DNA from: Psammoneis japonica
Lineage: Eukaryota
Direction of reading: 5' to 3'
Assembly (NCBI GenBank): GCA_008632985.1
Contig: QPGO01000032.1
Span: forward strand, 59,330-123,329
Length of the DNA stretch: 64,000 nt
Positions 1 through 64,000 of the stretch are shown piece after piece (positions within the stretch are counted from its first letter, which is position 1; each line of letters starts with the position of its first letter). The position numbers and the translations under genes were made by a program. A model generated the notes under the pieces. That model saw nothing but the letters and a program-made list of their open reading frames with translations, made no database searches and was not told the origin of the DNA.

Positions 1-695
1 AAGTCATCCCGCTTCCAACCAATCTGACCGATGCTGTCGCACCAGGGACCGTTGGCAATGATGGTGGGTGGATCTGCAAGTTTGCCACTCATGAAATCAA
101 TGAACGACTGTGCGGTGGCGTGGTGACTCTGCCAGTCTCTCACATCTTTGAGCAATGCCATCTCCTTTGATTTCTTCTTCGCATCCTTCTTTGCTGTCAT
201 CTCAGTTGTTTCGTTGTTTCCAGGATCCGGGTTGTTTGCATCTGCTTTTGCTTCGGTTGTGTGGATCGAACTCATGTCGTAGTTCGAATCCTCAAAACAC
301 ATGGCACCGCTCAAGTTTGCCGACAAGCAATTGTGTGTGGTGACCAAATCCAGTCCTCCACAGATTTCGGATGCCTTGCAAGGGATCAATGGGGGGAGGG
401 CGATTGGCTCCTTTGCAGGCGGTTTTGCTGTCGTCTGCGACACCGGCACGTCTCCTTCCACCAACGACGATGGTTGGTTCGTCATGGTTGAAGTCGGCGC
501 CACCTCCGCGGTCGCAGTTGTGATCATTGCATTACGCGGCGGTGCAAGAGACGCCAGCGTTGCGGCAACGGTGCCTTCGATTTCCTTTGCAAGAGACGTG
601 TCCTTTTCATGAGACGACGTTGCATCCGATTCCTCCACAGTGGTGCATGACACAAGACACGGAGGTTGTCGACAACGACCAGTGGTGCACTCCAT
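1..695 (-). CDS. Partial hypothetical ORF running off the left edge, within a TpA-depleted (repeat-derived) block
   Basis: My own translation from ATG at 695 (MECTTGRCRQPPCLVSCTTVEESDATSSHEKD...) appears open to position 1. Bases 1-780 contain almost no TpA, like the other TE blocks. No domain recognised. Confidence 0.3.
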   Translation of the reverse strand, partial: MECTTGRCRQPPCLVSCTTVEESDATSSHEKDTSLAKEIEGTVAATLASLAPPRNAMITTATAEVAPTSTMTNQPSSLVEGDVPVSQTTAKPPAKEPIALPPLIPCKASEICGGLDLVTTHNCLSANLSGAMCFEDSNYDMSSIHTTEAKADANNPDPGNNETTEMTAKKDAKKKSKEMALLKDVRDWQSHHATAQSFIDFMSGKLADPPTIIANGPWCDSIGQIGWKRDD

Positions 696-1196
696 GAAAG
701 TGACTGATGCTGCGCCGCTCGCTGATGGCGAGAACCGCGAAACAAAACGGAAGGCGTCCGTCGATTGGGTGCAACAGCCCTACGGTAGCATGCACTGTGT
801 GTGTTGTGTAGGATGCATGCCAGACACATGTTCTTGCTGACGTCGTACAGTGTGTTTCAACGAATTCTACTGTACAAATCCTACTTATTATGTAACCGTG
901 GCTGGATGTGAGGAACTGCTGGATAGCCATTGTATTGTATAAGTACATGAATAAACTGAATAAATACACGAAGGCCAAAAAATGGGGCGCGGCGCGCGCA
1001 GACATCAGACGCTCTCCAAACCAAAATTTCGGAATTTTGGAATGACCACAACGCATCAGGGGTCAGGGGGCAAACCAAAGCTACCGGTACAGTACGTCAA
1101 CATCGATTCGTGATTTCACCGGTGAGACGAATATGCATTGCTGTTCTTTGTAACGCTGTCTTACTTTCCCCTAAACACCTTGGGAGATAAACTAGT

Positions 1197-4151
1197 ATGA
1201 GAGCTCCAGACCGAAAAAAATCAGATGCTAATGAGAATCACAGCAGCAGCTCCAATCCGCCTCTGACGAGTGGGCAGTTTGGAGGGTTAACCCGTTCTTC
1301 AGGGTTGACCCGTTCCTCGGAACGTCATCGACGCGGTAGTCAGAGGAAGGAGGTACCAAAATATCCTGGTATTGAGGAAGTGGAACGCATTGAGAGCAAC
1401 CGCTCTGCGCTCTCCGGATTAAACGAATCATTCGATGTTAGTCATTCTCAAAGTAGCAGTCACCAGCAACGACACCACAGAACTCAGGAATATGTGCCAC
1501 CTCCAAGATTTGCGCAATCAAGGTCGGATGAAACACATTTACGCTTACCAAATGATTTTCAGAATTTGCGGCCAACGAGGCACAGCAGCAGCGAACTCAC
1601 GAGACGGAGAAGTCAGAACGTTACTTTTGTGAACGAGCCACCTTTACATCATACGGCACATCGCCCCTCTTTTTCCGAATCTCCTCCTGACCGGCAACGA
1701 CAGGAGCCTCATGTACATGTCGAATCATCCAATTATCGCTCTTCTGTTGACAACACTCATCGAGAAAGACACTCTAGCCATGCACGCATCTACACCCCGT
1801 CTCACACAATAACGGCTGTACCGGTAGATGAGCAGATGCCGAACATTGGTGTTGAAAATTCTCTTCATGAAAGACACTCTAGCCATGCACGTGAATACAC
1901 GTCATCTCAAGCTAGAACGGCTGGAGTGGAACGGATACCGAGTAGTGGTGTGGACGATTATCGTCACGAAAGGCACTCTAGCCATACAGGCGGCTACACA
2001 CCGCTTAATGTGGAAAATACCCGTGAAGAAAGGCACTCTAGCCATGCACGACGCATCCACACACCGTCTCAGACACAAACAGCTAGAGTGGAACCGATGC
2101 CGAAGAGAGGTGTGGAGAGTTCTAGTCACGAAAGGCACTCTACCCACGCACGTGAATACACATCATCTCATACTCTAACGGCTAGAGTTGAGCGAATGCC
2201 GCACACTGATCAAAACAGCAGAAGGCATATTTCTCACAGTAGCGATCATGTTGGGCGGCGAACCGCTGTTCCTGTGGATGATACGGGTGATACTCCTACC
2301 CCTGTACTTTATCCAGTAGTTGATGACTCTTCTGCCGGCAGGAATGAAGATATTTCAATTGATTTCCCAATGCCTGTATTGTATCCCGTGGTTGAGTCGG
2401 TATCACCTCGATCCTCTGAAGCACTTTCGTCCGACCAAGAATCATCAAATAATCGATCTTCCGAAGACACACGGGAAACAAACAAACGGAGGTTCTTTAG
2501 AAGTGGTCGCAAGAGCAAAAACGCAACGTCTGCTGCAGCGCAGACAAATGGCCAACAGATCCAGAGCAGTTCCCGTGCAAAAGCATTTGTTTCTGCTTCT
2601 GGGCAACCTTATGATTCAAGATTAGAGAACACCGATTCCTCGCTCAGTGATGAGCATGATAGTTTGCACAAAAGCTCAAGTGACGAGTTTCCGAGAGAAT
2701 CAGGGACTAACTGGCCGACTAGGCAACACACTCAACAAACACACACTGACTCCCGCCGGAGACCAAGTTCACAGCCGCAACGTGCATCCAAAGCAGCTGA
2801 TAATGTCGAGCCTCGTGACTATCCCAGAGGCCAAACTGCACACTCGAATGGTGACCGTCATCAGCTGTCACGAATGAATCGTGGAATATCGTCCCGACTT
2901 GATTACGAGGATAATCGATTAACCGGTCGATGCCCGCCACTGGATTTGGAATGGATGTTGTCACTAAAGGATCAGCGACGAAATGAGGCTGCGCAAGCGC
3001 GAGGGTCACGTCTAGCGTGGAAACGAAGCGTCGTGGAAGAGAACCAGCTTGTAGAAACGTTGATGAAGCAAGGCTTTACTAGTGGACTCGGTCGCACTCT
3101 TGTACAAAACACAGACCGATTTTCAGTTCGCATATGGCTTGTCAACAACTCGGGCAGTATGAATAAAAATGATGGACATTTAGTGGTGCAGAATCGAAAA
3201 GACCCTTACAAATTTTCCGAGGTGAATTGCACCCGGTGGGAAGAAGTACAATCCTGCGTATCGTGGCATGCCGAATGGAGCGGGTTGCTAAAAGCTTGTA
3301 TGGCTGTGCGGTTTCTTAACGACCCTGGCGTGACAGTTGCTCCCCAACAACTCGGCGTTGCAGCGTCTGTCAATCTTGAAGTAAAGGAGGAAGTTACGCG
3401 CCTTCAGCATGTTTTTGCCTCAGCCCGTCCTACCGGGACAACAAACATGACTGCTCATCTGCAAGATATCATTGACAGCATTGTGGTCATGGCGGATCGT
3501 CTACGCAGACGAAACGAAATGGTGTCACTCGTCATTGTGACAGACAGTTTACCGACTCGCGCCGAAGGTAAGGAAGGAGAAAAGGCCACCAAAGAATTTG
3601 TTGACACTCTGCGAATGCTTCAAGGACTACCAGTTTGGGTTATAGTTCGTCTTTGCACCGACGAAGAAAGGGTTGTCAATTTCTACAACGACTTGGACGA
3701 CCGAATGGACAGGCCACCCACTAACTTTCGAAGTGATAGCAGTGGCGAAGTTGCATTGACCGGGCAATCTCTAAATCTGGACGTTCTTGACGATTTTGTG
3801 AGTGAGGCGCAGGAAATATATCAACACAATCCTTGGCTCAACTACGCACTCCCCTTGCACCTTTGTCGGGAGTCTGGTGTCAGCTTTCCAGCATTTGATG
3901 CTTTGGACAACCGTCCGCTGAAACATGCCGAGCTGGTGGATTTTCTCCAGCTCCTGTTTGACCACCAAATCTATGTGGATCCAGTTTCAGACTATCGACT
4001 TTTCCGCAAAGAAGTGGAGGCGTTGGTTAAAGCAGAGCGAAGCCTCTTCAACCCCATCAAGAAGAAATTCATGCCTTGGATTGACATGAAAGAAATAGAT
4101 AGACGATACGGATCAGAAAGCAGCGCTTCGTGCAATTGTGCCATTCAATAA
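1197..4151 (+). CDS. 984-aa protein: disordered repetitive N-terminus, C-terminal vWA-like domain, CaaX prenylation motif
   Basis: Intact single ORF with normal TpA and Tyr content. vWA-like motifs WLVNNSGSM, TRWEEV, LVIVTDSLPT, WVIVRLCTD, LDVLDDF, HNPWLNY. Ends in CNCAIQ-stop. Confidence 0.85.
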   Translation: MRAPDRKKSDANENHSSSSNPPLTSGQFGGLTRSSGLTRSSERHRRGSQRKEVPKYPGIEEVERIESNRSALSGLNESFDVSHSQSSSHQQRHHRTQEYVPPPRFAQSRSDETHLRLPNDFQNLRPTRHSSSELTRRRSQNVTFVNEPPLHHTAHRPSFSESPPDRQRQEPHVHVESSNYRSSVDNTHRERHSSHARIYTPSHTITAVPVDEQMPNIGVENSLHERHSSHAREYTSSQARTAGVERIPSSGVDDYRHERHSSHTGGYTPLNVENTREERHSSHARRIHTPSQTQTARVEPMPKRGVESSSHERHSTHAREYTSSHTLTARVERMPHTDQNSRRHISHSSDHVGRRTAVPVDDTGDTPTPVLYPVVDDSSAGRNEDISIDFPMPVLYPVVESVSPRSSEALSSDQESSNNRSSEDTRETNKRRFFRSGRKSKNATSAAAQTNGQQIQSSSRAKAFVSASGQPYDSRLENTDSSLSDEHDSLHKSSSDEFPRESGTNWPTRQHTQQTHTDSRRRPSSQPQRASKAADNVEPRDYPRGQTAHSNGDRHQLSRMNRGISSRLDYEDNRLTGRCPPLDLEWMLSLKDQRRNEAAQARGSRLAWKRSVVEENQLVETLMKQGFTSGLGRTLVQNTDRFSVRIWLVNNSGSMNKNDGHLVVQNRKDPYKFSEVNCTRWEEVQSCVSWHAEWSGLLKACMAVRFLNDPGVTVAPQQLGVAASVNLEVKEEVTRLQHVFASARPTGTTNMTAHLQDIIDSIVVMADRLRRRNEMVSLVIVTDSLPTRAEGKEGEKATKEFVDTLRMLQGLPVWVIVRLCTDEERVVNFYNDLDDRMDRPPTNFRSDSSGEVALTGQSLNLDVLDDFVSEAQEIYQHNPWLNYALPLHLCRESGVSFPAFDALDNRPLKHAELVDFLQLLFDHQIYVDPVSDYRLFRKEVEALVKAERSLFNPIKKKFMPWIDMKEIDRRYGSESSASCNCAIQ
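1760..2210 (+). repeat. Five degenerate in-frame coding repeats (ERHSSHAR-type)
   Basis: gaaa(g)(a/g)cactcta(g/c)cca core near 1763, 1869, 1968, 2028 and 2130. Confidence 0.85.
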
Positions 4152-4164
4152 GCTAGAATAAAGA

Positions 4165-6288
4165 TTACTTTGGTGTACGATTCGGACGTTGTGTTTTCGG
4201 ATCTTCTTCCACTATGCACACATAGCATGCGGTAGGCTGTGGCAGGGAAAACTGGTGTAGCGGTGTCTCGTGTGTGTCCCTGACGTTTTTCTGGACAGCC
4301 GGATGAGACTGCTCTATTATAGATTGCCGTTTGTGCCTTTTCACAAGCGGGTGCTGATCTCGTGCAAGATCCAAACTAACCTTTGCCGAAATCGCCTCTT
4401 CTCGACCTAAAACTTTTCCAGCCGGCGTTACAAGAATGCTGCGCCCGTCTGGTCGATCTAAACAGGATCCAAAGTCTTCGTGTCCCGTGTCGTACTTATC
4501 TAGCACAGTCATTACCTCTGAATGCAAGTGCGCACCCAGCCTTTCCACAGCCGCCAAGATAAGTCCTGTTGCAAGCAAGTGCTTGGAAAAGGCCTTTTCT
4601 TCCTCCGCGTCTTGACGCAACCGTCGCGACTCGCCTGGAAAAGAGCTCTTCTGCTCTTTCGGAGTTTCAGTGGGGTCGTACCCGAAAATGGTTTCCACGT
4701 TCATCATGATGACTTCCCTCAAAAGAAGCAGCGTGGCTATAAAGTGACGACCGTGTTTTGACTTGTCTGACTGATTCGTTTCCTTGTTAACAGTGTTACA
4801 AAATCGAGGCGGATCCTTATTGGCTGACATTAGACTTGGTAAAATAATTTCCATGGCGAACTGTTCCAACGCACAAGCCGCTCGTTCCAGACGAAAGCTA
4901 GAATCGTCCTTGTTGTTCTCACAGAGATAAGGCCAAACCCCAGCTCTCACCTCCGCTGTGACAAGGGCTGTAGCACGGGCAACTTGTTGGCGAATGGCAT
5001 CATCCGGTACTGCGTTTGCCTCTGGAACACGAATGAAATCACGGCGCTTGTCAACATGTTGTTCAGGGGGCAGTGTCCGCTTTGGAGCTTGCGTTGTAGA
5101 CTTTTTCTTTGGTGGAGAGAGTTTAGGGGGAGATGTCTCGTGGTGGGCATGGGCTTGAGCGACGCGCGGAGCATCGCCCGACTGAGCCTTAGCATGCTTT
5201 GGCGGCAGCTTCTTGGTTGCAGAAAGCTCAGGTAAGGACGCACCCGAGTGAGCTCGATCCTGAGGGTACAACGGAGCATTGCTCAATTGGGCAGGAGCGT
5301 GTTTGGGAGACCTTTTCTGTGGTAGAGGCGACTCCTCGCCGTGTGCATGGGCTATGGCGTGGCGCATAGCGTCGCCAAAGTGAGTCCCTGTGGGCGCTGG
5401 TGGCGTTTTCTTTGATAAAAGCTTCGAGGGAGCCGAGTCTCGACGCGCATGAGATTCGCTGCGTGCAATTTCGTTCACTGCTTGAGCCCCCGTTTGTTTT
5501 GGTAGCGGATTGGTTGGAGGATGAAAATCTTGAGGAGGTGCGTCCTTTGGTGGGTGGACCTTCGTTGGAGACGATTCGCGGTGCGTAGTATGAGCGTTCT
5601 GGCTTGTACCCCTTGGTTGCGTAGTAGAATGCAATGGAGCAATATTCTGCATTGGATGAACTCTGATTGGAGTTGGCTTCCCGTGAGCTTGAGAGCTCTG
5701 AGTCGAACCACTTGATTGTGTGTTAGAACATAGCGTCTGATCGGTTTTCTTTTGTAGGTGAACAGCATGAAGGGTATTTGGTGGAGAACTTCTCGCACGA
5801 GACGACTCCGGTTGTATTGTATGAGCGTCATGAGTTGTGCCACTTCGAGCTGTCTCGGTTTGCAGGGGAGAACCAGCTACAGACAAGGTCGAGATGCTCG
5901 GTGGAAGTTTTCCAGCAGAGATATCAATATGGGGAGACCAAAGTTTTGGCTTCTGAAGAATAGTCAGTTTCTCTGTTGCTCTGGGTTGTTGTTCAGCAGG
6001 ATGTAAGGACGGCAAACGTACTGTTTTATGGCTTGGTTTTCTCTCATCAGACGATATAGAATTGCTTGCTCCTCCCGGCTTTATGATCTTCTGCGGAGAA
6101 AGCTCGCCTGTTACGGTACCAAATTCTGGCCTTTTCACTGTTTGAGCGGCTTGTAAGGAAGCAGGTTGATTAAATTGAAAGGGGTTCGAGCGGCTGCGAC
6201 GATAAAGACCTTCCAAATCCTCTGCATCAGAACCGTCTGCATCTGCAAATTGATCACAGGCATCTATATCATCCGAACGATACGACAT
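4165..6288 (-). CDS. 707-aa hypothetical protein with Pro/Ser/His-rich N-terminal two thirds and a helical C-terminal region
   Basis: Long ORF with normal dinucleotide content, convergent with the vWA gene. No domain recognised. Confidence 0.7.
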   Translation of the reverse strand: MSYRSDDIDACDQFADADGSDAEDLEGLYRRSRSNPFQFNQPASLQAAQTVKRPEFGTVTGELSPQKIIKPGGASNSISSDERKPSHKTVRLPSLHPAEQQPRATEKLTILQKPKLWSPHIDISAGKLPPSISTLSVAGSPLQTETARSGTTHDAHTIQPESSRARSSPPNTLHAVHLQKKTDQTLCSNTQSSGSTQSSQAHGKPTPIRVHPMQNIAPLHSTTQPRGTSQNAHTTHRESSPTKVHPPKDAPPQDFHPPTNPLPKQTGAQAVNEIARSESHARRDSAPSKLLSKKTPPAPTGTHFGDAMRHAIAHAHGEESPLPQKRSPKHAPAQLSNAPLYPQDRAHSGASLPELSATKKLPPKHAKAQSGDAPRVAQAHAHHETSPPKLSPPKKKSTTQAPKRTLPPEQHVDKRRDFIRVPEANAVPDDAIRQQVARATALVTAEVRAGVWPYLCENNKDDSSFRLERAACALEQFAMEIILPSLMSANKDPPRFCNTVNKETNQSDKSKHGRHFIATLLLLREVIMMNVETIFGYDPTETPKEQKSSFPGESRRLRQDAEEEKAFSKHLLATGLILAAVERLGAHLHSEVMTVLDKYDTGHEDFGSCLDRPDGRSILVTPAGKVLGREEAISAKVSLDLARDQHPLVKRHKRQSIIEQSHPAVQKNVRDTHETPLHQFSLPQPTACYVCIVEEDPKTQRPNRTPK

Positions 6289-7846
6289 TCTCGAGTCAAG
6301 ATGTTGGTGCGGTCTAGCTTGATGTGCCGGTTCCTAAGCGTACGCTGTTGCTTTCGCCACCGCCATTGTCATCTTGTACTGTATGTGCAGAGAGCTTCAG
6401 CCGCAGAGCGGAGCGAGCGCGCCAGCGACGCGAGGAGATCACAACCATTTTTGTCTGTCTGCTACCCGAGAATTCGCTCTCTACATGTAGCCTCCCGCGA
6501 GCGCGAAAGGACTATCCTGACCGTTGTACGGTGTTTTGTGCAGTTTTTGTCCGCACTTTCTGTTAAGGGGGGTCATCCCCGCGTTTATCCTAGAATTACC
6601 GTTGCATTATTTGAATAAGATTTTTTATAGTGCTTATTTTTGAATGCAAGAATTGTTCATGGTCACACCCGATCACGCACGAAAACGAGAACCATCCCAA
6701 CACCGCGATCGAAGCACGACGATGATGATGACAATCATCGACATTTCTCAAAAACGCAGCGTGCCGTCTGTCAACTTTTCATGCACACACAATCTTTGAC
6801 ACATGACAAACATAAAACAAATGAGAATTGGCAGATGGACCACCTCTGTCACAGACTTGTGGCTTGTTCTGTTTTCACCACGGTGAAGCACGGTGAAACT
6901 CAGGAAAAATCATGCAAAACACGAGCCATTCGACCAAATTCAAGCTAAAAAAAAGTGGCGACCAACCCACCTTGAGTGGAGAGAGTTGTCATTCCTGCGC
7001 AGACAGTGGATCACTCTCAGGTTGTGAGCCTCACTTTTGCTCATCGCGAGGAGGGGCCATGCCACATCGCGAAACAACAAAACACCTTCAGCACGTTGTT
7101 GTTGACACCGGCGGTGAGCGTTTGCAATGCACCCACTTCCGCTCTGTTGACGCGATCAATGCATCCATCATTGTTCATCTTGTCCAACGTTTTGCATGTG
7201 GCATGGCATGCACTCTGCTTGCGCGGCATTCCTGCGTGAAGTGCACCGTCAAAGATCCAAGATCAACTGCCCCGCGCACAGTTTGATTTCTTTGAGCGCA
7301 ATGAAACATCACAATGGCCCCTGCGAATGGCACCCGTTTGAAGACAGCATCATTCTGGTGAGCAAAATTGTCATCAATGCGGGCCACTCTGTCCCAGGCA
7401 CTGGCTCAAGATGGCAATTTGCCAATTGCAACCACAACCAACACCCCACACGGACCCTCAGCTGTCTCCACTCCGTCCGCCAAGATTGCTGCTGCACGTG
7501 ATGCAACTCGCCCCATCACTGAGTTGCGTCCAACAGTCTCAGTTTGGTTTTTTGCCATGTTTTTGAAAACAAAGCTCCCCGGGATCACCACTTTTTATCC
7601 TGTTTTTCTGCGGAAAGGGTGAATTCCCGGGGAATTGCCATGAATTGCCCTTGCTCACATGTGTGCTGAACACACGAATGAAAAATTGTGCATTGGCAAT
7701 TCTCCTTGCTTCCCCTCTTGTGCATTTCCATGTGTGCCATGTGCCGGCAAACGTGCGGAACCACACATCAGACGCGCAAATTGAAAATCAGCAATCGACC
7801 AACCGCGACAAAAATGGGCAACACACCATGGCGCACTCGCATCCCA

Positions 7847-8091
7847 TGACAGGATTTGAACAAGATTTTAGTTTGTCACACACAATCATGTGTGCTTTTA
7901 GTTCCATGCGCGATGCGCGATGCAGTTTGCTTTCAAGCCACATGGCTCACAAGAATGACAACAGAAGCACCGACATCACGACACCAGTCTTTCGGCTCCT
8001 GCAACGGTCTCTGCACAGAGACTCATCCACCATTTAGACAGCAGCAAGGAGTTGTTGTTTTCTTCCCCCCCGTCATCTTCATTTCCTGACA
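7847..8091 (+). repeat. 5' LTR of the copia element
   Basis: TGACAGGATTTGAA...TTCATTTCCTGACA, aligns without gaps to 14828-15072. Confidence 0.96.
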
Positions 8092-9295
8092 GATTGACAG
8101 TCTCGGCTCAACATTCACCCATTTGAGCCGCCATCATCGTCATCGAGAAAATCGACGACGCGCACCGTTGGCGGTGGAAGCATGTGCCTGCCTTCTTCAC
8201 TGCTGCATGTTGGATTGGATGTGTGCGTTTGGATTTGTCCAATGCATGCAATCGCTGGACACATGCCATTAAACGGATGTTCATTTGGTCAGGAATTTCC
8301 GAATTCTCTTGGGCTTCTGAGATTCTGGATTCCTTGCAGCGGACACTGCTCCCATCGACAGACAGACCGACACATCTGCTCGCGTTCACACGCACACAAT
8401 GCTGTCACCCAACTCTGGTCCTGCTGCAAGCACACCAAGTCCATTGCCACCTGTCCACACCGGATTGCTGGTCTTCTGCAGTTCTGCAAGGTCCACGAGG
8501 ACAACTGTGGGAGGAAGTGATTCATGAATCTAGTCTACGTTGGGGCGAGTGTGCTTTTCCCACATTTGTTCGTCCCTCCACAGCGCCAATTCTGGCCGGC
8601 CTGATCGGGTCATCCAACCAACATGAAATGAGAAAGGTTCAGGGGTCTTGTCCACCTCCAGTTGGCTTGTCAGCAGGGGTTTTTAACCCGTGTTACTCCG
8701 CTCTCAAGCAACCCAAAGCGTCACTGGCTGTGGGTTCAGACGTGCTGGCACAACTCTGTGGACCAGACAGGAAGCTTGGCAATTGACTACAAACAGGACA
8801 GCACAACCCGGCGGCTTCTGACTTGCAAGACAGTTCAAGTTTTCAAGTCAAGTTTCAAGTCAGGTGTTTCAAGTTATGATGGGCTCCAATCCTGGGTGGG
8901 ACTCCGTGTGACATTGGGCCCGCAGAATTCCACGTACGAGCTCCACAGTAAATTTGTTGAGCAATGAAAACATCAATGATCACCAACAGAAAAAGAGGCA
9001 ATTTTACGAACGTATCTCCTCCTTCACACTTTTAGCACATGAATGACAGTTTGCATGGGTGTGTTCTGCAGACATCAAAGAATGTGCCCAGCGCATTTTC
9101 ATTGTCACAAATGTTGAAAATAGAAAGCCTTTGGCTTTGCAAAGTGACATGCGGCGAGATCCAAAAAACTGTTGATGTCACAGTTCAGTGCTACGAGGTC
9201 CCACCTGCTGGAGCTGGAGCGCGTCTTATTTCAAGTCCACTCTCCTGCTCCAGTCTGCTCTCCAACTCTAGTCCCAGCACCCAATCAGTTGCACC

Positions 9296-12200
9296 ATGGT
9301 TCTCACCAGACAGCAACAAACCAATGGCTTTGAGCACATCTTAGGCACTGTTCTGAATCAAGCCACAGACAGTCCATTGCACTCTGCCCTCAGCATTGAT
9401 GGCACTGATTTGTGCCAGGATCTCTTCACGTTTACTCCACTGCAGCTTGATGCCCTGGTTTACAATGACGGCACCAATCAAATGCCTTTGCCCCATGGCT
9501 GCAAAGCACAAATCGCTGCTTTGATTGGTTTGCACACAGTTGAAGCACGCGGCAGTGCTGATGTTAGCAACAACCCTCACTTTGTTTGCACATGAAGAGT
9601 TCACCAACTGTCATCTCAGCCCCAAGTGCGTGGCATCCCTCTCCATGGGTATGGCGCCTTCTGCTCCTGCTCCTGGTTTGTTGCCTCCAAAAACACGTGA
9701 CCCCATGCGTGACTTCAAGCGAGGCATCAAACGTGGCCCACTCACCTTCGCGACTCTCAAGTCAGACAAGCAGTGGCACACGTGGCACACCTCCATCGTC
9801 GCACAGGCCCGCTCTCAGGACGTCGATCGCATCCTCGACTCGATGTGCAAGCCCAACACAGCTAAGGACAAGGCCTTGTTTGCCAAACAACAGAAGCACA
9901 TGTTCGCTGCATTGGAACATGTCTTGCAAAATGACAAGGGCAAGGCACTCATTCGTGAACATGTTGGCTCCTCTGATGCCCAAGCGGTGTATCGCAAACT
10001 TTCCAAGCATGCCCTTGCATCCACTCGTGCATCCCTGGAGTCCTCGAGCCTTCTCACACACCTCACCTCTACTCGCCTTGGTGATGGCACTTGGAAAGGC
10101 TCCACCCATGCCTTCACACTCAACTGGCAGGACCAGCTTTGCAAGTGCAAAGCTCTTGTCCCCAACACGGATCATTTTTCGGATGGTCAGAAACGCGTCA
10201 TGCTCAAGAATGCCATTCACCCTGTTGAAGAACTTTGTTCGGTAAAGAATCAAGCCGATCAGTTTCGCGCGCAAAACGGCACGGGTCTTTCTTGTGAGCA
10301 GCATTGTGGGCTCCTGCTTTCTGCAGCGGCACAGTGTGACAGCATGTTCAACCCCAAGACAGCCCCACGCGCTCCCCGCCGTGCCATCTGTGAACATGAC
10401 CCAGCTCCTGACAACCCTGATGACGACGTATGCCATGACATTGACAGTGATGTTGATGTCCTTCAGGCTTGTGCTGCTCAGACTCGCGGCAACTCCCTCA
10501 CCAGGGAACAATGGCATCGCATCCCGCGGGACCACCAGTGCATCTGGGACACCTTGCCTCAGTCCACCAAGGCCATCATCCTTGGTTCACACACTGCCCA
10601 TGCCGGCAATTATCACGACTTGACAGCAGTCAACCTCCACGACCTCCGTCTTGGCAGCGATGGTGACGTGAACTTGTCAGCCAATGCTCATGACCTCATG
10701 TCCGCCCGTGAACCACCTGACGTTGCTGCCGACCCAGCCGATGCTAACCCCATCCTAGCTCACCACACCAAGCACAAGCCTTTGCCACCTGGTGATCTGC
10801 AACATCTTCTCATGCTCAAAAGGCCCCCTTCGGCCCGCTCTGGCAAGAAACCGCCCAGATCTTCATCCTCACGCCATGCCGAAACTGACATTGAGATCAA
10901 CAGCCACACTTGCCATTGCGTTGACAATCACAATGTCATCTGCTCTGCCTTGACTCATGCATCAACTCGCAAGGGTGCTCTCATGGATCGTGGCGCAAAT
11001 GGTGGCATCGTTGGTGATGATGTTTGTGTCATCAATCGCACTGGTCGTCAGGTTGACGTACAAGGCATTGACAACCACCAGCTTGTCGACACTCCCATTG
11101 TCACTGCAGGTGGCGTCATTCACACGCAGCGCAGACCAGTCATCGCCAACCTTCACCAGCGCGCTTGCACTGGCAAGGGCAAGACCATCCATTCTTGTGG
11201 CCAACTTGAGTGGCACAAACATGACGTGAACGACAGGTCCATCAAGGTGCCCAATGGTCTGCAACGCATCACCACCATTGATGGCCACATCATTCCCATC
11301 GACATCAAGGGTGGCCTTCCGTACATTGCCACACAACCACACACCGACGCTGAATGGGACATGCTCCCTCATGTCGTCCTTGCTGGCGATGACACCTGGG
11401 ACCTGTCTGTCCTTGATCGCCAGTTCACTGATGATGAAACATGGTACGACGCCGCATCCGACCTCCAAGACGACCCAACCACCAACCTGTTTGATGAGTT
11501 TGGCAACTGTCGTCACCGTCACATTGTCAACAATGCCATGCTCACTGATTCTGTCCTGGATGACCACCTCCTTCCAACGTCCGACTTCTTCCATGAATGC
11601 CATGAGCATCCTGTTTTGGCTTCCTCCCGAAGGACACTGTTTGCCGCACCTTTGACTGCACAACACTGTGTGCCCGCATGCCTGCCAGCACACACCTGAA
11701 AAAGGCACACAAGTCTCCCAACCCGGCTCTCAATGTCCACCAGCATGATGAACCCATCGCCACCGACACGGTGTGCTCTGACACACCCACCATCGACTCC
11801 GGCTGCGTCAGTGCTCAGCTCTTTGTCGGCACGGAATCTCTTGTCACCAACGTCTGCGGCACCAAGACTGACAAAGAAATTGTCAACACGCTTGAAGACA
11901 ACATCCGCAATCATGGTGCCCCCTCCAAGCTCATCAGCGACCATGCTCAGGTTGAGATCAGCAACAAGGTCCTTGGCATCCTTTGTGCCCTCTTCATCTC
12001 TAGTTGGCAAAGTGAGCCTCGCCACCAGCACCAGAACTTTGCTGAGCGCCGCTGCCAGACTGTGAAAACCATGGCCAACACAATCATGGATCGCTTTGGA
12101 TCTCCCGCGTGCACCTTGCTCCTTGCCCTCATGTGCACATGCTTTGTGCTTAACCACACTGCATCTGCCAAGCTACATTGGCATGCCCTCACTGAGGTGC

Positions 12201-14753
12201 TGTCCAGTTCCACCCCCGACATCAGCCCGCTCCTTCGCTTTCAATGGTGGGAACCCGTGTGCTGCACCACCTGGATGATTCCGACTGGCCGTCCGAATCT
12301 CGCGAACTTTGTGGTTGCTTCGTTGGCATTGCCGAACACATTGGTCATCAAATGACGTTCAAGATTCTCTCTGAAGACACTCAGAAAATTGTTCATTGTT
12401 CCAATGTGCGCTCCGCTCGCGACCCATCCACTCTGAACCTCCGTCTTGACCCTCCTGACAAAGGATCTGCTGAACCCGTTGTTAATCCCGACGCGACTCT
12501 CCGGATTCAATTGCTTCACCAGATGGGGAGATGATCAGGATGCTCAAAATGCCAGTCTTCAACCCCAAGGATGTCATTGGATGCACCTTCCTCATGAAAC
12601 CGCAAGAGGATGGACAACATCACAGATCCCGCATTGTCAAAGCTGTTGAAGACCATGATTGGGAAATTGGAGACAACCCTGAACTGGTCAAGTTCATTTG
12701 CTCTGTCAACAACAACGAACACGAGGAAGTTCTTGCCTGCAATGACATCATGCACCACATCGAGCAAGAAGATGAGGATTCTGCTCTCTGGAAGTTCCGA
12801 TGCATTGTCTCTCATGAAGGACCATTGAGACCTCATGACCCATCTTGGAAGGGCTCAAGCTACAACGTCATGCTTGAATGGGAGAACAGGGAGACAACAT
12901 CTGAACCCCTTGCCATCATTGCCAAGGATGATCCCGTCACCTGCACCATTTGGGCACGCGAACATGGCTTGCTCAAGATCAAAGGCTGGAAACATTTCTG
13001 GACCACAGCACGATGCCAGAAGAAGTTATTCAGCATGGCCAACCAAGCCAAGCTGCGCTCCTTTTGCACCGCACCACGATGCAAGCACGGATTTGAAGTG
13101 CCCCGGGACTACAAGCACGCCTTGGCTCTCAATGAATGCAACGGCAACCGCAAGTGGGGAGATGCAACGGACCTCGAGATGACTCAGCTTGATGAACACG
13201 AGGTCTTCCACGACTGTGGACACTACAAGGACTCCAGTGCTCCACCAGGACACAAGAAGATCAGGGTGCACCTCGTCCATGACGTCAAACACAACAGATG
13301 GCACAAAGCACGCCTCGTTGCTGATGGGCACCTCACGGATGTACCCATTGACAGTGTCTGCTCTGGGGCAGTGTCCCTCCGTGGCCTGCGAATGATGATT
13401 TTCCTGGCAGAACTCAACGACCTAGAGACCTGGGCGACCAACATTGGGAATGCCCATGTTGAAGCCACCACTGAGGAGAAGCTGTACATTGTGGCAGGCC
13501 CTGAATTTGGCAAGTTTGAAGGACACATCCTTGTCATCCACAAGGCTTTGTACGGACTCCACAGCTCCAGCCTCAGGTGGCATGAACGCTTTGCCAATTG
13601 CTTGCATGCTGAGGACTTCTTCCCGTGCCGTGCCAAACCCGACATCTGGTTGCGCAGGAATGGTGATCACTGTGAACATGTGGCAGCATGTGTGGATGAC
13701 CTGGCCTTCACCATGAAGGACCCACAGGCTTTTGCGGACACTCTCATGGAGAAGCACAAGTTCAAGCTCAAAGGCACTGGACCATTGGAGTTCCACCTTG
13801 GTTGCGCCTTCACCCGTGACCTGGACAGCACCCTGTGTCTTGCTCCTTGCAAGTGCATTGAGCACATGGTTGACAACTGTGCACGCCTCTTTGGGGAGAA
13901 ACCTCATTCTGATGTTCTCTCGCCTCTTGACAAGGGAGACCACACTGAGCTTGACACCTCCGAACTGCTTGAGCCAGATGGCATCCACCAATTTCAATCC
14001 TTAATTGGATCCCTGCAATGGGCTGCATCCCTTGGATGCATTGACATCACTGTGGCCGTCATGTCCTTGTCTAGCTTCCATGCAGCCCCTCGCCAAGGTC
14101 ACTTAGACCGCGCCAAGCGTGTCTGCGGATTCCTCTCCAAGATGCAACATGGTGCCCTCCGAGTGCGCACTGAGGAGCCCGACTGTTCGGATGTTCCCAA
14201 GCCCATGTATGACTGGTCCCAGTCTGTGTGCGGGGAGGTAGAAGAACTGCTCCCACAAGATGCACCTGAGCCACTTGGCAAGTTCGTCACTGTGACCCGT
14301 TGCGTTGACGCAAACTTGCTCCATTGCATGCTCACAGGACGCTCAGTCACAGGCATCCTGCATTTCCTCAACAAGTTTCCAGTTGATTGGTTCTCCAAGA
14401 AACAAGCAAAAGTCGAGATTGCCACGTGTGGATCTGAGTTTGTTGCCGGGACCTGCGTTGAGCAGATCATTGATCTGCACATCACTTTGCATCATCACCT
14501 TGGTGTCCTCATTCGTGAAACCTGTTGCATGTTCGGGGACAACAAGTCAGTTGTGGACAGTGCCACCATCCCGCACTCTAAGTTACACAAGCAACACACT
14601 GCCCTCTCATTCCACCATGTACATGAGGCAATTGCTTCCGGTTTCCTCGAGTTTCACTTCATCGAAGGCTCCCACAAGAACCCAGCTGACATTCTCAGCA
14701 AGCACTGGGGTTGCTCCCAGGTGTGGACCCTCCTTCATCCCCCAATGTTTTGA
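9296..14753 (+). pseudogene. copia gag-pol polyprotein, frameshifted and hypermutated
   Basis: Gag start MVLTRQQQTNGFEHILGTVL; protease LMDRGANGG; integrase TDTVCSDTP, LISDHAQVE, SEPRHQHQNFAERR; RT KARLVADGH, KALYGL, CVDDL; RNase H CVDAN, ATCGSEF, GDNKSVV, NPADILSKHWG. Split over ORFs starting 9296, 9525, 11678, 12244 and 12531. Confidence 0.95.
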
Positions 14754-14827
14754 AACTTTGATCCTGAGGCTTCCTGCCAATCTGACTTTGAATCTGTCGC
14801 TGTTGACCCCTCAAGCAAACTGGGGAG

Positions 14828-15072
14828 TGACAGGATTTGAACAAGATTTTAGTTTGTCACACTCAATTGTGTGTGCTTTTACTTCTGCGCGCGACACGCG
14901 ATGTAGTTTGCTTTCGAGCCACATGGCTCACAAGAACAATGACAGCAGTGCTGACATCATGACACCAGTCTTTCGGCTCCTGTGACGGTCTCTGCATGGA
15001 GACTCATCTGCTGTTTAGACAGCAGCAAGGAGTCATTGTTTTCTTCCACCCAGTCATCTTCATTTCCTGACA
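14828..15072 (+). repeat. 3' LTR of the copia element
   Basis: Preceded by a purine tract and followed by the TCCCA target duplication. Confidence 0.96.
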
Positions 15073-15229
15073 TCCCATTTGTGACAGCTTTTGTCAAGCA
15101 ACAATGACACCAGTCAATCACATGATTAACATTGCGATCTACAGTGTAAAAGATAAAATGAAATGGAAGTGTGATGGATGATGTTGAGCAGAAAACTGGT
15201 GCATTGATTGTCGCACTTGTTCTTTTGTC

Positions 15230-15660
15230 ATGCGGTCACAAATGCAAGCCATGCGGCATTTGCAGCAAAGCCCAAGGCACAAGCAGAACTGCACATGGCT
15301 GACAAAAATGTGGCAGATTGAACAGTCATGTTCACTCTTCCAATTGACACATCTCATGGGCAGAATGAAGCGAGTCGTTTGGAATCACTGTGTTGCCGTG
15401 CAGCTGCAAATGCAAACCATGAGGCATCCAGAACGAAGGCCAAGGCAAAAGCAGAGCCTCACAAGGCTGACAAAAATGTGGTGGATTGCGTGGTCATGCT
15501 TGTTCTTTCCTTTGACCTGTCTCACATGTGCAGAATGCAGCGGCATTCCCTCTTGTGTCGCATGGTCACAAATGCAAACCACAAGGGCTCTAGAGCAAAG
15601 GACAAGGCAAAAACAGAACCTCACACAAGCAACGTTAATGTGGCTGATTTGGTGGTGAAG
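15230..15660. repeat. Degenerate tandem repeat, unit about 165 bp, about 2.7 copies
   Basis: caaatgcaa(g/a)cc anchors at about 15239, 15407 and 15569, each followed by similar caaggca(a/c)aa(g/a)caga...aatgtgg sequence. Confidence 0.75.
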
Positions 15661-17394
15661 TTTCTTCTTTCCTTGCTCCACCACAAGGGGCCGCTTTGTG
15701 TCGATGTGTCGATGCATTGCACAGTGCGTGCTTGCTGGCTGCAGGGCTGCGCTGCACAGTCACAAGGATAAAAGCACACCCGCCTTACTGTGATTGCCGT
15801 ACATTGCCGCATTCCATTCATTTTTGTTCCCCTCCCCTGAGCCCTTTCAGGCGTTCCTTCCCGCAAACTCACCCTCATTTCCTGGGATTCCCCCAAAAGG
15901 GTGAGGTGACTCCCCGTTGCCCTGGCCATTTTGGGGGATCCCCAAATGGGCAAAACCAAGCCAACAGAGACAAGACGTGTTCCAGTCCCAGGTGACACAC
16001 AAAACGACAATCGATTTCAAACATAAATTGTGCATCTCTTGTGCGTGCATCATTTGAACACAAAATGCTCAGACGGATGGGCTTCCACAGGTGTGCCAGA
16101 GCATGGACACACAAACAGTTTTTTTGTTGGCACTCACCTCCTCATGGGACATGCATCATAAATTCCTTCTTCTGCAGACTCAATGCTGATTGTACGACAG
16201 TGCATTGGATGCTGATTTTTGGTTGCAGGTGGAACACCTGCCAGAAGGTCTTGCAGAAAAATTGTTTTATTTGACATTCAAATGATGGCAACAATTTTGC
16301 CGAAAATCATCCATTGTGTTGCGACTCATTTGTCGCAATGAAAAACATGAACAGCACAAAAACAATGACATCGCAACACTGATGCAAGTCTTGTTAGTGC
16401 TGCAAAACATTCAATTTTGTGTGAATCTATGCTTTTGGTGGTGAAAGCTTGTTTGCAAGTGAGAGACCATGCAAAAATTGCAAATGTCGTTTTTGTGCAC
16501 GATTTGGGTCACGTGTGGCTGGAACACGTCACAACTCCATTTGCTGCCACCACCAACATTTGCCTGGAACCCACCCATGTTCCAGCCTCCAATGCCTCTG
16601 CTGCTCCCAAGAAGGCTGCTGCCACCCCATTGTGCTGCAGATGTTTGTGGGCCCAGAATTTCTCATGCTGAGTTGATGCCCCCACCCATGCTGCCACTCC
16701 GTTGGTCGCCACTCCACAAGCCTGACCCATTGGCTGCTTTTAGGATTGCTTTGGGAAAGCTTGAAAAGCCGGTTGAGTGCAAGAGTGCTGGTGTTGCCAT
16801 TGACCGAGGAGCCACAGTGTGTGTCATGCTCAAGGTGCAAGCTGCTGTCTGTGTGCCACAAGCAAATGGCTTCTCAGCATGCCACGAACGACGCAAATGG
16901 ATCTGTTGACTTTTCTGGGAAGTCAATTGTCTTAGATTCTGCTGGCCTCAACCCTGCCAATGTTGCAAGCCTCCCATTGTAGGGGGATTGCACCACTTGG
17001 AATCATTGTCAGTTTTGTTGCCTTGGCCACTCCCTGGCAACTCACTGCCACCAAATTGGCGCTGCTCTGGTCACCACCTGATTTCCTCTTGGATTGGACA
17101 AGGTCTGGACAGCTTCCCGACAGTGCACTCTGGCACCATCCTGGCAGACCTCCTGGTTTGCTGTCCCACTCACACTCTGAGCAATCTCCCGGTCTGTCAA
17201 TTGTTGGCAATTCATTTGATTGGTTTAACGAGTGGATGATTGCACGGCGTTGGGTGCAGAAACGGATTCATTGTTTCAATTTTTGCTGTCTGTCCATCTG
17301 GCAGTCATGACTCTCATCACTTCTCTTTTGCACTGGAAGATCTTCAATCCTGTTTTTACCAGGCTTTTGATTCTCCTTGTGTGTGGGGGGGGGG

Positions 17395-17440
17395 TGTCAG
17401 TGGAGAGAGTCATTCCTGCACAGACAGTGGATCACTCACT
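17395..17440 (+). repeat. Dispersed repeat, possibly the start of an LTR of a second element; homologous to 6975-7018
   Basis: agtggagagagt(tgt)cattcctgc(g/a)cagacagtggatcactc occurs at both sites. The 17395 copy starts with TG directly after a G-run resembling a polypurine tract. Confidence 0.5.
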
Positions 17441-19874
17441 TTCACCTTTTGCCCCCGACGCACCAAAAACAACAAAGCGCTGCATGGTGCATCAGGTTGG
17501 AGGCCTGCAACTCTGCACCCATGGGGATTTGATTTTCAACACGTTGCACAGTTGCTGTTTGTGGTCATGATTGCTTGATGCACTCCAGCCCCAACAAGTC
17601 TCATGCTCTCCATCGTGAGTCCATGTGTCAACCACTGTCATGTGTGCTGCACACACCGGAAGTCTCCTCACAGACTCTTGGGGAAGCAAGGCAGATGATG
17701 TGCCAGGGTCACATGCAGGCAATTTGTTGCCATGTCCTTTGGTGGTGTGCTTCAAAAAGTTTGCAGAGAGACGAATTCTCCATGGTGGCAAAAGTTTTTT
17801 GTGCACACAGGTTCATGCAGGGATTCCAGAGGCATTGCAGCAAACTGTCCATCCGACTCATGCAAGAGTCAAAATGTGTTGACCTTTGGGTGTGAGCAAG
17901 TGCATGCGCACAAATGGTTGATGCACAGACTTGCAATGGAGAGTGGCCCTGCCGGAGGCATGTGAGCAGCAACAGCAGCAGCTGTCATTTTCAGGATCAC
18001 CTCACAGACCCCAAGAACCACATGTCAGTGGAAAGCTCTCACAGAGCTGAGCATGTGTCAGCAAAGAATGTGTTGTTTGAAGTGTGTGCAACTCAAATGT
18101 GCACTGGCCCAAAATCAAGCCACACTCCAAGTGAAACCTTTCCTTGTCATGGCAACAGTCATGTTGACTGCATGTTTCCCGTGCTTTTCACTTGTTGAAA
18201 ACACATGTCCACATGTGTGCACAATTGAACAATGCGTCAATTGGGCATTTGATTTTTCACTCCTCTCCTCACTCATTTGTCTCCTCTCTTGGCCAAAGCA
18301 ACATGAGTGAAGGAGTCAGCAACCCACTTTTTCCCTTTCTTGCCTCCTGTGCATCAGGATGCACAAAGACATCATCATGCTTGCACTTGCCAAGCTTTTT
18401 TGGTCTTCACCCATCCTTCTTTGCCCTTGTCTCCTCTGTGCTCTCCACGCTGTGCTTCCCACTCCTGTTCCCAAGCCCCTTGTTCTCCCAAATTGTCTTC
18501 ATGAACTGCCACACCTTCAATGTGCCAAAGACAATGCAGTCACTCAGGATTCCTCTGCCTTGAAGAACCCTCAGGTGAACCTCTGTTCAACGCTTCAGCG
18601 TGTCCGCTCTCTAAACTTCATTGAGTCATCATTGCTCTGGCAGGTCCAATGTGACGTGATGAGCCATTGTGGTCTCTGCTGCTTTTCATGAAAATCCAAA
18701 TTTTGGAGGGGAGGAGTTTGCAAAAGACACAATTTTTGGCAAGCTTTGATCATGGAGTCGCACACAACAAATGGAGCATTGCTTGCACACCCCCTGCTGA
18801 ATTTGAAGGAAACATCAAATGACCATGATGGCAAGTCACCGTGAAACTCCTGTTGCTCTCATGCTTGTTGCAGCTGACCCAACCAGAGCAGCATGTGGCA
18901 ATGCACACAAGATGCGTTCCAGCCCCAGGTGGGAGCTTGTGGTGCTGACGTGTGACACAAATGATTTTTGTCATCCGTCGCATGTTTTGCGTGTGCATTT
19001 GTGCATGTGACATTCCAAAAAAATTGTCCAGACTTGCTGTTTTGCAAAGTCCCAGATGCTTCGCACAACGAATTTGTGGAAACAACAACACACCAGTTGC
19101 ATTCTTCAGACAGTTGCATTCTTCAATGTCTGAAGAATGCAACTGGCTGAGCAAAAAATGATGCACTTCAATCATGGACGAGTTTGTGCGTTCGCAAAAT
19201 TGCCTCATTTTCTGTTGGCGATCATTGACATTTTCATCACCTGATGATTTTGCTGCGGAGCTCGCATGCAGAATTCTGTCGGGCCCAATGTTGCACGGAT
19301 TCTCACCTGCATCTGGAATGTGTCACAACAAGCAAGCATCACATCAGAGCAGCTGCAGCCACAAAAACACATGACAAAAGCCCACTTCCAATGGTGTGTG
19401 CAAGTTTTTCTCTGTTGTCATTTTTGCCAGATCAGCACGCTGCTGATTCAACGCTGTTGTGGCAGCAAGGACATTGTTTGGCGAGCCACCCACACCCACC
19501 CACACTGCAGTGGCACACAAACACACAGGTGAAAAGCTGGTGTGGGGCATGAGGCTGGCACAACAAGCACAGTGTTTCACCCCATCAGCAAGTCTGCAGC
19601 TCTGCAAGCGGTGGGGGTGGGTGGAGCAACACTTGTGTGAGCATTTTGCTGTTTTGCAGCTGGGCGTCTGAGCGACATTTTCCTGGTGCTGACCTGTGTG
19701 CACAAAGCTGCCCCAGCCACTGCAGAATTTTGCCGGCATTGCAACAGAGAATTTCCCGAATGTCCAATTTTGAGCCACAAATTTCAGGAAATTTGTGCAT
19801 CTGACAATCTCGGAAAACTTTGGCAGCTTGTCGCGCAATGTGTCAGCAAAGAACAATGAACAAGAACCACGGTG

Positions 19875-22800
19875 TCATGCATCTGCACTCTTCGTTGGTG
19901 CATTTTGTGTGTGCATGTGAGCACTGCATTTCTGTGACCAAATCCTTTCCTTCTTACCCTTTGAGCAAGAATTGGACATTTGTGGGGTCGGCAGTTGTGG
20001 TGTTGGGGAAACAGGTGGCGGAGGGAGCGCGCGGAGCGCGCCGGGAGAGGGAGAGAAAAAGGGTTGGCCAAGGGTGCGGACGGACGGTCGGGAGGAGGAG
20101 TTGGTGACGGAGGGATGGCGGAGGAGGAAAGCTTGACATGCAGAGAGATGGTTGGAGAGAGCAAAGCCAAAGTCAAGGCTGAGGGTTTGGGAAGCCCAAA
20201 GTGGGGGTGTGGCAGCATGGCAGGAGGAGCCGAAGTGGGCGGGGGAAAGTTGTTTCCAGGCCGCGTTAGATTGGGTGAGGAGGTTGGAAGGAGCTAAAAG
20301 GGAGTTGGTGAAGGCAGAGAAGGATGCTTGAGAGTTAGAGAAAGAGGATGGATGGGACCAGGGCGGTTTGGGGGGGAGGGGGGGGACGGAGGAGGAGGCA
20401 GTGGTGGAGGCGCCAAAAAAGAAAAGATGGAAGTGGTGTCCGATGCCTCCTGGGTGATCGAAGGCAAAAGGGAGGAGGAAGAGGCCTGCTTGGTTGATGG
20501 TGTTGATGATGTCAGAACCGTGGGCGGAGGATGTAGAGCGGCCGAGGAGCTTGTCCCGAGTGCTGCTGAGGTGAGCCTTGTCAAGTGGGTTTTCAGGGAT
20601 GGGCAAACCAGGTGCAGGAGGCGGGGGAGCGGGCGGCACGGTGATGTCAATTGCTGTGGGTTGATGGGTGGATGGGGCGTCTGGTGGTGTGGAGCCGGGG
20701 GTGAGTTGGACGCCAACGTCGGTGGGGTGTTTTAGAGGGTGGTCGGGTGGGAGTCCGGCAGGGTCAACGTAGACTTGTTGGCGGGATCGGCAGAGGCCGC
20801 ATGGAGGACCAAGGGTCTTGATGATTGCACAGACCGTGTCGCGGATGTGGTTGGACAGGGGGCCTTTGTGCATTTTGGAGCAAGCAAAGGCGTGATCGCC
20901 GTGTGGGTCGGGGCGGGCGTGACCGCATGGGCAGTTGTGTTGGGAGAGGTTGGGTGGGATGATGGGGAGACGGAGCTTGCGCAAGAGGAGGATCGTGAAA
21001 AGATGGGGCGGAAGGCGATTGGAGGGTGGGATGCGGGACAGGGAGTGAAGGCATGGGCTTGTGAGTTGCGACAGCAGGGATGGGAGTGTCGGTTGGATGG
21101 AAGGATCGGCGAGGATTAAGGGGAGGGTGTGGTGTGTGTGATGGTGCAGGTGGAGACGCTGTGAGAGACCGCGCAGGTTGTGGTGTTCGACAGCATGCGA
21201 AAGGGAGGTAAAAGAGGGGGAGTCGAGCTTGAGAAGGGTGGGAGCACAGTGGCGGAAGATTTGGTAGAGGGAGAGGGTGGAGCGGGGGTTGGACCATGAA
21301 CCGAGAGCGGAAGAGCGGCTTGAGGGAAGGTGGAAGATGGCGCCACCGGCCAGTGGGATGCCATGTTTGGTGCAGCGGATGGAGCGGAGGAGGGAGGTGA
21401 TGAGGGCAGGGATGGCGACGGCGGAGATGTCGCGACATCCAATGCCGCCCAAAGAGACGGGCAGGGTGGCAATGAGTTTGGAGGCAGATGGAAGGGGGTC
21501 TGTGCATTGGGTGAGGCAGGTGAGGAACCGCAGGGAGTGGCCAATGATTTTGTCGATGAAGGGGGATGCCCACTGAAAAGGAGGTGGAAAGTCGTCGGAG
21601 GGTAAAAGGTTGTAGTGTGCGTCCGCAGATGGCAGGTGGGTGATGGAAGGGAGTGAGCACTTGCGGAAGAGGGTGCTCTGTGTTTGTTTGTCGGTGAGCC
21701 GGACGGTGAGGCGATGAAGGTTGGTGGCGAAGGAAATGGCCTTGTTGCGGAGGAAATCGAGGGCGAAAGCGGGTGAGCCGATGGGCCGACCGAGGAAGCG
21801 AGTGCCGGTGGTGATTTCGGGTGTGATGTGGGGATCGTTGTGAGGGTTGAGGAAGGCTAGGGCCTCGGACAGTGCAGCAGCGTCGGAGGGTGGAAGGCGG
21901 TTGATGGGAGAGGAGCCGGTGATGGAGGTGAGAATTTGGGTCTTGGAGGGGTTGAGCTTGATGCCGAATTGGGGACCGGAGGTAGAAAGGCGCTTGAGGA
22001 ACCAGGGGAGCTGGGAGAAGGGAAGGAAGATGTGGGTGTCATCGACATGAGAAGAGGCAGCGGACTTGGAGCGGGGAGGGAGTCGACGATGTAGGTCATC
22101 ATTGATGGGTTGGAATGCACGAGCCAAAACAAGGCAGGAGAAGGCAGGGCTGAGGGGGCAGCCTTGAGCAAATCCTTCGGGCTGAGAGAAGGAGGACCAT
22201 TGTAAGCGGTGGTCACGGTACCAGCAAGTGTTGGGGTTTTGGCAGAGCAGGTCGAAGAAAGGGATGAGGGGGTGGCATTCGTCAGAGTTGTCGAGGGTGT
22301 CGCGACAAGCATCACGGGAGCATTCGTTGAAACAATTTGATGAGTCGAGGAGGAGGAGGGCCTTGGTTGGAGTGGAGTCTGGGTCAAAGAATCGCTCAAT
22401 GTTGGCATGGGTGGTGTCGACTAGGTGGTCGAGACCGCCTTTGACGCCGACTCCGAATTGGCCGGAGTGGAGGAGGTTGGCAGCGAAGGTGGCGGCAAAG
22501 AGGAACATGATGAGGGTGCCGACGATTCTGCGAAGGGCAGTTCCGACGCCGATGGGGCAAAGTTTGGAAAGGTTGGAGGAGTCTTTGTGGAGAGCGAGGA
22601 AGCAGTTGGAAGAAAAGGTGGGCTTGATGGATGCAGGGATGTCTGCTGCAAGAATGAGGTCGAGCAGATGTTTGAAGGTGAGTGGGCAGGGGTGTGAGGT
22701 GGAGGTTGGGGTGGAGCGGTGGTGGAGGGCGCAGGCCTTGAACAGGTTGGTGGAATCGGCAAAGGCGCCGGGAGCTTTGCCTGGTTTACATTTGGTGAGG

Positions 22801-23885
22801 GCTTTGCGGAGGTCGTCAGTGGTGAAGTGCAGGGGGGAGGAGGTAGAGCGGTGGTGTCTGGCGGATGGGGGGGAAGGAAGCGGTGGGTGTTTGCGGGGCG
22901 GGCAGAGTTGCTTGACAAGCTCCATGCGTTCGGGGGTGAGAGAGGCGACGGGGAGGGAGGAGGCAGCCCGGGCGCAGGCGGTGTGGAGGTTGTTGATGTT
23001 GTTGGCGGCAACTTGGGCGGAGTGGGTGTGGGATGTGTTGTCAAAGTCGGGAGATTCGTCGGATGTGTCGGGAGCAGGGATCGAATGGGATTGGTCGTAG
23101 AGGGCGCGGATGGAACCGTTGCGGAAGAGGAAGAGACGTTGAGTGATGGTGGTGGAAAGGGGGATGTTGGAGTGCTTGGGTCGAGGGTAGAGGATGAGGG
23201 ATTCAAAGAGGAAGAGGAGCTTGAAAAAAGGGTCGGAGGCGGTTTGCCAAGGAGGGGGTGGGTCGTCGTCGGTGTCGAAGGGCTCAGAGGAGTCGACAGT
23301 CCATTGGACGAGATGATGGAGGGTGAGGAGGACTTGGAGGCGGGAGGAAGGGGGGAGTTTGTGCCAGAGGGAGGCGCGGAAGGGTGGGGGCGACAGGGGT
23401 GGCGAGTGGAGCCATTGAAGGGAGGTTGTCCAAGCAGTGAGCTCTTGACGTGGGCAGGAGGATGCAATGAGCTGAATGTTGGTAGTTGTGCAGGGGTGAA
23501 AATGGATGTTAGAAATGTGGGTGTGTGAATGTGCATCACGGAGGCATGTCTTGGTGGTTCGTTGGCAATGACGGCATGGATGTAGGTTGTGGAGCTCGAA
23601 GAAGGAGTCGGGGATGGTTTGAAGGCTGCGGTGCTTGTGTGTGGTAGAGAGATGTGTGCGCAAGAGCTTGGGTAATTGAAGCGGAGGAGCATTGGGCGGG
23701 AGGGAGAAGGAGCAGCCCTCAAAGGGGCAGGAGCAGTTGGCAACCCCCAGCGGGGTACGGGTGCCGATGGGTTCCATTGCTGGAGGGTGGGGCGGAGCGT
23801 GTTGGGGTCTTGATTGGCATTGGTGGCCTGTTGGGAGAGTGTGGACCACTCGGCGAGGTGTGTTGGAGCAAAGGTGTGGACCCAT
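19875..23885 (-). pseudogene. CRE-type reverse transcriptase / RLE polyprotein with catalytic YVDD changed to HVDD
   Basis: C2H2-like fingers (CPFEGC...HLSTTH); RT motifs PIGVGTALRR, QFGVG, LDSSNCFNECSR, GFAQGCPLSP, HVDD (22038-22049), GIKLNPSKT, FLGRPIG, LPVSLGGIG; CPCG...DPHGDHAFAC knuckle; PTDV...AIDITV endonuclease-like motif. Confidence 0.9.
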
Positions 23886-24452
23886 TGGTCAAAGACGTCG
23901 AGAAGCTCGAGGTCGCGTTGAGAGCAGTCGAAGTCCATGTCGGACGGGTCGGGGTGCGGTGCATGTTCCGCAGGCGGGGGTGGGGTGTTGTGTGCCAAGG
24001 CGGGAGTGTTGGTGGCGGGGGTGTCGGGATCCATGGTGGCAGTGTCGGAGGAGCACGTGGAGCCGTCGAGGTCGGGAGGGTGTGAGCGCTTCTTGCGGTG
24101 TTGGGAGAGGGGTGTGGGGGTGCTGACGCGTGTCGTGGTGGGTGGGGATGGCAGTGTGGGTTGCCAGGAAGCTTCGAGGAAAGAGAGGGCTGTTTCGGAA
24201 AGGGTGTCTCGAGAAGGTTGGGAGGTGGCGTGGGCAAAGGATGTGGATGTTTGGGCAGGAGAGGGAGGCGGCCGTCGGGAAGGGAGGTCCTTGAGGAGGT
24301 GTCTGGGGATGTTGGGGCAGAGGTGAAGGGTGGCGTCGGTGACATCCACGATGAACGGGGTGGCGAAAAAAAGGAGCTTGTGTCGGATGGGGGTGTCACT
24401 GTGGGAGAAAAAAATGGGGATGACACCAAAAAGGTTGGGGGTGGTGAGAAGC

Positions 24453-26540
24453 TCATCGTAGTCTAGTTGGAGGGCATGGAAATGTTGAGTCGGCTCGTGA
24501 TGATGATGAAGCTGTCGGCTTGGCGTTTGTTGATGGCTTGCAGGCGTGTGGCGATGGGGAGGATGTCAGGGGAAGAAGGGAAGGGCACTGCCGAAAGAGA
24601 AAGGCCGAGGACATGCATGATCGGAGGCGGTGAGTTGGGAGGGTTGACAACAGATGGAAGAGAGGTCCATGTCTCAGGCGTAGAAGTGGTGAGGAAGTGG
24701 ACGTCAGACTGAGGGGTCTTGGCGGTTTGGGCGGAGAAACTTGGGAAACGAGAGGGGCGGACGCCGACGTGATCGAGGAAGGTGCTGTGTTCAGAGAAGA
24801 GAGAAAGGGTGGGGTCTGAGGGGTTGGCAGGTGAGAGAGATTTGACGTGAGCGTGCAGTTGTTGGAGGAGAAATTCGCAGGTGCGTCGAGATTGACCGCA
24901 GGTTTTGGGGTTGATGCCGGCAAGAATGCCGCGGGCTTGTTCGGTGAAGGAGTTGCAAGCAGGGATGAGGAAGGCAGCGCAGCAAGTCCAGGGGTTGGGA
25001 GATGCGGGGGTGTCTTTGGCATCCGAAGGAAGGAAGTCGGGAGAGGCAGAGGAGGCGGAGTGGTGCTTGAATTGTGTGGGAACAAAGCAAAGGACTTGGT
25101 CACGGAAAGGGAGGAACTCAAAGGTGTCATGGGAGGGAATGGGAACAAAAGTGAGCTTGAAGCAGGAGGCCCATTGATTGTGATGGGGGCGGGAGCGGCG
25201 CTTGGTTTCGGAGAAGGCAATGTCAGCAATGTCGAAGAGAAGACTGGGTTCGCGTGTGGCGTGTGTTCGGAGGGTGGTTTGGACGATAGAGCGGATGCTG
25301 TCAACGTGATGGCGGGTTCGGGCTTGTCGGCAGGGTCGGATGGGTGTGGGAATTGGAGAAGGAGCTTGGTGGTGGTCGGGGGTGGTGTGGGATTGACGGG
25401 GTCAGTGGAGGCATCGGGTTGTGTGTTGGTGTCAGAAGGATCAGGAGGTGCAGCGGCGGGAGGGGGGGCAGCGGCAGTGGTGGAAATGGAAGAGGAGTCA
25501 AGGGACGGAGGATGGGAAGGGGAGGTTGCTGTGTGGACAGTTGGGGGTGGAGGCTGGGTTGGAGTTTTGGGCGGGGACGTGGGTGGAGGGTTGGGATCAC
25601 GTTGCGGGGAGGTGGGGGTCAGAAGCAAGGGTTGAGACATTTGGGAGGTTTGGGAGTCCTGGACACTTTCTTGGAGGGAGGGCCAGTTGGATTGGTCGTG
25701 GAGGGAGGACATGGCGGAACGTAGAAGGGAGCGAAAGGTGGAGTCGAAGTCGAAGGCGGGATCGGAGGTAGAGTCGGAGACTGGGGCGGGATTGGAGTCG
25801 GAGGCGTGGGCAGGAAGGTGCAGCGCAGGTTTGCCGTGGGGCGCAGGTGTGGCGTGTTCCAAGTCAAGAGTGGAGGCGGGGTTAGAGTCATCAGTGTGTT
25901 GCACAGATTTTCCGTGTGTCGCAGGAAAAGTGAGATGTTCAGGGTTGAAAATGGAGGCGGGAGCGGAGGTGGAGTCAGGGTCAGGGTCGTCGATGTTGAA
26001 GGCGAGAGTGGAAACAGAATCGTCAATGTGTTGCGTAGATTTCCCATGTGTCGCAGGAAAGTCGGGGTGTTTGAGGTTGAAGGCGAGAGCGGAAACGGGG
26101 CCAGAAGTGTCGGTGCATTGCGGAGATGTCTCGTGTGTCGCAGGAAAATCGGGGTGTTCAGGGTCGAAGGTGGAGGCGGCAGCAAGGTCAGAGGCAGAAG
26201 TGAGAAAAGGATGGAGGTTGTAGATGTAGCGCGCAGGCATTTTATGTGTCGAAAGGAAGTTGTTGTGTGTTGCAGGAGAGGAGAAGGGGTGAGCAGACGT
26301 GACGGGGAGGGCAGTTGGGGAGGACATGTGGTGTCGTGACTGAGGCGAAACTTGGTGATGGGGGGCCATTGAGGGTGTCAATGTGGAAGTTATGGGGGGC
26401 ACAAGGGAGGGCGGGAGAAGAGAGTGGGGAGACAAGGCAAGTGGTCGGAGCACGACTGATGGTGCGGGGGTGATCGGGAGGCTGTCAGGGGTGTCAGAAA
26501 GGGGTGATGGAATGTGATGGGGGGCCATTGAGGGTGTCAA
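24453..26540 (-). pseudogene. Pro/Ser/Thr-rich upstream ORF of the CRE element (probably frameshifted)
   Basis: 695-aa low-complexity ORF with three FPATH(G/E) repeats, same strand and upstream of the RT ORF. Confidence 0.5.
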
Positions 26541-26700
26541 AGATGGAAGTCATGGGGGGCATGAGGGAGGGCAGGAGAAGAGAGTGGGGAGACAAGGCAA
26601 GTGGTCGGAGCACGACTGATGGTGCGGGGGCAATCGGGAGGCTGTCAGGGGTGTCAGAAAGGGGTGATGGAATGGGGGTGTCAGAAAGGGGTGATGGAAT
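26355..26700. repeat. About 159-bp tandem duplication plus a short extra unit in the CRE 5' region
   Basis: Units start near 26355 and 26514 and are near-identical; differences include TA/CA, CA/TG, CG/CA and TG/CA. Confidence 0.9.
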
Positions 26701-27149
26701 GGGGCTGCAGTGCGATGGAGTGGGGCTGTGATGTTGCTTGTGGAGGGTCGGAAAGAGGAAGGATGGGAGGGAGGTGGTGGTGAAGGGGAGGGGAGGGGCA
26801 ACAGTGGGGAAGGGGATGTGGGAGCAGCGCACGGGTTGAGGACGATGAGGAAAATGGCGAAAACCGAAACGACGCGAGAGAGGCACCGCAGAGCGAAAGG
26901 CCCAAAGAGCGGTGGTGGGTCGGGAGGCCATTCCGGAAGGTGTAGCGAAGCGCTGCTTGACTGGGGAGTGAACCCCGTCGGCGTTGTCAACAAGGCTTTC
27001 ATGTCGACAGAATTTTTCGGCGACGTGCATGCATGCCGCAACGGTGGCGTTTCTAATGTCCAAAAAATTTGCGCGCGAAAATCTCCAACGGAAAACTCTG
27101 ACAAAAAAATCGCATGCATCTGCAACATTTTTTAGGCTATGCGTGTGCG

Positions 27150-27535
27150 CATGTTATGTATGAGCGCTTCATTTCTACGACTACATCCAGGCCCTGTAAT
27201 TTACCGACCGTCGATTATTTATGTACGGTATCTCGATTTCCTCCTGACATGCGTCAATAGACTATTTATTGATGAATACTACATACAACTTCCAATTTTA
27301 TCCTCCTACGTGCCCGTCGGTACACCTTTTCGTATGTAAGTGAGTACTACATTTCTACGATGAAAATCAATCACGAGTTCCTACTTCAACATGTGTCAAT
27401 CAACTATTCATTCATTATTATGTATCATTTTATCGTATCATAGCATTTCCAATATGGCATCAGTCTACTGCTCTAGTTGGTAGACTTTTGCGTATGTAAA
27501 AAATGAGACCTACATTTCTACGATGAAAAAATTCT
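27150..27535. repeat. Degenerate AT-rich tandem repeat, unit about 170 bp, TpA retained
   Basis: catttctacga anchors near 27170, 27350 and 27513; cgtatgtaa...tacatttctacgatgaaaa shared by the last two copies. Confidence 0.65.
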
Positions 27536-27648
27536 TTTTTTTCTGGATTGGCACAAGATTCTTCGCAGGTGGCAGAACAAGCAATAACAAGTCAACAAAA
27601 TCATTTCATAAAACGCTGTAGCTTCTCGCAGTTCACGTTCACCATACC

Positions 27649-29163
27649 ATGCGTATCACCTGTATCGCCCTGATCCTGTTATCCGGGGGCCTCGAGGTCT
27701 CCAATGCGTCCTGCGCCTCAAGTCCTCCTTCCAACGATGATGCGTGCAATGCCATTTCAATGACGTTAGGAGTCCCCGTGCCATTCAACAACACCTGCGC
27801 AACTAAACAAACGAACGAGATCTCTCCGGGAGCAGCAAACGTCGATAACCCCTTGCCTGTTTCCAATCCTATTGGTGGCAGCTGTGCCCAGCAGAATGGC
27901 TGGTGCTTCTTTGAAGCCGAAGTTCAGAATAGCGTGTGGTACACCTTTGAAGCTCCCGCCTCTGGTTGTGTTTCAATCGAGACGGATAATGTGGACACTA
28001 CGGACGACCTTCAGCTAGCTGTCTACGAAGTTGAAGATTGCAATGACTTTGTCACCTTCAAGAAAAGAGCTGCGAATGACGATAAAGCTGATAATAGAAT
28101 CGTTCTTTTGCCCAAGATTGATACGCTCGCGTGCTTGACACCCGGAACAACGTATTACGTTCAGCTCGACGGCTTTAATGGCGCTGGATTTTCTGCTAAC
28201 ATCATTACTACTGAATGTGGCTTGGATCCGCTCAGCATTGAGTTGGAAGGTGGTTGCCAGAATCGTCTCACTGAAACTGTGCTCGGTGTGGATCCGACCA
28301 CAAACTACCTCAAGGCCACGGTGACTGGAGGACTTGGTCTTCTTCAAGGATTTGCACCTATATGCACTTGGCGTGTGGAAAGTGGCGATTCAGGCTCAAT
28401 CGAATACACCGACGGATGTAACGCAGCAGTCGCGCCAAGCGTAACAACGACATACTGTGCCATGGCCACCGAATACACGGGCTGTTCCGTCGAAGAATGT
28501 ATCACGATCAATGCCCTTGACGCTGCTGCGATTGATTGTACTACAGGCAATGGTCAAACCAAGTACCTGGTCTGCCATGCACCTCCAGGAAATCCTACGA
28601 ACGTTCAAGAGATCTGCATTGGCGAACCGGCTGTCAATGACCACTTGACTAATCATCCTCAAGACAGCCTTGGTCCATGCACCTGTCGTGACACCAATCC
28701 CCCCTTTCCAGAGCCACCATCATGTGTGGATTTGAAGCTGACACTCATCATATGCGATCCTCAAAACCCTTTCGACTGCGACTTTGATATTATCGGATTG
28801 CATGGCTTTGAAGTTAGAGATTTGACCACAAACATCGTTCTTTTGTCAGAAACTCCAACTTCCAATTTCTGGAGCGATAACTCTCCGATTGGGCCTTGGG
28901 AGCAAACTTCCACCTGCGTGGACCCACGTAACTGCTACCGTTTTACCATTGACGATCAGCAGCAGCCTCCAAAAGGCATTGTGTCTGATACGGGTTATGT
29001 TGGTGGTTACTCTATTGAATTTGGTGGCACGACCACAACGAATACTTTCAACCCTCAGGTGTGGAGCACCCAGACCTTCTCAGTGGGTGGCTCGTGTTCC
29101 ACTCCTACCCGATCTCTTTTCAATCTGCGTGGAGAGGGCCAAGTCAATCACAACGACGAATAG
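27649..29163 (+). CDS. 504-aa secreted Cys-rich protein with bacterial-type extracellular modules
   Basis: Signal peptide MRITCIALILLSGG; PSNDDACNA, SVWYTFEAP, LAVY, AANDD, PGTTYYVQLDG module; KYLVCHAPPGNPTNVQEICIGEPAVNDHLTNHPQDSLGPC module. Intronless, normal Tyr content. Confidence 0.85.
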   Translation: MRITCIALILLSGGLEVSNASCASSPPSNDDACNAISMTLGVPVPFNNTCATKQTNEISPGAANVDNPLPVSNPIGGSCAQQNGWCFFEAEVQNSVWYTFEAPASGCVSIETDNVDTTDDLQLAVYEVEDCNDFVTFKKRAANDDKADNRIVLLPKIDTLACLTPGTTYYVQLDGFNGAGFSANIITTECGLDPLSIELEGGCQNRLTETVLGVDPTTNYLKATVTGGLGLLQGFAPICTWRVESGDSGSIEYTDGCNAAVAPSVTTTYCAMATEYTGCSVEECITINALDAAAIDCTTGNGQTKYLVCHAPPGNPTNVQEICIGEPAVNDHLTNHPQDSLGPCTCRDTNPPFPEPPSCVDLKLTLIICDPQNPFDCDFDIIGLHGFEVRDLTTNIVLLSETPTSNFWSDNSPIGPWEQTSTCVDPRNCYRFTIDDQQQPPKGIVSDTGYVGGYSIEFGGTTTTNTFNPQVWSTQTFSVGGSCSTPTRSLFNLRGEGQVNHNDE

Positions 29164-32100
29164 TTCTCGTCCGATCAAGTCAACATGCATTGTTGTTATC
29201 GAGTGTCTTCTATGTTTAAGATTTCACATCGCTTTCCCCTGTGAAAAACAGAAACATCAAGCGATGCCATTCACATCATTAGTTTCCAATTAAAAGCTTA
29301 AATTAAAAGCTTAAATCCCTGCTTTAGTCCAGAGGTTAGCTGTGCTTTTTCACGTTTTAACATTGCGGCATTACATAAAAATCAAAACGTTAAATTACTG
29401 CAAGTGATGGGTTCCACCAGCCAGCTAGGACAATGAGAGACCAACGCATACAATGTAGCTGCGCAGTCTCGTTTGATCATCGGGACAGCTGCACCTTTCA
29501 TCGAACCATCAAATCGTCCTGGTGGTCCCCGCACAAAAGACTGCACTGCATTTGGGCACAAGCAATGGGAGAGCCCATGGACATTTTGAATTGGCAAAGC
29601 CCAAACATGGGGCTGGTCTTGTTCATTTGATTTCTTGCTTTCTGATTTGTGAACAATGTCCATGAACGGTTGTGCCTGAGCCACCACTTGGACAGGGTGA
29701 CCCACAGCAATGATTCGGTTGAGTCCACAAAGCCCATTGGTTCTGAGAGTTCATGTGGCATCCAAACTGATGACAAGAAGAAGGAAGATGACAAGACAAG
29801 CTCCACAACTGCTGGGTTCCAGAAAAGAAAGTTTGACACACACATCATCATCACAAAGCACACACATGCTGTTTGAAAGCTGGTCATCCACTGCATCTTT
29901 TGTGAACATGGTTGCTCAAATGAGAGACTCATCAACCCCTTTTGAATGCAATGAAAAACTGAAAACATCTGCTCTCGACAGCTGTCAAGAACAAAGCAGT
30001 CACCAGTGTGCTCCATCAGCATTGTCTCACAAGTTGCACAAGTTAACAGCATTTTCTCATCATCATTTGCACTTTGCACCCACAGAGCTTGCCCAACCTC
30101 AAAGAATTCAAAGAGCTGGTGCATCTGGCACACAAAATCCATTTATGAGGGCACAACTTGCCACAGCACATTGTGGCTCTTGTTTTGCAGTGGCAGCAAC
30201 AAGGTGCTCCCAATGAACACCTCACAAGATTGTGTCGTTTTTCTGCTCTGCTTTTGCACAAAAAAATGTTGTGCTGACATGCTTGGCTCAATCTCTGAAA
30301 TGCTCTTCCCCAAAAACTCTCAACAAGGCTGGCCCCAGTGCTGCCCAGTTTCACATGGCCTTCATCTCTGCTGTCACTGCTGATGATTTTCATTGGCATT
30401 GTGGCATGCACCAATTGATGTCTTCAGCACTGTTGCACTTTAGAGCCCAAATCATGCTCAGCTCATTGACATGCTTGAGGTGTTTTTTGTTGCCATGCTC
30501 CACTTCATGCAGCTCCACCTTCATGATGCAAACTTGTGGTTGTCATGCTTGGATGCTGTGACACTTTCTCCATGACAGATTTGCTCAAGGCTCCTTTTGA
30601 GCTGAGACCTGCTCTCAAGTTGCGCTGCAATCCAGAGAGCAGTGGGCTTGCAAGTTGCATCTCCTTCCTCATTTTGTTGTAGAGCGGCAAACATGCAGGG
30701 GCTTGTCTTGTCTTGTCAAGGTGATCAATCAATCAACAAAGCCAAAAATTGCTGCTTTGACTCAAGTGTGATGTGCTGCATTGGATCCATTGAAACTGGG
30801 CAGACAACTCATGGATGAACTGTTGTGCATGTCAAGAGCAAAACCTTGGGGTCCAGGGACAATGTTTGAGCCCAACCTCTTGTGGCTGTTCTTGGGTGGT
30901 GCAAGATGTCCACACTTCTGCTGTCTCCAACAAGCCCAAAGATGAGCATTGTGGGTTTCCAGGACTGGCCTTCTTGAGGTCACATTGGAAGTGTTGTGGC
31001 AACGGAATGTGTGATTTGCAACACAATTCACAGACATTCCAACAATTGTCCCAAGTCAGTTGGCACCAATCACTCAGTTGTTTGGCTGTGTGTGCCATGT
31101 TTTTTGCATCCAAGCACTTGTCCAGGGGCCAAGCAATTTGTGTCCACCCACAATGTGCAAATGTGCATGAGCACCATCCAGTGCATTGCTGACAATGAGA
31201 CAACATCCATGGTGCGGACACTGCTCATCTCCCATTTCTTGTGCCAAGTGCCCCCGAACAGCCTGCCTCAAAACTTGAAAATTGGCACATTGTGTGTGGG
31301 AGTTTGTGGGTTGATGTCTTGACACTCATTTTCCTCACACACAACATTGGATGATCACTCACAACCATCTCAGGCAAAAAGCCAACTTCATCTCCACCAG
31401 CTGCAATGTTGCACATCGTTGGAGCATCATGCCGCCAGACCTGTCATCTGCATGACTTCATGCAAACCATTGCCAGTTGCCAGCACTGCTGTCACAGAAC
31501 CCATTCCAAGCATCTTCCATGTCTCAGAACTCCCAACTGGCAGAAAACCCATTTGTCTTGGCTGGTGAAAGGGGTCAGATCACAGCAATGGCAACACACA
31601 ATGGCTCAATTTCCAAAGTGCCGTTTTGACATCTTCATGAATTCCAGCCACTGGATCAGAAGAGGATGGAAACATTTGCCCATTTCAAAAAAATCCAACA
31701 AGAGACAATCACATTGTTTTGTTGAAAAAGTCTGACATGACTTGGCTTTCATTGAGCATGAGATGAGCTTCCCCAATCTGCTCCCCATTTCCCTGCTCTT
31801 CAAAATTGGGAGGTGGGAGAGTGGGAGAGTGCCCACATTGACAAAAGCTGGAAGCTTGGTGTTGCATGGCTCTTGTCTGCACTTTTGCTTGGGTCTCAAA
31901 TGAGAAGTGCCCAACCAAAGCACATGCCCTGCATCCACACAGTCAAGTGCACAAGGTGCAAGTTGGCCGCAGGGAATCCAAGTTTCTTGCCTCCTCAACT
32001 GTGTCCAGAATTGGCTGCTTCACAAAGAAAAAGAAGCATTTCCTTGAGCATTTGAGGAGGAGAGGTTCTTGTTCAGTGGCAGCAGCATCTGACAAGAGAA

Positions 32101-34558
32101 AAGAGGCAGCTCTTGAGCTGCATCATTGAACGCATGTTGTGGGTGACTCAACAACAAATGCTGAATGATGCTGATGCTGTTTGTTGCACAGGCCTGTCTC
32201 ACAAGAACTTGGAGCTGGGCATCAATTGACATGAGCATCAAATGGAAGTGTGCTGTCTTGGAATCTCAGTCCATTCAGTGGTCCACAGCTCACAAGATTG
32301 CCAGCAACACAGACATGACTGGTGGGTTGAAAAATTCAATTGCTGGTTGGTGCCAACAAACTTGGGCATTTCTGGTTCTGTTCATTGATGGTCACATGCA
32401 CACAATGGACACTGCCAGAAAAGAAATTTCAGGTGCACTGGTGATGCCAAACACTTGTTCCCTCCACTGGAAATCTCAACTGCTCTCCCCCCCAATGCCC
32501 CCAACAAATTGAGCAATGCCATGCTCATTCCCCCACCCACCCACCCACAACAATTGTGTGCAATGTCATGCTCATTTCTCCCCACAAGAAACAATTGTGG
32601 TGAACAATTTGCAAATTTGGAAGATGCAATCAAGCACCAGTGCGGCCTGCACTTCTTGGCAAAAACCTGGTGGACGATGATCCAAAACCAGCCATGTCTG
32701 CCCTCCCAATTAAATTTGCTGTGGACTGTCTGTGCCACATCACAATGGAATCAGCAAAGGAGCAGAGCTCCAAAGCACCAAGCACTCTCATGTGCTCCCA
32801 CATGATTGACTCACTGTGCTGCCACCCCAAATTAACCACAGCAGTCCACAAGGACATGATGTGCAAGGTGAAGAGTGCAGCAGCCAAGAGAAAGGCCAAA
32901 CTGCACAAGGACACCCCCTCAAATCTGTCCTCCTCAATCCACTGGATGTGCAAGCCACCCACGCAACCAAGTGCAGCACCAGAACTGGTGTCTGGTTGTC
33001 AGCATGCCCATTGGCATTGAACAGGGCTGAACTCTTGTGTCATGAGTTCTGACACACTCTCTTTTGCTGTGGCAAAGAGCCCCCAGACCTGCTCAAGGCT
33101 TGTGATGGATGCAGCTGTAAATTCTCTGTTCAGCGTGCCCTTCAGTGCAAGAAGAGTGGCATGGTCATTTCAAGTGTATGATCCCTTGGTCATTTCCAGA
33201 CATGACAAAACACTGGACACTGGATGAGCTCAGCTGTCTGTTGTCTCTCACTCTTGAGCCCTCTGCAGCATGCTGCAAACCCTCAGTCAATCCTGTTTGC
33301 ACCTCTGGCAGCGCAAGCACCAGCAGTCAATCTGTCAGCCCACAGTCACAACCACCAATGTCAACAAGTCAAAAGATGGTGACCAAGGAGACATTCCAGC
33401 CCAAGGATTCTACAAACAAATGACAGACAGCACTGTGATGGACATGAAGGTTTCCAGCACTGATGCAGCATCCTGTCTGTGCCCATTGTGGTTTCGTGTG
33501 ATGGCTCAGTGGGAAAGGAGGCTCAAGCTGTCCTTTGACTGATCACCTCCAAAATTTCTGACAAGTGGAAAAAGCCATGCTCAGAAGTTTGTGGAGGTTT
33601 GGCATTGCCATTGTGAGAGCAACTCACTGTTGCATCACATCCAACACACCACATCCACAAGGACAAGCCAAGCCCAACTGACATCATGTGCAAACATCAA
33701 CCAACCCACACCAAGCACTGGCAACATCCCAAACCTGCCATGATGCAAATGCCAAGCACAAAAATGACTCAAATTCCATGTGCAGCTGCTCTTTTCAAAT
33801 TTGCACATGCAAGCCCCAACTCTCTGTGTTCATCAGGGTTTTCAAATCACAGAATTTCATGTCACAATCAGCTCACAATGAAACATTTTATTGTGAAGAA
33901 AAAGTGAGCATGTTTCATAAAAAGAAGCAATTGCACTCATTCTGCAATCGCGCTGCAATCACATTGCAACAAGCCCCCCCGTGCTGGGGCACCCTCCATG
34001 CAGGAGCACCCTCTGCCCATGAGAAAGGCCCATGGCAGGTGAAGGAAAACAGAGCCCACTGCACAATCTGGGCAAATTTTTGGCATCAATTTGGACACTG
34101 GAAACATGCACAAAAAACTGGCAGTGTCTTCACTCATGCTGCAGCTCTTTCTTTGCCATCATCACCTCATCCCAAGATGCGGTTGTGGCAAGGAGAGGCA
34201 AAACAAGGTTGTGCAGCAATTGCTTCTTTCTGTCTCTCTTGTTTCTCTTTCCTTCCTTGAGAGATGCAATGTGGAAAAGAGGTGCAGGTGTGATGTGGTG
34301 TCCAAAACAGAGCTGCGGTGGTGCCCAAAAAAATTGCTGTGCGGTGCACATGGCACACATGGTGCAAGATTCCACACCCCAAATTCTTGCATTTGGCTCT
34401 CAAAAGAGTTCACAGGATGATTGCAAATGATTGCCATTGCATTTGCAACAATGGCACTTGTAATCAGATTGACCCAGCATGGCAAACGTCAACTGCAATC
34501 ATCATTTTTGAGATCTGGTGATCGGCAACCAATGTTGTGGTCATTCCACGCAGTTTAA

Positions 34559-35041
34559 CCCTTCAACCACCGGACTTGAGAGCAAATTTCCACAGGTGGA
34601 GATTTGCTTGCTCTTGTCACAAATGCATTAAATGAAACATTGCCAGACATGGGGCAATGAAGAATTCATGCCATTTTGTTTTGGAGCACACATTTGCAGC
34701 CGAAAACTCTTGTGGGCCATTGCTGCAATTTAGAAAGTTCAATGTCAACTTTTAACACCGGTTTTTTTTGCATGCCCCATGCATGGAACTAAATCTCAAT
34801 TTTTAACAATGACATTTATGATGGGTTGTTGTCACAACAATGGAGCACCAGATGCCACACCCTTCTTGAAGCAAATCTCCACCAATGGAGATTTGCTTGC
34901 AACAAGCAAATGCATGTGGCACATTTTATGCAGATTGCACATGATGCAACATTTTTGTGCCACGTCCATTGCATTGTTGTGCAAATGCATGACACATCAC
35001 AACTCAACAAGTGGAGCAATTGCTCCATGGTGGTTGAAGGA
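34559..35041. mobile_element. Non-autonomous piggyBac-like MITE (about 483 bp)
   Basis: TTAA (34555-34558) + CCCTTCAACCACC ... GGTGGTTGAAGGA + TTGA (35042-35045). The right TTAA duplication appears as TTGA. Confidence 0.75.
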
Positions 35042-35105
35042 TTGAGAGCACTGTTTTGGAGTGCACATTTGCCAAAAGCCATGCTGGGGACCATTCTTTG
35101 AAATT

Positions 35106-37708
35106 CGACCTGCTGGCATTGGTGCAGCCCTGCCCCACATCCTTGGGGCCCTTGTGATGTTCCTCCTTGCAGCTGCTTTTGCAGCCAACCTCCTTTCCTC
35201 TGGCCAATTTGGCGTTGGCATCAAAGGCGGTCTCAACTGCCTTGTTGACACCACATGTGCCAACATCAAGCAATTTTTCAACCCAGACACCACCCCCACC
35301 AAGGCTTTGGTCCTGCCAGACCTCACCAATTTCTTCAACAAATGCTCTCAAGATGCAGGACATCTTGGCTGCTGCCTCCAATGGCTGTTGACCAACTCTT
35401 CTCTTGTTTGACCTTCTTTCCCAACATCCCAACACATGCTGGTGTCATGACCACCACTTCCAATGGGCTTCTTTCCTTCAGCCCAATGGCTTTGCTCAAG
35501 GCTGCCCTTCAAGCCCTGCACTTTCCAGCCTTGTCTTGACCCGTGTGCTCCAACCCATCAATGATGGCCCATTCCACTGGCTCCCAGCCCACTCCAAAGC
35601 CGCCACCTCTTCCCACATCAATGGTGTGCATGTTTTCCTGCCTTGCCCTGAAATTCCCTGGTTCCTCCGCCGTCTCTCCATGCAAAAGCCCCCCCCCCCC
35701 TTTGCACAAAACCCAACCTTTCTAAAACTAAGATCTTCACATCCATCACTGGTGCCTCCCCAATTGACCACCTCTCCCCTGCAAATGCTGCAGCTCTTGC
35801 AGAAGTCCTTGCCTTCCTCAACCCAACCAACAACCCAAACGTCCAGCTCAAAATTGCTGCTGGTGTCTGTTTTTGGGCCAGCCCATTGGCTCTGCCACCT
35901 TTGCCCAGATTTCCTTGTCAACAGAGCTGCAACCTTTGCCACAAGCCTCTGCTGTTTCTCGCCAACCGCCTTGCTGACAAGCAGACACAAAGCACCGTCT
36001 TTCACAAGTGCTCCATCCCTTCTGTCACACATCTTTTAGCAGCCAATGCCTGCTGCAACCTTGTGCAACATGACACCCTCCTGGATCCCTTCCAATGGGC
36101 CTCTCACCCTTTGCCAATGCCATCATTGGTCACTCCCTGCACATCCTTGCTTGTCTCACCCAATGCACCACCCCACTCCCCCTTCTGCCTCCAAACTCAT
36201 TGCCAGCCTGCCCATTGCCCTTGGCAGCATTGGTTGCCAGGACATCTCTGATGCCACTGTCCCCACCCTCACAACTTCTCTTGCCCAACCCACATGCTGC
36301 ACCAAACATGGCATGCGCTCATTGGCAGCAACCTGTTCCACCTCTGACAGAGCCACTCTCCCACTCTGGGCTCCTGGTCCAGCCCATGATCCACCCTCTC
36401 CCTCTGCCATGTCTTCACCACTGCATGCCCACCCTCTTCCATTTTGACTCTCCTTCCTTCACATCACTCTGAGATGCAATCAAGCATCACAAACTGCATG
36501 GCCTTGTGCAATGCCTCTCTGCCACCACAGGAGCAGCACCCTTCCTCAGATCCTGGCCAACCCCTCCATCCAACCCACTCTCCCTTCCCTGCTTTCTCTG
36601 CTCACAAGTCCATGTCTTCACTCCCTCTCTCAAGCACATGCCTCAAACTGACTCCCATCCACCCTGTTCATGCTCCTCCTCCTTGACGAGTTGCGACTCC
36701 CTGCTGTCCCTTTGGACCTGCTCCAACACGACTGCTCATGTGACCACACCCGCCCAGATCCATGTGGAGACCATGCTTTTGCATGCCCCAAGATGCACAA
36801 AAGCCCACTGTCTGACCACATCTGCAACATGATTCACACTGTCATCTAAACTCTGGGCCCCCTCTGTAGCCTGTGCTGCTCTTGCCAGTGAGTCCACCTC
36901 GACCCTGCCAGCCTCCTTGCTGACCACCCCTTGAAAACCCTGCTGACATGGGCCCTCAACTCACTCCCAGCTCCACACCACCAAATGCCCCATCAACCCA
37001 TCAATTTGCAGCTGTTGATGTCACCACACTGCCAGCCCCCCCACCTCCTGCACCCAGTTTGCCTGCCCCAGAAAACCGCTCACCTCAGCAGTGTGCAAGA
37101 CAAGCTCCTTGGTCAAACTGTGCCATCTGCCTGCTGCTCTGATGTTGTTGATGCCATCAACCAAACTGGCCTCTTCCTCCTCCTTTTCACCTTTGATCAT
37201 CTTGGTGGCATTGGATGTCACTTCCATGGTTTTTTCTTTGGCACCTCCACCTCAACATCCTCCTCCATCCCACCTTTCCCTCCAAAACCACCCTGGACTG
37301 AGCCATCCTCCCTCTCCAATTCTGCAGCATCCTTCTTCACCTTCAAAACCTCCCTTCTTGCACCATCAAACCTCTTTGCTCACTCCAACACCACCGGGAA
37401 ACAAATTTCGCTGGACCGCTTTGGCACCTCCTGCCATGCTGCCACTCCCCATCTCTGGGCCTCCCAAATCCTCAGTCTCAACTGTGGCATGGCCCTCTCC
37501 TCCACCCACCTTTCTGCCTGTCAAACCCTTCTTCTCTGCCACCCAACCATCACCAACAACTCCCTTCACCAACCATCTGTCCTCACTTTGGACCCATCTT
37601 TCTTTTCTCCATTGCCAAGCGCACTTCATGCACCTGCTCCACCACCGGCTCTCCCCGACCACTCTCTTCTGATGCCACAGCACCCCAAATGCCCACAAAC
37701 AACACACC
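35106..37708 (+). mobile_element. 5'-truncated second copy of the CRE-family element, inserted in a second MITE copy
   Basis: Translates to SGQFGVGIKGGLNCLVDTTCANIKQFFNPDTTPTKAL, GFAQGCPSSPA, ASKLIASLPIALGSIGC and AHLSSVQDKLLG, colinear with the 19875-23885 protein; many frameshifts. Confidence 0.9.
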
Positions 37709-37976
37709 AAAGTTCAGTGTTGACTTTCAACACTGGGTTTTTTGCATGCTCAATCCATGGACAGAAAGGGTCCAAATCTCAACCTTTGACAATGAAGTTT
37801 GTGATGAGTTGCCATCACAATGGAGCAGCAAATGCAACACCCTTTGACCAAATCTCCACCGGTGGAGAGATTGTGCATGATGTGACATTTTCACACTGTG
37901 TTCATTGCATTGCCACACAAATGCATGATGTGCCACAGTTTCTCAAGTGGAGCAAATCTCTGTGGTGGCTGAAGGG
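37709..37976. mobile_element. Right part of a second piggyBac-like MITE copy
   Basis: Homologous to 34734-35041 and ends GGTGGCTGAAGGG + TTGA (37977-37980). Confidence 0.7.
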
Positions 37977-39459
37977 TTGAAAATTTGACAAGCCAACAGG
38001 ATTTGCATGCAGAGTTTCACAAGACATTTTTAACCACGACCGGTCAAACTCATTTGGCATGTCCCCACAGTCCTCCAGGAGGTGCTTTGGGAACAACAGA
38101 GAGCATCCCTGTGGCATCATGTGGCTCAACACCATCAGCTTTTGCTGTGGCTGGCAAAAAAAAAGTGGCAACAACCAGCCAACAGCAGTCAGGCCAGTGT
38201 GCGAACTCACCAATGCATCATCTGAAAAGAAGACAGGGCCTGGTGGTCCCATGGGCACAGCCACATGTTGGGCCATTGCTCTTTTCAAGATCACACCATG
38301 AGTGTGAGCATCAGCCCATTTTCCACAGTGAGAGCAAATGATGAGAGACAGGAGTTGCTGAGAGTGGTGCATTTGTTGCTGAAGTGAGTGCCACTCTTTG
38401 TTGACCCTGTCTCCCACGTCCTGACCCTTCAAGCAGCAACCAGCAGCCAGGAATTCATGTTGTCCATATCGTGTTGGGTGAGTTGTCAAACCAAATCAAA
38501 TGACAACCACCCCAAATGTCAGCCAAAAACCACATCTTCACTGCTGTTTGGCCTTGTCAAGGGAGGGCACAAAAAATGCAGGAAAGCATGCAGCAATGTG
38601 CTCAAAACATTGAATCAGCAAGAATGAGAGAAACATTCAATGGCACTCCATTGGTGGTGGACAAGATCAAAAATCAAGACTCAAGACTCACGGCTGTTAC
38701 AAAACTTGTTGACGAGTGCCATTCAAAGCGCGAGGAGCCAAAAACAAAGCCTTGGTCACACGAAGAGGTCTGTGTGGATGACACGTCGGGTGATGATGTG
38801 TCGAATGGAGAAGATTGAATGACACCATCTTTCAATCAGGCGGTGCCAGACAACATCAAGATCTTGTGCATTGGATTGATGGGCCTCTCCATTCGATTCT
38901 CTTACTGTAGCGTGTGTTAAAACCCTTTGGAGTTACTCCAATTGCACCGGGATACCCGCTGCAGTCCAGTCTATGTAGTCGCGTGAAAAAGTGAAGAATG
39001 GTGGCTGAGCTTTATCTAACTCTACTCTTTCGCTCTTGCTCGATTCACACGTTCCTACTGATTCGTGACACCTTCTCTTCTTCCTGACCGGAGGAACCAA
39101 AGGTTGTCTCCTACTTTGCACTTCCTTATAGTGCGGGACTAGTATAACATTGATTTTGGGGAACCCCGAGGATCATTGATTGTTCATTGTTCTTGCATCA
39201 AATCTACCGTAGCCTCCTCACGGAACAGTGTTGTTTTGGTATAATGTTCCGAAACGATTCATTCGTTACTGTCCAATCGAACAAGCGTTTCATGGAAGGG
39301 CGATATTTTTGCCGGGCAAGGTTTGCACCATCATGACATTGGGTGCGCCACCTTGTGTCCCAACAGGACTATCATCTACCCGATTCATTTTCAATCCAAG
39401 CATCATTCGATTCTTCTTCTCCTTCTTCTTCGTTTGCACCATTCTTTGGTTCCATGGTA

Positions 39460-39957
39460 TCATCCACTTGCCATGTGACTCTTGTCCCCACGCGCTTGCC
39501 CCCTTCTCGCCACTTGTTGTCGATGAGGGGGACTGCTTAACCTCGCTGCTTCACTGTTGTTGGCTTCTACTTCTTCTTCCCCACCTACATCATTAGCAAT
39601 GACACTTCCCACAGTTATTTGCTCCTGCTTTTTGTCCATGTTGGGGTCATTGTTAGAAGCGGTCGAATTGAGTACGGATCTCGACAAGTTCCTCGTTTCT
39701 GACCGGGCCGAGTTGGACCAGGTAGAACCACCCGCGGCATTGCGTTGGCCGAAATAGCGACGCTTGATTCTCGGACTAAAATAGACAGAGCTGTTGAAAA
39801 AGCCTTGCATGGGAATAAAGACGGCCATTAACACAAAAATGGGGTAGGGGACCGTCGTTCCTACGGTTTGCATGGCCCGGAGTGTGGTGGGAAAGATGAA
39901 TGTGAGGTAAAAGCTACACACGTAATGAATGGATTGCCAATAGACAATGCGGGACAT
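39460..39957 (-). pseudogene. 5'-truncated GPCR-like gene fragment (last two TM helices and tail)
   Basis: VYWQSIHYVCSFYLTFIFPT and FIPMQGFFNSSVYFSPR resemble TM6-TM7 of diatom cAR/Git3-like 7TM receptors. In-frame stop four codons upstream of the ATG and only about 250 bp to the next gene. Confidence 0.65.
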
Positions 39958-40203
39958 GAGTTGATATTAATTTAACGATATACATGTATGAATGATGTTA
40001 GACATTTTGGAATTTGGAATTTGACCAGCCGATGTCGATAACTACTTTTGTCGATAATTGGAATTCTTCACGATGACAAACATGACACCCCCCGCTACGC
40101 TGCGGTGTTGCGAGGCGTGTTATTTACAATACACTCTAACATCTCTCACCTGCAAACAGTACAGTACAAAGAAAGAGATAACGCAACTTGCTGCTGACGA
40201 AGA

Positions 40204-41409
40204 ATGGACTCGAGCTCCCATCCACCGCGTCGACGATCCGTTCGGATTCTGAACCAGAACCTGCCACAGGAGCTAATTCGAGAAAGTGATCGAATATCTT
40301 CAAATGATCCAACGTTTGTGGAAGTTGCACGTAGATGGTTTGAAAGCGGTGATGCTGGTATCGAAGCGTTGGGCTTGGCTCTGATGCAACGAAATTCCTT
40401 TCCAAACCCACATGTTATAAATCGGTTGGGATTTGTTCATCAGCCCATCAACTTGGGCTCAACGCACATAACTTGGCGTGGGGTGCGTGCTCTAGCGCCA
40501 AACCTGAAACATGTCAGAGAAATATTTTTGGTCTGCATTAGAATTGGAAATGAGGGAGCCATAGAGCTGGTCCGGGGGTTGTCGAAGGCGCACTCTGGAG
40601 GAGCAACATCATCAAACCTGAAGCGCCTTGATATTTGGCGTTGCGGCATTGGAGATGAAGGGCTCACGCGCATCTCCAATGACCTGTTGGCGAATCCTTT
40701 CTTTAAACTGAAAACATTTTCATTCTCGTCGGAAGATGTCACATTTCTGGGATGGCAGGCATTGGCCACAGCGTTACGCACCGTCACATCGGTTCGAGCG
40801 TTACGCCTCGGAGCACTCGACGATAGTAGTGCATGCATGCTTGCGGAAGAGCTGATTTACAACAACAGTGTGAAATTTCTTTCTTTGCCGCGTAGCTTTA
40901 TTGGGACCAATGCAGCTTTGTCCCTTGGAAAACTGCTTAAAATGAAAAGCATGAGAGCTGTTCTCCTTCGACATTGCCATATCACCAGTGATGGCGCCGA
41001 GGCTCTAGCGCATGGCCTCCAAGATAACACGAGCCTAGTCATGTTGGATTTAAGTCATAATTCAATTGACAGTAGAGGAGTTTTGGCTTTATTGAAGGCA
41101 GTCAGAGACCACAACCGAACCATTGCTTGGCTCAAAGTGGCCTCGAATGTGGACAATGTCCAAGTAACGGTTATGGCCTACCAGATTAGTTTCTATTGCT
41201 GTCTAAATCGTCTGGGGCGTCAGCACGTGGGTGATGTATCCATGCCGGTCGCTTTGTGGCCACTCATCTTGTCCAAGGAATCAATCAGGACTCGCCCCAG
41301 TTTGATGTTTGCGATGATTAGAGAAAGGCCTGATATCTTTCAGTTTCGACAAGGGGTCGCTCCGCATGGACGTCAGCACAACCGTAAACGAAAGCGGGGC
41401 GATGCATAG
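40204..41409 (+). CDS. RNI-like leucine-rich repeat protein (401 aa)
   Basis: Repeats such as LKRLDIWRCGIGDEGL, ITSDGAEALAHGLQDNTSLVMLDLSHNSIDSRG; C-terminal LNRLGR...LWPLIL...IRERP typical of an expanded diatom family. Confidence 0.88.
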   Translation: MDSSSHPPRRRSVRILNQNLPQELIRESDRISSNDPTFVEVARRWFESGDAGIEALGLALMQRNSFPNPHVINRLGFVHQPINLGSTHITWRGVRALAPNLKHVREIFLVCIRIGNEGAIELVRGLSKAHSGGATSSNLKRLDIWRCGIGDEGLTRISNDLLANPFFKLKTFSFSSEDVTFLGWQALATALRTVTSVRALRLGALDDSSACMLAEELIYNNSVKFLSLPRSFIGTNAALSLGKLLKMKSMRAVLLRHCHITSDGAEALAHGLQDNTSLVMLDLSHNSIDSRGVLALLKAVRDHNRTIAWLKVASNVDNVQVTVMAYQISFYCCLNRLGRQHVGDVSMPVALWPLILSKESIRTRPSLMFAMIRERPDIFQFRQGVAPHGRQHNRKRKRGDA

Positions 41410-41560
41410 GCCCTAGCTCGAGGGCACTTTCATGCACAATCTCTCAATCTTTATTAGAATTGTCTATACTTGCTGCAATCATCAGGCTTGGGCCCTAAGC
41501 TAGAAAGTTTTTACATGCTAAACATGATATGCGCTAAACGGTATCTTCAGCGAAACTAGT

Positions 41561-43407
41561 TTAGAAATCAGCGTTTCCCGGATATCTTGGGAATGCAATC
41601 GCATCGCGAATGTTCTCGATTCCGCATACATAAGTTACCAAGCGTTCAAAACCGAGACCATACCCCGCATGTGGAACAGAGCCGTATCGCCTCAGATCCA
41701 AATACCACCAATAGTCTTCCGGGTCCAAATCTTGCTCAGCCAATTTTGCCTCCAACACATCCAAGCGTTCCTCCTAATGTGGTGATTAACAAAGGAAAAC
41801 GATTAGGGCAAAACATAAAAGGACCAAAAACGCACAGGGAGCATCACTTACTCTTTGACTGCCTCCGACCAACTCTCCAACACCTGGCACGAGGAGATCC
41901 ATGGCATTCACTGTCTCCCCGCCATCCTCATCATTGTCGCGCATGTAAAAGGCCTTGATGCTCTTAGGATAGTTGTACACAAAGACGGCGCTGTCGAACT
42001 TTGTTTCGGCCAACCACCGCTCGTGCTCAGTTGCCAGGTCTGTACCAAACTCCACTTCGGGAAACTGCCACTTGGATGGATCCTTGGCAATTTCCTCTTG
42101 AAGGAATCCAATCGCATCACGATACGACACACGTGCAAACGGTTGAGCCACCAGCTTTTCCAATCGTTTCTTGAGATTCTTATCGTAGAACTTTTGGAAG
42201 AACGTCAAGTCCGAGTCACACGTGTCAAGAACATGCGACACAACCGATTTGAGCATGGCTTCGGCATTGTCCATGGCAGAGTCCAAGTCTGCAAAGGCCA
42301 TTTCTGGTTCCACCATGTGAAACTCGGCCAAGTGACGCGTTGTTTGAGAGTTTTCGGCACGAAAGGTGGGTCCAAAGGTGTAGACATCCCCCAGGGCACA
42401 AGCGTGTGTCTCGGCACCCAATTGACCGCTCACCGTCAAATACGCTGGCTTGCCAAAGAAATCTTTTGAATAGTCCACCGCATCTGTGGGACCTTCTTTT
42501 TTGTTTTCTTTGTTTGCATCCGCACGCGGCAATTCCGAGATATTGTCAAGATCCAACGTTGTTACACGAAACAGTTCGCCCGCTCCCTCACAATCACTCG
42601 CTGTAATGAGAGGCGTTTGAACATAGACAAAGCCAGACTGTTGGAAAAACGAATGAACCGCACCCGCCAAGGCCGACCTGACCCTCGCCACGGCTGCTAC
42701 AGTATTCGTACGAGGCCTCAAGTGTGCCAAGGTACGAAGGTATTCCAAAGAATGGCGCTTTTTGGCCAGAGGGTATGTTTCTCCCGGACACTCGCCTACA
42801 ATTTTGAGAGAGGAAGCCGCCAACTCGACCGCCTGTTTGCCACCCTGAGATTTGACCAGAGGTCCCGTCACAACAACGGCGCAGCCAGTTGTCAATCTGT
42901 TGATTTCTATACAAGATAAAGAAACATAGTGTTAGTAAAGAAGAATTAGCCACCCATACATGCTTGTCTGAATTGCTTACCGTTTTTCGACGCTTCGTCA
43001 ATATCGTCAAAGCCCAAAACGCACTGGATACCCGAAAGGTTTGATCCATCGTTGACCTCGACGAACGCCAACGTCTTTTGCTTTCGAACGGTACGGACCC
43101 ACCCCTTTACAACAACTGGATGATCTGTTGGTTTTGTGGCTTGAGCAGCCTTGATTCGCGGCACAATGGATGGCGTTTCCGTTTTGGAAGAGGTCGTTTT
43201 TGACTCATCTGTATCGGTCGACATGGACAAGAGAGAAACTTGTTGTTGTCTCTTGGAAATGGAAGAAACAGAAAAAGCGGACGCACATTGAATCATACTA
43301 CGGCTGTTGGAACGACGCATGGTGGCACACAGCGCAGCCACAACACAGGTGCGAGCCATGATGGAGCCGAACGATCTTGACGACTTATTTTTTCGAACTT
43401 TCAACAT
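41561..43407 (-). CDS. asnS: Organellar asparaginyl-tRNA synthetase, 3 exons (43407 or 43359-42981, 42906-41852, 41773-41561)
   Basis: [74 protein letters not shown] introns 42980-42907 (TACTAAC branch point) and 41851-41774 restore the frame. N-terminal ASAF motif. Confidence 0.96.
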
Positions 43408-43941
43408 GTGAGTGCGTAAGTTCTGGCTGCTACAATACAAATCCCAACAATCACAGCAGCACTGTGTTAGCCTATGCCCTTGGATTGCAGTAGTTGTTTA
43501 CAGAAGGCAATGCAACATCAACACAACAAACAGACAACAGCGCAATCGTCAGTCCTCGTCGTCAGTGGCGCGAAGAAAGAAGTTTCGTCGTCGGAGCGGG
43601 AGGAAAAGATGAGGCTCTCGGGTAGACGGACGTACTGCACGTATGCTGTCAGTGCGTGGCGCGCGCGTGGCGTGGCGTGGCGGGACAATGTGTTGGCACA
43701 TGAATTCCCTCCAACAAAATTTCGCGCCGAACACACGAAACTCTGTTCCTCACTAAACAACAACGAGGTCACTCCCACTGAGGTTACACCGTGTGCCGCC
43801 CTGGGATTAAAAAAATCAGCTGTTCATCGCAACAAAATCTCAATGTTTTGCATGCGATGGGGTGACCCAACAGAAGCCGTGGAATGACTGGCAGTGCACC
43901 TTTTACCTTGCTTTCTTTTGTTTTTGACAAAATTGTGCTCA

Positions 43942-44220
43942 AGGCCTGTTCCAGCCCCAGGTGATGAGCAATCCATCACGCGTGAGGCCGATTTTCTGTG
44001 CAGTCCAGCACATTGAACTCCTTCAAATTTGATTGTTTTGAAAATTGAAAGGTGAGCGCACACAAAGAAATGCAAGTTTTGTGGTGTGCACTCACACCCC
44101 TCGATTTGGAAAAACCCCGATTTTGAAGGAGGAGTCTGATTGCGTTGGGGCTCCAATTGCAAAAATGGGCCAATGGTGGGAATCAAGCATGTGCGCATCA
44201 CCTGGAGCTGGAGCAGGCCT
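43942..44220. mobile_element. 279-bp MITE with 29-bp terminal inverted repeats
   Basis: AGGCCTGTTCCAGCCCCAGGTGATGAGCA (43942-43970) versus TGCGCATCACCTGGAGCTGGAGCAGGCCT (44192-44220), 26/29 complementary; flanked by CA on both sides. Confidence 0.8.
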
Positions 44221-44699
44221 CAAATCACCTCAGGGTCCTGTCATCATTCTCTTTCAGGAACCACACGAGCCAGGCTGAGACCAAAAGAAAAAGCAAACCT
44301 GTCATGTTGTTGGCAAAAAGAAAGATTGGAAGACTTGGAGCAAAAACCTGAACAAGCAAGACAGATTTTGGAATGAATTTGTCAAACTGGCACAGGTTTG
44401 TTCTCAAGCTCCAGGTGGTGACAAAAAAGTTTTTCACAGTTGGCTGCACGATTGAGAGGCCACACACCTGATGGACCAGTGCCAAGAGAATCAACAAGCA
44501 TTGCTGGGAGCAGCACTGTTTCAAGCAGCCTTTTCCACTGGAGAAAAACAGGCTGTTCATTGAAGTGGAGGTGAGTTGGAATGAGTGCAATTGAGAAGGA
44601 GTCTGGGGAGGAAGCATTTGAAACCAGACAGACAGATTTTAAAAAACTGTTCATGAAGGTGAGTTGTTGAAGGCAGCTGTGAAATTCAGCATGTGCAAA

Positions 44700-45550
44700 T
44701 TTGTCTTTTGAGGACTTTCAGCCCAAGCGCTCCTGCTCCATGTCAAATGGAGTTGTGAAGCCATCATTTCAATTGGTGCACTGTGTTGAACAATTCTTTG
44801 GGCAACTTCTGCAAAATGCCCAATGCAAGTTTTTGACAACAAGGTGACAACTCCAATGCCACTGGTGCAAACAACCAATCTTTGTGTCACTGCAAACCAT
44901 GCATGGCAGGACAAATCAAAGTGCCAAACACAGCAAAAACCATGCAGCTGTTCCACACTCCAGTGGTGCACATTGGGGCCTGACAGACATCTGCAGCCAT
45001 TCTGCAGCATCTCCATTTGCCACTCCAGTGGCTGTGTCTTCAGTGTTGAATGGCACTGAAAGCATGCTGTGTGCAACAGGTCTTTTGTCTGTGAATGGCA
45101 TTCAACATGTGCAAGGGCACAAAAACAAAACATTGCACACATGAAGAACTGCACTCTGTGGTGACTCCCTCGAGCAAGTGCTGGAGGAAAATCCCTGAAG
45201 CAGAAGCTCAACTCAACAGTGCTTGCAACATGATGGTTTTGAGCTTTTATTTCTGCAGGCTTTCACATGAAATGCATTAAAAAGTGCTTTGTGGCACAGT
45301 GCCACCCTCTTGTGAAAGATGCCTTTTGTCGCGTTGGACTTGTCTGTGCACTCCTTGCAACTGGCGCTGGCTTGGACAACAAACTCTGTTGTGCTGTTGT
45401 TGAGTGTTGCAAGAGTGTCACCTCTCAACAGCCTGCTCATGAGCATGGGCTTTTCTGCACCAGCCACAATGTTCTGACCACAGTTGATGCACCCAGGGGT
45501 GGTTGTTGCTCTGAAAGAGCAGTCACTCTTTGGACATTCCAGCACTGAAG
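44700..45550 (-). pseudogene. Degenerate Ty3/gypsy-like gag remnant inside TpA/CpG-depleted block 43810-46610
   Basis: GQNIVAG...SRLLRGDTLATLNN...KEC...KGIF and DFPP resemble diatom gypsy gag (RLLRGDAL...FP...QKRYMRR...FFPP). Recognition from memory only. Confidence 0.45.
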
Positions 45551-46716
45551 CATGGCATGCTCAGCTTTTCTGTGCCAGACAGCTGATGTTGTCATCTGCC
45601 AGCAGTTGTGCAGTTTGTGGCAGCACTTGGCACTTGCCCTTTTGCAGTTGCTTCTCCCTGGGACACTGTGTGGAGGAATGGGGGGGGAGCAATTGCTTGC
45701 AATGCAATGAGCAGTGTGATGACTCATGTTGATTGTTGTTGGTTCGGCGCAAGTTTTTTTGTGGCTTTCATTGTGTGTCAGTCTCACGATGATGAAAAAC
45801 CAACAGTCTGGAGGACCACCCATCATGCCAGACAGTGCCACAGTTGCATGGAGCACTCTGGCTGGCACTTGTGCAACTTCACAGGTGGGCATCATGCCAA
45901 AAATTCAGTGCAGTCATTGAGTTGGGTTTGTCAACAGTTGTGAAGGCATTTTCACCCACCACCAGCTCCACCTCTGCACATGACTGCACTTTGCCTTCTA
46001 GTCTTGTCTGCCTGCCTCCCACATGTGGTGCAACACTGAGGGGTTCCAACCAGGCTTCAGCCATGGTCAGCGCTGCGCACACGCCATGGCTGGCTGGCTT
46101 TGTCAACACAAGAAGGTTTCTGTGTGCACTTGCGAGAGCAAGGTTGTGATGTGCCTTGTGCACTGAGTTTGGAGACAAACATTGAGCAGTTGTTGAGGTT
46201 GTTGTTGATGATGACAATTGGTGTTGTGACAACAATTTTTGAGTTGGCACAATTTGCTGCTGTGAAATGCTCAGTTGTTGCACGACGAGCTGGTGCTGCA
46301 CCCATGACTTCACACATGCACACATGAGTGTCTCAATCCATGAACCAAGAGCTTTGTGCTCCAAGTTCATCTCAGTGCTTGGTGAAGGCTGCACAATGTG
46401 CACAAAGCCGATGTTCACAGGCATGAGTTCAGGGACTCCAGTTGGTTGCGGGGCGGGGCAACAATGGCGCCCATGCCCATGCGTGATTTCCATCGCGGAC
46501 GCGACTCCGAGTCGTGCTTCGTCGCTGTGCGCGGGTTGAGTTTCGTTTGTGCTGCATTGAGCACTTGTTCATGTCTCACAACAAAAAGCTGCGGATCGTT
46601 TCATGTGTGCTGGATCATGTATGTTTCAGAACTTCACTACGTGGTGCTTCTTGGTTTAAGTGCTTGCACAGTCTTTCAAAGTGAGTCCCTCTTGTGGCAT
46701 TCACCAGACAACATAG

Positions 46717-47571
46717 GTGCTCTTCGCGCCGTACACATTTCTATGTCTCATGATCCATGATCCTCTTCTTTCGGGAGCAGTTTGGAAACCCTCCTGTAGT
46801 GAATTGGTTGCAGCCGCTCGGTCTCTTCAAAGTGATTCTGACTGGTCTATTGTGACTAAGGAGGAGGGTAAGCAGGAAAACACTGGCAATGCGAAAGAAG
46901 CAGATAATGTCGGGCAGTCGTTGGTGAAGGTCAAGGCTGTGGCATGGCAAACCTTCAACTTTACTTTCTTAAGCATCCTCGGCACTGCCTATATCTATTC
47001 AGTGATGTCTGTGTATCTGAATAATTTCACCCTTGTAATTGACGCGAACGGAATGTATGACAAGAAGGAGATCCGTCATTCAGAACTGATAAACGCTTTC
47101 CAAGAACTCGCCCGAGAGGATTCATTGACTGATTGGAGGCAAATCTCTCAATATGTCAATACCTCTGAGTTTCTTTATCGCTACTTTGCTATCGTGGTTG
47201 CTGGTTGGGTCGGTACGTTCTCTCTACGTGAAAAGCCGCTGATCGTGCTCTCAGAACAGCTATAAACGTTGTATTCATTCGTCGTCTACCCTCTTTCAGG
47301 CTGGTATTTAGTGGCGAAGCGACTCTATCAGGAAAGGAATGTCGATCAAACCAATATGAGATCGTTTTTCGACACTGTTCAAAAAGATCGATGGCTGCAA
47401 TTGTATCTAGTTTGTCATTTAATGTCATTCGTCTTGCTCTGCCTTATGATGTATGAGGTGTGGCTAGACACGAAGAGCCCTTTCAAGAGACTTGGTCTCC
47501 ATCCTTTTGCATCAAACAAGGAAATCAAGAGAGCTTATAGAGTGGCTATGCTGTGCTATCACTCCGACTAA
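46717..47571 (+). pseudogene. Membrane protein with C-terminal DnaJ domain, disrupted
   Basis: In-frame TAA at 47263-47265; J-domain SPFKRLGLHPFASNKEIKRAYRVAMLCYHSD ends in a stop where HPDK is expected. Confidence 0.65.
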
Positions 47572-47974
47572 TCATTGCGGCTAGATTTCTTAGTTTAACA
47601 AGTGAGCAATCAATAAGAACCAGCGCACGAAAACGTGCATCGTGACAAGCTAGTTGGTAACTTCATACTGTAAACGGACTTCTGAACTGAAGCTCAAAGA
47701 TTCCACAGCTACTAAGCACAGGAGGAGCATGAGAGTGCCTGATCCCCAGTTTATACTTCCAAATTGAAATGGATTCGAAGTGACATCTCCCGTCCAAAAT
47801 GCATTACAGTATATCTTCTGTCGCTTCATAGCAGTTTGGAGCTGCAACGTAATTGTCGAACAGGACCAATTGTTACTCTAGAGTTGTGAAAAACACAGGT
47901 TATCTTTGCAATAACAGAAGTGTTTAATTGATTAGCTACATTAGATTCAGTTGACCTACTTGCCATATTTATTT

Positions 47975-50024
47975 CTAGTTGCCTCCGCTCCCCCCAGTAG
48001 AATTCTTGGGAACAATCTTTCGTGGTGGCAGAGCAATGGGTGGGGCAACGACTTCTGCGCCCTCCTGTACACCTTCGTTGTATTCTGTCATGTACTGAAG
48101 AGCTCCGCATTGGTTGGCCAACAGAGATGCTACAGCTTCGGCTTGTGCATGAGTCAAGGCACCAATCCGACCGCCGACTCGCGCTCTCAGGATGTCATTC
48201 AAAATGGGATCCGTGTCCTCAACAGGCGGACATTCCAAGCTCACTCGCACACGAATTTGCACAGGAAATGGCGAAGATGTCGCCTTTGGGTTCTTTGAAA
48301 ACGCAGTTGGTTCAATATTCATAATGGCGGGTGTCAATGCTTCAAATATCCCAAACAACAAACGGTCAGTCACGTTGAACAAAAAGATTGGAGACCCTGG
48401 CGCAATGACGGATGCTGCAGCTTTCATGTGCGAAGGCAATCCCAAAATACCCCTACCCAAGCACTCATCCATGGTTTCGATCGTACACGGGAAGATGAAG
48501 CCAGGTCCAGGCATGACTGGCCAAGCAACTTCGTCCGGTTCGGGACAACGAAAGTCGGTCAAGAGAGCATCCACAGCAGGCGGATCCGATTCTCCCGAAA
48601 ACGATTCATACAGACTAACCAATGGTGAGTTCCAAAGAACCTTCATCAACGATTCTCCCGTATTGGGGTTCATGTCTTGACAAAAACGCGTGTTCTTGGT
48701 GGGCAGGAGCAAATCGGGCGCGGCTTCGACAGCGGTGTTAATGTCCAACTCAGTAGTACGGTACCATTCCACCTTGAAGCGGTAACAAAAGGCATCATCT
48801 TCGTTTCCACTGGCAGCCTTTTCTTGAAAGGTCGCAATCGACGTCATGAGAGCTGCGCCTTGAATGTGTCTCGAGTCACTCACTGTAAAAAAGATCATGA
48901 CTTGGCGTTTGCCATCACGAAACGCTTCGTTGAGGCGTTCTGCATCCCGCCGCTGAACATACCATTCACCCTTGACTGTACTGATCGCCAAGTCCCGTTG
49001 AGTGGCAGCCCGGACAATAAAGAAGGAAGCCTGCTCTGGCTCGAGAATCGGATTTGGCTTTCCTCCCTCCGCAGAACCACCGTGGTAGTAGTCAAGAGTT
49101 GTATGTTCTTGCGTACTAAACATATTGTCCGAAAGCTCTTCGCCACTGCCCTCCGCTTCTTGTTCTCGTTGACGCGGAAATTTCTTCAGCTCGTGCTCTC
49201 CGTGTGCAAAGTGGCATCCGTCGCCAAAGGGACATTCACCCTGCATAAAGTGCTTGCACAAACTAACTTTGTAAAACTCGTTTGGTTTCGGTGCAGGCCG
49301 ACGTGCCGTGACACCATCCTTGCCAGACGCCTGCATTTGACTGAGACCAAGTGTAAAATCCGCAACCGCTGGTAAATCCACACGATCCCGAGCAATGTGC
49401 TTGTATCGACAAAAGGGACCATGGATGCAAAAGCCCTGAGAGTAAAAAACGCACTCGAGCCGGTCTTCTTCGGAAATGTGTCGAAACGGACAATCCTTAA
49501 TTTTACACCGATCTCCGTGACGACATAAAGGCATTTTGGACAAGTCGTATTGATGCAAAAATTCACACGCTGCTCCCTTCATGCACAAATCACGGAGCCA
49601 GTGACGACAAACGACGGTACGCAAACGGGGATCGTGCTTGGCAGACGTCATGACGGGCTCGGCTTCTTCTCCAGTAGCAAATACAGAGCCAGCCTAATCA
49701 TAAAAAAGGAAAAAATAGTATAAGTACAGCAGTCTAATAGCAGCAAAAAGAGTAACACCAACTTCAATTCAATTCAATTCAATCTAGCCTATGACGAGCT
49801 TTTACAACGCCTGATATGCCTTTCAATCCACAACCATGGATTACTCTTCAACTCACCTTTCGATAGGGCAACGGATCTAACGTTTCAGGAATACCATGTT
49901 CCAACGCATACTTTTCAAAATCATACTGTATGGTATCCACCGTAAGTGGGGCCTTCTCAAGAATATGTGTTGGGCCACTGTCAGCGGCGGATGCCATGGA
50001 TGTTGTTGCCGCTGTTGTCGCCAT
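47975..50024 (-). CDS. CPSF4: CPSF30/CPSF4-like protein: CCCH zinc fingers, YTH domain, DCD domain; 2 exons (50024-49857, 49693-47975)
   Basis: RTVVCRHWLRDLCMKGAACEFLHQYDLSKMPLC, CVFYSQGFCIHGPFCRYKH, YKVSLCKHFMQGECPFGDGCHFAHG; YTH SFFIVRA...GEW...LNEAF...IQGAALMTS; DCD GFIFPC...GLP...IFLFN...FGIFEA...PFPVQIRV. Phase-0 GT-AG intron 49856-49694. Confidence 0.9.
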
Positions 50025-50764
50025 GGTGTTTGGGGTTTTTTGTGGATGTCGGAAAATTGTGAGACAGTCGTCGCGCGATCCCATGCGCGTTTCTTCGTTG
50101 TTCGAATTGGTTCGCGCTCCCAAATGTTTGTCAGTATCGATTGCACGTCGATTTCTACCTATCACGAGCTATTTGGTCTGTGTCAAAAGCGAGCTAAGGG
50201 CAGACGTATACCGGCAGTAGTACCACTGCAAATGAGAATCACTCTGAATAAGCTGTTTTCGCTCTAAATAAAAAATAAACAGAGCATTTTGCTCCGATTG
50301 CAAGTGCTAAATAATTAATTGTGGCTTTGCTCCATTTAAGCCATAGTCAGAGCGACATGCTCTGTGTATAAGACAATCAGAGCAAAGTGCCAATGTTTGC
50401 CCTGTTCAACCGCATTCAGAGGATGCCTTCGATTAAGTGCAATTGTTCAGGGCATTCGCTTCAAATGGCTGCAGCCTCCTGCGACCTTTTACATTCTCAG
50501 AGCAAATGGTTTTTCTTCAAAGCAAACGAACAATGAACACACACACACACAATGAGACGCAATGATGGACGATTCAAAGCGTCATTGGCGCACATGCACG
50601 CATGCATTCATGGTTGCCAGTCAATGCTCGCAATCTCGTCGTTTTTGTTTGTGGCGATCTGTCGACGAGCATCGTTGTTGCTCTGTTGTTGTCAATTGTC
50701 GCCTGTGTCGGCGCATCGCACACACAGCACAATTTTTGCATTTCCACCTTTGTCTGTGTGAGTC

Positions 50765-53700
50765 ATGGCCTCCACAGCCTTCTCCACATGCTGCAAACAT
50801 TGCTTCTCGACTGTTCCATTGACTCAATGTGACAACTCCAACAGCATCGTAAACATGGGTGATTGCCTCTGTTCCGGCAAATGTCTCAACCCGGAGTGTT
50901 CAGTTGATTCCTTTTTTGTCTGCGAATGCTGCTGGAACAGCAGCAACACAAACAGCGGTGGTCGTCATCTTCCAATTCTTAAAGATTGGAAAACCTGCGT
51001 CAAGCACGCCAAAACTCCAACTCATGTGCAATCCTTTGAAGCTTTGAAAGCCGCACCAACAAGCAGTGCAAATGCCGTGTGTGCGCCGGCGGAGCCTGCA
51101 CACGACGAATGTTGGTGCAACGATGACAATGACGCCTCTGTTTCCGAGAGCAAGGAGCCTTCCAACCAAGATGATTGGATTTACGACGTCAATGATGCCG
51201 GCTCACGTCCTCCATTGCGCATTGATGATCTCCGACAAGGTTTTGATCCGGACTCCAACAGCCCGGCCTTTTTTTGGTGCGAGCATTCGCACCCCGGACA
51301 AGGCATCCAGAAATTGACAGCTGACGCTTTTGAATTGCCCGTCACCGAGGTGACCAAAGAAGAGGCCCATTTTTCACTTGTGATGGCTAGCCTGCTTTCA
51401 CAACTCACCGAGAAACAACGTGAATTGTTGGCAGAATGCATGCTGCAAGCCACAAACAGCCGTGATCCAGACTTGTCCATTTTTCGTCGGACTCGTGTCC
51501 CCACTTCTGTGAAAGATTTTGAAATGTTGCACTTGTCCAGCAAATGTGCCATTGTGCCAAATTTGCCTCATCCTGTTCCCAGGAAAACCGATGATGGCAG
51601 TCATTCCCATGTTTCCTTTAAAGACGTGCTTGCAAATGAGTTGGCAAAAGCCACGCAATTTGACAAGTTCTATTTTGATGCGGACGTCATTGTTCAAGAT
51701 TCGCAACCTGCCATTTCGCGCACACCGGCGGCGCATTCCTTGTTCATGGAACTTAAAGAAGATGTCAACGGTTTTGTGTTGTATCTTTGGGTGCGAGAAT
51801 GGCGTGATGACTTTGATCCCAATGGCACGAAGAAGTCACGCAATCAAGTGTGGCTTAACACGTGCACCTGCTGCCCTCCTCCCAATTCTTCCAGTGGACG
51901 CCACACCTGCTTCATGGCAATGTCGTCCAAGGGAGAAAATCATGAAGTTGTGGAGACAATGTTTGAACGTGAACTGCAGTCATTGTCTGAAGAAAGCCAT
52001 TGGTTTTACCATGGCGGACTGCAGAAGCTCACACGGGTTAAAGCTGGCAAACTCAGTGTTTGTGTGGATCGGCCTGAACGTTCCTGCATGTTTCGTGTTG
52101 GAGACCACAATGGCAGCTGTTCAACGTTTTGGGAACATGCCTGTCATGCAGATGGAAACTGTTCTTTCAATCACTTGCCTCATTGTCAGCTCTGTCGCAA
52201 AGCACATGTGAGCAACCATTTTAGCACGTCCGAGGATCCTTCTGATGTTGCCGACAATTCACAGGAAGAAGGAGCACCAGTGGATGGAGCAGTTGCAATC
52301 AACGTTCCTCCTGTTTCTGGCACATGTCCACACAATGCTTGTGCATCCTGGAATGTGTTCGACACTGCGTTTCGTTTTCTGGCTCCGGCTGACTGCCCCT
52401 GTTCACATGACCAACGCGAAGGTGCACCGAAACCTCCCACTGGCAGGGAAGTGACTGTCTTCAACCCGTCGGCACATGACATCCAATCCACTCAAGACTT
52501 GGCCACAGATCCATCCACATCGACCGATTCTTCTCGTCGCAGACGCAAACGCCAACGTGTGGCCGCCCCAAGACAATGGTTGGCCTCCATCAAACTCACT
52601 GTTCCCTGGTTACAGCAAGCGATCGTGTTTGCGCATCACAACATGAGAACACATCCGCCGGGCACCCCAAGTGCCAAGCGCTTTTGGACCAAAGCTAACC
52701 TCACGGCCTGTCTTCGTACTTGTGCCGTCATCCAACGCCACATCGACACAGTGCACGCAGCTGCAAAATGCAATCTGCCTTGCCCAACACATCCAGCACC
52801 TTGGCTTAATCCCAAAGCACTTTCACGTTGTCATTGTGCACCAATGCACACCATTGGTCTGGGCAATGTTAAAAGTGATTTCGAAATGATGTCCAAATTG
52901 TTCTCTCGATTTGAACTTCAGGCAACCTTTGGAAAGCAAGCAAACAAATGCTTGCGGTCCATCCAGTCCCTCCGATCAACCAAACATTTTGCGGCTCATC
53001 CACTGTCCACCAGCAAGTGGGGCACAGGTCCCTGGGTCAGTGAAAATTGCTTCTTTTGGGCAAGGACAGTAAAATTTATGGTTGCGCTGCCTGCGCTTCA
53101 CCAACAACGGGCAATGGACAATCACTCGGATTGTGCAGGTGTGTCACGGATGTTGCTTCGATTCGCTTCTGCCACACAAGCTTGTCTGAGCCGAGTCATG
53201 TCTTCGGAGCGCGTTGTTGGGGACCTTCACGAAATGGTTTTGACACATTTGGATGCAATGGTCGAGATGGACATGTGGTTGATGAAAGCACCCTCAGATG
53301 AGGCAGACAATGATGCCGTAGAAGGCGACGGTGAAGTTCAGAAGAAAAAGAAAAAAAGGCGAACTTTGTGAAATCTGTTTCACTTGGAATGCTGGGAGTC
53401 ACGGAATCCCACCAACATGATGGACCGGCCATTCTGCATTGGGAGGGTGACGATTCTGGAGAAAGTGGTGTGCAAACTGTGAGGCCAGAGGTCAGCATCA
53501 AACGCAGCAATGCAGGCTGGCAAACAATCGCTTTGCGTCACATTCACCAACAGGCAACCATTTCTTGGCTTTTAGAACGTGACAGTGAGAAAGGTTCATC
53601 GAAGAACAGACGTCTAGATGGCATCTTCAAAATCTACAGCAACTGGAACACATTGTTGGAGGCAAGACAGCAATGCCTTCCCTTTGCTGGCCTTGTGTCG

Positions 53701-54063
53701 TCCGATTGCACTGTGTGGCTGTTGTTTCGACCAGTGGGTGAAAAAGGAGCTGCTCGCTCCTCTGCAACTGCAGTTGCTTTAGAATTTGTGGATGAGGAAG
53801 GTGAAGAAATTTTGGACTTGTGTTGGATGGCGCCAGCTCAAGTGACAGACAGGAGAAAATCATTTGATGCGGCAACAGATCTTTGCAACAGTTTGGGACA
53901 TCAGTTTGTGCTGGCATTGCCAAGGATGGAAGATGATGGTGAAACGTTCCTAAACAGCTTTTATTGTGTCAGCCATCTGTGGAATGAAAGAACCAGAGAT
54001 GGATGCTTTGTGAAAACGGAACTCAGCTTGGACGTTTTCGACGATTGGTTGACAGCCGGCTAA
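50765..54063 (+). pseudogene. Plavaka/CMC(CACTA)-like transposase, frameshifted in an A-run near 53345-53357
   Basis: EWRDDFDPN...NQVW, VCVDRPER, CAPMHTIGLGNVK, WVSENC, then (KANFV)KSVSLGMLG...DGPAILHWEG...GE. These match the WxDD, DxPE, MHxxxLG and GP...W pattern of CMC/Plavaka transposases. Confidence 0.7.
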
Positions 54064-54311
54064 CCATCAACTGCTCTGTCATCCGTCTCGGTTGACAATC
54101 CAGCCTGTGTGGGGGAGACAATGGCATGAGCAGTGCACGTGCTCCAATGGTGGATAGACCCGTGAAGGAGCAGCGCACATGCTCTTTTGTTTAAAGACGC
54201 ACTGTTGTGGCCGACACGCAGCTAGCTGCGGGGGACAAGAAGGACATGCGAGCTGGGCATCTGCTCTCATTTCATGTTCCTCTTTCTCTTTATGAAGTGG
54301 AACTGTGCAGA

Positions 54312-56720
54312 TTAGTCCCTCATTGCGTTTGACATTTTGTTTTGGGCCAAAATGTCCAACATCGCCTCTGGTGGATTAGACAGCAGTTTGTCAAAATTGA
54401 GTTCAAATGCAATTTGAATGGGACCATGATCCCAGGTCGACCCGGCCCAATCATTGTCCTCACACAGTTCTTTGGCAATCTCCTCCATCTTTTTTTCCTC
54501 ACTTTCACATGAAAAGTTTTGGATTAATCCACCGGGAGGCAGCTCTTCGGGGTCACTGGAACCATCAAAGTGACAAAGAAAATTCACCTCATCGTGGAAA
54601 ACAAAAAATGACATTCCTGCAAAATGGACATCGCAGCAGTTTACCCTCCCTTTGCTGATCCAGAAGCGAAACATTTTGCAAAGAATGTTCTCAACAAAAC
54701 GAATGGTGAAGTGAGTGTCTTTCTTGTCATCACCCCCGGGGTTGTTCAACTGCACAGTGAATGCACCCTGTGTGGTTTGAGCCAAATGGAACATGTCCGC
54801 ATCGTCCATCTTGCCCAGTCCACATTCTTCGGCAATTTTTATGTCAGGGAGGGAATCCTTTTTGCAGTGGCAACAATGCAGCATCCAAACAGGAAGCTGG
54901 CCAATTTCTGCCATGATCGCAATCGAATGATTGAGATGCAAGACGTCGCATTGCGGGGAGAATTCAGACAACTGATTCATCAGTTTCTTGTAAATGGAGA
55001 CGATGTCTTTGTTTTGTGGCTTGTTTGCATGCTCATTCCAAATGTCACAAATCCACTTTCCCTTTTTGTCATTCCATTTTTTCCATTCAGCCTTGGTTGG
55101 CAAGGGTGGTCTCTTGCTGCGTGACGCACATCGTAGAGGGATGCCTCTAGAGTGTGCCTCTTTTGCGTGGACCATCATTTCGTAAATGAGATGTCCCAAT
55201 CCGCAGGGGTCGCTTGGTGGCTGGAAGGCATCAATGGACAAAAGAACCAACGCAACTGCTCCAAAGCAATGTGACTGCGCCGGGTGCACCTCGAAGCAAG
55301 TCTGAACAGCGACAATCTGCGGCAACGTAAGTGAGAATTTGTCAATCATTGCGACAATGAAGTGTAGAAAGAGCTGGTGGCATGACGTTGGTTCCATGTT
55401 GCAGTCGCCTTTTAATGCATCGATTCCTTTGTGTCCCTTAAATCCTGTCAAGTGATCATGGACAATTGCCGGCTCCAGTCGTTGCCGGTGCACGGGCAAG
55501 TTTTGGTGGGTGCGAATGGCTCGTGTTGTGATGGGCAAGGCAAGTCGAATCCTCTTCTCCGCAGTTTCTACAGAACTGCGGGTGCAAGCAATGACAGCAT
55601 CTCTTGTTTCTCTGTCATTTGTGATTTTTGAAACAGACAAAACTGGGGTCATGTCTTTGTTTTGGCCGTTGCATTCATCCAAGTGGCAATCCGTAATTTT
55701 GCCAAATTTGGCATTCGCCAGATGCAGTGCCTCCACGACATTATTTGCTGAGGCATCCGGCAATGAACCCGCGTGGTCTTGACGTCGGTTTTTTGTCTCT
55801 TCATCGTGCCACAATCTAGATGTAAAAGTGGGATTCAGTGTCTCCGCAATTTCAGACATTGACTCAAAAAAAGGCATTGCTTCCTCAGTCCCTTTCCTAA
55901 CTCAAGGCCGTGCAACACCATCAGCATGGCCTTCCTTTGTAGTGCTTGTGTTGGTGCAAACGCCGAAATCTGCAAAGTGGTCCTTTGGTTGACGATGGGT
56001 CCCAGTTTTCTTGGGCTTGTTGCTTTTCTTTTTCTGAAAACGTTTTCTCTTGCCAGTTTTCTTGCCAACATTGCCTTTCCTTGTTTTCTTTCCCTGGTTG
56101 CTTTTCGACTCACGTTCATGGCATTTGTCAATCAGCACGCGCGATCGGTCCCAGTCAATGCGGCAGATTGGGTGTTTGTTTGGAAAGTGGTCAAGCACCA
56201 ACATGAAGTCATTGCAATGGTCGGAATCAACATCATACAAGGACCATTTGATGTCAGTTTCATCCTGTCCAAGTGTTGACGCCAAATCCAGAATTGGCAC
56301 TTGGCAGTGGGGGATGTCTGTTCTGCTTGCCAAGTGAACCTGCAGTTTCGACTGGAAGACAACATGCAGATGGGTGGCATGCTTTTGCCTGCGTTCTCCA
56401 GACAGTTTCCCCAAATTGTCAAGTGCTTTGGCTTTTCCAGAATTGTAACGGAAGTGAGCACTGTTCATCTCCTCAAACACAAAAACAACATTGAACATGT
56501 TTTTGGCATGCAAGCTCTCTTCTTGTGGCAGGGAACGGGACAACACTGTTTTCTCCCGCCGAGTCTTGTGGTTGCCAGTGAAAGTTGGACGCTGCATCTG
56601 CAAGGGCAGTGCTGCCTCAAAAGCGCTTGAATGGCAATCAGATGATTCGTCTCTGCTTCCATTGGGCAAATCAGAATCAGAAAAAATCAATGGGAAGTGC
56701 TGACACAACTGCGCCATCAT
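54312..56720 (-). pseudogene. About 800-aa cargo protein with TET/JBP-like HxD..N and RxxxxYxR motifs and a helical HhH-like C-terminal domain; one internal TGA
   Basis: ORFs 55902-56720 and 54312-55877 are in one frame, separated by a single TGA (55902-55904, likely from CGA). CHLDECN (HLD at 55677-55685), RDAVIACTRSS (55578-55604), LNHSIAIMAEIGQLP and TIRFVENILCK (54675-54692). The functional call is tentative. Confidence 0.45.
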
Positions 56721-57964
56721 GCCAATGCAAATGATGATTGGTCGCTCTGACTTGAGAAAACAGAATCAATGACACCACTGTTTGTTGATTGTTCCTCGAC
56801 GTGATGCACAGAAGCCGAGTCCTCATGGCGTTTTGCTTCTTCCCGCATGTGCTGCACACTCAGCAAGCAAAGCAACCGGTCTGCTGGTCTTCGCTTGCGA
56901 GGAGGTGGAGACCGTCCCAGGGGAGATTCCAGGCTGCGTGACCTGGATGTGGCAGATCTTGTGCGGTGTGAGATTGGACTGCCACTTCTGTTTCTGCGGA
57001 GTCGCATTTGATGAAATGGGACCATGCCACTGTTGGCAGGTTGACTTGTTCTGCTTGAACTCCTTGAGCGGATGCTGTCATCTGCAGAACGTGCGGGAGG
57101 ATGGCTTTTGTCCCAACTGCGACTCTCAGATTTTCTCGATGCACCCAACCTGTGCGAGCGCAACGAATGCCTGGGTTTGCGAACACGCGATCGACCCCGA
57201 CACCTGGATGGTGACCTCAACATTGTTGGAGACCTGTTTTTTGACCTGGAGGGTGACCTGCACCTGGATGGTGACCTGTGCGGTGACCTGTGTCTACGCC
57301 GAGGTGACAATCTAGACCTTTTGTTGGAAGAATCCAGAGACCTTCGACGAGACCATTGCGGTGAACTGGATGGAGACCTTTGGCGTGACCTCTGCCGCGA
57401 TTGCGATCGACCTTGGTGATCCCCACATGGAGAGCAGGGAACAGCACCACAACATTCCCTGCAACTGCACCGGGAACTTGAGTCATGGCAACCCATGGAT
57501 GGTGACCGACACTGTCGCCGATGCCTTCGATGAGAATGAGACCTAGACCCAGAACAACGAGACCTTGATCGACAAGGAGAACCACGCGAAGAAGTTCCAG
57601 AACGACAACGATGTCTGGTCCGATGACGCGATCGAGACCGAGAACTTGACAAAGAGCGAGACCGAGAACTTGACCAAGACCGGGACGGCGATTGATGCCT
57701 TCGTCGTTGGTGGGAATTCGACCTCGACCTGCATCGCCGTTTAGACAGTCTGCGTTCCCTGGATCCGTCGTCTCGATTTGACCACAACCGACCTGTGGAA
57801 CTTTGAACAGGCGATTCGGATCTTTGACAAATCAAGCGACCCGGCGGATCTCTTGATGGACGCGCACTCCTTGTCCTTCTTCCCTTGGGAGCGCCAGATC
57901 TGCTCCAAGCGGGAGCGTCACATTTGCCTTTTCTGTGATGCATGGATGGTTCGAATTTGAGCAA
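56717..57964 (-). CDS. Arg/Ser-rich low-complexity cargo ORF (probably degenerate)
   Basis: 415-aa frame of RSRS and RSPS repeats. An upstream frame (57918-58175) with CSHC may be its N-terminus. Confidence 0.5.
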   Translation of the reverse strand: MLKFEPSMHHRKGKCDAPAWSRSGAPKGRRTRSARPSRDPPGRLICQRSESPVQSSTGRLWSNRDDGSRERRLSKRRCRSRSNSHQRRRHQSPSRSWSSSRSRSLSSSRSRSRHRTRHRCRSGTSSRGSPCRSRSRCSGSRSHSHRRHRRQCRSPSMGCHDSSSRCSCRECCGAVPCSPCGDHQGRSQSRQRSRQRSPSSSPQWSRRRSLDSSNKRSRLSPRRRHRSPHRSPSRCRSPSRSKNRSPTMLRSPSRCRGRSRVRKPRHSLRSHRLGASRKSESRSWDKSHPPARSADDSIRSRSSSRTSQPANSGMVPFHQMRLRRNRSGSPISHRTRSATSRSRSLESPLGRSPPPRKRRPADRLLCLLSVQHMREEAKRHEDSASVHHVEEQSTNSGVIDSVFSSQSDQSSFALA

Positions 57965-58634
57965 GCAGATGCTGCAATGAAAAACAATGAGAGCAGAACA
58001 GCTTCACAACTCCTTTGTCATTTGTGCGAGAATGTGATTGTGCGATGATGATGTTGCCTTTGTCTGGTCGTGATTGAGAGATGATGTATGTTGGGTGAGT
58101 CAGAACACCGGAATCCGGAATTTTGCATGTCATCCCCTCACGTGGCCAACTGGTTGTGGCCGCCTGCAGCGCCACAAACAGAACACCACAAAAATTCTGT
58201 GTTCATTGTAGAATTTAATGAGAAAATAAGTCCCCTCTTTTCTACAACATCACTGCATTTGCCGCATGTTACAATGACACAAATGTCAGAAAAGCATGCA
58301 TCCATGACACCGCCGCTGACACCGCTGTTGTCATCAAACTTTGCTGTTCATGCAATGCTGTTGTCATTCATCCTTCCATTGCATGTTGTCATTCTTGTCA
58401 ACTTGTTGACAAGTGTTGACAATGTTGTGACCTTTAGTGAAGGTTCATTGCGAGACACCACCAGAACCGAAACTTCATCGCTGCTGTAAGAACAATGCTG
58501 AGCTCACGGCGCAGTCTGCACATTGTTTCTTTATCTCACATCTCAGACAATTTGGTGTGCATGCTGCATTTCGTTGACTCTTTACAATCATCATCAGGTG
58601 CTGCCACGAAATTGGTTGCAGACAAAGTCAGCAA

Positions 58635-59586
58635 CTTCCCTGCATCTCCGCGTCAACTGCTGACAATTGCACAGCAACGGACGAGTGGGACTGCCAGTCC
58701 GTCGCCCAGCGACATTCCGCCAATCGGTTTTCAATGATGAGACCTGGAGAACTGGCTGGGGCACCCTCGTTGTGTTGTGCAGTTTGAAGAAAAGGGGACC
58801 GGCTGATCTGGGTTGTGTTGGCAGACGGCATGAGCTCCTTTTTCCTTGACATTGTCAAGAACACATGTGTTCCAAGGCCACTGTTGTCGGTGGGTCGTCT
58901 CCGTCTGTTGTGTCTCTTCCCTGCATCTCCGCGTCAACTGCTGACAATTGCACAGCAACGGACGAGTGGGACTGCCAGTCCGTCGCCCAGTGATGTTCCG
59001 CCAATCGGTTTTCAACAATGAGACCTGGAGAACTGGCTGGGGCACCCTCGTTGTGTTGCACAGTTTGAAGAAAAGGGGACCGGCTGATCTGGGTTGTGTT
59101 GGCAGACGGGGTGAGCTCCTTTTTCCTTGACATTGTCAAGAACACATGCATTCCAAGGCCGCCATTGTCGGTGGGTCGTCTCCGTCTGTCACATCTCTTC
59201 CCTGCATCTCCGCGTCAACTGCTGACAATTGCACAGCAACAGACGAGTGGGACTGCCAGTCCATCGCCCAGTGACATTCCGCCAATCGGTTTTCAACAAC
59301 AAGACCTGGAGAACTGGCTGGGGCACCCTCGTTGTGTTGTGCAGTTTGAAGAAAAGGGGACCGGCTGATCTGGGTTGTGTTGGTGGACGGCGCAAGCTCC
59401 TTTTTCCTTGACATTGTCAAGAACATGCATGTTCCAAGGCCACCATTGTCGGTGGGTCGTCTCCGTCTGTTGTGTCTCTTCCCTGCATTTCCGCGTCTGT
59501 CGCCCACCGACAGTCCGCCAATTGGGTTTTCAATGACAAGACCTGGAGAACTGGCTGGGGCACCCTCGTTGTGTTGCACAGTTTGA
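58635..59586. repeat. 281-bp tandem repeat, three full units plus a partial fourth with an internal deletion
   Basis: cttccctgcat anchors at 58635, 58916, 59197 and 59478. Confidence 0.97.
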
Positions 59587-59629
59587 CGCAAACAAGGCAG
59601 CAGCAAAGGGAAGCGAGGATTCGCCTGCG

Positions 59630-62600
59630 ATGTCAAGGGACAATGGAATGAAAGCTCTTGCCAAAGCGGCTGTTGTGGCTTCCCGAGAAGAGAATGAGGA
59701 AATCCGGTTGTCACAGGAGGAGAACAACCACAATTCCCAGGAAGAAGATGTGGAAGAAGAGGAGGAGGAAATGCTGGAGGAAATGCGGACGTCAGAGGAG
59801 GACAAGGAAGCTGTGAATTCTAAGGAAATGGACAATGATGCTTCTCAGGAGAAGAAAGATGCGGGTTCTTTACCAAAATCATCAAAATCCAAGGAGGGGG
59901 ACATTCAACACATTCCCACCAAGCTCCGGCGTTTCGTGAATGCAATCAAACATGACATGTCAAAGCGTGTGCGGGACAATGTCCACCGCACTTGTCCCTT
60001 GTTTACCGTGGTCAACCCAAGCACAGAACCAAAATCACTGACAACACTGGCAAATTCTGGATGCGGGCCGAATGATCGCGGGAAGAAATGCATTTTGTTG
60101 CATCACAACCAGAAGGGGTTGTCATCCGACTTCGGCAAAGAAGCAAGTAAAAAAGCAAGGGCAGCTGTAAAGGATTTTCTTCTTCGTGAATTTAATCAAG
60201 AAAACGAAGGCGACATTGTCGACTTGTTGAACAACAAACACACTCACATTTTGGGAATTTGTGCAATGCCAAAAAATCAAGAAAGTGGCAAACTGGCAAC
60301 TGATCTTGTCGCTGCATTGTTGCATCGGTGCATTGAATTGGTGCCAGTGACAATTGTTGACTGTGTTCGAGTCGACAGAGGAGCCAAAGCACATGACCAT
60401 GGGTTGTGCCCCTTCCTGATTAGCCTGGCTCAATCTATCGGCTGCACGGTTGTTGGCACTTGGGACACAATGCTGCATTGTCAAGTCAAGCTCAAACAAT
60501 GCCACTGTGAAAGTTTGGGTTTCGAGGACATCACAGAGGAAATGAATGAGGAGCCCTCTTGGGAAAGAGCAAGACACCATTGGAATTGGAGTGCTTTGAT
60601 CAAAGAGGACGGAGACAACACTGGGGCACTGATGGTGAAACGCAGAGTCACCACACGTTGTGCAAAAATTGCGTTGCCCATCTCTCACACAGAGGATGAT
60701 TTCCAATGCAATGTAAAACATTGGCGAGATCGTGTTGGGTTCTGGAGCAGCAAGAAGAGACCCGCCGATCAATGCCAAGATTTGGTGGATCAAGAGAAAG
60801 ACCTCATCTACAAATCGTCAGTGGTGATGGTTGGCAATGCGACACTGGATTCTTTTAAAGATTCCTGGCAAAAACACATGGATGGACGCCAATGGTTTGA
60901 CATTGGAAAGTGCATTTACGAATCCTACGAACATTGCGTGGGTGCAAGTGACGCCAACCAAGTTAAGTCACATTTCAAGACAACGGCTTTGTTTGCCGCA
61001 AGCGTCAATTTCTCCCACCAAATGAGCGAATTGGCAAATGATGAAACATGGAAAAGAGCGGCGTTTCGATCGAGGACTTCCGAGCTAGCTCAAAGAGCGA
61101 AATGTGTGAGGGGCAAGTTTAACGCAACTGCGGAGTCGGGAGCTGACAACCGGAAGTATGTTCTCAGCCCCAAGTGTCACCAACGGAGTCGGAGCGATTC
61201 AGATGAAGACATGGAAATGGAAATGCCTTTAGGTGATGATGGAGCCACATGTCAACTTCTTGAAAGCATCTGTTTGAAGTGCAACACGTGCAACATGGTG
61301 TTTCCCATCGATTACAACCAGGAAGATCAAGGTGGACTGTCACCAGCAGCAACTTTGTTTTCAGTGCTTGCGGGACCTTGCTGTGATCATGCAATGTGTG
61401 TTCCGGGCAAGTGCCCCATTTGCACTGCACAAAGCAAAAGTGCAGTGTACGAACTGCTGGTTGGTGCTGCACAAGAAGACAGAGAAACTCTGAAGGACCT
61501 GGAGAAACGCCAAGTGTGGTTGAACAAAAAGGATTTCTTTCTGCCACCTTTGCGACACATTGCAATTTGGTGCAAAGAAGCAGAACAACTGCATTGGCAC
61601 CAGATCAATCGGTTGTTCCGACAATGTCATTTTACAGAGCTGGCGAAGGAGGCGATGCTTGACAAAAAATTCTCTGCCAGGGGAAACAAGAGAGAAAAGA
61701 AGGAACCGAAACCACAAGAGGGAGATGGTGACCCAGAGGAAGAGGAGTCCGAATCGGAACCAGAAGATCAAGGTCTCCTTGTGTCACGAAGAAAAGTGTT
61801 GTCTGCCAGGGACAAGAAATGTCAAGATCTACATCATGAGGCGAGGATGCACTGTGAGGATGCCAAAGAATTGGAACGGCTGCATGGTTTTGAGTGGGTC
61901 GATCGGGCCACACGGCCGGATGAAAGTGAGGTGCCAGGTGATGCTGTTGATTGTGAAGGACCAGTTTTGTGTGGATGGTTCGAAGATTTCAAGCACGGCA
62001 GAACATTTGCTGAAGACCATTTTGGAGCGACGAATGACAAGGACATTGGAGGAGGGCCGATGAACCTTGTTCGAGCCGCAATTGAGGAAGCCAAACAGAA
62101 ACCCAACACAAGAGTGATTTTCAATGCCAGACAAAAGAGGCAAATTGGCAAAAGAGCTGATCACGCAATGAACAATGGCCAGGTTCACAAAGTGAGACGG
62201 CTGACAGCAAAGGAGCTAACAAAGGAGGGGCTTGCAGCCGATGATGATTTTGAAGGTCCGGAGGGAACGCCAGCATTCGTGGGGGTTGGCACAAGGAAGA
62301 AACCGTGCTGTTGCACCATGGAGTGGGCAAGAGCCAATTTTCAGCAGCGATGCCCCACAGTGTACAAGGCCATGTGTGATTGGGAACCAGGGAAGAAATG
62401 GCACAGACTGCCGGAGGGTCACGTGTCAGATAAAAGCGGGCTGGAATTTCCCAGCTCGGGACCCCCAGTCAAACATCAACAAGGGGAGAAAGACACGTGC
62501 GTGTTTTCGAGCCTGGCCAGTGTCCTAAATTACATTGGAGATGAAAGGATGGAGCGATGTGTTGTGAGTTGCATGGATCATTCTTGCAGATCAGAGAACA

Positions 62601-63028
62601 CCAACAACAAATGGTTGGAGTTCGCCATTGGCATGTTGTTGGGACAAAAGCAGAAGCTTTGTCCTCCACTGGCTGCATCAATGAAGTGGCATGCATGCAA
62701 GAAGCGTCAGAAAATGGCAGCTGGCAAGAGAGGATTCTTCGATTTGACCACCCACGTTGCCGATGACATCGTTCTTTGTCGGTTGACAAACAATCACTGC
62801 ATTGCTTTGCATGGTGGTTGGATCTTCGACTCCAGTCATGAATTCGCTCTTCCAGCAAAAGACATTCAGTGGTTGAATTGGTGTTCAGGGAATGACACAT
62901 TTGAAATGGATGCACTGGTGGAAGATCCAAAATCAGCAGTGGAGGAAGCAGTTTTTTTTGAAATGCCGAAGGCTGTCCAAACAAGGTTGCGTAAACGCAA
63001 GCGGCAAGATGATGCAATTGCAGGTTAA
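59630..63028 (+). CDS. 1132-aa cargo protein: acidic N-terminus, GNAT-like domain, Cys cluster, C-terminal papain-like (Cys-His-Asp) domain; hypermutated
   Basis: IVDCVRV...HGLCPFLISLAQ...QCHCESLGF reads as GNAT motifs once Tyr is restored. QQGEKDTCVFSSLAS and NHCIALHGGWIFDS fit a C39-like peptidase triad. Confidence 0.55.
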   Translation: MSRDNGMKALAKAAVVASREENEEIRLSQEENNHNSQEEDVEEEEEEMLEEMRTSEEDKEAVNSKEMDNDASQEKKDAGSLPKSSKSKEGDIQHIPTKLRRFVNAIKHDMSKRVRDNVHRTCPLFTVVNPSTEPKSLTTLANSGCGPNDRGKKCILLHHNQKGLSSDFGKEASKKARAAVKDFLLREFNQENEGDIVDLLNNKHTHILGICAMPKNQESGKLATDLVAALLHRCIELVPVTIVDCVRVDRGAKAHDHGLCPFLISLAQSIGCTVVGTWDTMLHCQVKLKQCHCESLGFEDITEEMNEEPSWERARHHWNWSALIKEDGDNTGALMVKRRVTTRCAKIALPISHTEDDFQCNVKHWRDRVGFWSSKKRPADQCQDLVDQEKDLIYKSSVVMVGNATLDSFKDSWQKHMDGRQWFDIGKCIYESYEHCVGASDANQVKSHFKTTALFAASVNFSHQMSELANDETWKRAAFRSRTSELAQRAKCVRGKFNATAESGADNRKYVLSPKCHQRSRSDSDEDMEMEMPLGDDGATCQLLESICLKCNTCNMVFPIDYNQEDQGGLSPAATLFSVLAGPCCDHAMCVPGKCPICTAQSKSAVYELLVGAAQEDRETLKDLEKRQVWLNKKDFFLPPLRHIAIWCKEAEQLHWHQINRLFRQCHFTELAKEAMLDKKFSARGNKREKKEPKPQEGDGDPEEEESESEPEDQGLLVSRRKVLSARDKKCQDLHHEARMHCEDAKELERLHGFEWVDRATRPDESEVPGDAVDCEGPVLCGWFEDFKHGRTFAEDHFGATNDKDIGGGPMNLVRAAIEEAKQKPNTRVIFNARQKRQIGKRADHAMNNGQVHKVRRLTAKELTKEGLAADDDFEGPEGTPAFVGVGTRKKPCCCTMEWARANFQQRCPTVYKAMCDWEPGKKWHRLPEGHVSDKSGLEFPSSGPPVKHQQGEKDTCVFSSLASVLNYIGDERMERCVVSCMDHSCRSENTNNKWLEFAIGMLLGQKQKLCPPLAASMKWHACKKRQKMAAGKRGFFDLTTHVADDIVLCRLTNNHCIALHGGWIFDSSHEFALPAKDIQWLNWCSGNDTFEMDALVEDPKSAVEEAVFFEMPKAVQTRLRKRKRQDDAIAG

Positions 63029-64000
63029 TTCTTCTTGCTTGGCATGGTTGTCGGGGCCAACGATTTCCAGGCATGCAGGCGTTTGCGAGTCACCAATGTT
63101 TTGCTGACAAGCCCGGCCTTTTCTGCAGCACGCAACAGTTGGCACGTTTGCGGCAGTGTGCAAGGCTTCCCACCAAGGACATTCATCATGAGCCCCTTAG
63201 TTTGAAAACATGTGCCCGCGGGTTGATCCGCAAAATGACTGAGCAATTTGTGTGTGCCATTCATTTCCTCGTCCATGCACGGGTGTGCGTTTAACCAACA
63301 GCGGCATCCATCAACAATGCATTGGCTCACAAGAGGCTTCGTCCACTGATCGTGCTTTTGGACTTTCACGTTGTCCAATGGGGTGGCGCAAAGCAAAGGA
63401 AGGAAACGATTCTTGGTCGCTGGCGTCAGATCACTTCGTTTCACAGGAGCAAACACAAGCAAGCCGCTGCCCCACGCATCTTGCTCTGTCACTTTGAGTT
63501 TCTTTAGGACAGTTTGTCAACGCTCGGCTGTGAGATAAAACTGTAAAGTTGCAGTCTTCCATGTCATGATAATTTGTTTACAATCCATGCCCGTGGAGGC
63601 ACCACGATTGGGAAGAGATGATGTCATGCTGCAAAACCGATTGCAATGATCGGGTTTTGCTAAAACTGTGCCAGCTTGCAGCCATTTGCCCATGGCAACA
63701 CAGGCAACAGCATCAACAAAATGCTTGGGTTTAGCCAGGCATGACAGCATGCATCCACTGCGTCCGCCTGTCATAATTTCGTCAACAACAATCTTAAAGG
63801 AATGGTGGTGAGCCAACCAACCGAGAGATTCTAGAAAGTTGTCGCTGAGTGTTGCGCCATTGTTTGCCAGCATTGATTCTAAAAACAATGCAGTGATTGG
63901 CACCTTCTTTGCAGCCTGCATCAAACAACGGAGATGAATGTGGTTGAGACAATCGTTTTCGCACTCACTGAGCTCCGCGGAGCTCAGAGTGCCTGGCATG
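63025..64000 (-). pseudogene. Class-III PLP-dependent aminotransferase-like cargo gene, 5' part beyond the window, one internal TGA
   Basis: ALFLESMLANNG, IVVDEIMTGGRSG, VAMGKW and AWGSGLLVF. ORFs 63517-63999 and 63025-63492 are in frame across a TGA at 63517-63519. Confidence 0.75.

Follow-up and report, generated by a model that had tools for sequence, protein, structure and literature searches.

The window, meaning the whole 64-kb stretch of DNA analysed here, comes from one assembly and forms the entire evidence base. The AsnRS encoded in the window has its relatives in diatoms, with a best match of 89%, on which ground a dinoflagellate with 5-hydroxymethyluracil was rejected as the source. 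An Rfam search of the 64 kb returned no family. The repeat search identified one pair of direct repeats of 245 nt, located at 7847-8091 and 14828-15072, which align without gaps at 87% identity and with a spacing of 6981. This pair delimits an element with the following features:

7842..7846, + strand: target-site duplication (TSD) TCCCA, 5' side (printed flanks, alignment)
7847..8091, + strand: 5' LTR, 245 bp, TG...CA (repeat search, alignment, scripted count)
8092..14827, + strand: Ty1/copia interior (tblastn of 6 long homologues; composition)
12531..14753, + strand: open frame of 740 aa with an RVT_2 reverse transcriptase domain at residues 236-431 (Pfam, E=2.3e-18)
14822..14827, + strand: purine run GGGGAG adjoining the 3' LTR, putative polypurine tract (sequence reading)
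14828..15072, + strand: 3' LTR, 245 bp (repeat search, alignment, scripted count)
15073..15077, + strand: target-site duplication TCCCA, 3' side (printed flanks)

Judged from its sequence, the element is a decayed Ty1/copia LTR retrotransposon in a diatom. Both LTRs begin with TG and end with CA, and the same 5-bp TCCCA lies outside each of them. Besides these direct LTRs and the short TSD, a further hallmark of the group, a copia-type reverse transcriptase, is present as RVT_2 (PF07727). This domain was detected at E=2.3e-18, with 958 homologues at E<=0.001, and PF07727 occurs in 120 of the 120 homologues listed. With tblastn of the 6 long homologues, pol homology is spread over three frames at about 11205-14750 of the window, and pol is thus frameshifted. 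Upstream pol shows homology to the N-terminal parts of the homologues, and no Pfam domain was found in the ORFs 9525-11699 and 11678-12355. The 740-aa frame carries replacements of Tyr by Cys or His and of Arg by Cys, His, Trp or Gln. Diatom Ty1/copia (CoDi-type) retrotransposons are described with an RVT_2 domain and reported CpG methylation in the accessible part of PMC2806351. Over the whole element, the observed/expected ratio (O/E) is 0.14 for TA, 1.59 for CA and 1.70 for TG. A degenerate pattern of the LTR gave 0 matches in metagenome contigs and 0 in viral contigs.

The two LTRs differ at 32 nucleotides, which a scripted count resolved into 21 events. Eleven are adjacent double differences, each with CA in one copy and TG in the other, at the following positions of the 5' LTR:

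7887-8, 7905-6, 7914-5, 7956-7, 7959-60, 7968-9, 8002-3, 8016-7, 8028-9, 8031-2, 8053-4

The remaining events are five single transitions, all within YpR dinucleotides, at LTR positions 61 (TG/CG), 77 (CA/TA), 89 (CA/CG), 125 and 133 (both CG/TG), and five transversions at LTR positions 36, 55, 119, 221 and 225. This tally is identical to that of the sequence-only reading, which had been made by hand. When 27 transitions and 5 transversions were placed randomly on the 5' LTR in 20,000 simulations, swaps arose by chance with a mean of 0.59 and a maximum of 5, compared with the 11 observed. Eight swaps have CA in the 5' LTR and TG in the 3' LTR and three are reversed, an asymmetry that is not significant (p=0.23). 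The proposal that the differences arose after integration holds, as follows from the intact TSD and the mechanism by which LTRs are made. Likewise, CA and TG outcomes are both present within each LTR, and hence both strands were hit, as had been claimed. The warning that LTR dating would overestimate the age of the element is also borne out, since the raw divergence of 32/245 (13%) compares with 5/245 (2%) outside YpR sites.

To polarise these changes, the pol of the element was set against 120 homologues at 419 conserved columns. Among 21 conserved Tyr codons (TAY), only 2 were kept, while 11 now encode Cys, 4 His and 4 another residue. The ratio of Cys to His among the converted codons (11:4) is not significant (p=0.12). 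Of the 32 conserved Arg positions, 18 were kept, 5 changed to Cys or Trp, 8 to His or Gln and 1 otherwise; for the CGN codons among conserved Arg (n=26), 13 were kept and 13 changed. Conversely, none of the 39 conserved His, Gln, Cys and Trp codons (CAY/CAR/TGY/TGG) was flipped, which differs from the Tyr changes with a Fisher p of 1e-9. The polarised changes in the element comprise 15 from Tyr (TA) and 13 from Arg. With TAY and CGN codons converted on a massive scale and CA/TG codons stable, the swaps derive from palindromic ancestors, TA and CG, resolved on opposite strands, which supports the explanation offered from the LTRs. TA decay, measured on the conserved Tyr codons, amounts to about 0.88 per copy and runs ahead of CG decay at about 0.5, and compares with 5 transversions per 245 bp over two LTR copies. 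Because TA ancestors are seen directly, ordinary CpG decay is ruled out as an explanation of the entire element.

A control set of 78 related elements from metagenomes shows far less conversion, with Tyr to Cys/His changes at 22/1667 positions and flips at 9/2838. Their TA O/E lies at 0.33-1.0 versus 0.14 in this element. LTR pairs of related elements contain 0-1 swaps, and a repeat of 65% identity (L013) contains 6. Codon boundaries carry a further signal. Of 65 conserved A-first codons of the element, 43 follow a C and 1 follows a T, and 1 boundary now reads T|G; in the relatives, T averages 0.21 at such boundaries. As T is nearly absent before conserved A-first codons, the active lineage appears to have rid itself of synonymous TA before this insertion.

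The depletion of TA is regional. In 1-kb profiles, TA switches abruptly between gene islands, with a TA O/E of about 0.5-0.7 and CG of about 1, and TE/repeat blocks with TA at 0.00-0.23. Six ORFs of the gene islands, three of them with host-type Pfam domains, have a codon-boundary TA O/E of 0.37-0.70 and an overall CG of about 1, compared with 0.05-0.24 at the codon boundaries of TE ORFs. Four blocks were delimited, without assignment to a strand:

7001..27000: TA-depleted block, 1-kb TA O/E 0.01-0.23, containing the copia element and an RVT_1 LINE-like element
30001..39000: block depleted in TA (0.00-0.15) and CG (0.05-0.35), CA/TG up to 2.07
44001..46000: block depleted in TA (0.01-0.05) and CG (0.12-0.15)
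51001..64000: TA-depleted block (0.03-0.22; CG 0.56-0.94), including a 281-bp array

Blocks reach a TA O/E of 0.00 with CA/TG at 1.9-2.07. In the 50-64 kb block, none of the long ORFs had a Pfam match at E<=0.5. Despite the co-occurring CpG decay, some blocks combine TA loss (0.07-0.10) with a CG O/E of about 0.95. TE-wide survival of TA depends on context, from ATAT with 0 sites versus 154 expected up to TTAA at 0.25, while CpG survival by tetranucleotide context covers a narrow range of 0.40-0.64.

Swaps of the same kind occur in other repeats of the window, three of which are placed as follows:

19189..19307, - strand: fragment akin to the element interior at 8895-9012, 80% identity
26355..26674, + strand: 160-bp tandem duplication whose copies are 95% identical and differ by 2 swaps plus one single each of the TA and the CG type
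58635..59592, + strand: 281-bp tandem array, 3.4 copies (repeat search, copy alignment)

The three full copies of the 281-bp array contain 12 CA/TG swap sites and 12 CpGs intact in all copies, with 0 TA in 958 bp. Swaps predominate in this array and in the 160-bp tandem, both young repeats without an RNA stage. Between the fragment at 19189..19307 and the element interior there are 6 swaps, along with 3 singles that retain TA and 3 that retain CG. For an old LINE-like pair (20002-22516 versus 35149-37659, 69% identity), 50 CG-derived swaps were expected and 58 seen, an expectation that carries little information because it is drawn from only 8 shared CpGs.

Which of the two palindromes gave rise to the 11 LTR swaps is a separate matter. 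According to indirect tests, most of them probably descend from TA and not from CG, and the call at each individual site is tentative. Homogeneous CpG decay predicts 0.3-3.1 CG-derived LTR swaps, with P(>=6) of at most 0.12, and CpGs preserved in both copies are found at a distance of 2-4 bp from swap sites. The 4 surviving TA sites of the LTR occupy the contexts that survive best TE-wide, and the swap sites read as TA fall in hotter contexts (Mann-Whitney p=0.004; p=0.10 if read as CG). Flanks with A before or T after do not distinguish swap sites from shared CA/TG sites (29/84 versus 101/308, p=0.79). Against a TA origin stands the implication of about 20 extra TA in the LTR at insertion, corresponding by hand estimate to a TA O/E of about 1.1. 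Given the purge of TA before insertion, such a TA-rich ancestral LTR would require functional constraint. Furthermore, 3 TA sites have survived in both LTRs although Tyr codons lost about 0.88 of theirs, so TA decay rates must be heterogeneous; rate heterogeneity could in principle rescue a model of hot and cold CpGs too.

In that model, methyl-CpG decay made all 11 swaps in an LTR that was CpG-rich at insertion: "hot" CpGs decayed in both copies, "cold" ones stayed intact, and the TA loss of the element is real and irrelevant to its LTRs. CpG decay is certainly active in the element, as 13/26 conserved CGN Arg codons changed and 10 boundaries at conserved G-first codons now read C|A. The LTR singles are of the CG type in 4 cases and of the TA type in 1, LTR-like terminal repeats of relatives reach a CG O/E of 1.6-1.9, and the apparent purge of neutral TA from the lineage before insertion points the same way. 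Nevertheless, the LTR classes of 6 intact, 4 single and 11 swapped sites misfit a single CpG rate, with a chi-square of about 12 or higher at each rate tried (hand calculation), and the expression sA*sB/2i under CpG decay predicts 0.33 LTR swaps. No hot class of CpGs is visible in the narrow TE-wide context survival, and the same contexts (GCGC, GCGA, ACGG) would have to count as intact at some sites and fully resolved at others. The interleaving of swaps among intact CpGs at such short distances also counts against this model. In the final 300 bp upstream of the 3' LTR, 5/5 CG-derived changes went to CA, whereas the swaps of the 3' LTR read TG in 8/11 cases. Finally, an ancestral CG O/E of about 1.7 is implied (hand estimate). 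Ordinary CpG decay is therefore considered unlikely at the 11 LTR sites, though it is the strongest of the rival accounts.

Three further explanations bear on the pattern as a whole. CA and TG could interconvert without a palindromic ancestor, directly or through a very short-lived intermediate, for instance by a tandem double change or via CpA to TpA followed by fast TpA to TpG. The array is in keeping with this, as its 4 copies display all three possible 2:2 splits at neighbouring sites and most of its swap sites show no intermediate state. The conserved codons speak against it, with 0/39 flips compared with 11/46 CA/TG sites of the LTRs (Fisher p=0.0007), and direct interconversion is regarded as highly improbable. 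Editing before integration, by ADAR-like A-to-I conversion on the RNA genome or by deamination of cDNA, is held to be equally improbable. ADAR-type enzymes favour U before the edited A, according to the Discussion, as far as available, of bioRxiv 10.64898/2026.01.13.699255, and editing of this kind could partly explain why the active lineage lost T|A in favour of C|A. Yet any change that precedes integration ends up in both LTRs and leaves no difference between them, the tandem repeats without an RNA stage show the same swaps, and each LTR contains both strand directions. An assembly or base-calling artefact, in which modified TA and CG in TE blocks are misread by a long-read base-caller as random CA or TG, is very unlikely. 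It would suit an apparent rate this extreme and changes found only in blocks where silencing or modification is likely. Against this, 750 contigs of the public run X1, which may be the source sample, match the stretch at 99% or more, and X1 contigs in the TA-depleted interior show, for example, 0 differences over 293 nt and 1 difference over 319 nt at a contig depth of about 60. Moreover, the outcome of TA loss differs by site: C|A far outnumbers T|G at codon boundaries (43 versus 1), and TGY is the main product at Tyr codons, a footprint of selection that is impossible for an artefact. The same type of mutation is reported to arise de novo in Bigelowiella natans with Illumina data (bioRxiv 10.64898/2026.01.13.699255, in the part available).

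Regional DNA-level TpA hypermutation combined with CpG decay of an inserted copia element is thus the favoured account, and is thought likely. A Ty1/copia element would have inserted into a diatom chromosome, generating the TCCCA duplication, and then decayed. TE and repeat blocks would undergo regional hypermutation of their DNA from TpA to CpA or TpG (T:A to C:G on either strand), converting about 0.88 of TpA sites per copy as judged from conserved Tyr codons, with the usual decay of CpG to TpG/CpA proceeding alongside at about 0.5 per copy. An ancestral TA or CG that changed on one strand in one LTR and on the other strand in its partner would yield the CA/TG double difference, CA and TG being the stable end products. 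The data show directly which way the changes run and what they target, that they are confined to particular regions, and that CA and TG are stable. By analogy, the most likely chemistry at TpA is adenine deamination, which would be enzymatic and aimed at foreign or repeated DNA under silencing, in line with the proposal for B. natans; the enzyme and the targeting signal are postulated.

B. natans is the closest precedent, with TpA-specific hypermutation of integrated viral DNA. In the portion of bioRxiv 10.64898/2026.01.13.699255 available, its integrated viral regions acquire de novo mutations exclusively from TpA to TpG/CpA at about 1000x background, and reverse transcriptase and DDE domains are over-represented among its low-TpA CDS. 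Common to both organisms are TpA to TpG/CpA changes on either strand (T:A to C:G), confinement to particular regions of foreign DNA in an otherwise ordinary genome, and TpA depletion with CpA and TpG enrichment as long-term footprint. B. natans is a chlorarachniophyte (Rhizaria) studied in mutation-accumulation lines, whereas the diatom is a stramenopile with a fossil record only. In the diatom, tandem repeats and retrotransposons of the LTR and LINE-like types are hit instead of integrated viral DNA, and TA depletion is near saturation, with an O/E of 0.00-0.23 versus 0.45 in the NCLDV region of B. natans, as given in the same part of the preprint. A context ranking, with lowest survival at ATAT and highest at TTAA, also sets the diatom apart. 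While B. natans shows almost no G:C to A:T change in its targeted regions, the diatom departs from this with its 13/26 changed CGN Arg codons.

Fungal RIP resembles the diatom pattern in its heavy regional transition hypermutation of repeated or foreign DNA, with inactivated TEs and inflated apparent age. RIP converts C:G to T:A, mostly CpA to TpA, and so creates TpA. Its signature is absent here, as TpA is depleted to 0.00-0.23 and 0/39 CA/TG codons changed. Background on RIP is found in the available parts of PMC2621366 and PMC7296669, and diatom DNMT4 is related to fungal RID (PMC9998398, in part). Methyl-CpG decay of silenced transposons, from CG to TG/CA on both strands, is present in this element too, and many related metagenome copia elements, including intact ones, show CpG decay with C before G-first codons at 0.00-0.08. 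It cannot remove TA, explains the Arg but not the Tyr changes, and is the slower process here. Animal APOBEC and ADAR produce context-specific transition clusters of the deaminase type in retroelements, similar to the diatom pattern, but act before integration on cDNA or RNA and on one strand, and the LTRs stay alike. No report of TpA hypermutation in diatoms was found in the literature searched, and neither "TpA" nor "dinucleotide" occurs in the accessible part of PMC2806351.

A broader interpretation is possible, although tentative, and its three parts are to be read jointly. Diatoms may possess a genome defence based on TpA-directed DNA editing, by adenine deamination or an equivalent T:A to C:G change, acting on both strands of silenced DNA. 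This defence may leave retrotransposons, LINE-like elements and tandem repeats almost devoid of TpA, and may be shared with the chlorarachniophyte and old within the SAR supergroup. TE lineages, in turn, may shed TpA at synonymous sites but, for as long as they escape silencing, retain it where it is constrained, for instance in Tyr codons and LTR signals. If so, TpA-targeted hypermutation of foreign or repeated DNA, reported so far only for one chlorarachniophyte in a 2026 preprint (bioRxiv 10.64898/2026.01.13.699255), would have a second and independent host lineage in the diatoms, a major phytoplankton group. Metagenome contig L064 is a candidate for a comparable mosaic, sought as TA O/E <0.2 with CA+TG >1.5. 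A second lineage would point to a widespread genome defence that is RIP-like and chemically opposite (AT to GC). In such genomes, LTR-divergence dating would be several-fold too high, the loss of TAA/TAG stops would leave long spurious ORFs in repeats that mislead gene callers, and systematic Tyr to Cys/His and Arg to Cys/His changes would weaken homology searches for TEs. The interpretation predicts that ATA/TAT contexts are hottest, and it also makes predictions about the TA sites that are indispensable to a transposon while it is active.

The element family is evidently very high-copy, as 8180 contigs of run X1 match 7600-14827 at 80% likeness, which suggests that its LTRs exist in hundreds to thousands of copies. 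Among the 40 variant places listed of 2068, the sole place within an LTR is 8071, where the window has C and 26/26 contigs have A.

The interior of the decayed Ty1/copia element contains an open frame with a copia-type domain:

12531-14753: open frame of 740 aa, Pfam RVT_2 (E=2.3e-18)

This frame has 958 homologues (E<=0.001) with identities of at most 62%, and PF07727 is present in 120 of the 120 listed. The long homologues align in three frames across element positions 3359-6904; pol is therefore frameshifted and the copy is dead. Its family is very high-copy. In X1, a public sequencing run containing 59% of the words sampled from this stretch, 8180 contigs fall on the element at 80% likeness, and the summed depth of the LTR bin is 108,436, compared with approximately 60 for single exactly matching contigs. 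Just upstream of the insertion, at 7600-7840, the summed contig depth is approximately 1357, against the same value of about 60. The element landed in an older repeat, and the upstream DNA is itself repeated. A degenerate LTR pattern gave no match in metagenome contigs and none in viral contigs.

Both LTRs start with TG and end with CA, and the same five bases, TCCCA, flank each of them; a GGGGAG run adjoins the 3' LTR.

7847-8091 and 14828-15072: direct-repeat pair of 245-nt LTRs, 87% identical without gaps, 6981 bp apart

The copies differ at 32 nucleotides, corresponding to 21 events in a script count. Eleven are double adjacent differences, and 11 of 11 are CA versus TG, here termed swaps; in eight the 5' LTR reads CA and the 3' LTR TG, with the opposite arrangement in three. 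Five are single transitions, each within a YpR step (LTR positions 61, TG/CG; 77, CA/TA; 89, CA/CG; 125 and 133, both CG/TG), and five are transversions. The tally of the sequence-only reading is identical in every item. When 27 transitions and five transversions were set randomly on the 5' LTR in 20,000 runs, swaps averaged 0.59 with a maximum of 5, so the pattern is beyond chance. One transversion, at position 8071, is private to this 5' LTR, as 26 of 26 X1 contigs have A instead of C (among the variant places listed). Transitions outside YpR steps are absent, and the raw divergence of 13% (32/245) falls to 2% (5/245) outside YpR sites. LTR dating would thus inflate the age several-fold, as that reading had warned. 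Immediately past the target-site duplication on the far side of the 3' LTR, 15221-15674 contains three degenerate copies of a 168-bp unit (about 72% identity) with nine CA/TG swaps within 277 aligned bases.

Swaps are a feature that other repeats of this genome share with the LTRs. Self-comparison of the window yields 15 repeat pairs, of which the young ones are dominated by CA/TG swaps.

58635-59592: 281-bp tandem array, 12 swap sites among three full copies
26355-26674: 160-bp tandem, two swaps
19189-19307: fragment compared with the element at 8895-9012, six swaps, three TA-retaining and three CG-retaining single differences

Tandem repeats have no RNA stage, and the process therefore acts on DNA. 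The 281-bp array contains zero TA in 958 bp; 12 CpGs are intact in all three full copies, and five sites are CG in some copies only. A LINE-like element that appears intact in this genome is already TA-poor:

19875-26549, minus strand: LINE-like element, open 1337-aa frame with RVT_1 domain

It shows a strong GC skew (0.52-0.56) and observed/expected ratios (O/E) of 0.07-0.19 for TA and 0.8-0.96 for CG. An older, 69% identical copy (35149-37659, plus strand) has lost both dinucleotides; within this pair, CG is confined to copy A at 101 sites and to copy B at 8.

The direction of change was polarised by comparing 120 homologous proteins with the element by tblastn, keeping 419 columns covered by >=50 homologues and conserved in >=80%. 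A stricter cut (391 columns) left the picture unchanged.

Fate of conserved codons in the element
Tyrosine (TAY), 21 columns: 2 kept, 11 Cys (TGY), 4 His (CAY), 2 Trp, 2 Phe
Arginine, 32 columns: 18 kept, 5 Cys/Trp, 8 His/Gln, 1 Ser
His, Gln, Cys and Trp (flip class), 39 columns: 0 turned into the swap partner

Both Tyr (p=1e-9) and Arg (p=6e-6) differ from the flip class in Fisher tests, and CGN arginine codons are split evenly between 13 kept and 13 changed. In 78 copia relatives from metagenomes, treated with the same pipeline, Tyr became Cys or His in 22 of 1667 columns, Arg became Cys, Trp, His, Gln or stop in 96 of 2350, and flips occurred in 9 of 2838. CA and TG are thus stable end products, and the swap ancestors are both palindromic dinucleotides, TA and CG. 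Direct CA<->TG flipping as the origin of swaps is ruled out by the 0 of 39 His, Gln, Cys and Trp columns. The sequence-only reading had explained each swap as one palindromic ancestor resolved on opposite strands; the polarised Tyr and Arg changes agree with this model, and its interpretation of the LTR differences as a whole is supported. Its undecided point, TA or CG, is answered in part: TA ancestors exist and form the more mutable class. Of the 17 Tyr codons still TAY or turned into TGY or CAY, 15 have changed, a per-copy loss of about 0.88, compared with about 0.5 for CG. That TA, not CG alone, is a hypermutable ancestor in the repeat DNA of this diatom is a new point. Within 12134-14712, TA to TG (11 Cys and 2 Trp) exceeds TA to CA (4), and CG to CA (8) exceeds CG to TG (5); a shared strand bias favouring pyrimidine change on the minus strand may be present, the numbers being too small for significance.

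Within the window, TA depletion forms a sharp mosaic and is restricted to TE and repeat blocks. O/E values are 0.24 (TA), 0.62 (CG), 1.52 (CA) and 1.48 (TG) for the whole window, and 0.14, 0.58, 1.59 and 1.70, respectively, for the element.

TA and CG O/E along the window
1-7000, 27001-29000, 39001-44000 and about 47001-50000: gene islands, TA 0.34-0.74, CG 0.85-1.17
7001-27000: TA-poor block, TA 0.01-0.23, CG 0.25-0.96
30001-39000: TA-poor block, TA 0.00-0.15, CG 0.05-0.35
44001-46000: TA-poor block, TA 0.01-0.05, CG 0.12-0.15
51001-64000: TA-poor block, TA 0.03-0.22, CG 0.56-0.94

The loss of TA outpaces that of CG, e.g., at 24001-26000 (TA 0.07-0.10, CG 0.95). At the largely synonymous codon 3|1 boundary, TA O/E is 0.37-0.70 in six gene-island ORFs, three of them with host-type Pfam domains, versus 0.05 in the copia RT and 0.16-0.24 in four further TE-block ORFs. 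Together with the block mosaic, this shows that the depletion does not stem from a genome-wide mutation bias.

Host genes in gene islands, of ordinary composition
40198-41409: LRR_6 protein
41786-42931, minus strand: asparaginyl-tRNA synthetase (class II core), gene at 41786-42895
47975-49693, minus strand: protein with CCCH zinc fingers, YTH and DCD

The synthetase has best matches of 89% identity, and the named hits among the 120 listed are all diatom (Amphora, Epithemia, Cylindrotheca, Skeletonema and others), which assigns the window to a diatom. Very long ORFs devoid of Pfam domains, often overlapping on opposite strands, fill the TA-depleted blocks (e.g., 50762-53371, 59537-63028, 9525-11699). 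With TAA and TAG lost, nearly every remaining stop is TGA, and gene callers will consequently over-predict there.

The active copia lineage purged synonymous TpA to CpA before insertion, under selection. Of 65 conserved A-first codons (12531-14753), 43 follow a C and one follows a T, T|G occurs at 1 of these 65 boundaries, and third-position T has a frequency of 0.01 before A-first codons versus 0.16-0.18 before C- or T-first codons. Copia relatives have T before A-first codons at 0.21 on average. As TA at Tyr codons mostly became TG after the death of the element, the missing T|G indicates that synonymous TA had been purged beforehand, implying that this pressure had acted on the lineage for a long time.

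The 11 LTR swaps themselves probably derive in their majority from TA. A CG majority is unlikely, and mixtures of both take up the remaining probability. Six LTR CpGs are intact in both copies and two in each copy are CG-retaining singles, beside the 11 swaps; under independence (sA*sB/2i), 0.33 CG-derived swaps are expected, and if all CpGs decay at one rate between 0.25 and 0.6, 0.4-3.1 are expected, with P(>=6) <=0.12. A CG majority would call for hot and cold contexts, which are visible for TA but not for CG: TE-wide CpG survival by tetranucleotide context spans only 0.40-0.64, while for TA it is 0 seen of 154 expected at ATAT, 0.025 at ATAG/CTAT, 0.03 at ATAC/GTAT and 0.25 at TTAA. The four LTR sites still TA (TTAG three times, GTAG once) lie in contexts that survive better than those of the 11 swap sites if the latter are taken to have been TA (Mann-Whitney p=0.004); with the swap sites taken as CG, p=0.10.

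Swap sites also lie 2-4 bp from CpGs intact in both LTRs, and CG ancestry of the array swaps would make identical tetranucleotide contexts both fully intact and fully resolved. In the 300 bp before the 3' LTR, CG-derived changes go to CA in 5 of 5 cases and TA-derived changes to TG in 2 of 3; of the 11 swaps, eight show TG in the 3' LTR. Against a TA majority stands the purged state of the lineage, in which some 20 extra LTR TA at insertion would need functional constraint; the three TA sites intact in both LTRs, which show rate heterogeneity, also count against it, as does the lack of significance in a simple flank-enrichment test at swap sites (29/84 vs 101/308). A base-caller artefact, with modified palindromic sites misread, is unlikely, given that X1 contigs are identical to TA-depleted interior stretches and that the asymmetry between codon positions bears the mark of selection.

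The same kind of TpA-loss footprint is described for Bigelowiella natans. According to a 2026 preprint, 302 de novo mutations were recorded in the nuclear genome, 231 of them in two integrated viral regions, at approximately 1000 times the background rate and in certain lines only; nearly all are A->G or T->C, these all at TpA, yielding TpG or CpA (bioRxiv 10.64898/2026.01.13.699255). Reverse-transcriptase and DDE domains are over-represented among low-TpA coding sequences there, and the authors' proposal is a genome defence built on an ADAT2-like adenine deaminase (bioRxiv 10.64898/2026.01.13.699255). The diatom differs in belonging to another supergroup branch, in having retrotransposons and tandem repeats hit, in being near saturation, and in showing CpG decay alongside. 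Fungal RIP is the chemical opposite, as it makes TpA, which the repeats here lose; diatom DNMT4 is related to the RIP enzyme RID, its function not being established (PMC9998398). In the literature searched, neither TpA hypermutation nor TpA-depleted transposons are reported for diatoms, and the words 'TpA' and 'dinucleotide' do not appear in the 2009 diatom retrotransposon paper (PMC2806351).

Among the 78 copia relatives, TA O/E ranges from 0.33 to 1.0. The spectra of their LTR-like repeat pairs are ordinary, with no swaps in L001, L046, L052 and L053 and one each in L008 and L047; a repeat in L013 with 65% identity has six. L064, a 2561-bp metagenome contig from another source with a copia RT, adds another case of the TA-loss signature, though a weaker one: its TA O/E is 0.33, conserved Tyr is now His (5) or Cys (1) in 6 of 19, and T before A-first codons is at 0.04. 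Several relatives (L002, L005, L008, L026, L027, L065 and others) have open RT frames with 0-2 stops in about 730 aa, in which the base before G-first codons is C at 0.00-0.03 and T at 0.54-0.64. In these still-coding relatives, CpG decay took the synonymous route.

What the first reader, a model, noticed from the sequence alone, without database searches (positions are those of the whole stretch)
9296..23885. Elements are killed by systematic tyrosine loss at catalytic motifs rather than by stop codons
Copia: expected YVAVYVDDL reads HVAACVDDL (cat gtg gca gca tgt gtg gat gac, CVDD at 13689-13700); SVYSG reads SVCSG; GNAY reads GNAH; YVDAN reads CVDAN; ATYGSEF reads ATCGSEF; HWGYSQ reads HWGCSQ; DTVYSD reads DTVCSD. 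CRE: YVDD reads HVDD (22038-22049). Tyr codons (TAY) always contain TpA, so every Tyr is a target, including the RT YxDD. This fixes the direction as TA>TG/CA, independently of CpG decay, which is also visible (ATD reads ATN, GLR reads GLH).
Basis: partly seen in the sequence, partly recalled or inferred. Interest (0 to 1): 0.75.

Follow-up and report, generated by a model that had tools for sequence, protein, structure and literature searches.

The report
TpA-erasing hypermutation strips transposon tyrosines
In this diatom, jumping genes have had most TA steps rewritten to TG or CA after they landed, which turns their tyrosines into cysteine or histidine; the same odd mutation pattern was reported in 2026 in one unrelated alga and its enzyme is still unknown.

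Summary
The motifs read as stated. Natural Copia relatives keep Tyr there (118 of 120 at YxDD), so the direction is TA>TG/CA. Tyr loss is the protein-level shadow of a DNA-level, both-strand process acting after insertion: 683 of 874 TA site-copies became TG or CA, AA and GA barely changed, TAY is hit harder than TAR, and strands are not coordinated. The two LTRs differ by 11 TG~CA swaps. Short-read contigs agree with the assembly. 'Killed by Tyr loss rather than stops' is only partly right: the process cannot create stops, but 33 of 35 copies carry a stop or frame change, this copy lost a near-invariant Asp by CpG decay, and the CRE position is variable. Added here: TpA loss is uncoupled from CpG decay, and same-age copies on four TE-dense contigs and the rDNA are largely spared. 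Closest known: TpA hypermutation in Bigelowiella natans (bioRxiv 2026). This scan noted the process many times on other DNA of this genome. Most likely chemistry: a DNA adenine deaminase; enzyme not identified.

The parts
7847..8091 (+). 5' LTR of a Ty1/copia element (starts TG, ends CA; preceded by TCCCA at 7842-7846)
   Evidence: 245-nt direct repeat, 87% identical to 14828-15072; boundaries and 5-bp duplication
9296..11696 (+). gag/protease-side coding region of the Copia, in more than one frame; 4 Tyr in the 724-aa open frame 9525-11696
   Evidence: domain labels from position and recall, no Pfam hit
11606..12352 (+). integrase-region open frame (DTVCSD at 11765-11782); 0 Tyr in 249 aa
   Evidence: 3 of 3 Tyr-conserved columns read Cys; 'integrase' from its place upstream of RT
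12486..14750 (+). RT-RNase H open frame, 755 aa with no internal stop, 6 Tyr
   Evidence: RVT_2 E 2.4e-18; 2 of 20 conserved Tyr kept
13434..13457 (+). RT motif ATNIGNAH: Asp>Asn (CpG class) and Tyr>His (TpA class)
   Evidence: relatives D 119/120, Y 120/120
13677..13703 (+). RT motif HVAACVDDL with YxDD reading CVDD (13689-13700); three TpA-class changes
   Evidence: relatives Y 114/120, V 101/120, Y 118/120
14828..15072 (+). 3' LTR, followed by TCCCA at 15073-15077
15073..19870 (.). older decayed repeat DNA with TA o/e 0.0-0.2 and CG o/e 0.1-0.5, read the same in short-read contigs
   Evidence: (17349-18289: 1 other letter in 941; 18451-18939: 1 in 489; 19280-20008: 0 other letters, 1 gap)
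19878..23888 (-). non-LTR retrotransposon ORF (CRE-like), 1337 aa, 6 Tyr; HVDD at 22038-22049
   Evidence: RVT_1 E 3.7e-7; 37 relatives; genome copies
35109..37611 (+). second, more decayed copy of the CRE-like element (motif HING, 6 stops)
7001..27000 (.). continuous TpA-depleted block holding both elements, with sharp edges against host genes
   Evidence: 500-bp bins
1191..6333 (.). control: two long host-type ORFs with normal TA (0.55, 0.54) and CG (0.98, 0.94)
47978..49693 (-). control and host marker: CPSF30-like gene, TA 0.42, CG 1.00; the named top relatives are almost all diatoms

Best explanation
A host mutator acts on chromosomal DNA of silenced transposon blocks after insertion and converts A:T to G:C almost only at TpA, on either strand, one site at a time, fastest when the A is followed by a pyrimidine (TAY). 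Once either A of a TpA has changed the target is gone, so each site ends as TG or CA. Every Tyr codon is TAY, so Tyr becomes Cys or His wholesale; TAA and TAG triplets are erased and no stop can be made. CpG decay runs in parallel as a separate, slower process and supplies most Arg/Asp/Glu changes and many TGA stops. Shown: spectrum, direction, both strands, post-insertion timing, context rule, uncoupling from CpG decay, regional differences. Inferred: adenine deamination to inosine by a TadA/ADAT-type (or OTT_1508/OLD-type) enzyme aimed by chromatin or small RNA, and a role in defence. About 0.9 for the process as described, about 0.55 for the deaminase chemistry.
For: Fate of TA shared by two TA-rich copies in 20 other copies: 176 kept, 398 TG, 285 CA, 15 other of 874; CG kept 1275 of 2015. 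A>G per site: TA 0.39, AA 0.015, GA 0.008, CA 0.037 (0.014 with stricter polarisation); transversions 0.004. TA of TA-poor copies are a subset of TA of TA-rich copies (28/34, 27/29, 22/23). LTR pair: 11 TG~CA swaps, null mean 0.6, maximum 6 in 20000 shuffles. The same Tyr column is C in some copies and H in others. Context over 13 alignments, 57 kb: lost ATAT 1.00, ATAC 0.99, GTAC 0.87, CTAG 0.61, TTAA 0.52. Adjacent sites share an outcome 328 of 663 times, null 334 +/- 10. TadA reads U-A-C-G (PMC10586758, passages); OLD and Tad2/3 favour U at -1 (PMC12754623, passages). An ADAT2 gene is present. Same spectrum measured de novo in Bigelowiella natans.
Against: No enzyme was tied to the process. 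The ADAT2 is single-copy and its Asn at the TadA-108 position is shared with the three best-matching PDB ADAT2/Tad2 chains, so it says nothing special; the TadA-like gene has Asp there. The only OTT_1508-like match is a decayed 80-aa fragment inside a TpA-erased block, with no credible relative in the representatives search. Lack of strand runs does not favour a processive single-strand deaminase. Sequence cannot tell A>G from T>C chemistry. Defence is not shown: copies that keep most TpA also carry stops or frame changes. Polarisation rests on TA-rich copies, not on an observed ancestor.
Confidence: 0.6

Rival explanations
1. The modified base is the T: thymine at TpA in silenced repeats is oxidised (5hmU/5fU, as with dinoflagellate TET/JBP marks on transposons) and mispairs with G, giving T>C at R-T-A.
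For: 5hmU marks transposons in dinoflagellates and preferentially replaces T in TA and TC (PMC11572971, passages). T>C at TpA and A>G at TpA are one double-strand event; no strand coordination is expected.
Against: No Tet_JBP match in the genome (the controls were blank too, so weak). TC steps are not mutated: GA>GG 0.006-0.013. That 5hmU is strongly mutagenic is not established (recalled).
Confidence: 0.15
2. Biased repair or an error-prone polymerase: a Vsr/TDG-like T:G repair that outcompetes mismatch repair at TpA, or Pol-eta-like gap filling in methylated chromatin, fixes G opposite T.
For: Explains isolated, uncoordinated events and a rate roughly 25-fold or more above other A contexts; AAY is slightly above AAR (35/1463 against 9/2105), a WA-like trace.
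Against: TA:AA is about 26:1 and transversions at TA are about 1% or less, unlike the broad WA spectrum of Pol eta (recalled). TG>CG is not raised (CA>CG 0.014). TpA loss does not track CpG decay (rho 0.05), as repair triggered by 5mC deamination would.
Confidence: 0.15
3. RNA-level hyperediting (ADAR-like) of retroelement transcripts, fixed by reverse transcription before insertion.
For: Two A_deamin-family genes are present; U at -1 is favoured by such enzymes.
Against: Both strands are hit within single copies (398 TG, 285 CA); the two LTRs of one insertion took opposite outcomes at 11 sites; tandem units and repeated DNMT-bearing stretches show the same swaps.
Confidence: 0.03
4. Assembly or base-calling artefact from a modified base read as G or C.
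For: Random TG-or-CA outcomes are what a two-strand misread would give.
Against: Short-read contigs at single-copy depth match TA-erased stretches (1 difference in 941, 1 in 489, 0 in about 730; one study, possibly the source sample); two near-identical contigs share outcomes (1 TG~CA swap in 7198 columns).
Confidence: 0.02
5. Selection or ordinary codon bias removed TpA and Tyr, or TA-rich copies gained TA by RIP-like CpA>TpA.
For: TpA is mildly under-represented in host genes too (0.4-0.55).
Against: Changes destroy near-invariant residues; 77 related Copia loci from other organisms have TA o/e 0.36-1.02, median 0.69, even the 16 with CG below 0.35 (0.41-0.74; the search patterns favour intact elements); CA>TA is 0.015-0.020, near background.
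Confidence: 0.02

Closest known systems
TpA hypermutation of integrated NCLDV and virophage DNA in Bigelowiella natans (Mettrop et al., bioRxiv 10.64898/2026.01.13.699255; parts 1-3 of 5 of the main text and passages read, supplements closed)
   Same: A:T>G:C transitions confined to TpA, both strands (TpG and CpA), in silent foreign DNA; TpA-depleted coding sequences there are enriched for RT and DDE domains; uneven activity; ADAT2 proposed but untested.
   Different: Here a diatom (stramenopile, not rhizarian); LTR and non-LTR retroelements and other repeats, near saturation (91 of 128 window bins below 0.25); a 3'-pyrimidine rule, no strand runs, uncoupling from CpG decay and spared TE-dense contigs, none of which appears in the parts I read; no de novo rate measured here.
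Repeat-induced point mutation (RIP; RID/DNMT4-related)
   Same: Post-insertion, dinucleotide-specific transition hypermutation of repeats with sharp edges; diatom DNMT4 may be related to RID (bioRxiv 10.1101/2021.06.11.447926, passages).
   Different: Opposite direction (RIP makes TpA from CpA and makes stops; this destroys TpA and removes TAA/TAG); copies 90-93% identical to hit copies are largely spared, so similarity alone does not decide.
CpG decay by 5mC deamination in diatom transposons
   Same: Present in the same elements (37% of CG lost) and ends in the same TG/CA products.
   Different: Slower, and uncorrelated with TpA loss across copies; other organisms' Copia with strong CpG decay keep TpA.
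TadA/ADAT2-3 and fungal OLD (OTT_1508-like) adenosine deaminases
   Same: Preference for U/T 5' of the edited A; TadA also for C 3'.
   Different: Natural substrates are tRNA or mRNA; none is shown to mutate transposon DNA.
CoDi Ty1/copia elements of diatoms (PMC2806351, passages)
   Same: RVT_2, TG...CA LTRs, 5-bp target duplication, diatom host.
   Different: LTR pairs there are 94-100% identical; here 87%, mostly through TG~CA swaps. CoDi group not assigned.

Membership tests
Bigelowiella-type TpA hypermutation | A:T>G:C transitions almost only at TpA, giving TpG and CpA | tested here: met
   683 of 698 lost TA became TG or CA; AA 0.015, GA 0.008
Bigelowiella-type TpA hypermutation | confined to foreign or silent integrated DNA, host genes spared | tested here: met
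   500-bp bins; six host-type ORFs TA 0.41-0.55; 6 of 8 rDNA matches examined, 115-116 TA each. Integrated viruses not examined.
Bigelowiella-type TpA hypermutation | acts on chromosomal DNA after integration | tested here: met
   LTR pair, 11 swaps against null 0.6; independent outcomes per copy, median sharing 0.61
Bigelowiella-type TpA hypermutation | about 1000-fold de novo rate, on in only some lines | not testable with these tools
   needs mutation-accumulation lines; between near-identical contigs 4 of 56 TA and 20 of 282 CG sites differ, among 36 mismatches in 7198 columns, which hints at recent activity
Bigelowiella-type TpA hypermutation | same enzyme (ADAT2 proposed) | tested here: inconclusive
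   single ADAT2 with the usual Asn; no functional link
RIP | C>T at CpA, gain of TpA | tested here: not met
   CA>TA 0.015-0.020 against CC>TC 0.010-0.018
RIP | targeting by sequence similarity between copies | tested here: inconclusive
   copies 90-93% identical to hit copies keep most TA; rDNA spared; not a direct test
RIP | premeiotic timing, RID/DNMT4 dependence | not testable with these tools
   27 DNA_methylase matches found, not classified
Pol eta WA mutagenesis | both TA and AA hot, with transversions (recalled) | tested here: not met
   TA 0.32 against AA 0.012; transversions at TA about 1% or less
ADAR-type RNA hyperediting | A>G on one strand, acquired before insertion | tested here: not met
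Ty1/copia (CoDi) | RVT_2, LTRs TG...CA, 5-bp target duplication | tested here: met
Ty1/copia (CoDi) | placement in a named CoDi lineage by RT tree | not tested
   no named CoDi references at hand
CRE clade non-LTR | RT followed by a zinc-knuckle and restriction-like endonuclease; clade by tree | tested here: inconclusive

The most novel reading that the evidence does not exclude
A natural DNA adenine editor (ADAT2/3 with a cofactor, or an OTT_1508/OLD-type deaminase) serves as a genome defence shared by diatoms and chlorarachniophytes. It is aimed at transposon islands lying among genes by a signal other than CpG methylation or sequence similarity, is largely kept out of large TE-dense blocks and rDNA, and makes silencing permanent by removing Tyr codons.
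Probability: 0.3. Interest if true: 0.88.

Novelty: new variant of a known kind. Interest (0 to 1): 0.58.

Why it matters
It extends a mutation process reported once (two viral inserts, and TpA-poor coding sequences, in one rhizarian alga) to near-saturating rewriting of transposons in a culturable stramenopile lineage. It gives a fingerprint for the unknown enzyme (T-A-Y, clean A>G, isolated hits) and an internal control (same-age copies in hit and spared regions) that makes targeting testable. A natural DNA adenine deaminase working on chromosomes would be new biochemistry and of interest for base editing. In practice, LTR-based dating, repeat annotation and ORF calling fail in such genomes: divergence is inflated by TG~CA swaps, and loss of TAA/TAG leaves long open frames in dead elements.

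Tried and rejected
A first multiple alignment with flanks was too noisy (only 1 target passed the filter) and was replaced by pairwise projection. Strand coordination: none. TG>CG back-drive: the apparent 0.037-0.049 fell to 0.014 with stricter polarisation. Tet_JBP: no match, controls blank too. Alkyladenine glycosylase PF02245: no match, controls rang in 4 of 14; absence not shown. Deaminase survey: 9 PF00383 matches, read as dCMP deaminase, TadA-like, ADAT2, RibD-like and nucleoside/guanine-deaminase-like from motifs and recall, and two A_deamin genes without a double-stranded-RNA domain visible in the ORFs listed; none stood out. OTT_1508-like fragment: Pfam above cut-off and three Atlas clusters at 0.84-0.86, but the representatives search gave only one repetitive protein that I regard as chance. 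No RNA holder listed, so expression was not assessed. The window ORF 59537-63025 found no family. 6mA at ApT is the wrong context (bioRxiv 10.64898/2026.05.21.726589, passages). Literature searches listed no paper on this pattern in diatoms; only and one search listed the Bigelowiella preprint; most subscription journals are outside the library.
Full report
Observation. All quoted motifs are at the stated coordinates. The window belongs to a 91-Mb assembly of a diatom: the named top relatives of a host gene at 47978-49693 are almost all diatoms. The Copia spans LTRs at 7847-8091 and 14828-15072 with a TCCCA duplication; its RT-RNase H frame 12486-14750 matches RVT_2 and the minus-strand frame 19878-23888 matches RVT_1. 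TA o/e is about 0.0-0.3 across 7001-27000 and returns to gene-like values at sharp edges; 91 of 128 500-bp bins of the window are below 0.25.

Direction. I compared the Copia frame with the best 120 of 932 natural relatives. They keep Tyr at the seven quoted RT/RNase H columns in 118/119, 120/120, 114/120, 118/120, 98/120, 114/119 and 92/114 cases; the last column has His in 12, so it is the weakest. At 20 Tyr-conserved columns the window keeps 2, while Phe, Trp, His, Lys and Ser columns are fully kept. Over 30 genome copies these columns read C 237, Y 134, H 108, other 102, and the same column is C in some copies and H in others. At YxDD, 35 copies read H 19, Y 11, C 5, with DD kept in 33. 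For the CRE-like element the case is weaker: 37 relatives have Y in 17, otherwise I, F, V, T or W, never H; eight genome copies read YIDD twice, HIDD twice, HIND once, a stop once, and two are gapped at the first base.

The process. Using sites shared by two TA-rich copies as reference and 20 other family copies as targets (15 of 35 loci were left out as references, other TA-rich copies, or below 88.5% identity), TA was kept 176 times, became TG 398 and CA 285 times, and something else 15 times of 874; CG was kept 1275 of 2015. A>G per site was 0.39 after T, 0.015 after A, 0.008 after G and 0.037 after C; transversions 0.004. A stricter filter gave 0.32, 0.012, 0.006 and 0.014. In pairwise alignments the TA of TA-poor copies are nearly a subset of those in TA-rich copies (28 of 34, 27 of 29, 22 of 23). 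Context: TAC 0.57, TAT 0.43, TAG 0.22, TAA 0.23; over 13 alignments (57 kb) loss ran from ATAT 1.00 and ATAC 0.99 to CTAG 0.61 and TTAA 0.52, consistent with two independent targets per TpA, each favoured by a 3' pyrimidine. Neighbouring sites share an outcome no more than chance (328 of 663, null 334).

Timing and reality. The two LTRs, identical at insertion (established for LTR elements), differ at 32 of 245 positions; 22 of 27 transitions lie in 11 TG~CA swaps (null mean 0.6, maximum 6). Such swaps can come from TA or from CG, so they date the changes to after insertion but do not alone give the direction. Short-read contigs at single-copy depth reproduce TA-erased stretches almost letter for letter (one study, perhaps the source sample), and two near-identical contigs share outcomes, so this is fixed mutation, not misreading. 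Between those contigs 4 of 56 TA and 20 of 282 CG sites differ in the Copia part, among 36 mismatches in 7198 columns, a hint of recent activity on small numbers.

Targeting. Across 26 copies TA loss does not track CG loss (rho 0.05) or other divergence (rho -0.03); six TA-rich copies lost 13-39% of TA and 29-47% of CG, the 20 others 70-91% and 25-47%. The TA-rich state is regional: on C160, C196, C356 and C403 several repeat families keep TA, and the ORFs sampled there that have Pfam hits are TE domains but for one weak match (40 ORFs scanned in all, most without a hit). I chose these contigs because they held TA-rich copies, so this is not a random sample. Six of eight 18S matches were examined and are untouched. 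Related Copia loci of other organisms (77) have TA o/e 0.36-1.02, including 16 with strong CpG decay; the search favours intact elements. So CpG methylation and sequence similarity are each insufficient to explain targeting; position matters, as other notes of this scan also say (not independent evidence).

'Killed by Tyr loss rather than stops'. TA>TG/CA cannot create a stop codon and erases TAA and TAG (3.3 and 3.7 per kb in the Copia against 15.0 and 18.7 in genes), which explains the long open frames. But 27 of 35 copies have an in-frame stop (76 in all, 21 TGA at Arg columns; 12 in one copy may be misalignment) and 33 of 35 have a stop or frame change. The window copy has no stop in 1006 aligned residues but two frame changes, and Asn where 119 of 120 relatives have Asp, a CpG-class change at what I recall as the first catalytic Asp of RT. 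Tyr loss is probably disabling (Tyr>Ala/Ser nearly abolishes M-MuLV RT; PMC8640165, passages; Cys and His not covered), but it is one of several lesions and the order is unknown.

Mechanism. The clean A>G spectrum, the T at -1 and pyrimidine at +1 resemble TadA (U-A-C-G; PMC10586758, passages) and Tad2/3 or OLD (U at -1; PMC12754623, passages). I favour adenine deamination on DNA (about 0.55). The genome has one ADAT2 with the usual Asn, a TadA-like gene with Asp, two A_deamin genes and a decayed OTT_1508-like fragment (family signature from PMC3239186, passages), which the representatives search did not corroborate. None is linked to the process. Thymine oxidation (PMC11572971, passages; no Tet_JBP match, uninformative control) and biased repair or an error-prone polymerase remain open; RNA editing, artefact and selection are rejected above.

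Comparison and novelty. Earlier notes of this scan led me to Mettrop et al., bioRxiv 10.64898/2026.01.13.699255; I read parts 1-3 of 5 and passages, not its supplements, which may hold flanking contexts. It measures the same TpA>TpG/CpA spectrum de novo in viral inserts of Bigelowiella natans and finds RT and DDE domains among TpA-poor coding sequences. The diatom case works like it and meets its sequence-level features; a shared enzyme is untested. It is not RIP (opposite direction; bioRxiv 10.1101/2021.06.11.447926, passages, for the DNMT4 link; PMC2806351, passages, for CoDi). Searches listed no diatom report.

Verdict. Observation confirmed; interpretation partly supported; a new variant of a recently described, still enzyme-less process. 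Interest 0.58; 0.88 if a chromatin-aimed natural DNA adenine editor is shown (probability about 0.3).

Noticed in passing
G000 C160, C196, C356, C403 (L083-L089, L094-L102, L215-L224, L231): TE-dense contigs where TpA erasure is weak: among 1-kb bins with CG o/e 0.4-0.8, TA is below 0.15 in 0 of 56, 1 of 27 and 1 of 36, against 59 of 76 on large contigs. All Pfam hits of the ORFs sampled there but one weak match were TE domains. All 8 TA-rich Copia cores lie on contigs under 200 kb, against 7 of 27 TA-poor ones (Fisher p 0.0003; copies on one contig are not independent).
   Followed up: partly
L245:1946-2185 (G000:C92, about 43545-43785): Decayed OTT_1508-like deaminase fragment (GxxK before CxxC) inside a TpA-erased block; fungal members edit A after U in mRNA. 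Pfam E 2.5e-7, Atlas 0.84-0.86; no intact copy seen.
   Followed up: partly
L045-L047, L051, L054 (G000 C301, C297, C28): Several cytosine-methyltransferase matches lie in repeated, TA-erased stretches 91-95% alike, perhaps methyltransferase-carrying mobile elements; 27 matches in all.
   Followed up: partly
L123-L128: 18S rDNA matches on several contigs (8 in all, 6 examined), 99.7-99.9% alike, with normal TA and CG.
   Followed up: yes
window 50501-64000: TA-erased block that keeps much CG (mostly 0.5-0.9) with long unidentified ORFs of 869, 529, 428 and 1163 aa and a 281-bp tandem array whose units differ mostly by TG~CA swaps.
   Followed up: partly
window 7842/15074: Short-read contigs join across the Copia with a 5-letter overlap but differ at many letters, so they are probably another copy of the older repeat into which it inserted.
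   Followed up: no
L209:316-1791 (minus strand): A 491-aa open frame joins a nucleoside-deaminase-like domain to what looks like a 2OG-Fe(II) oxygenase (second domain recognised from memory).
   Followed up: no
L103-L105 against L106-L109 (G000 C430, C16): Two contigs 98-99% identical over about 20 kb, probably haplotypes, so the assembly holds some allelic duplication; a tandem repeat between their TE blocks has TA o/e near 1.
   Followed up: partly
window 29501-38500 and 44001-46500: Blocks that have lost both TA and CG almost completely (o/e mostly 0.0-0.2), probably older repeats.
   Followed up: no

Follow-up and report, generated by a model that had tools for sequence, protein, structure and literature searches.

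Introduction

The closest published case to the locus described here is Bigelowiella natans, whose integrated viral DNA undergoes TpA-restricted hypermutation (Mettrop et al., bioRxiv 10.64898/2026.01.13.699255, 2026 preprint). Mutation-accumulation lines gave 211 mutations in its hypermutable NCLDV region, of which 210 were A>G or T>C, all of them at TpA, and the rates for this region were 6.85e-7 for AT>GC against 3.9e-9 for GC>AT (10.64898/2026.01.13.699255). The raised rate was thus measured directly, and in some lines only. The terms 'CpG' and 'diatom' are absent from the preprint text, and the relation of TpA loss to CpG decay is untreated there.

RIP, the repeat-directed process of Neurospora and other ascomycetes, converts CpA to TpA, raising TpA and creating stop codons. 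Diatom transposons are known to be CpG-methylated, with DNMT5a implicated in their methylation (PMC9998398).

We analysed a 64-kb stretch of Psammoneis japonica DNA (the window, to which all positions refer). As in B. natans, A:T>G:C changes occur only at TpA and give TpG or CpA depending on strand, and GC>AT is not co-elevated to an equal degree in either organism. The two cases differ in host (a diatom, hence a stramenopile, against a chlorarachniophyte), in targets (retrotransposons and other repeats against integrated viral DNA) and in kind of evidence (a historical footprint against measured rates). TpA depletion is also deeper in the diatom, with observed/expected (o/e) values of 0.00-0.17 against the 0.45 quoted for the B. 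natans NCLDV region. Like RIP, the diatom pattern is a transition hypermutation specific to one dinucleotide and directed at repeats, and it disables transposons and leaves sharply bounded tracts; but it runs in the opposite direction, removing TpA and making no stops.

Results

TpA depletion across the window

TpA was depleted in 45 of the 64 one-kb intervals, and CpG o/e in these ranged from 0.05 to 0.96 (≥0.8 in 9, intermediate in 24, <0.3 in 12). The TpA-normal intervals were high in CpG in 18 cases and intermediate in one; low CpG with normal TpA was found in 0 of these 19 intervals of the 64-kb stretch. Depleted tracts had sharp edges, within 200-400 bp, and TpA o/e was 0.00-0.23 in tracts versus 0.35-0.74 in gene islands (AsnRS, YTH/CCCH, LRR). 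TpA hypermutation is clustered in foreign or repeat tracts, and host genes are spared.

Among depleted intervals CpG o/e correlated with TpA o/e (Spearman 0.48, p=0.0009), and the two losses are therefore not fully independent in space. This correlation, the confinement of CpG loss to TpA-depleted tracts and the products TG and CA common to both losses would suit a single repeat-directed mutator that takes both TpA and CpG, the latter with lower efficiency or at a later stage. Against it, the chemistries are opposite (A:T>G:C versus G:C>A:T), and a TpA floor with untouched CpG recurs, in copy 1 (below), in the interval 57001-58000 and in three environmental relatives of copy 1 (L013, L035 and L037).

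A TpA-poor, CpG-rich retrotransposon with a long open frame

The following features were assigned to copy 1 and its border:
19975-27135, minus strand: copy 1, full-length non-LTR retrotransposon, from composition and homology
19875-23888, minus strand: main open frame (1337 codons between stops)
21915-22364, minus strand: reverse transcriptase (RT) domain, residues 509-658 (Pfam RVT_1, E 3.7e-7)
20550-20933, minus strand: C-terminal Cys/His motif and conserved D/K, from columns of alignment A1
23889-27131, minus strand: upstream Pro/Ser/Thr-rich part, sharing the frame of the main ORF
26355-26674, minus strand: 161-bp tandem duplication, from alignment of the window
27200-29300, strandless: gene island adjoining the 5' end (TpA 0.55-0.74, CpG 0.9-1.2)

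Its 5' edge was placed where TA per 200 bp climbs from 1 to 8 to 20 over 26800-27400, and its 3' edge at the end of homology with copy 2. Copy 1 holds 42 TpA where 298 are expected (o/e 0.14) and 402 CpG where 446 are expected (o/e 0.90); its sense strand is 46% C and 13.5% G. A preliminary description of this DNA had called it TpA-poor, rich in CpG and open over 1336 codons, which agrees with these values.

Non-LTR retrotransposons of the R2/CRE/NeSL group carry a restriction-like endonuclease. Copy 1 resembles them in layout: its one large ORF carries a Cys/His motif towards the N terminus, an RT in the middle and, in the C-terminal part, a further Cys/His motif with conserved D/K residues after it. 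The RT is of the non-LTR type, as indicated by RVT_1 and by PDB profile matches, though weak (E about 1e-5), to the LINE-1 ORF2 and R2 RT domains. The C-terminal part retains C986, C988, H999, C1003, K1008, D1057, D1081 and K1113 in alignment A1 and was read by eye as a putative restriction-like endonuclease region; it gave no match to family models. The CRE clade groups with CRE1/2, SLACS and CZAR in RT phylogeny and inserts into spliced-leader genes, and we use it as a putative label for copy 1. Copy 1 retains 73 of 79 family-conserved columns. The main frame has only 6 Tyr (0.4%) against 3.1% Cys and 6.3% His, and its RT box is HVDD versus Y/F/I-x-DD in relatives.

A Pfam search of the upstream part found no match. 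It is broken by TGA alone, at 26552, 24455, 24398 and 23891, and all five in-frame stops of copy 1 (5/5) are TGA. Between the units of the tandem duplication there are two CA/TG doubles and a single difference each of the types TA/TG, CG/TG, A/T and indel.

TpA poverty of copy 1 exceeds the family composition

As a baseline we used 50 environmental relatives, whose identity to copy 1 is only about 40%. Their median o/e is 0.58 for TpA and 0.85 for CpG; the sense strand is likewise C-rich, and in every relative it is G-poor with TpA o/e <1. Together with gene-island values of 0.5-0.74, such a composition would fit the view that no mutation took place and that copy 1 is TA-poor by intrinsic composition or RNA-level UpA avoidance. 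The copy 1 ORF (TpA o/e 0.17) nevertheless lies 4.6 sd under the mean of 0.59 (sd 0.09) for the 42 relatives of ≥1 kb with the outlier L013 left out, and its CpG o/e of 0.84-0.90 is about the family median. Its TpA poverty therefore exceeds what the family composition provides. Where conserved tyrosines were replaced, Cys or His stands in their place, precisely the pair of residues that one step can give. The effect extends to non-coding LTRs and to both strands, and one pair of relatives differs in one direction. We regard an explanation by composition as very improbable.

This pair was L010 and L013, the latter in the same state as copy 1 (TpA 0.06, CpG 1.01). Compared without an outgroup, 147 TA sites of L010 included 56 that were CA in L013, 49 TG, 4 CG and 6 still TA. 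The 105 changes of TA to CA or TG stood against 1 in reverse, and CpG exchange was balanced (58 vs 53). At phase-3|1 sites CA outnumbered TG by 19 to 1, which is probably ordinary synonymous divergence.

TpA and CpG losses at sites of known ancestry

Family-conserved codons revealed very unequal losses within copy 1. Tyrosine codons were lost at 10 of 12 conserved positions, to Cys (7) or His (3), and CGN Arg codons at only 2 of the 17 positions where the family conserves them (Fisher p=0.0003); equal fractional loss of TpA and CpG does not hold. TpA was depleted in every codon phase, with 6 observed for 65.9 expected in the Tyr phase and 10 for 48.1 and 12 for 49.7 in the others, compared with 0.26-0.9 per phase in unmutated relatives. 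Depletion in three phases, strongest in that of Tyr, argues against selection as the shaper.

Simulated mutation of 80% of TpA in the ORFs of three intact relatives gave 0 stops (200 runs each), versus 3.7-10.4 stops after simulated 80% CpG decay in the same ORFs. Changes of TpA to CpA or TpG are unable to make stop codons, and the long frame of copy 1 is therefore no proof of function. Because most conserved tyrosines are gone, its protein is probably dead. Fungal RIP was ruled out as the process, since TpA is removed and the simulated change gives 0 stops.

Copy 2 lies in an old tract that has lost both dinucleotides

35149-37659, plus strand: copy 2, a 5'-truncated, frameshifted relative of copy 1, from alignment to copy 1
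29600-38500, strandless: old tract containing copy 2, TpA o/e 0.00-0.12 and CpG 0.05-0.20 throughout, with sharp edges

Copy 2 matches the 3' 2.5 kb of copy 1 (22516-20002 of the window) at 68.8% identity, with 18 gap runs, 9 per row, of which 13 are not multiples of three and 2 are terminal. It had been described as frameshifted and stripped of both dinucleotides, and indeed it keeps 5 of 129 expected TpA (o/e 0.04) and 23 of 148 expected CpG (o/e 0.16), with 7 stops when read in the frame of copy 1. It retains 51 of 76 family-conserved columns. Differences affect 866 of 2666 aligned bases, and 304 of them are transversions (11%). Given these transversions, the copies cannot be read as before and after; they are distant members of one family rather than sister copies.

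The amino acid exchanges reported earlier were recovered: the quoted strings are present (GGLDHLVDTTHANIERF in copy 1, GGLNCLVDTTCANIKQF in copy 2), and His/Cys pairs number 10, in 9 of which the His is on the copy 1 side. Going from copy 1 to copy 2, the replacements include the CpG-type D>N (12), R>Q (9) and E>K (4) already proposed, along with R>H (13) and R>C (7). CA/TG doubles occur at 62 sites. CG of copy 1 is aligned to CA at 57 sites and to TG at 52. Of 14 conserved CGN-Arg columns copy 2 has lost 12, and in 10 of these it now has Gln, His, Cys, Trp or a stop. This symmetric change of CG to TG or CA at ancestrally CG sites is the pattern of methyl-CpG decay. Such decay of silenced transposons, with its strand-symmetric products, fits copy 2 and the old tracts but leaves the TpA loss unexplained and lags far behind in copy 1. 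By itself, the pair of copies could not show the order of rates, copy 2 being older in every respect.

An LTR pair dates TpA loss ahead of CpG loss

7847-15072, plus strand: Copia-type LTR retrotransposon, with RVT_2 in the 12486-14753 frame
7847-8091 and 14828-15072, plus strand: its LTRs, 245 bp with TG...CA ends, from LTR alignment
7842-7846 and 15073-15077, plus strand: target site duplication TCCCA, on both flanks

The Copia element has TpA o/e 0.14 and CpG o/e 0.58. Since its LTRs form a pair with TCCCA on each flank, they were identical at insertion. They now differ at 32 bases: 11 CA/TG doubles take up 22 of these and a CA/TA single one more, and the remainder are 4 CpG-type differences and 5 transversions. 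TA-derived A:T>G:C change, giving both TpG and CpA, thus makes up 23 of the 32 bases. Six CG/CG and three TA/TA are unchanged, and the post-insertion loss is about 77-87% for TpA and about 20% for CpG. CA/TG doubles could in principle arise from CpG too, but with 20% CpG loss only ~0.2 are expected in this pair. A tandem repeat at 58.6-59.6 kb has 20 doubles and 6 CpG-type differences, with CG/CG kept at 30, and doubles were present in every repeat pair examined.

CpG loss follows transversion age, from about 5-12% in copy 1 through about 20% in the Copia LTRs to 84-86% in copy 2, whereas the two young elements have the same TpA o/e of 0.14. Methylation of diatom transposons (PMC9998398) supplies an ordinary cause for the CpG decay in the same silent tracts. 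One mutator acting on both dinucleotides is for these reasons quite unlikely.

Copy 1 and other genomic copies

Contigs of run X1 contained 1079 pieces at least 80% like copy 1, and depth along copy 1 was about 55-300 near the 5' end and climbed to 1600-3300 near the 3' end; the family is therefore abundant and was recently active. The 40 best-supported differences between copy 1 and the other copies were listed, with 871 further variable places. These 40 include 5 transversions and 7 other transitions, and the differences listed hold 5 CA/TG doubles. Copy 1 has at least 11 private CG>TG/CA sites (5 TG, 6 CA) for roughly 200 CpG in the stretch. Copy 1 is a young copy in which CpG decay has just begun.

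A master lineage that was already TA-poor could also account for copy 1, which would then be a young insertion recording no order of events. Earlier rounds of the same mutation would have made no stops, transposition would have continued, and the TpA mutator would still exist. The abundance and recent activity of the family speak for this, as does the scarcity of sites where copy 1 has CA/TG and the others TA, only 2 of the 40 best-supported. At 20268 copy 1 has TA and the others TG (91% of depth, 17 contigs), a sign that certain mutated states may have been inherited, and three Tyr columns have the same product in copy 1 and copy 2 (C/C, C/C, H/H). Independently mutated other copies, however, would give the same list of 40. 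Depletion is strongest in the Tyr phase, and a selected template is unlikely given the replacement of most conserved tyrosines, including the Y/F of the RT x-DD box. The CA/TG doubles against genomic copies, between the tandem units and against copy 2 point to repeated independent hits. An inherited TA poverty is in our judgement unlikely, though better placed than the other alternatives. The sequences compared with copy 1 included no close unmutated sister, and its TpA loss may have occurred in place.

The possibility that a modified TA motif misled assembly or base calling has no direct support, although 29% of sampled copy 1 31-mers were missing from the sole run holding copy 1. In contigs of that same run, pieces of copy 1 that are 315-411 bases long show 0-3 differences, and unrelated environmental assemblies (L013, L035, L037) show the same state. 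Of all readings we find this one the least credible.

Two probable mutation processes of different speed

We consider it likely that two separate mutation processes of very different speeds act on silent repeat DNA of the diatom genome. The fast one would turn A:T into G:C specifically at TpA, giving TpG or CpA according to the strand of the adenine struck, and would already be at its floor in the youngest elements (o/e about 0.14). Ordinary decay of presumably methylated CpG to TpG or CpA would be the slow one, taking far longer to complete. Copy 1 would be a young, full-length element in which the fast process is over and the slow one near its start, its frame having stayed open through the TpA changes because these create no stop. 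Copy 2 would be an old, 5'-truncated distant relative in a tract where both are complete. Observed directly are the signature and its direction, the products on both strands, the sharp edges of the tracts and the order of the rates. The last bears out the earlier proposal that TpA erosion precedes or outpaces CpG loss, on the evidence of copy 1 codons, Copia LTRs, one-kb intervals and L013. The accompanying proposal of a dedicated activity stands in that TpA loss needs a cause of its own; the activity itself is read from the signature. The agent may be an enzyme, most simply an adenine deaminase preferring A after T, and 5mC would account for the CpG loss.

More tentatively, and with the odds slightly against it, a TpA-directed A-to-G DNA mutator in diatoms may strike new repeats almost at once, on both strands and independently of cytosine methylation, hitting TAT most and TTAA least and, since it makes no stops, leaving long tyrosine-free 'ghost' frames. 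Its action would take no longer than CpG needs to decay by about 5-12% and other sites to change by a few tenths of a percent, and its ghost frames would also show in marine metagenomes (L013, L035, L037).

If the rate order is true, TpA erasure is a fast first mark on new diatom repeats, apart from cytosine methylation, and the TpA/CpG pair could date insertions as a two-hand clock. A long transposon ORF would be no sign of activity in genomes of this kind or in marine metagenomes, and tyrosine-free, Cys/His-rich proteins would likely be mutated relics. A second SAR lineage after B. natans would point to A-to-G genome defence as something that many algae share, and this recurrence would direct enzyme searches to deaminases that read A after T.

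Flanks of copy 2

34734-34891, plus strand: left member of the direct-repeat pair (~160 bp) flanking copy 2, 74% identical to 37709-37868
37709-37868, plus strand: right member, beginning right after the copy 2 3' end

This direct repeat around copy 2 is the sole hint of a repeated target.

Gene islands and TpA-depleted tracts

We scanned the window in 64 pieces of 1 kb for the observed/expected ratios (o/e) of TpA and CpG. The features that bear on the analysis are as follows.

1-7, 27-29, 39-43.5 and 47-50.5 kb: gene islands, TpA o/e ~0.35-0.74, CpG o/e ~0.85-1.2
7847-15072: Copia element with an RVT_2 domain, flanked on each side by the TSD TCCCA; each LTR is 245 bp long and has TG...CA termini
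19975-27135 (-): copy 1, with a 1337-codon frame at 19875-23888 carrying an RVT_1 domain
35149-37659 (+): copy 2, 68.8% identical to copy 1 over its 3' 2.5 kb only
41786-42931: asparaginyl-tRNA synthetase gene, 80-89% identical to diatom proteins
58635-59592: tandem repeat of ~280-bp units that are 82-89% identical

The synthetase matched named proteins of Helicotheca, Nitzschia, Eucampia, Amphora, Epithemia, Stephanocyclus, Cylindrotheca and Skeletonema, among others, which identifies the window as diatom DNA. For a neighbouring 513-aa ORF, the search gave only bacterial leads, all scoring under 0.9. A gene in another island of normal composition (47975-49693) encodes a protein in which CCCH zinc fingers are joined by YTH and DCD (development and cell death) domains.

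The preliminary description had noted that copy 1 is TpA-poor. This poverty is real but is not special to copy 1, since TpA-depleted tracts (TpA o/e 0.00-0.23) make up 45 of the 64 pieces; what sets copy 1 apart is its intact CpG. Of the depleted pieces, 9 had a CpG o/e of at least 0.8, 12 had less than 0.3 and 24 lay between; among TpA-normal pieces, 18 were in the high class, 1 was intermediate and 0 were low. Older tracts combined TpA o/e of 0.02-0.07 with CpG o/e of 0.11-0.34. Tract edges were abrupt: TA counts per 200 bp went from 1 through 8 to 20 at 26800-27400, and from 14 through 3 to 0 at 29200-29800.

Copies 1 and 2 are distant relatives

Besides its RVT_1 domain, the copy 1 ORF carries two features read by eye in the alignment, a Cys/His motif near the N terminus and a conserved region of Cys/His and D/K residues near the C terminus. 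Its profile also gives weak matches to the reverse transcriptase (RT) domains in the solved structures of LINE-1 ORF2 and R2. Judged by these sequence features, copy 1 is a non-LTR retrotransposon, probably with the type of endonuclease common to R2, CRE and NeSL.

Copy 2 is frameshifted and poor in both dinucleotides, as had been described: its alignment to copy 1 contains 18 gap runs, 7 stops interrupt it in the frame of copy 1, and its o/e is 0.04 for TpA and 0.16 for CpG. The two copies differ at 866 of 2666 aligned bases, comprising 257 differences within the TA/CA/TG/CG family, 305 other transitions and 304 transversions. Family-conserved columns are kept at 73/79 in copy 1 and 51/76 in copy 2. 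Copies 1 and 2 are distant relatives, copy 2 being older in every respect, and the pair by itself cannot order TpA and CpG loss. We considered testing copy 1 at the CpGs that survive in copy 2 (8 CG versus 8 CA/TG) but rejected this, because the sites are too few and the 11% transversion divergence confounds them.

A direct repeat of ~160 bp brackets copy 2 (34734-34891 and 37709-37868, 74% identity), and its right member begins immediately at the 3' end of copy 2. This arrangement could reflect insertion into a repeated target, as for site-specific elements of the R2/CRE type, or a larger composite repeat.

Environmental relatives provide a family baseline

To check the order of TpA and CpG loss, we used metagenome-contig relatives and repeat pairs inside the window. 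A scan of metagenome contigs identified 50 loci related to copy 1, and a protein search identified 28 relatives, the best at 37-43% identity. The strong GC skew of copy 1 belongs to the family as a whole and was not left by mutation, because the sense strand was C-rich and G-poor in all metagenome relatives (C 0.23-0.46, G 0.11-0.28). Median o/e values of the family were 0.58 for TpA and 0.85 for CpG (43 loci of at least 1 kb). With one outlier excluded, 42 loci remain, and the copy 1 ORF falls 4.6 sd below them at 0.17 for TpA, with CpG at 0.84.

Three metagenome loci were found in the same state as copy 1, with TpA/CpG o/e of 0.06/1.01 (L013), 0.03/0.88 (L037) and 0.24/0.94 (L035). We compared L013 with L010, a TA-normal locus to which it is 74.6% identical. 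The 147 TA sites of L010 read CA in L013 at 56 sites, TG at 49, CG at 4, TA at 6 and otherwise at 32. Only 1 TA-gaining change was seen in the pair, and CpG exchange was balanced (58 versus 53). By these comparisons, the same mutation is at work in the organisms from unrelated marine or aquatic metagenomes that harbor L013, L035 and L037. A codon-phase analysis of the L010/L013 pair as a sign of selection was dropped, the pair having no outgroup. We also rejected TA>CG double hits as the source of the CpG richness of copy 1, given the rarity of CG products in L013 and the position of copy 1 CGN codons at family-conserved Arg.

Seven protein relatives on long ENA contigs of 19 kb-1.6 Mb (P0009-P0011, P0014, P0016, P0019 and P0020) are low in Tyr (1.5-1.9%) and high in His (5.7-7.3%) compared with the others, a composition that may stem from partial mutation of copies in other genome assemblies.

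TpA loss exceeds CpG loss in copy 1

At the 15 alignment columns where Tyr is the plurality residue among relatives, copy 1 has Cys (TGC) at 7, His (CAY) at 3, Tyr at 2, Phe at 2 and Pro at 1. Thus, 10 of 12 informative Tyr codons have become one-step TpA products, including the Y/F/I position preceding the invariant DD of RT, where copy 1 reads HVDD. Copy 1 kept 15 of the 17 conserved Arg columns for which its lineage had CGN, the 2 losses being one TGC and one CAC. This difference (Fisher p=0.0003) is incompatible with equal fractional loss of TpA and CpG in copy 1, and supports the proposal that TpA loss outpaces CpG loss. In copy 2, loss affected 5/5 informative Tyr columns and 12/14 Arg columns.

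Tyr makes up 0.4% of the copy 1 protein and 1.5-3.8% of relatives P0002-P0027. TpA depletion was spread over all codon phases, with 6 observed versus 65.9 expected in the Tyr phase, and 10 versus 48.1 and 12 versus 49.7 in the other two. Depletion in the Tyr phase is at least as strong as elsewhere, a pattern that speaks against selection on protein function during TpA loss in copy 1.

The His/Cys pairs previously noticed between copies 1 and 2 were recovered, 10 in number. Single transitions can lead to both His and Cys only from Tyr (TAY) or Arg (CGY). In the relatives, Tyr or Phe was among the commonest residues at 5/10 of these columns, and Arg ranked in the top three at 0/10. In 9 of the 10 pairs His stood in copy 1 and Cys in copy 2, and CA in copy 1 faced TG in copy 2 at 47 sites, with the reverse at 15. 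Both skews, together with the 7 Cys to 3 His at Tyr columns of copy 1, fit a bias of each copy towards A>G on the sense strand, more marked in copy 2.

Repeat pairs inside the window give a rough rate order

The LTRs of the Copia element differ at 32 bases without gaps. Differences included 11 doubles (CA in one member, TG in the other), 1 CA/TA, 4 CG/(CA or TG) and 5 transversions; 6 CG/CG and 3 TA/TA pairs were unchanged. The doubles are TA-derived, because CpG-derived doubles are expected at only ~0.2. By arithmetic, TpA loss per LTR is ~87% on the assumption that hidden double hits in the same direction are as many as the doubles observed, with a lower bound of 77%, and CpG loss is ~20%. 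We state TpA loss as this range and not as a fitted rate because an independent-site model misfits the pair: 3 TA/TA, 1 single (TA versus CA/TG) and 11 doubles imply site heterogeneity. TpA o/e is 0.14 in both copy 1 and the Copia element, and CpG o/e is 0.90 versus 0.58.

Units of the tandem repeat differed by 20 doubles, 6 CpG-type and 9 other changes, with 30 CG/CG pairs kept. A 161-bp tandem duplication within copy 1 showed 2 doubles, 1 TA single, 1 CpG-type change, 1 other substitution and 1 indel. The rough rate order in the window puts TpA mutation well ahead of CpG mutation, which in turn is ahead of other changes.

Copy 1 and other copies in the genome

One public DNA run, searched as contigs, contains 71% of the sampled words of copy 1; no RNA run was among the matches listed. 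With likeness set at 80%, copy 1 was matched by 1079 contig pieces, and their summed depth, which we did not take as copy number, climbs about thirty-fold towards the 3' end, the pattern expected from many 5'-truncated copies.

We classified the best-supported 40 of 911 variable places between copy 1 and the other copies. Among these 40, copy 1 had TG or CA where others had CG at 11 sites (5 TG, 6 CA) and CG where others had CA at 2. It had CA/TG against TA at 2 sites and TA against CA/TG at 3; a further 5 were CA/TG doubles, 5 were transversions and 7 were other transitions. On these best 40 places, copy 1 is young by transversions and its CpG decay has already begun, at ~5% of the ~200 CpGs in the compared stretch; they fit private or inherited TpA loss in copy 1 alike.

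TpA mutation cannot close a reading frame

TA>CA and TA>TG changes either destroy TAA and TAG or turn TAA into TGA, and can make no new stop. Simulated mutation of 80% of TpA in the ORFs of three intact relatives (200 runs each) accordingly gave 0 stops, and 80% CpG decay in the same ORFs gave 3.7-10.4. The 2419-codon frame of copy 1 (27131-19875) contains 5 stops, all TGA, and L013 keeps a 706-codon frame with zero Tyr. The long open frame of copy 1 is hence no evidence of integrity.

Other long open frames occur at 50762-53371 (869 codons), 54312-58003 (529+287+428) and 59537-63028 (1163), in a TpA-depleted, CpG-intermediate tract, and had no Pfam match. They are possibly further 'ghost' frames held open by stop-free mutation.

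A candidate activity and its sequence context

A mutation-accumulation study of B. natans reports that, within a giant-virus region integrated in the genome, 210/211 mutations were A>G or T>C and every one of these fell on TpA, with rates of 6.85e-7 for AT>GC and 3.9e-9 for GC>AT; the agent that the authors suggest is an ADAT2-like adenine deaminase, and neither CpG nor diatoms come up in the preprint (bioRxiv 10.64898/2026.01.13.699255). The TpA signature of the window matches this study, the only direct measurement we found. The CpG methylation of diatom transposons (PMC9998398) offers an ordinary candidate cause of CpG loss. Our search, in which most matches were judged from abstracts or listings, found no published description of TpA loss in diatom repeats. 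The window contributes the site-polarised contrast of TpA with CpG, the family baseline from environmental relatives and their sharing of the same state, the inability of the mutation to close a reading frame, and the rough rate order.

A single activity on A after T, on either strand, would yield both TpG and CpA because the TpA step reads the same on both strands. The adenosine that tRNA adenosine deaminases modify, A34, adjoins the near-invariant U33, and we infer only that this habit would fit a T-A preference. Compared with gene islands, a baseline that may not represent ancestral repeat composition, TAs surviving in the tracts (7001-64000) were enriched in TTAA (3.3-fold) and CTAA (1.9-fold), and were reduced in ATAT (0.06-fold) and in ATAC and ATAG (~0.25-fold). 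This suggests a wider context preference of the mutator, which may prefer TAT and avoid TAA.

What the first reader, a model, noticed from the sequence alone, without database searches (positions are those of the whole stretch)
54312..56720. Cargo protein resembling a compact TET/JBP dioxygenase fused to an HhH/aGPT-Pplase-like helical domain
Two listed ORFs join into one frame of about 800 codons across a single TGA. TDCHLDECN matches the HxDxxN iron-binding motif, and RDAVIA(C<Y)TRSS matches the RxSxVxY(xR) terminal strand of TET/JBP. The spacing is unusually short and no distal His is evident, so the fold may be reduced or inactive. Downstream LNHSIAIMAEIGQLP and TIRFVENILCKMFR recall the HhH region and the ExxLC end of aGPT-Pplase-like domains.
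Basis: inference. Interest (0 to 1): 0.72.

Follow-up and report, generated by a model that had tools for sequence, protein, structure and literature searches.

The report
Transposon-borne TET–transferase fusion in diatom
A jumping-DNA element in a diatom-like alga carries a now-broken gene that joins a cut-down TET-like oxygenase to a phage-type enzyme that decorates thymine, so its intact relatives may write a chemical mark on algal DNA that has not been described.

Summary
Real, and on the minus strand. The ORF is a damaged copy (one TGA, two single-base insertions) of a ~1,220-codon cargo gene in an 18,247-bp CACTA/EnSpm-type transposon with 2-bp target duplications and at least 10 near-identical copies. 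It belongs to a large unannotated family (767 clusters at 50% identity), with one named member from the diatom Attheya. The AlphaFold model (pLDDT 86) matches NgTET1, TET2, CMD1 and CcTet in its first half (Z 7.2–8.8). Its second half matches helix-hairpin-helix proteins, including the phage amino-acid:DNA transferase PaMx11 gp46 (Z 7.1, tied with queuine-salvage enzymes). HxD, the 2OG Arg and an ExxxC like gp46's catalytic motif are nearly invariant. Barrel strands IV–VII and the distal His are missing from their usual place; an invariant upstream His138 may replace that His (unproven). Best reading (0.5): thymine oxidation plus group transfer in one polypeptide. Repeats in this genome suffer TpA→TpG/CpA hypermutation; this gene is a victim, and no link is shown. 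The scan reached the same reading on another piece of this genome (e1-7619041).

The parts
50224..64000 (+). CACTA/EnSpm (CMC)-type DNA transposon, 18,247 bp. It runs 4,470 bp past the window end (to window-equivalent 68470). Termini CACTGCAAATGAGA...TCTCATCTGCAGTG; 2-bp target duplication (AC).
   Evidence: sharp shared ends in 13 left-end and 9 right-end loci besides the window's own; 2-bp duplication exact in 5 of 6 pairable copies, the sixth differing as TG/TA
50765..54063 (+). Putative DDE transposase, broken into two ORFs here. Motifs WRDDFDP, VDRPER, CxxC, HxxxxH and EGG..GE are in the order given for the CMCT clade.
   Evidence: 70 homologues; alignment of 38; no Pfam or PDB sequence hit
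54312..57943 (-). Full cargo gene (about 1,220 codons in sister copies); a pseudogene in the window copy
56717..57943 (-). Ser/Arg-rich low-complexity N-terminal arm of the same gene (S+R 47% in the C149 copy), cut off here by two single-base insertions near 56729 and 56683-56686
56235..56513 (-). N-terminal alpha/beta subdomain (residues 70-162) with invariant His138 (56307-56309, motif pHYQ); candidate third iron ligand
   Evidence: (65 of 65); no fold match alone
55551..56255 (-). TET/JBP-like dioxygenase core (residues 156-390): H346-x-D348-x-x-N351 (55668-55685) and R373-x5-(Y>C379)-x-R381 (55578-55604); only two strands after HxD
   Evidence: (NgTET1 Z 8.6, rmsd 3.3, 164 aligned)
55902..55904 (-). 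Premature TGA at codon 273, at a CpG site; Arg codon in 8 of 10 copies
54606..55526 (-). Helix-hairpin-helix domain (residues about 399-705) with G-x-L-x3-H598, G607-x-x-P610-x-W and E677-N678-x-x-C681-K682 (54675-54692), resembling the Glu243/Thr244/Cys247 site of phage amino-acid:DNA transferase gp46
   Evidence: (8z2m Z 7.1, rmsd 4.8, 229 aligned)
58635..59592 (+). Internal tandem repeat of 281-bp units (about 3.4 copies) between the two divergent cargo genes
59630..63028 (+). Second cargo ORF, 1,132 aa, unassigned
   Evidence: no Pfam hit of note
63025..63999 (-). Third cargo gene, PLP-dependent class-III aminotransferase-like (463 codons open in sister copies; broken here and running past the window end)
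   Evidence: PF00202 E 6e-6; E 1e-5; below the curated cut-off

Best explanation
The intact gene encodes a two-step DNA base-modifying enzyme carried as cargo by diatom DNA transposons. Step 1 (inferred): a reduced TET/JBP-type Fe(II)/2-oxoglutarate domain flips a 5-methylpyrimidine, most likely thymine, and hydroxylates its methyl group to give 5hmU. Iron is held by H346 and D348 and probably by His138 from an N-terminal subdomain that stands in for the missing half of the barrel; R373 binds 2OG. Step 2 (inferred): the fused helix-hairpin-helix domain attacks C6 of the product with Cys681, helped by Glu677, forms the exocyclic methylene and adds an amine or amino acid, as phage amino-acid:DNA transferases do. 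The bulky mark would shield element DNA from host silencing or mutation (speculative). Shown: gene structure, transposon context, family conservation, predicted two-domain fold. Not shown: any activity, the substrate, the role of His138, how the hydroxyl is activated (no kinase found). The window copy itself is dead.
For: Fold: NgTET1 Z 8.6-8.8 (rmsd 3.2-3.3, 164 aligned), CcTet 7.2-8.1, TET2 7.2-7.4, CMD1 7.3, above AlkB and FTO at 6.4; gp46/PUGT Z 7.1, 229 of 287 residues aligned. Residues: 65 of 73 homologues spanning both domains keep H346, D348, E677 and C681; 52 of 59 spanning further also keep H138. gp46 Glu243/Thr244 bind the metal on thymine O4 and Cys247 clamps the base (PMC11472151). 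Cys or Glu mutants of clade-2 enzymes are dead (PMC8989533). Thymine-type pocket: Asn at HxD+3 in 94 of 112 and Asp in 1; NgTET1 D234 at this place sets cytosine preference and D234N shifts it towards thymine (PMC4678852). Arg in 100 of 116 where NgTET1 has H297 (that JBP has Arg here is recalled). Phages lacking dUMP hydroxymethylase put TET_JBP genes beside these transferases.
Against: The canonical distal His and barrel strands IV-VII are absent between HxD and the Arg. No sequence-level support: 0 of 57 homologues hit Tet_JBP or ADDT in Pfam at E<=1, 0 of 40 hit PHROGs, and Foldseek gave nothing at E<=0.001. The only hint is PF09859 at E 0.051 on one paralogue. Z 7 for a helical domain is in the range of common arrangements, and queuine-salvage hydrolases tie with gp46 (7.3, 7.1). 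The C681=C247 match is read from motif spacing, not from a residue-level superposition. Phage transferases need a 5hmU kinase; none was found in the genome (weak search). TET2 also has Asn at HxD+3 yet prefers 5mC.
Confidence: 0.5

Rival explanations
1. Self-contained 5mC eraser. The TET-like half makes 5hmC and the HhH half removes it, either by Cys attack at C6 with loss of formaldehyde or by base excision. The transposon thereby escapes CpG-methylation silencing, as proposed for fungal TET+ transposons.
For: Repeats here are CpG-depleted (rho 0.57-0.69 against 0.87-1.01 in host genes), and 157 of 366 polymorphic columns among ten copies are CG/TG or CG/CA, so the host methylates them. The best fold matches are 5mC enzymes, and HhH glycosylases (OGG, AGOG, MagIII, Z 5-6) and DUF2419 hydrolases are listed. 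Fungal precedent: PMC12730594.
Against: Asn/Arg rather than Asp/His at the base-reading positions. The conserved C-terminal set is H, G-x-x-P-x-W and ENxxCK, with no conserved Lys in the hairpin and no glycosylase-type Asp motif (glycosylase motifs recalled).
Confidence: 0.22
2. The dioxygenase half is a metal-free or catalytically dead reader that binds a flipped or modified base and aims an active HhH transferase or glycosylase.
For: Half the barrel and the distal His are missing; the N-terminal subdomain alone matches no double-stranded beta-helix (best Z 3.4).
Against: HxD, the 2OG Arg and an extra His stay nearly invariant over about 20-25% identity, which a dead site rarely does (inference).
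Confidence: 0.12
3. It acts on the TpA hypermutation system of this host: it either removes an adenine mark (as CcTet oxidises 6mA) or blocks a TpA-directed mutator, or it is itself the source of T-to-C change through a miscoding modified thymine.
For: TpA is erased in repeats (rho 0.13-0.14 against 0.41-0.55 in host genes). The change is directional between two paralogues: 48 of 73 TA become TG/CA against 4 in reverse. CcTet acts on 6mA. The mutator is unidentified even where the process is published (bioRxiv 10.64898/2026.01.13.699255).
Against: Copia and LINE elements without the gene lose TpA just as much, and the element carrying it is not spared. Six metagenome contigs with intact relatives have ordinary TpA (rho 0.49-0.53). 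Only 4 of 151 homologues are Tyr-poor. The published hypothesis is an adenosine deaminase.
Confidence: 0.1
4. The substrate is not DNA (RNA, free nucleoside or a small metabolite), the HhH half being a queuine-salvage-like hydrolase.
For: DUF2419/QNG1 ties for the best C-terminal match (Z 7.3 and 7.1); a PLP enzyme rides in the same element.
Against: TET enzymes rank above all small-molecule oxygenases; one homologue carries a SAP DNA-binding domain (P0102, E 2e-7).
Confidence: 0.06

Closest known systems
TET/JBP 5-methylpyrimidine dioxygenases (NgTET1 5cg8/4lt5, TET2, CcTet, CMD1; Pfam PF12851)
   Same: Best fold matches; HxDxx[N/D] and terminal R-x5-aromatic-x-[R/H] motifs in the same order.
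   Different: N351 to R381 is 30 residues against 63 for NgTET1 D234 to H297; no distal His after HxD; extra N-terminal subdomain with an invariant His; fused HhH domain; no profile hit.
Phage amino-acid:DNA transferases (AADT, formerly aGPT-Pplase clade 2; PaMx11 gp46/PUGT 8z2m, M6 gp51, ViI gp247; PF18724)
   Same: HhH fold over 229 residues; E-[T/N]-x-x-C motif near the C-terminus; found with TET_JBP genes in some phages.
   Different: Eukaryotic and transposon-borne; fused to the oxygenase; no 5hmU kinase found; about 10% identity; no profile hit.
TET+ DNA transposons of fungi (Kojima 2025, PMC12730594: PU, AG, PE types in KDZ, EnSpm, Plavaka, hAT, Helitron and others)
   Same: TET-like cargo in a CMCT-clade element with CA..TG ends; spread over more than one superfamily (a paralogue on C161 lies 1.6 kb from a MULE domain).
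   Different: Those keep the full 2-His-1-carboxylate triad; the paper mentions no diatom, stramenopile, alga or helix-hairpin domain (0 hits); termini here match neither PlavakaA nor PlavakaB.
Dinoflagellate TET/JBP 5hmU synthases (PMC11572971) and kinetoplastid JBP1/2
   Same: Eukaryotic thymine oxidation in nuclear DNA, enriched on repeats in dinoflagellates.
   Different: Canonical HxD and H...R motifs; no transferase fusion is mentioned in the passages seen.
Queuine salvage hydrolase DUF2419/QNG1 and HhH glycosylases (OGG, AGOG, MagIII)
   Same: Same helical fold, Z 5-7.3.
   Different: Family's invariant residues are H, E, N, C, K rather than the glycosylase Lys/Asp pair (recalled).
TpA hypermutation of foreign DNA in Bigelowiella natans (bioRxiv 10.64898/2026.01.13.699255)
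   Same: Same TpA to TpG/CpA spectrum, focused on selfish DNA.
   Different: Here near-complete and on transposons of a diatom-like host, together with CpG loss; it explains the damage to this gene, not its function.

Membership tests
TET/JBP dioxygenase | TET-like double-stranded beta-helix core | tested here: met
   NgTET1 Z 8.6-8.8, rmsd 3.2-3.3, 164 of 265-266 aligned; TET2, CMD1 and CcTet next. Partial core only.
TET/JBP dioxygenase | HxD iron ligands | tested here: met
   H 112 of 112, D 105 of 111
TET/JBP dioxygenase | 2OG-binding Arg on the last strand (R-x5-aromatic-x-R/H) | tested here: met
   R373 101 of 112; position 379 Tyr 69, Gln 24, Phe 7; R381 100 of 116
TET/JBP dioxygenase | Distal His on strand VII between HxD and the Arg, with strands IV-VII present | tested here: not met
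   spacing 23-30 in 87 of 98; two strands only; no column between 349 and 419 above 20% His. So filed as TET/JBP-like, not as a member.
TET/JBP dioxygenase | Third ligand supplied from elsewhere (His138; circular permutation) | tested here: inconclusive
   H138 65 of 65. Strand 126-131 forms in the full model but not in the isolated fragment. The fragment matches no barrel. Covariation noisy.
TET/JBP dioxygenase | Pfam Tet_JBP match | tested here: inconclusive
   no hit for 57 homologues, nor in the genome; PF09859 E 0.051 on one paralogue
TET/JBP dioxygenase | Fe/2OG-dependent oxidation of T or 5mC in DNA | not testable with these tools
   needs an assay
AADT / aGPT-Pplase2 | HhH glycosylase-like fold | tested here: met
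   8z2m Z 7.1, rmsd 4.8, 229 aligned; tied with DUF2419
AADT / aGPT-Pplase2 | Catalytic Cys with Glu four residues before it | tested here: met
   E677 87 of 88, C681 93 of 94; gp46 E243/C247; equivalence read from spacing and position
AADT / aGPT-Pplase2 | Profile match (PF18724, PHROGs) | tested here: inconclusive
   0 of 57, 0 of 40, none in the genome (where no control rang either)
AADT / aGPT-Pplase2 | Partner 5-hmU DNA kinase | tested here: inconclusive
   PF18748 no match in the genome; none among element ORFs scanned, which are heavily mutated
CMC/EnSpm (CACTA) transposon | CACT[A/G] terminal inverted repeats and 2-3 bp target duplication | tested here: met
CMC/EnSpm (CACTA) transposon | [quoted passage not shown] | tested here: met
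   motif order, against the definition; by motif only, no Pfam hit
Plavaka | Termini TGT..ACA (A) or CATCA..TGATG (B) | tested here: not met
   termini are CACTG..CAGTG (definition)

The most novel reading that the evidence does not exclude
Diatom transposons carry a one-polypeptide, kinase-free version of phage thymine hypermodification. It is built on a circularly permuted or split TET barrel whose third iron ligand comes from an N-terminal subdomain. It writes an amino-modified thymine into nuclear DNA, and that mark is mechanistically tied, as shield or as cause, to the TpA to TpG/CpA hypermutation that erases repeats in these algae.
Probability: 0.15. Interest if true: 0.93.

Novelty: new variant of a known kind. 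Interest (0 to 1): 0.7.

Why it matters
Amino-acid-type thymine hypermodification is described for phages; the eukaryotic thymine marks in the papers I saw are 5hmU and base J. A conserved oxygenase-transferase fusion in hundreds of clusters, linked to diatoms and their transposons, predicts an undescribed eukaryotic DNA base and a transposon counter-silencing strategy outside fungi. A working TET with half its barrel replaced would also change what counts as the minimal 2OG-oxygenase site, and a single-chain T-modifying enzyme could be a DNA-labelling tool. Intact homologues exist, so one expression and LC-MS experiment tests it.

Tried and rejected
Plus-strand reading: many stops. ESM Atlas: RAG1 clusters at 0.87-0.89 for the 521-aa ORF, under the tool's 0.9 lead level, with recognition below threshold and not supported by the fold; rejected. 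No usable Atlas hit for the core of the C57 paralogue. PDB sequence searches: nothing meaningful (a reovirus lambda1 low-complexity match at E 0.006 was dismissed). Foldseek: nothing at E<=0.001. The word-index search with the deep alignment found nothing. Viral contigs: no relative with one close alignment; this shows little. Circular permutation: the N-terminal fragment folds alone (pLDDT 88) but has no barrel match; covariation recovered some expected strand pairs and an F80-T343 pair but was dominated by noise; the two-part complex prediction with iron gave no verdict. No RNA holder listed for the gene. The 1,136-aa ORF beside intact metagenome relatives looks MULE/SWIM-like by eye (recalled motifs) but had no Pfam hit and no similarity to the C161 MULE gene, so it is unconfirmed. 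Transposase against cargo profile: no relation. Viral or proviral origin of the element: rejected by termini, target duplications and transposase motifs. Iyer et al. 2013 (aGPT-Pplase, TET/JBP survey) was not held; one search opened an unrelated paper.

Full report
OBSERVATION. The finding lies on the minus strand: 802 codons with one TGA at codon 273. The quoted motifs are H346-L-D348-E-C-N351, R373-DAVIAC-T-R381, N-H598-SIAIMAEIGQLP and E677-N-I-L-C681-K. The two oxygenase motifs together arise in 0.1% of 10,000 shuffles, HxDxxN alone in 14%. A DNA search of the genome (91 Mb, 597 contigs) gave 19 matches: 10 full-length at 92-100% (one is the window) and one more copy in two pieces. Among the ten full-length copies the stop is TGA in 2, CGA in 7 and CGC in 1, and one extra base near 56686 is private to the window. 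A second extra base lies near 56729. Copies on C149 and C153 are open for 1244 and 1223 codons and include the upstream Ser/Arg-rich ORF.

CONTEXT. The gene sits in a repeat from window 50224 to 4,470 bases past the window end (18,247 bp). Its ends read CACTGCAAATGAGA...TCTCATCTGCAGTG, with 2-bp target duplications exact in 5 of 6 pairable copies and TG/TA in the sixth. The ORF at 50765-54063 has 70 homologues. Their alignment shows D, D, CxxC, H-x4-H and E in the order Kojima gives for the CMCT clade, with no Pfam hit. I call it CACTA/EnSpm-type; its ends do not fit Plavaka. Other cargo: a 281-bp tandem array, an unassigned 1,132-aa ORF and a PLP aminotransferase-like gene. Diverged paralogues lie on C59, C459, C69, C450 (38-47%), C57, C81 (about 33-37%) and C161 (24%). 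The C57 copy keeps its tyrosines and has an 86-nt GT-AG intron. The C161 copy lies 1.6 kb from a MULE domain (E 1e-7). That the host is a diatom is inference: a family member is labelled Attheya sp. CCMP212 (1 named of 20 clusters looked up), another comes from MMETSP, and earlier scan notes say diatom; I did not test it directly.

MUTATION. Repeats in the window have TpA rho 0.13-0.14 and CpG rho 0.57-0.69, against 0.41-0.55 and 0.87-1.01 in four host-gene stretches. Of 366 polymorphic columns among ten copies, 157 are CpG-type and 83 TpA-type. Between C57 and C81, 48 of 73 TA steps became TG or CA and 4 went the other way; A-to-G is 24 of 43 after T and 4-5% after other bases. Of 13 Tyr-rich family columns the window has His in 6, Cys in 4, Tyr in 2 and Phe in 1. 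The same spectrum is published for Bigelowiella natans, with an adenosine deaminase as hypothesis (bioRxiv 10.64898/2026.01.13.699255; parts 1-3 of 5 read; lead from e1-7616128).

FAMILY. A profile of eight natural sequences found 767 representatives at E<=0.001 and 405 at 1e-10; the best 150 were returned. In a 152-row alignment: H346 112/112, D348 105/111, R373 101/112, R381 100/116, H138 93/96, H598 94/98, P610 101/104, E677 87/88, N678 81/89, C681 93/94, K682 81/91. Asn follows at H+5 in 94 of 112 and at +5 or +6 in 106. In a separate N-terminal alignment H138 is 65 of 65. Of 73 rows spanning both active sites, 65 keep H, D, E and C, so the fusion is the rule among long members. The window keeps 31 of 33 columns conserved at 80% or more. 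No member tested hits Tet_JBP or ADDT: 57 of 150 were scanned against Pfam and 40 against PHROGs. Nine metagenome loci of close relatives were fetched; the six long ones have ordinary TpA, and five place the gene tail-to-tail with a 1,135-aa ORF of unconfirmed MULE look.

STRUCTURE. AlphaFold2 on residues 62-779 (X at the stop; 134 rows) gave pLDDT 86.3 and pTM 0.86. Against 48,161 chains the top rows were NgTET1 (Z 8.6, rmsd 3.3, 164 aligned, model 95-329), TET2 (7.3), DUF2419 (7.3), CMD1 (7.3), CcTet (7.2), gp46/PUGT (7.1, rmsd 4.8, 229 aligned, model 338-644), human DUF2419 (7.1), AlkB and FTO (6.4) and OGG/AGOG/MagIII (5.0-5.8). A second look gave NgTET1 8.8 and CcTet 8.1. Foldseek had nothing at E<=0.001. 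The tool warns that Z under 8, or under 13 for helical folds, can be a common arrangement; the weight comes from every TET in the library clustering at the top and from the motifs falling in the right order. After HxD the model has only two strands (299-305, 311-318), and H-to-R is 23-30 residues in 87 of 98 rows, so strands IV-VII and the distal His are absent. No His-rich column replaces it downstream. The invariant H138 begins a strand in an N-terminal subdomain. One neighbouring strand (126-131) forms only in the full model, which hints that it pairs with the core. The fragment alone matches no barrel (best Z 3.4), covariation was noisy, and I could not open the coordinates. Permutation remains a hypothesis (about 0.45).

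MECHANISM. In gp46, Glu243 and Thr244 hold the metal on thymine O4 and Cys247 clamps the base (PMC11472151, part 3 of 7 read). In clade-2 enzymes the Cys attacks C6, an exocyclic methylene forms, and Cys or Glu mutants are dead; some phages pair these genes with TET_JBP instead of dUMP hydroxymethylase (PMC8989533, passages and section 21; PMC13229309, passages). E677-N678-x-x-C681 fits that site. NgTET1 D234 sets cytosine preference and Asn there favours thymine, though TET2 has Asn and still prefers 5mC (PMC4678852, passages); this family has Asp in 1 of 112. I therefore favour T to 5hmU to amine adduct in one chain (0.5), then a 5mC eraser (0.22), a dead reader (0.12), a TpA-mutator link (0.10) and a non-DNA substrate (0.06). 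The main gap is activation: phage enzymes use phosphorylated 5hmU and no kinase was found. The TpA link is weakened because gene-free Copia and LINE elements are erased equally and intact relatives sit in TpA-normal DNA.

COMPARISON AND NOVELTY. It works like TET/JBP plus AADT, but fails one defining TET/JBP feature, so I do not file it as a member. TET cargo is known for fungal transposons (PMC12730594, parts 1-3 of 7 and passages; no mention of diatoms, algae or HhH domains). Dinoflagellate 5hmU enzymes are canonical (PMC11572971, passages). Eight literature searches found no description of this fusion, but the library lacks Iyer et al. 2013 (recalled only), whose text or supplements may list it, and I read no supplements. 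The scan reached the same reading on another piece of this genome (e1-7619041), seen after my own reading was formed; that is not independent evidence. Verdict: new variant of a known kind, interest 0.70.

Noticed in passing
window 7847-15072, 19875-26540, 30001-38000, 44001-46000, 50524-64000: Near-complete TpA loss (rho 0.01-0.2) with CpG loss in repeats, sharply bounded against host genes; directional TA to TG/CA.
   Followed up: yes
window 7847-15072: Copia-type LTR retrotransposon with 245-bp LTRs (87% alike) and an RVT_2 domain, degraded.
   Followed up: partly
window 19875-26540 and 35115-37500: LINE-like element (RVT_1) and an inverted, more degraded copy about 72-75% alike.
   Followed up: no
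window 63025-63999 (463 codons in L051:6200-7588, L053:5621-7009): PLP class-III aminotransferase-like cargo in the same transposon; phage hypermodification clusters also hold PLP enzymes, of another class. It could supply an amine.
   Followed up: partly
window 59630-63028: 1,132-aa cargo ORF; by eye it has GNAT-like, RING-like and C-terminal peptidase-like stretches (recalled motifs, no Pfam hit). A related subfamily on C59 has a RING hit near the paralogue.
   Followed up: no
L056:6251-8991 (C57) and L058:6448-9090 (C81): Paralogue pair at 87-89% DNA identity with a GT-AG intron; C57 keeps TpA, C81 shows a gradient of TpA loss along the gene (complete at the 5' end, slight at the 3' end).
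   Followed up: partly
window 50224-50523: The first 300 bases of the element keep TpA (rho 0.51) while the interior is at 0.13; the terminus reads CACTG, which may be a mutated CACTA.
   Followed up: no
L099-L103: Intact relatives lie tail-to-tail with a 1,135-aa ORF of MULE/SWIM look that no Pfam model recognises.
   Followed up: partly
window 47975-49651: Host gene with CCCH zinc fingers, YTH and DCD domains (CPSF30-like, label recalled) next to the element's left end.
   Followed up: no
P0102/P0170: One family member, from a transcriptome, carries a C-terminal SAP domain.
   Followed up: no
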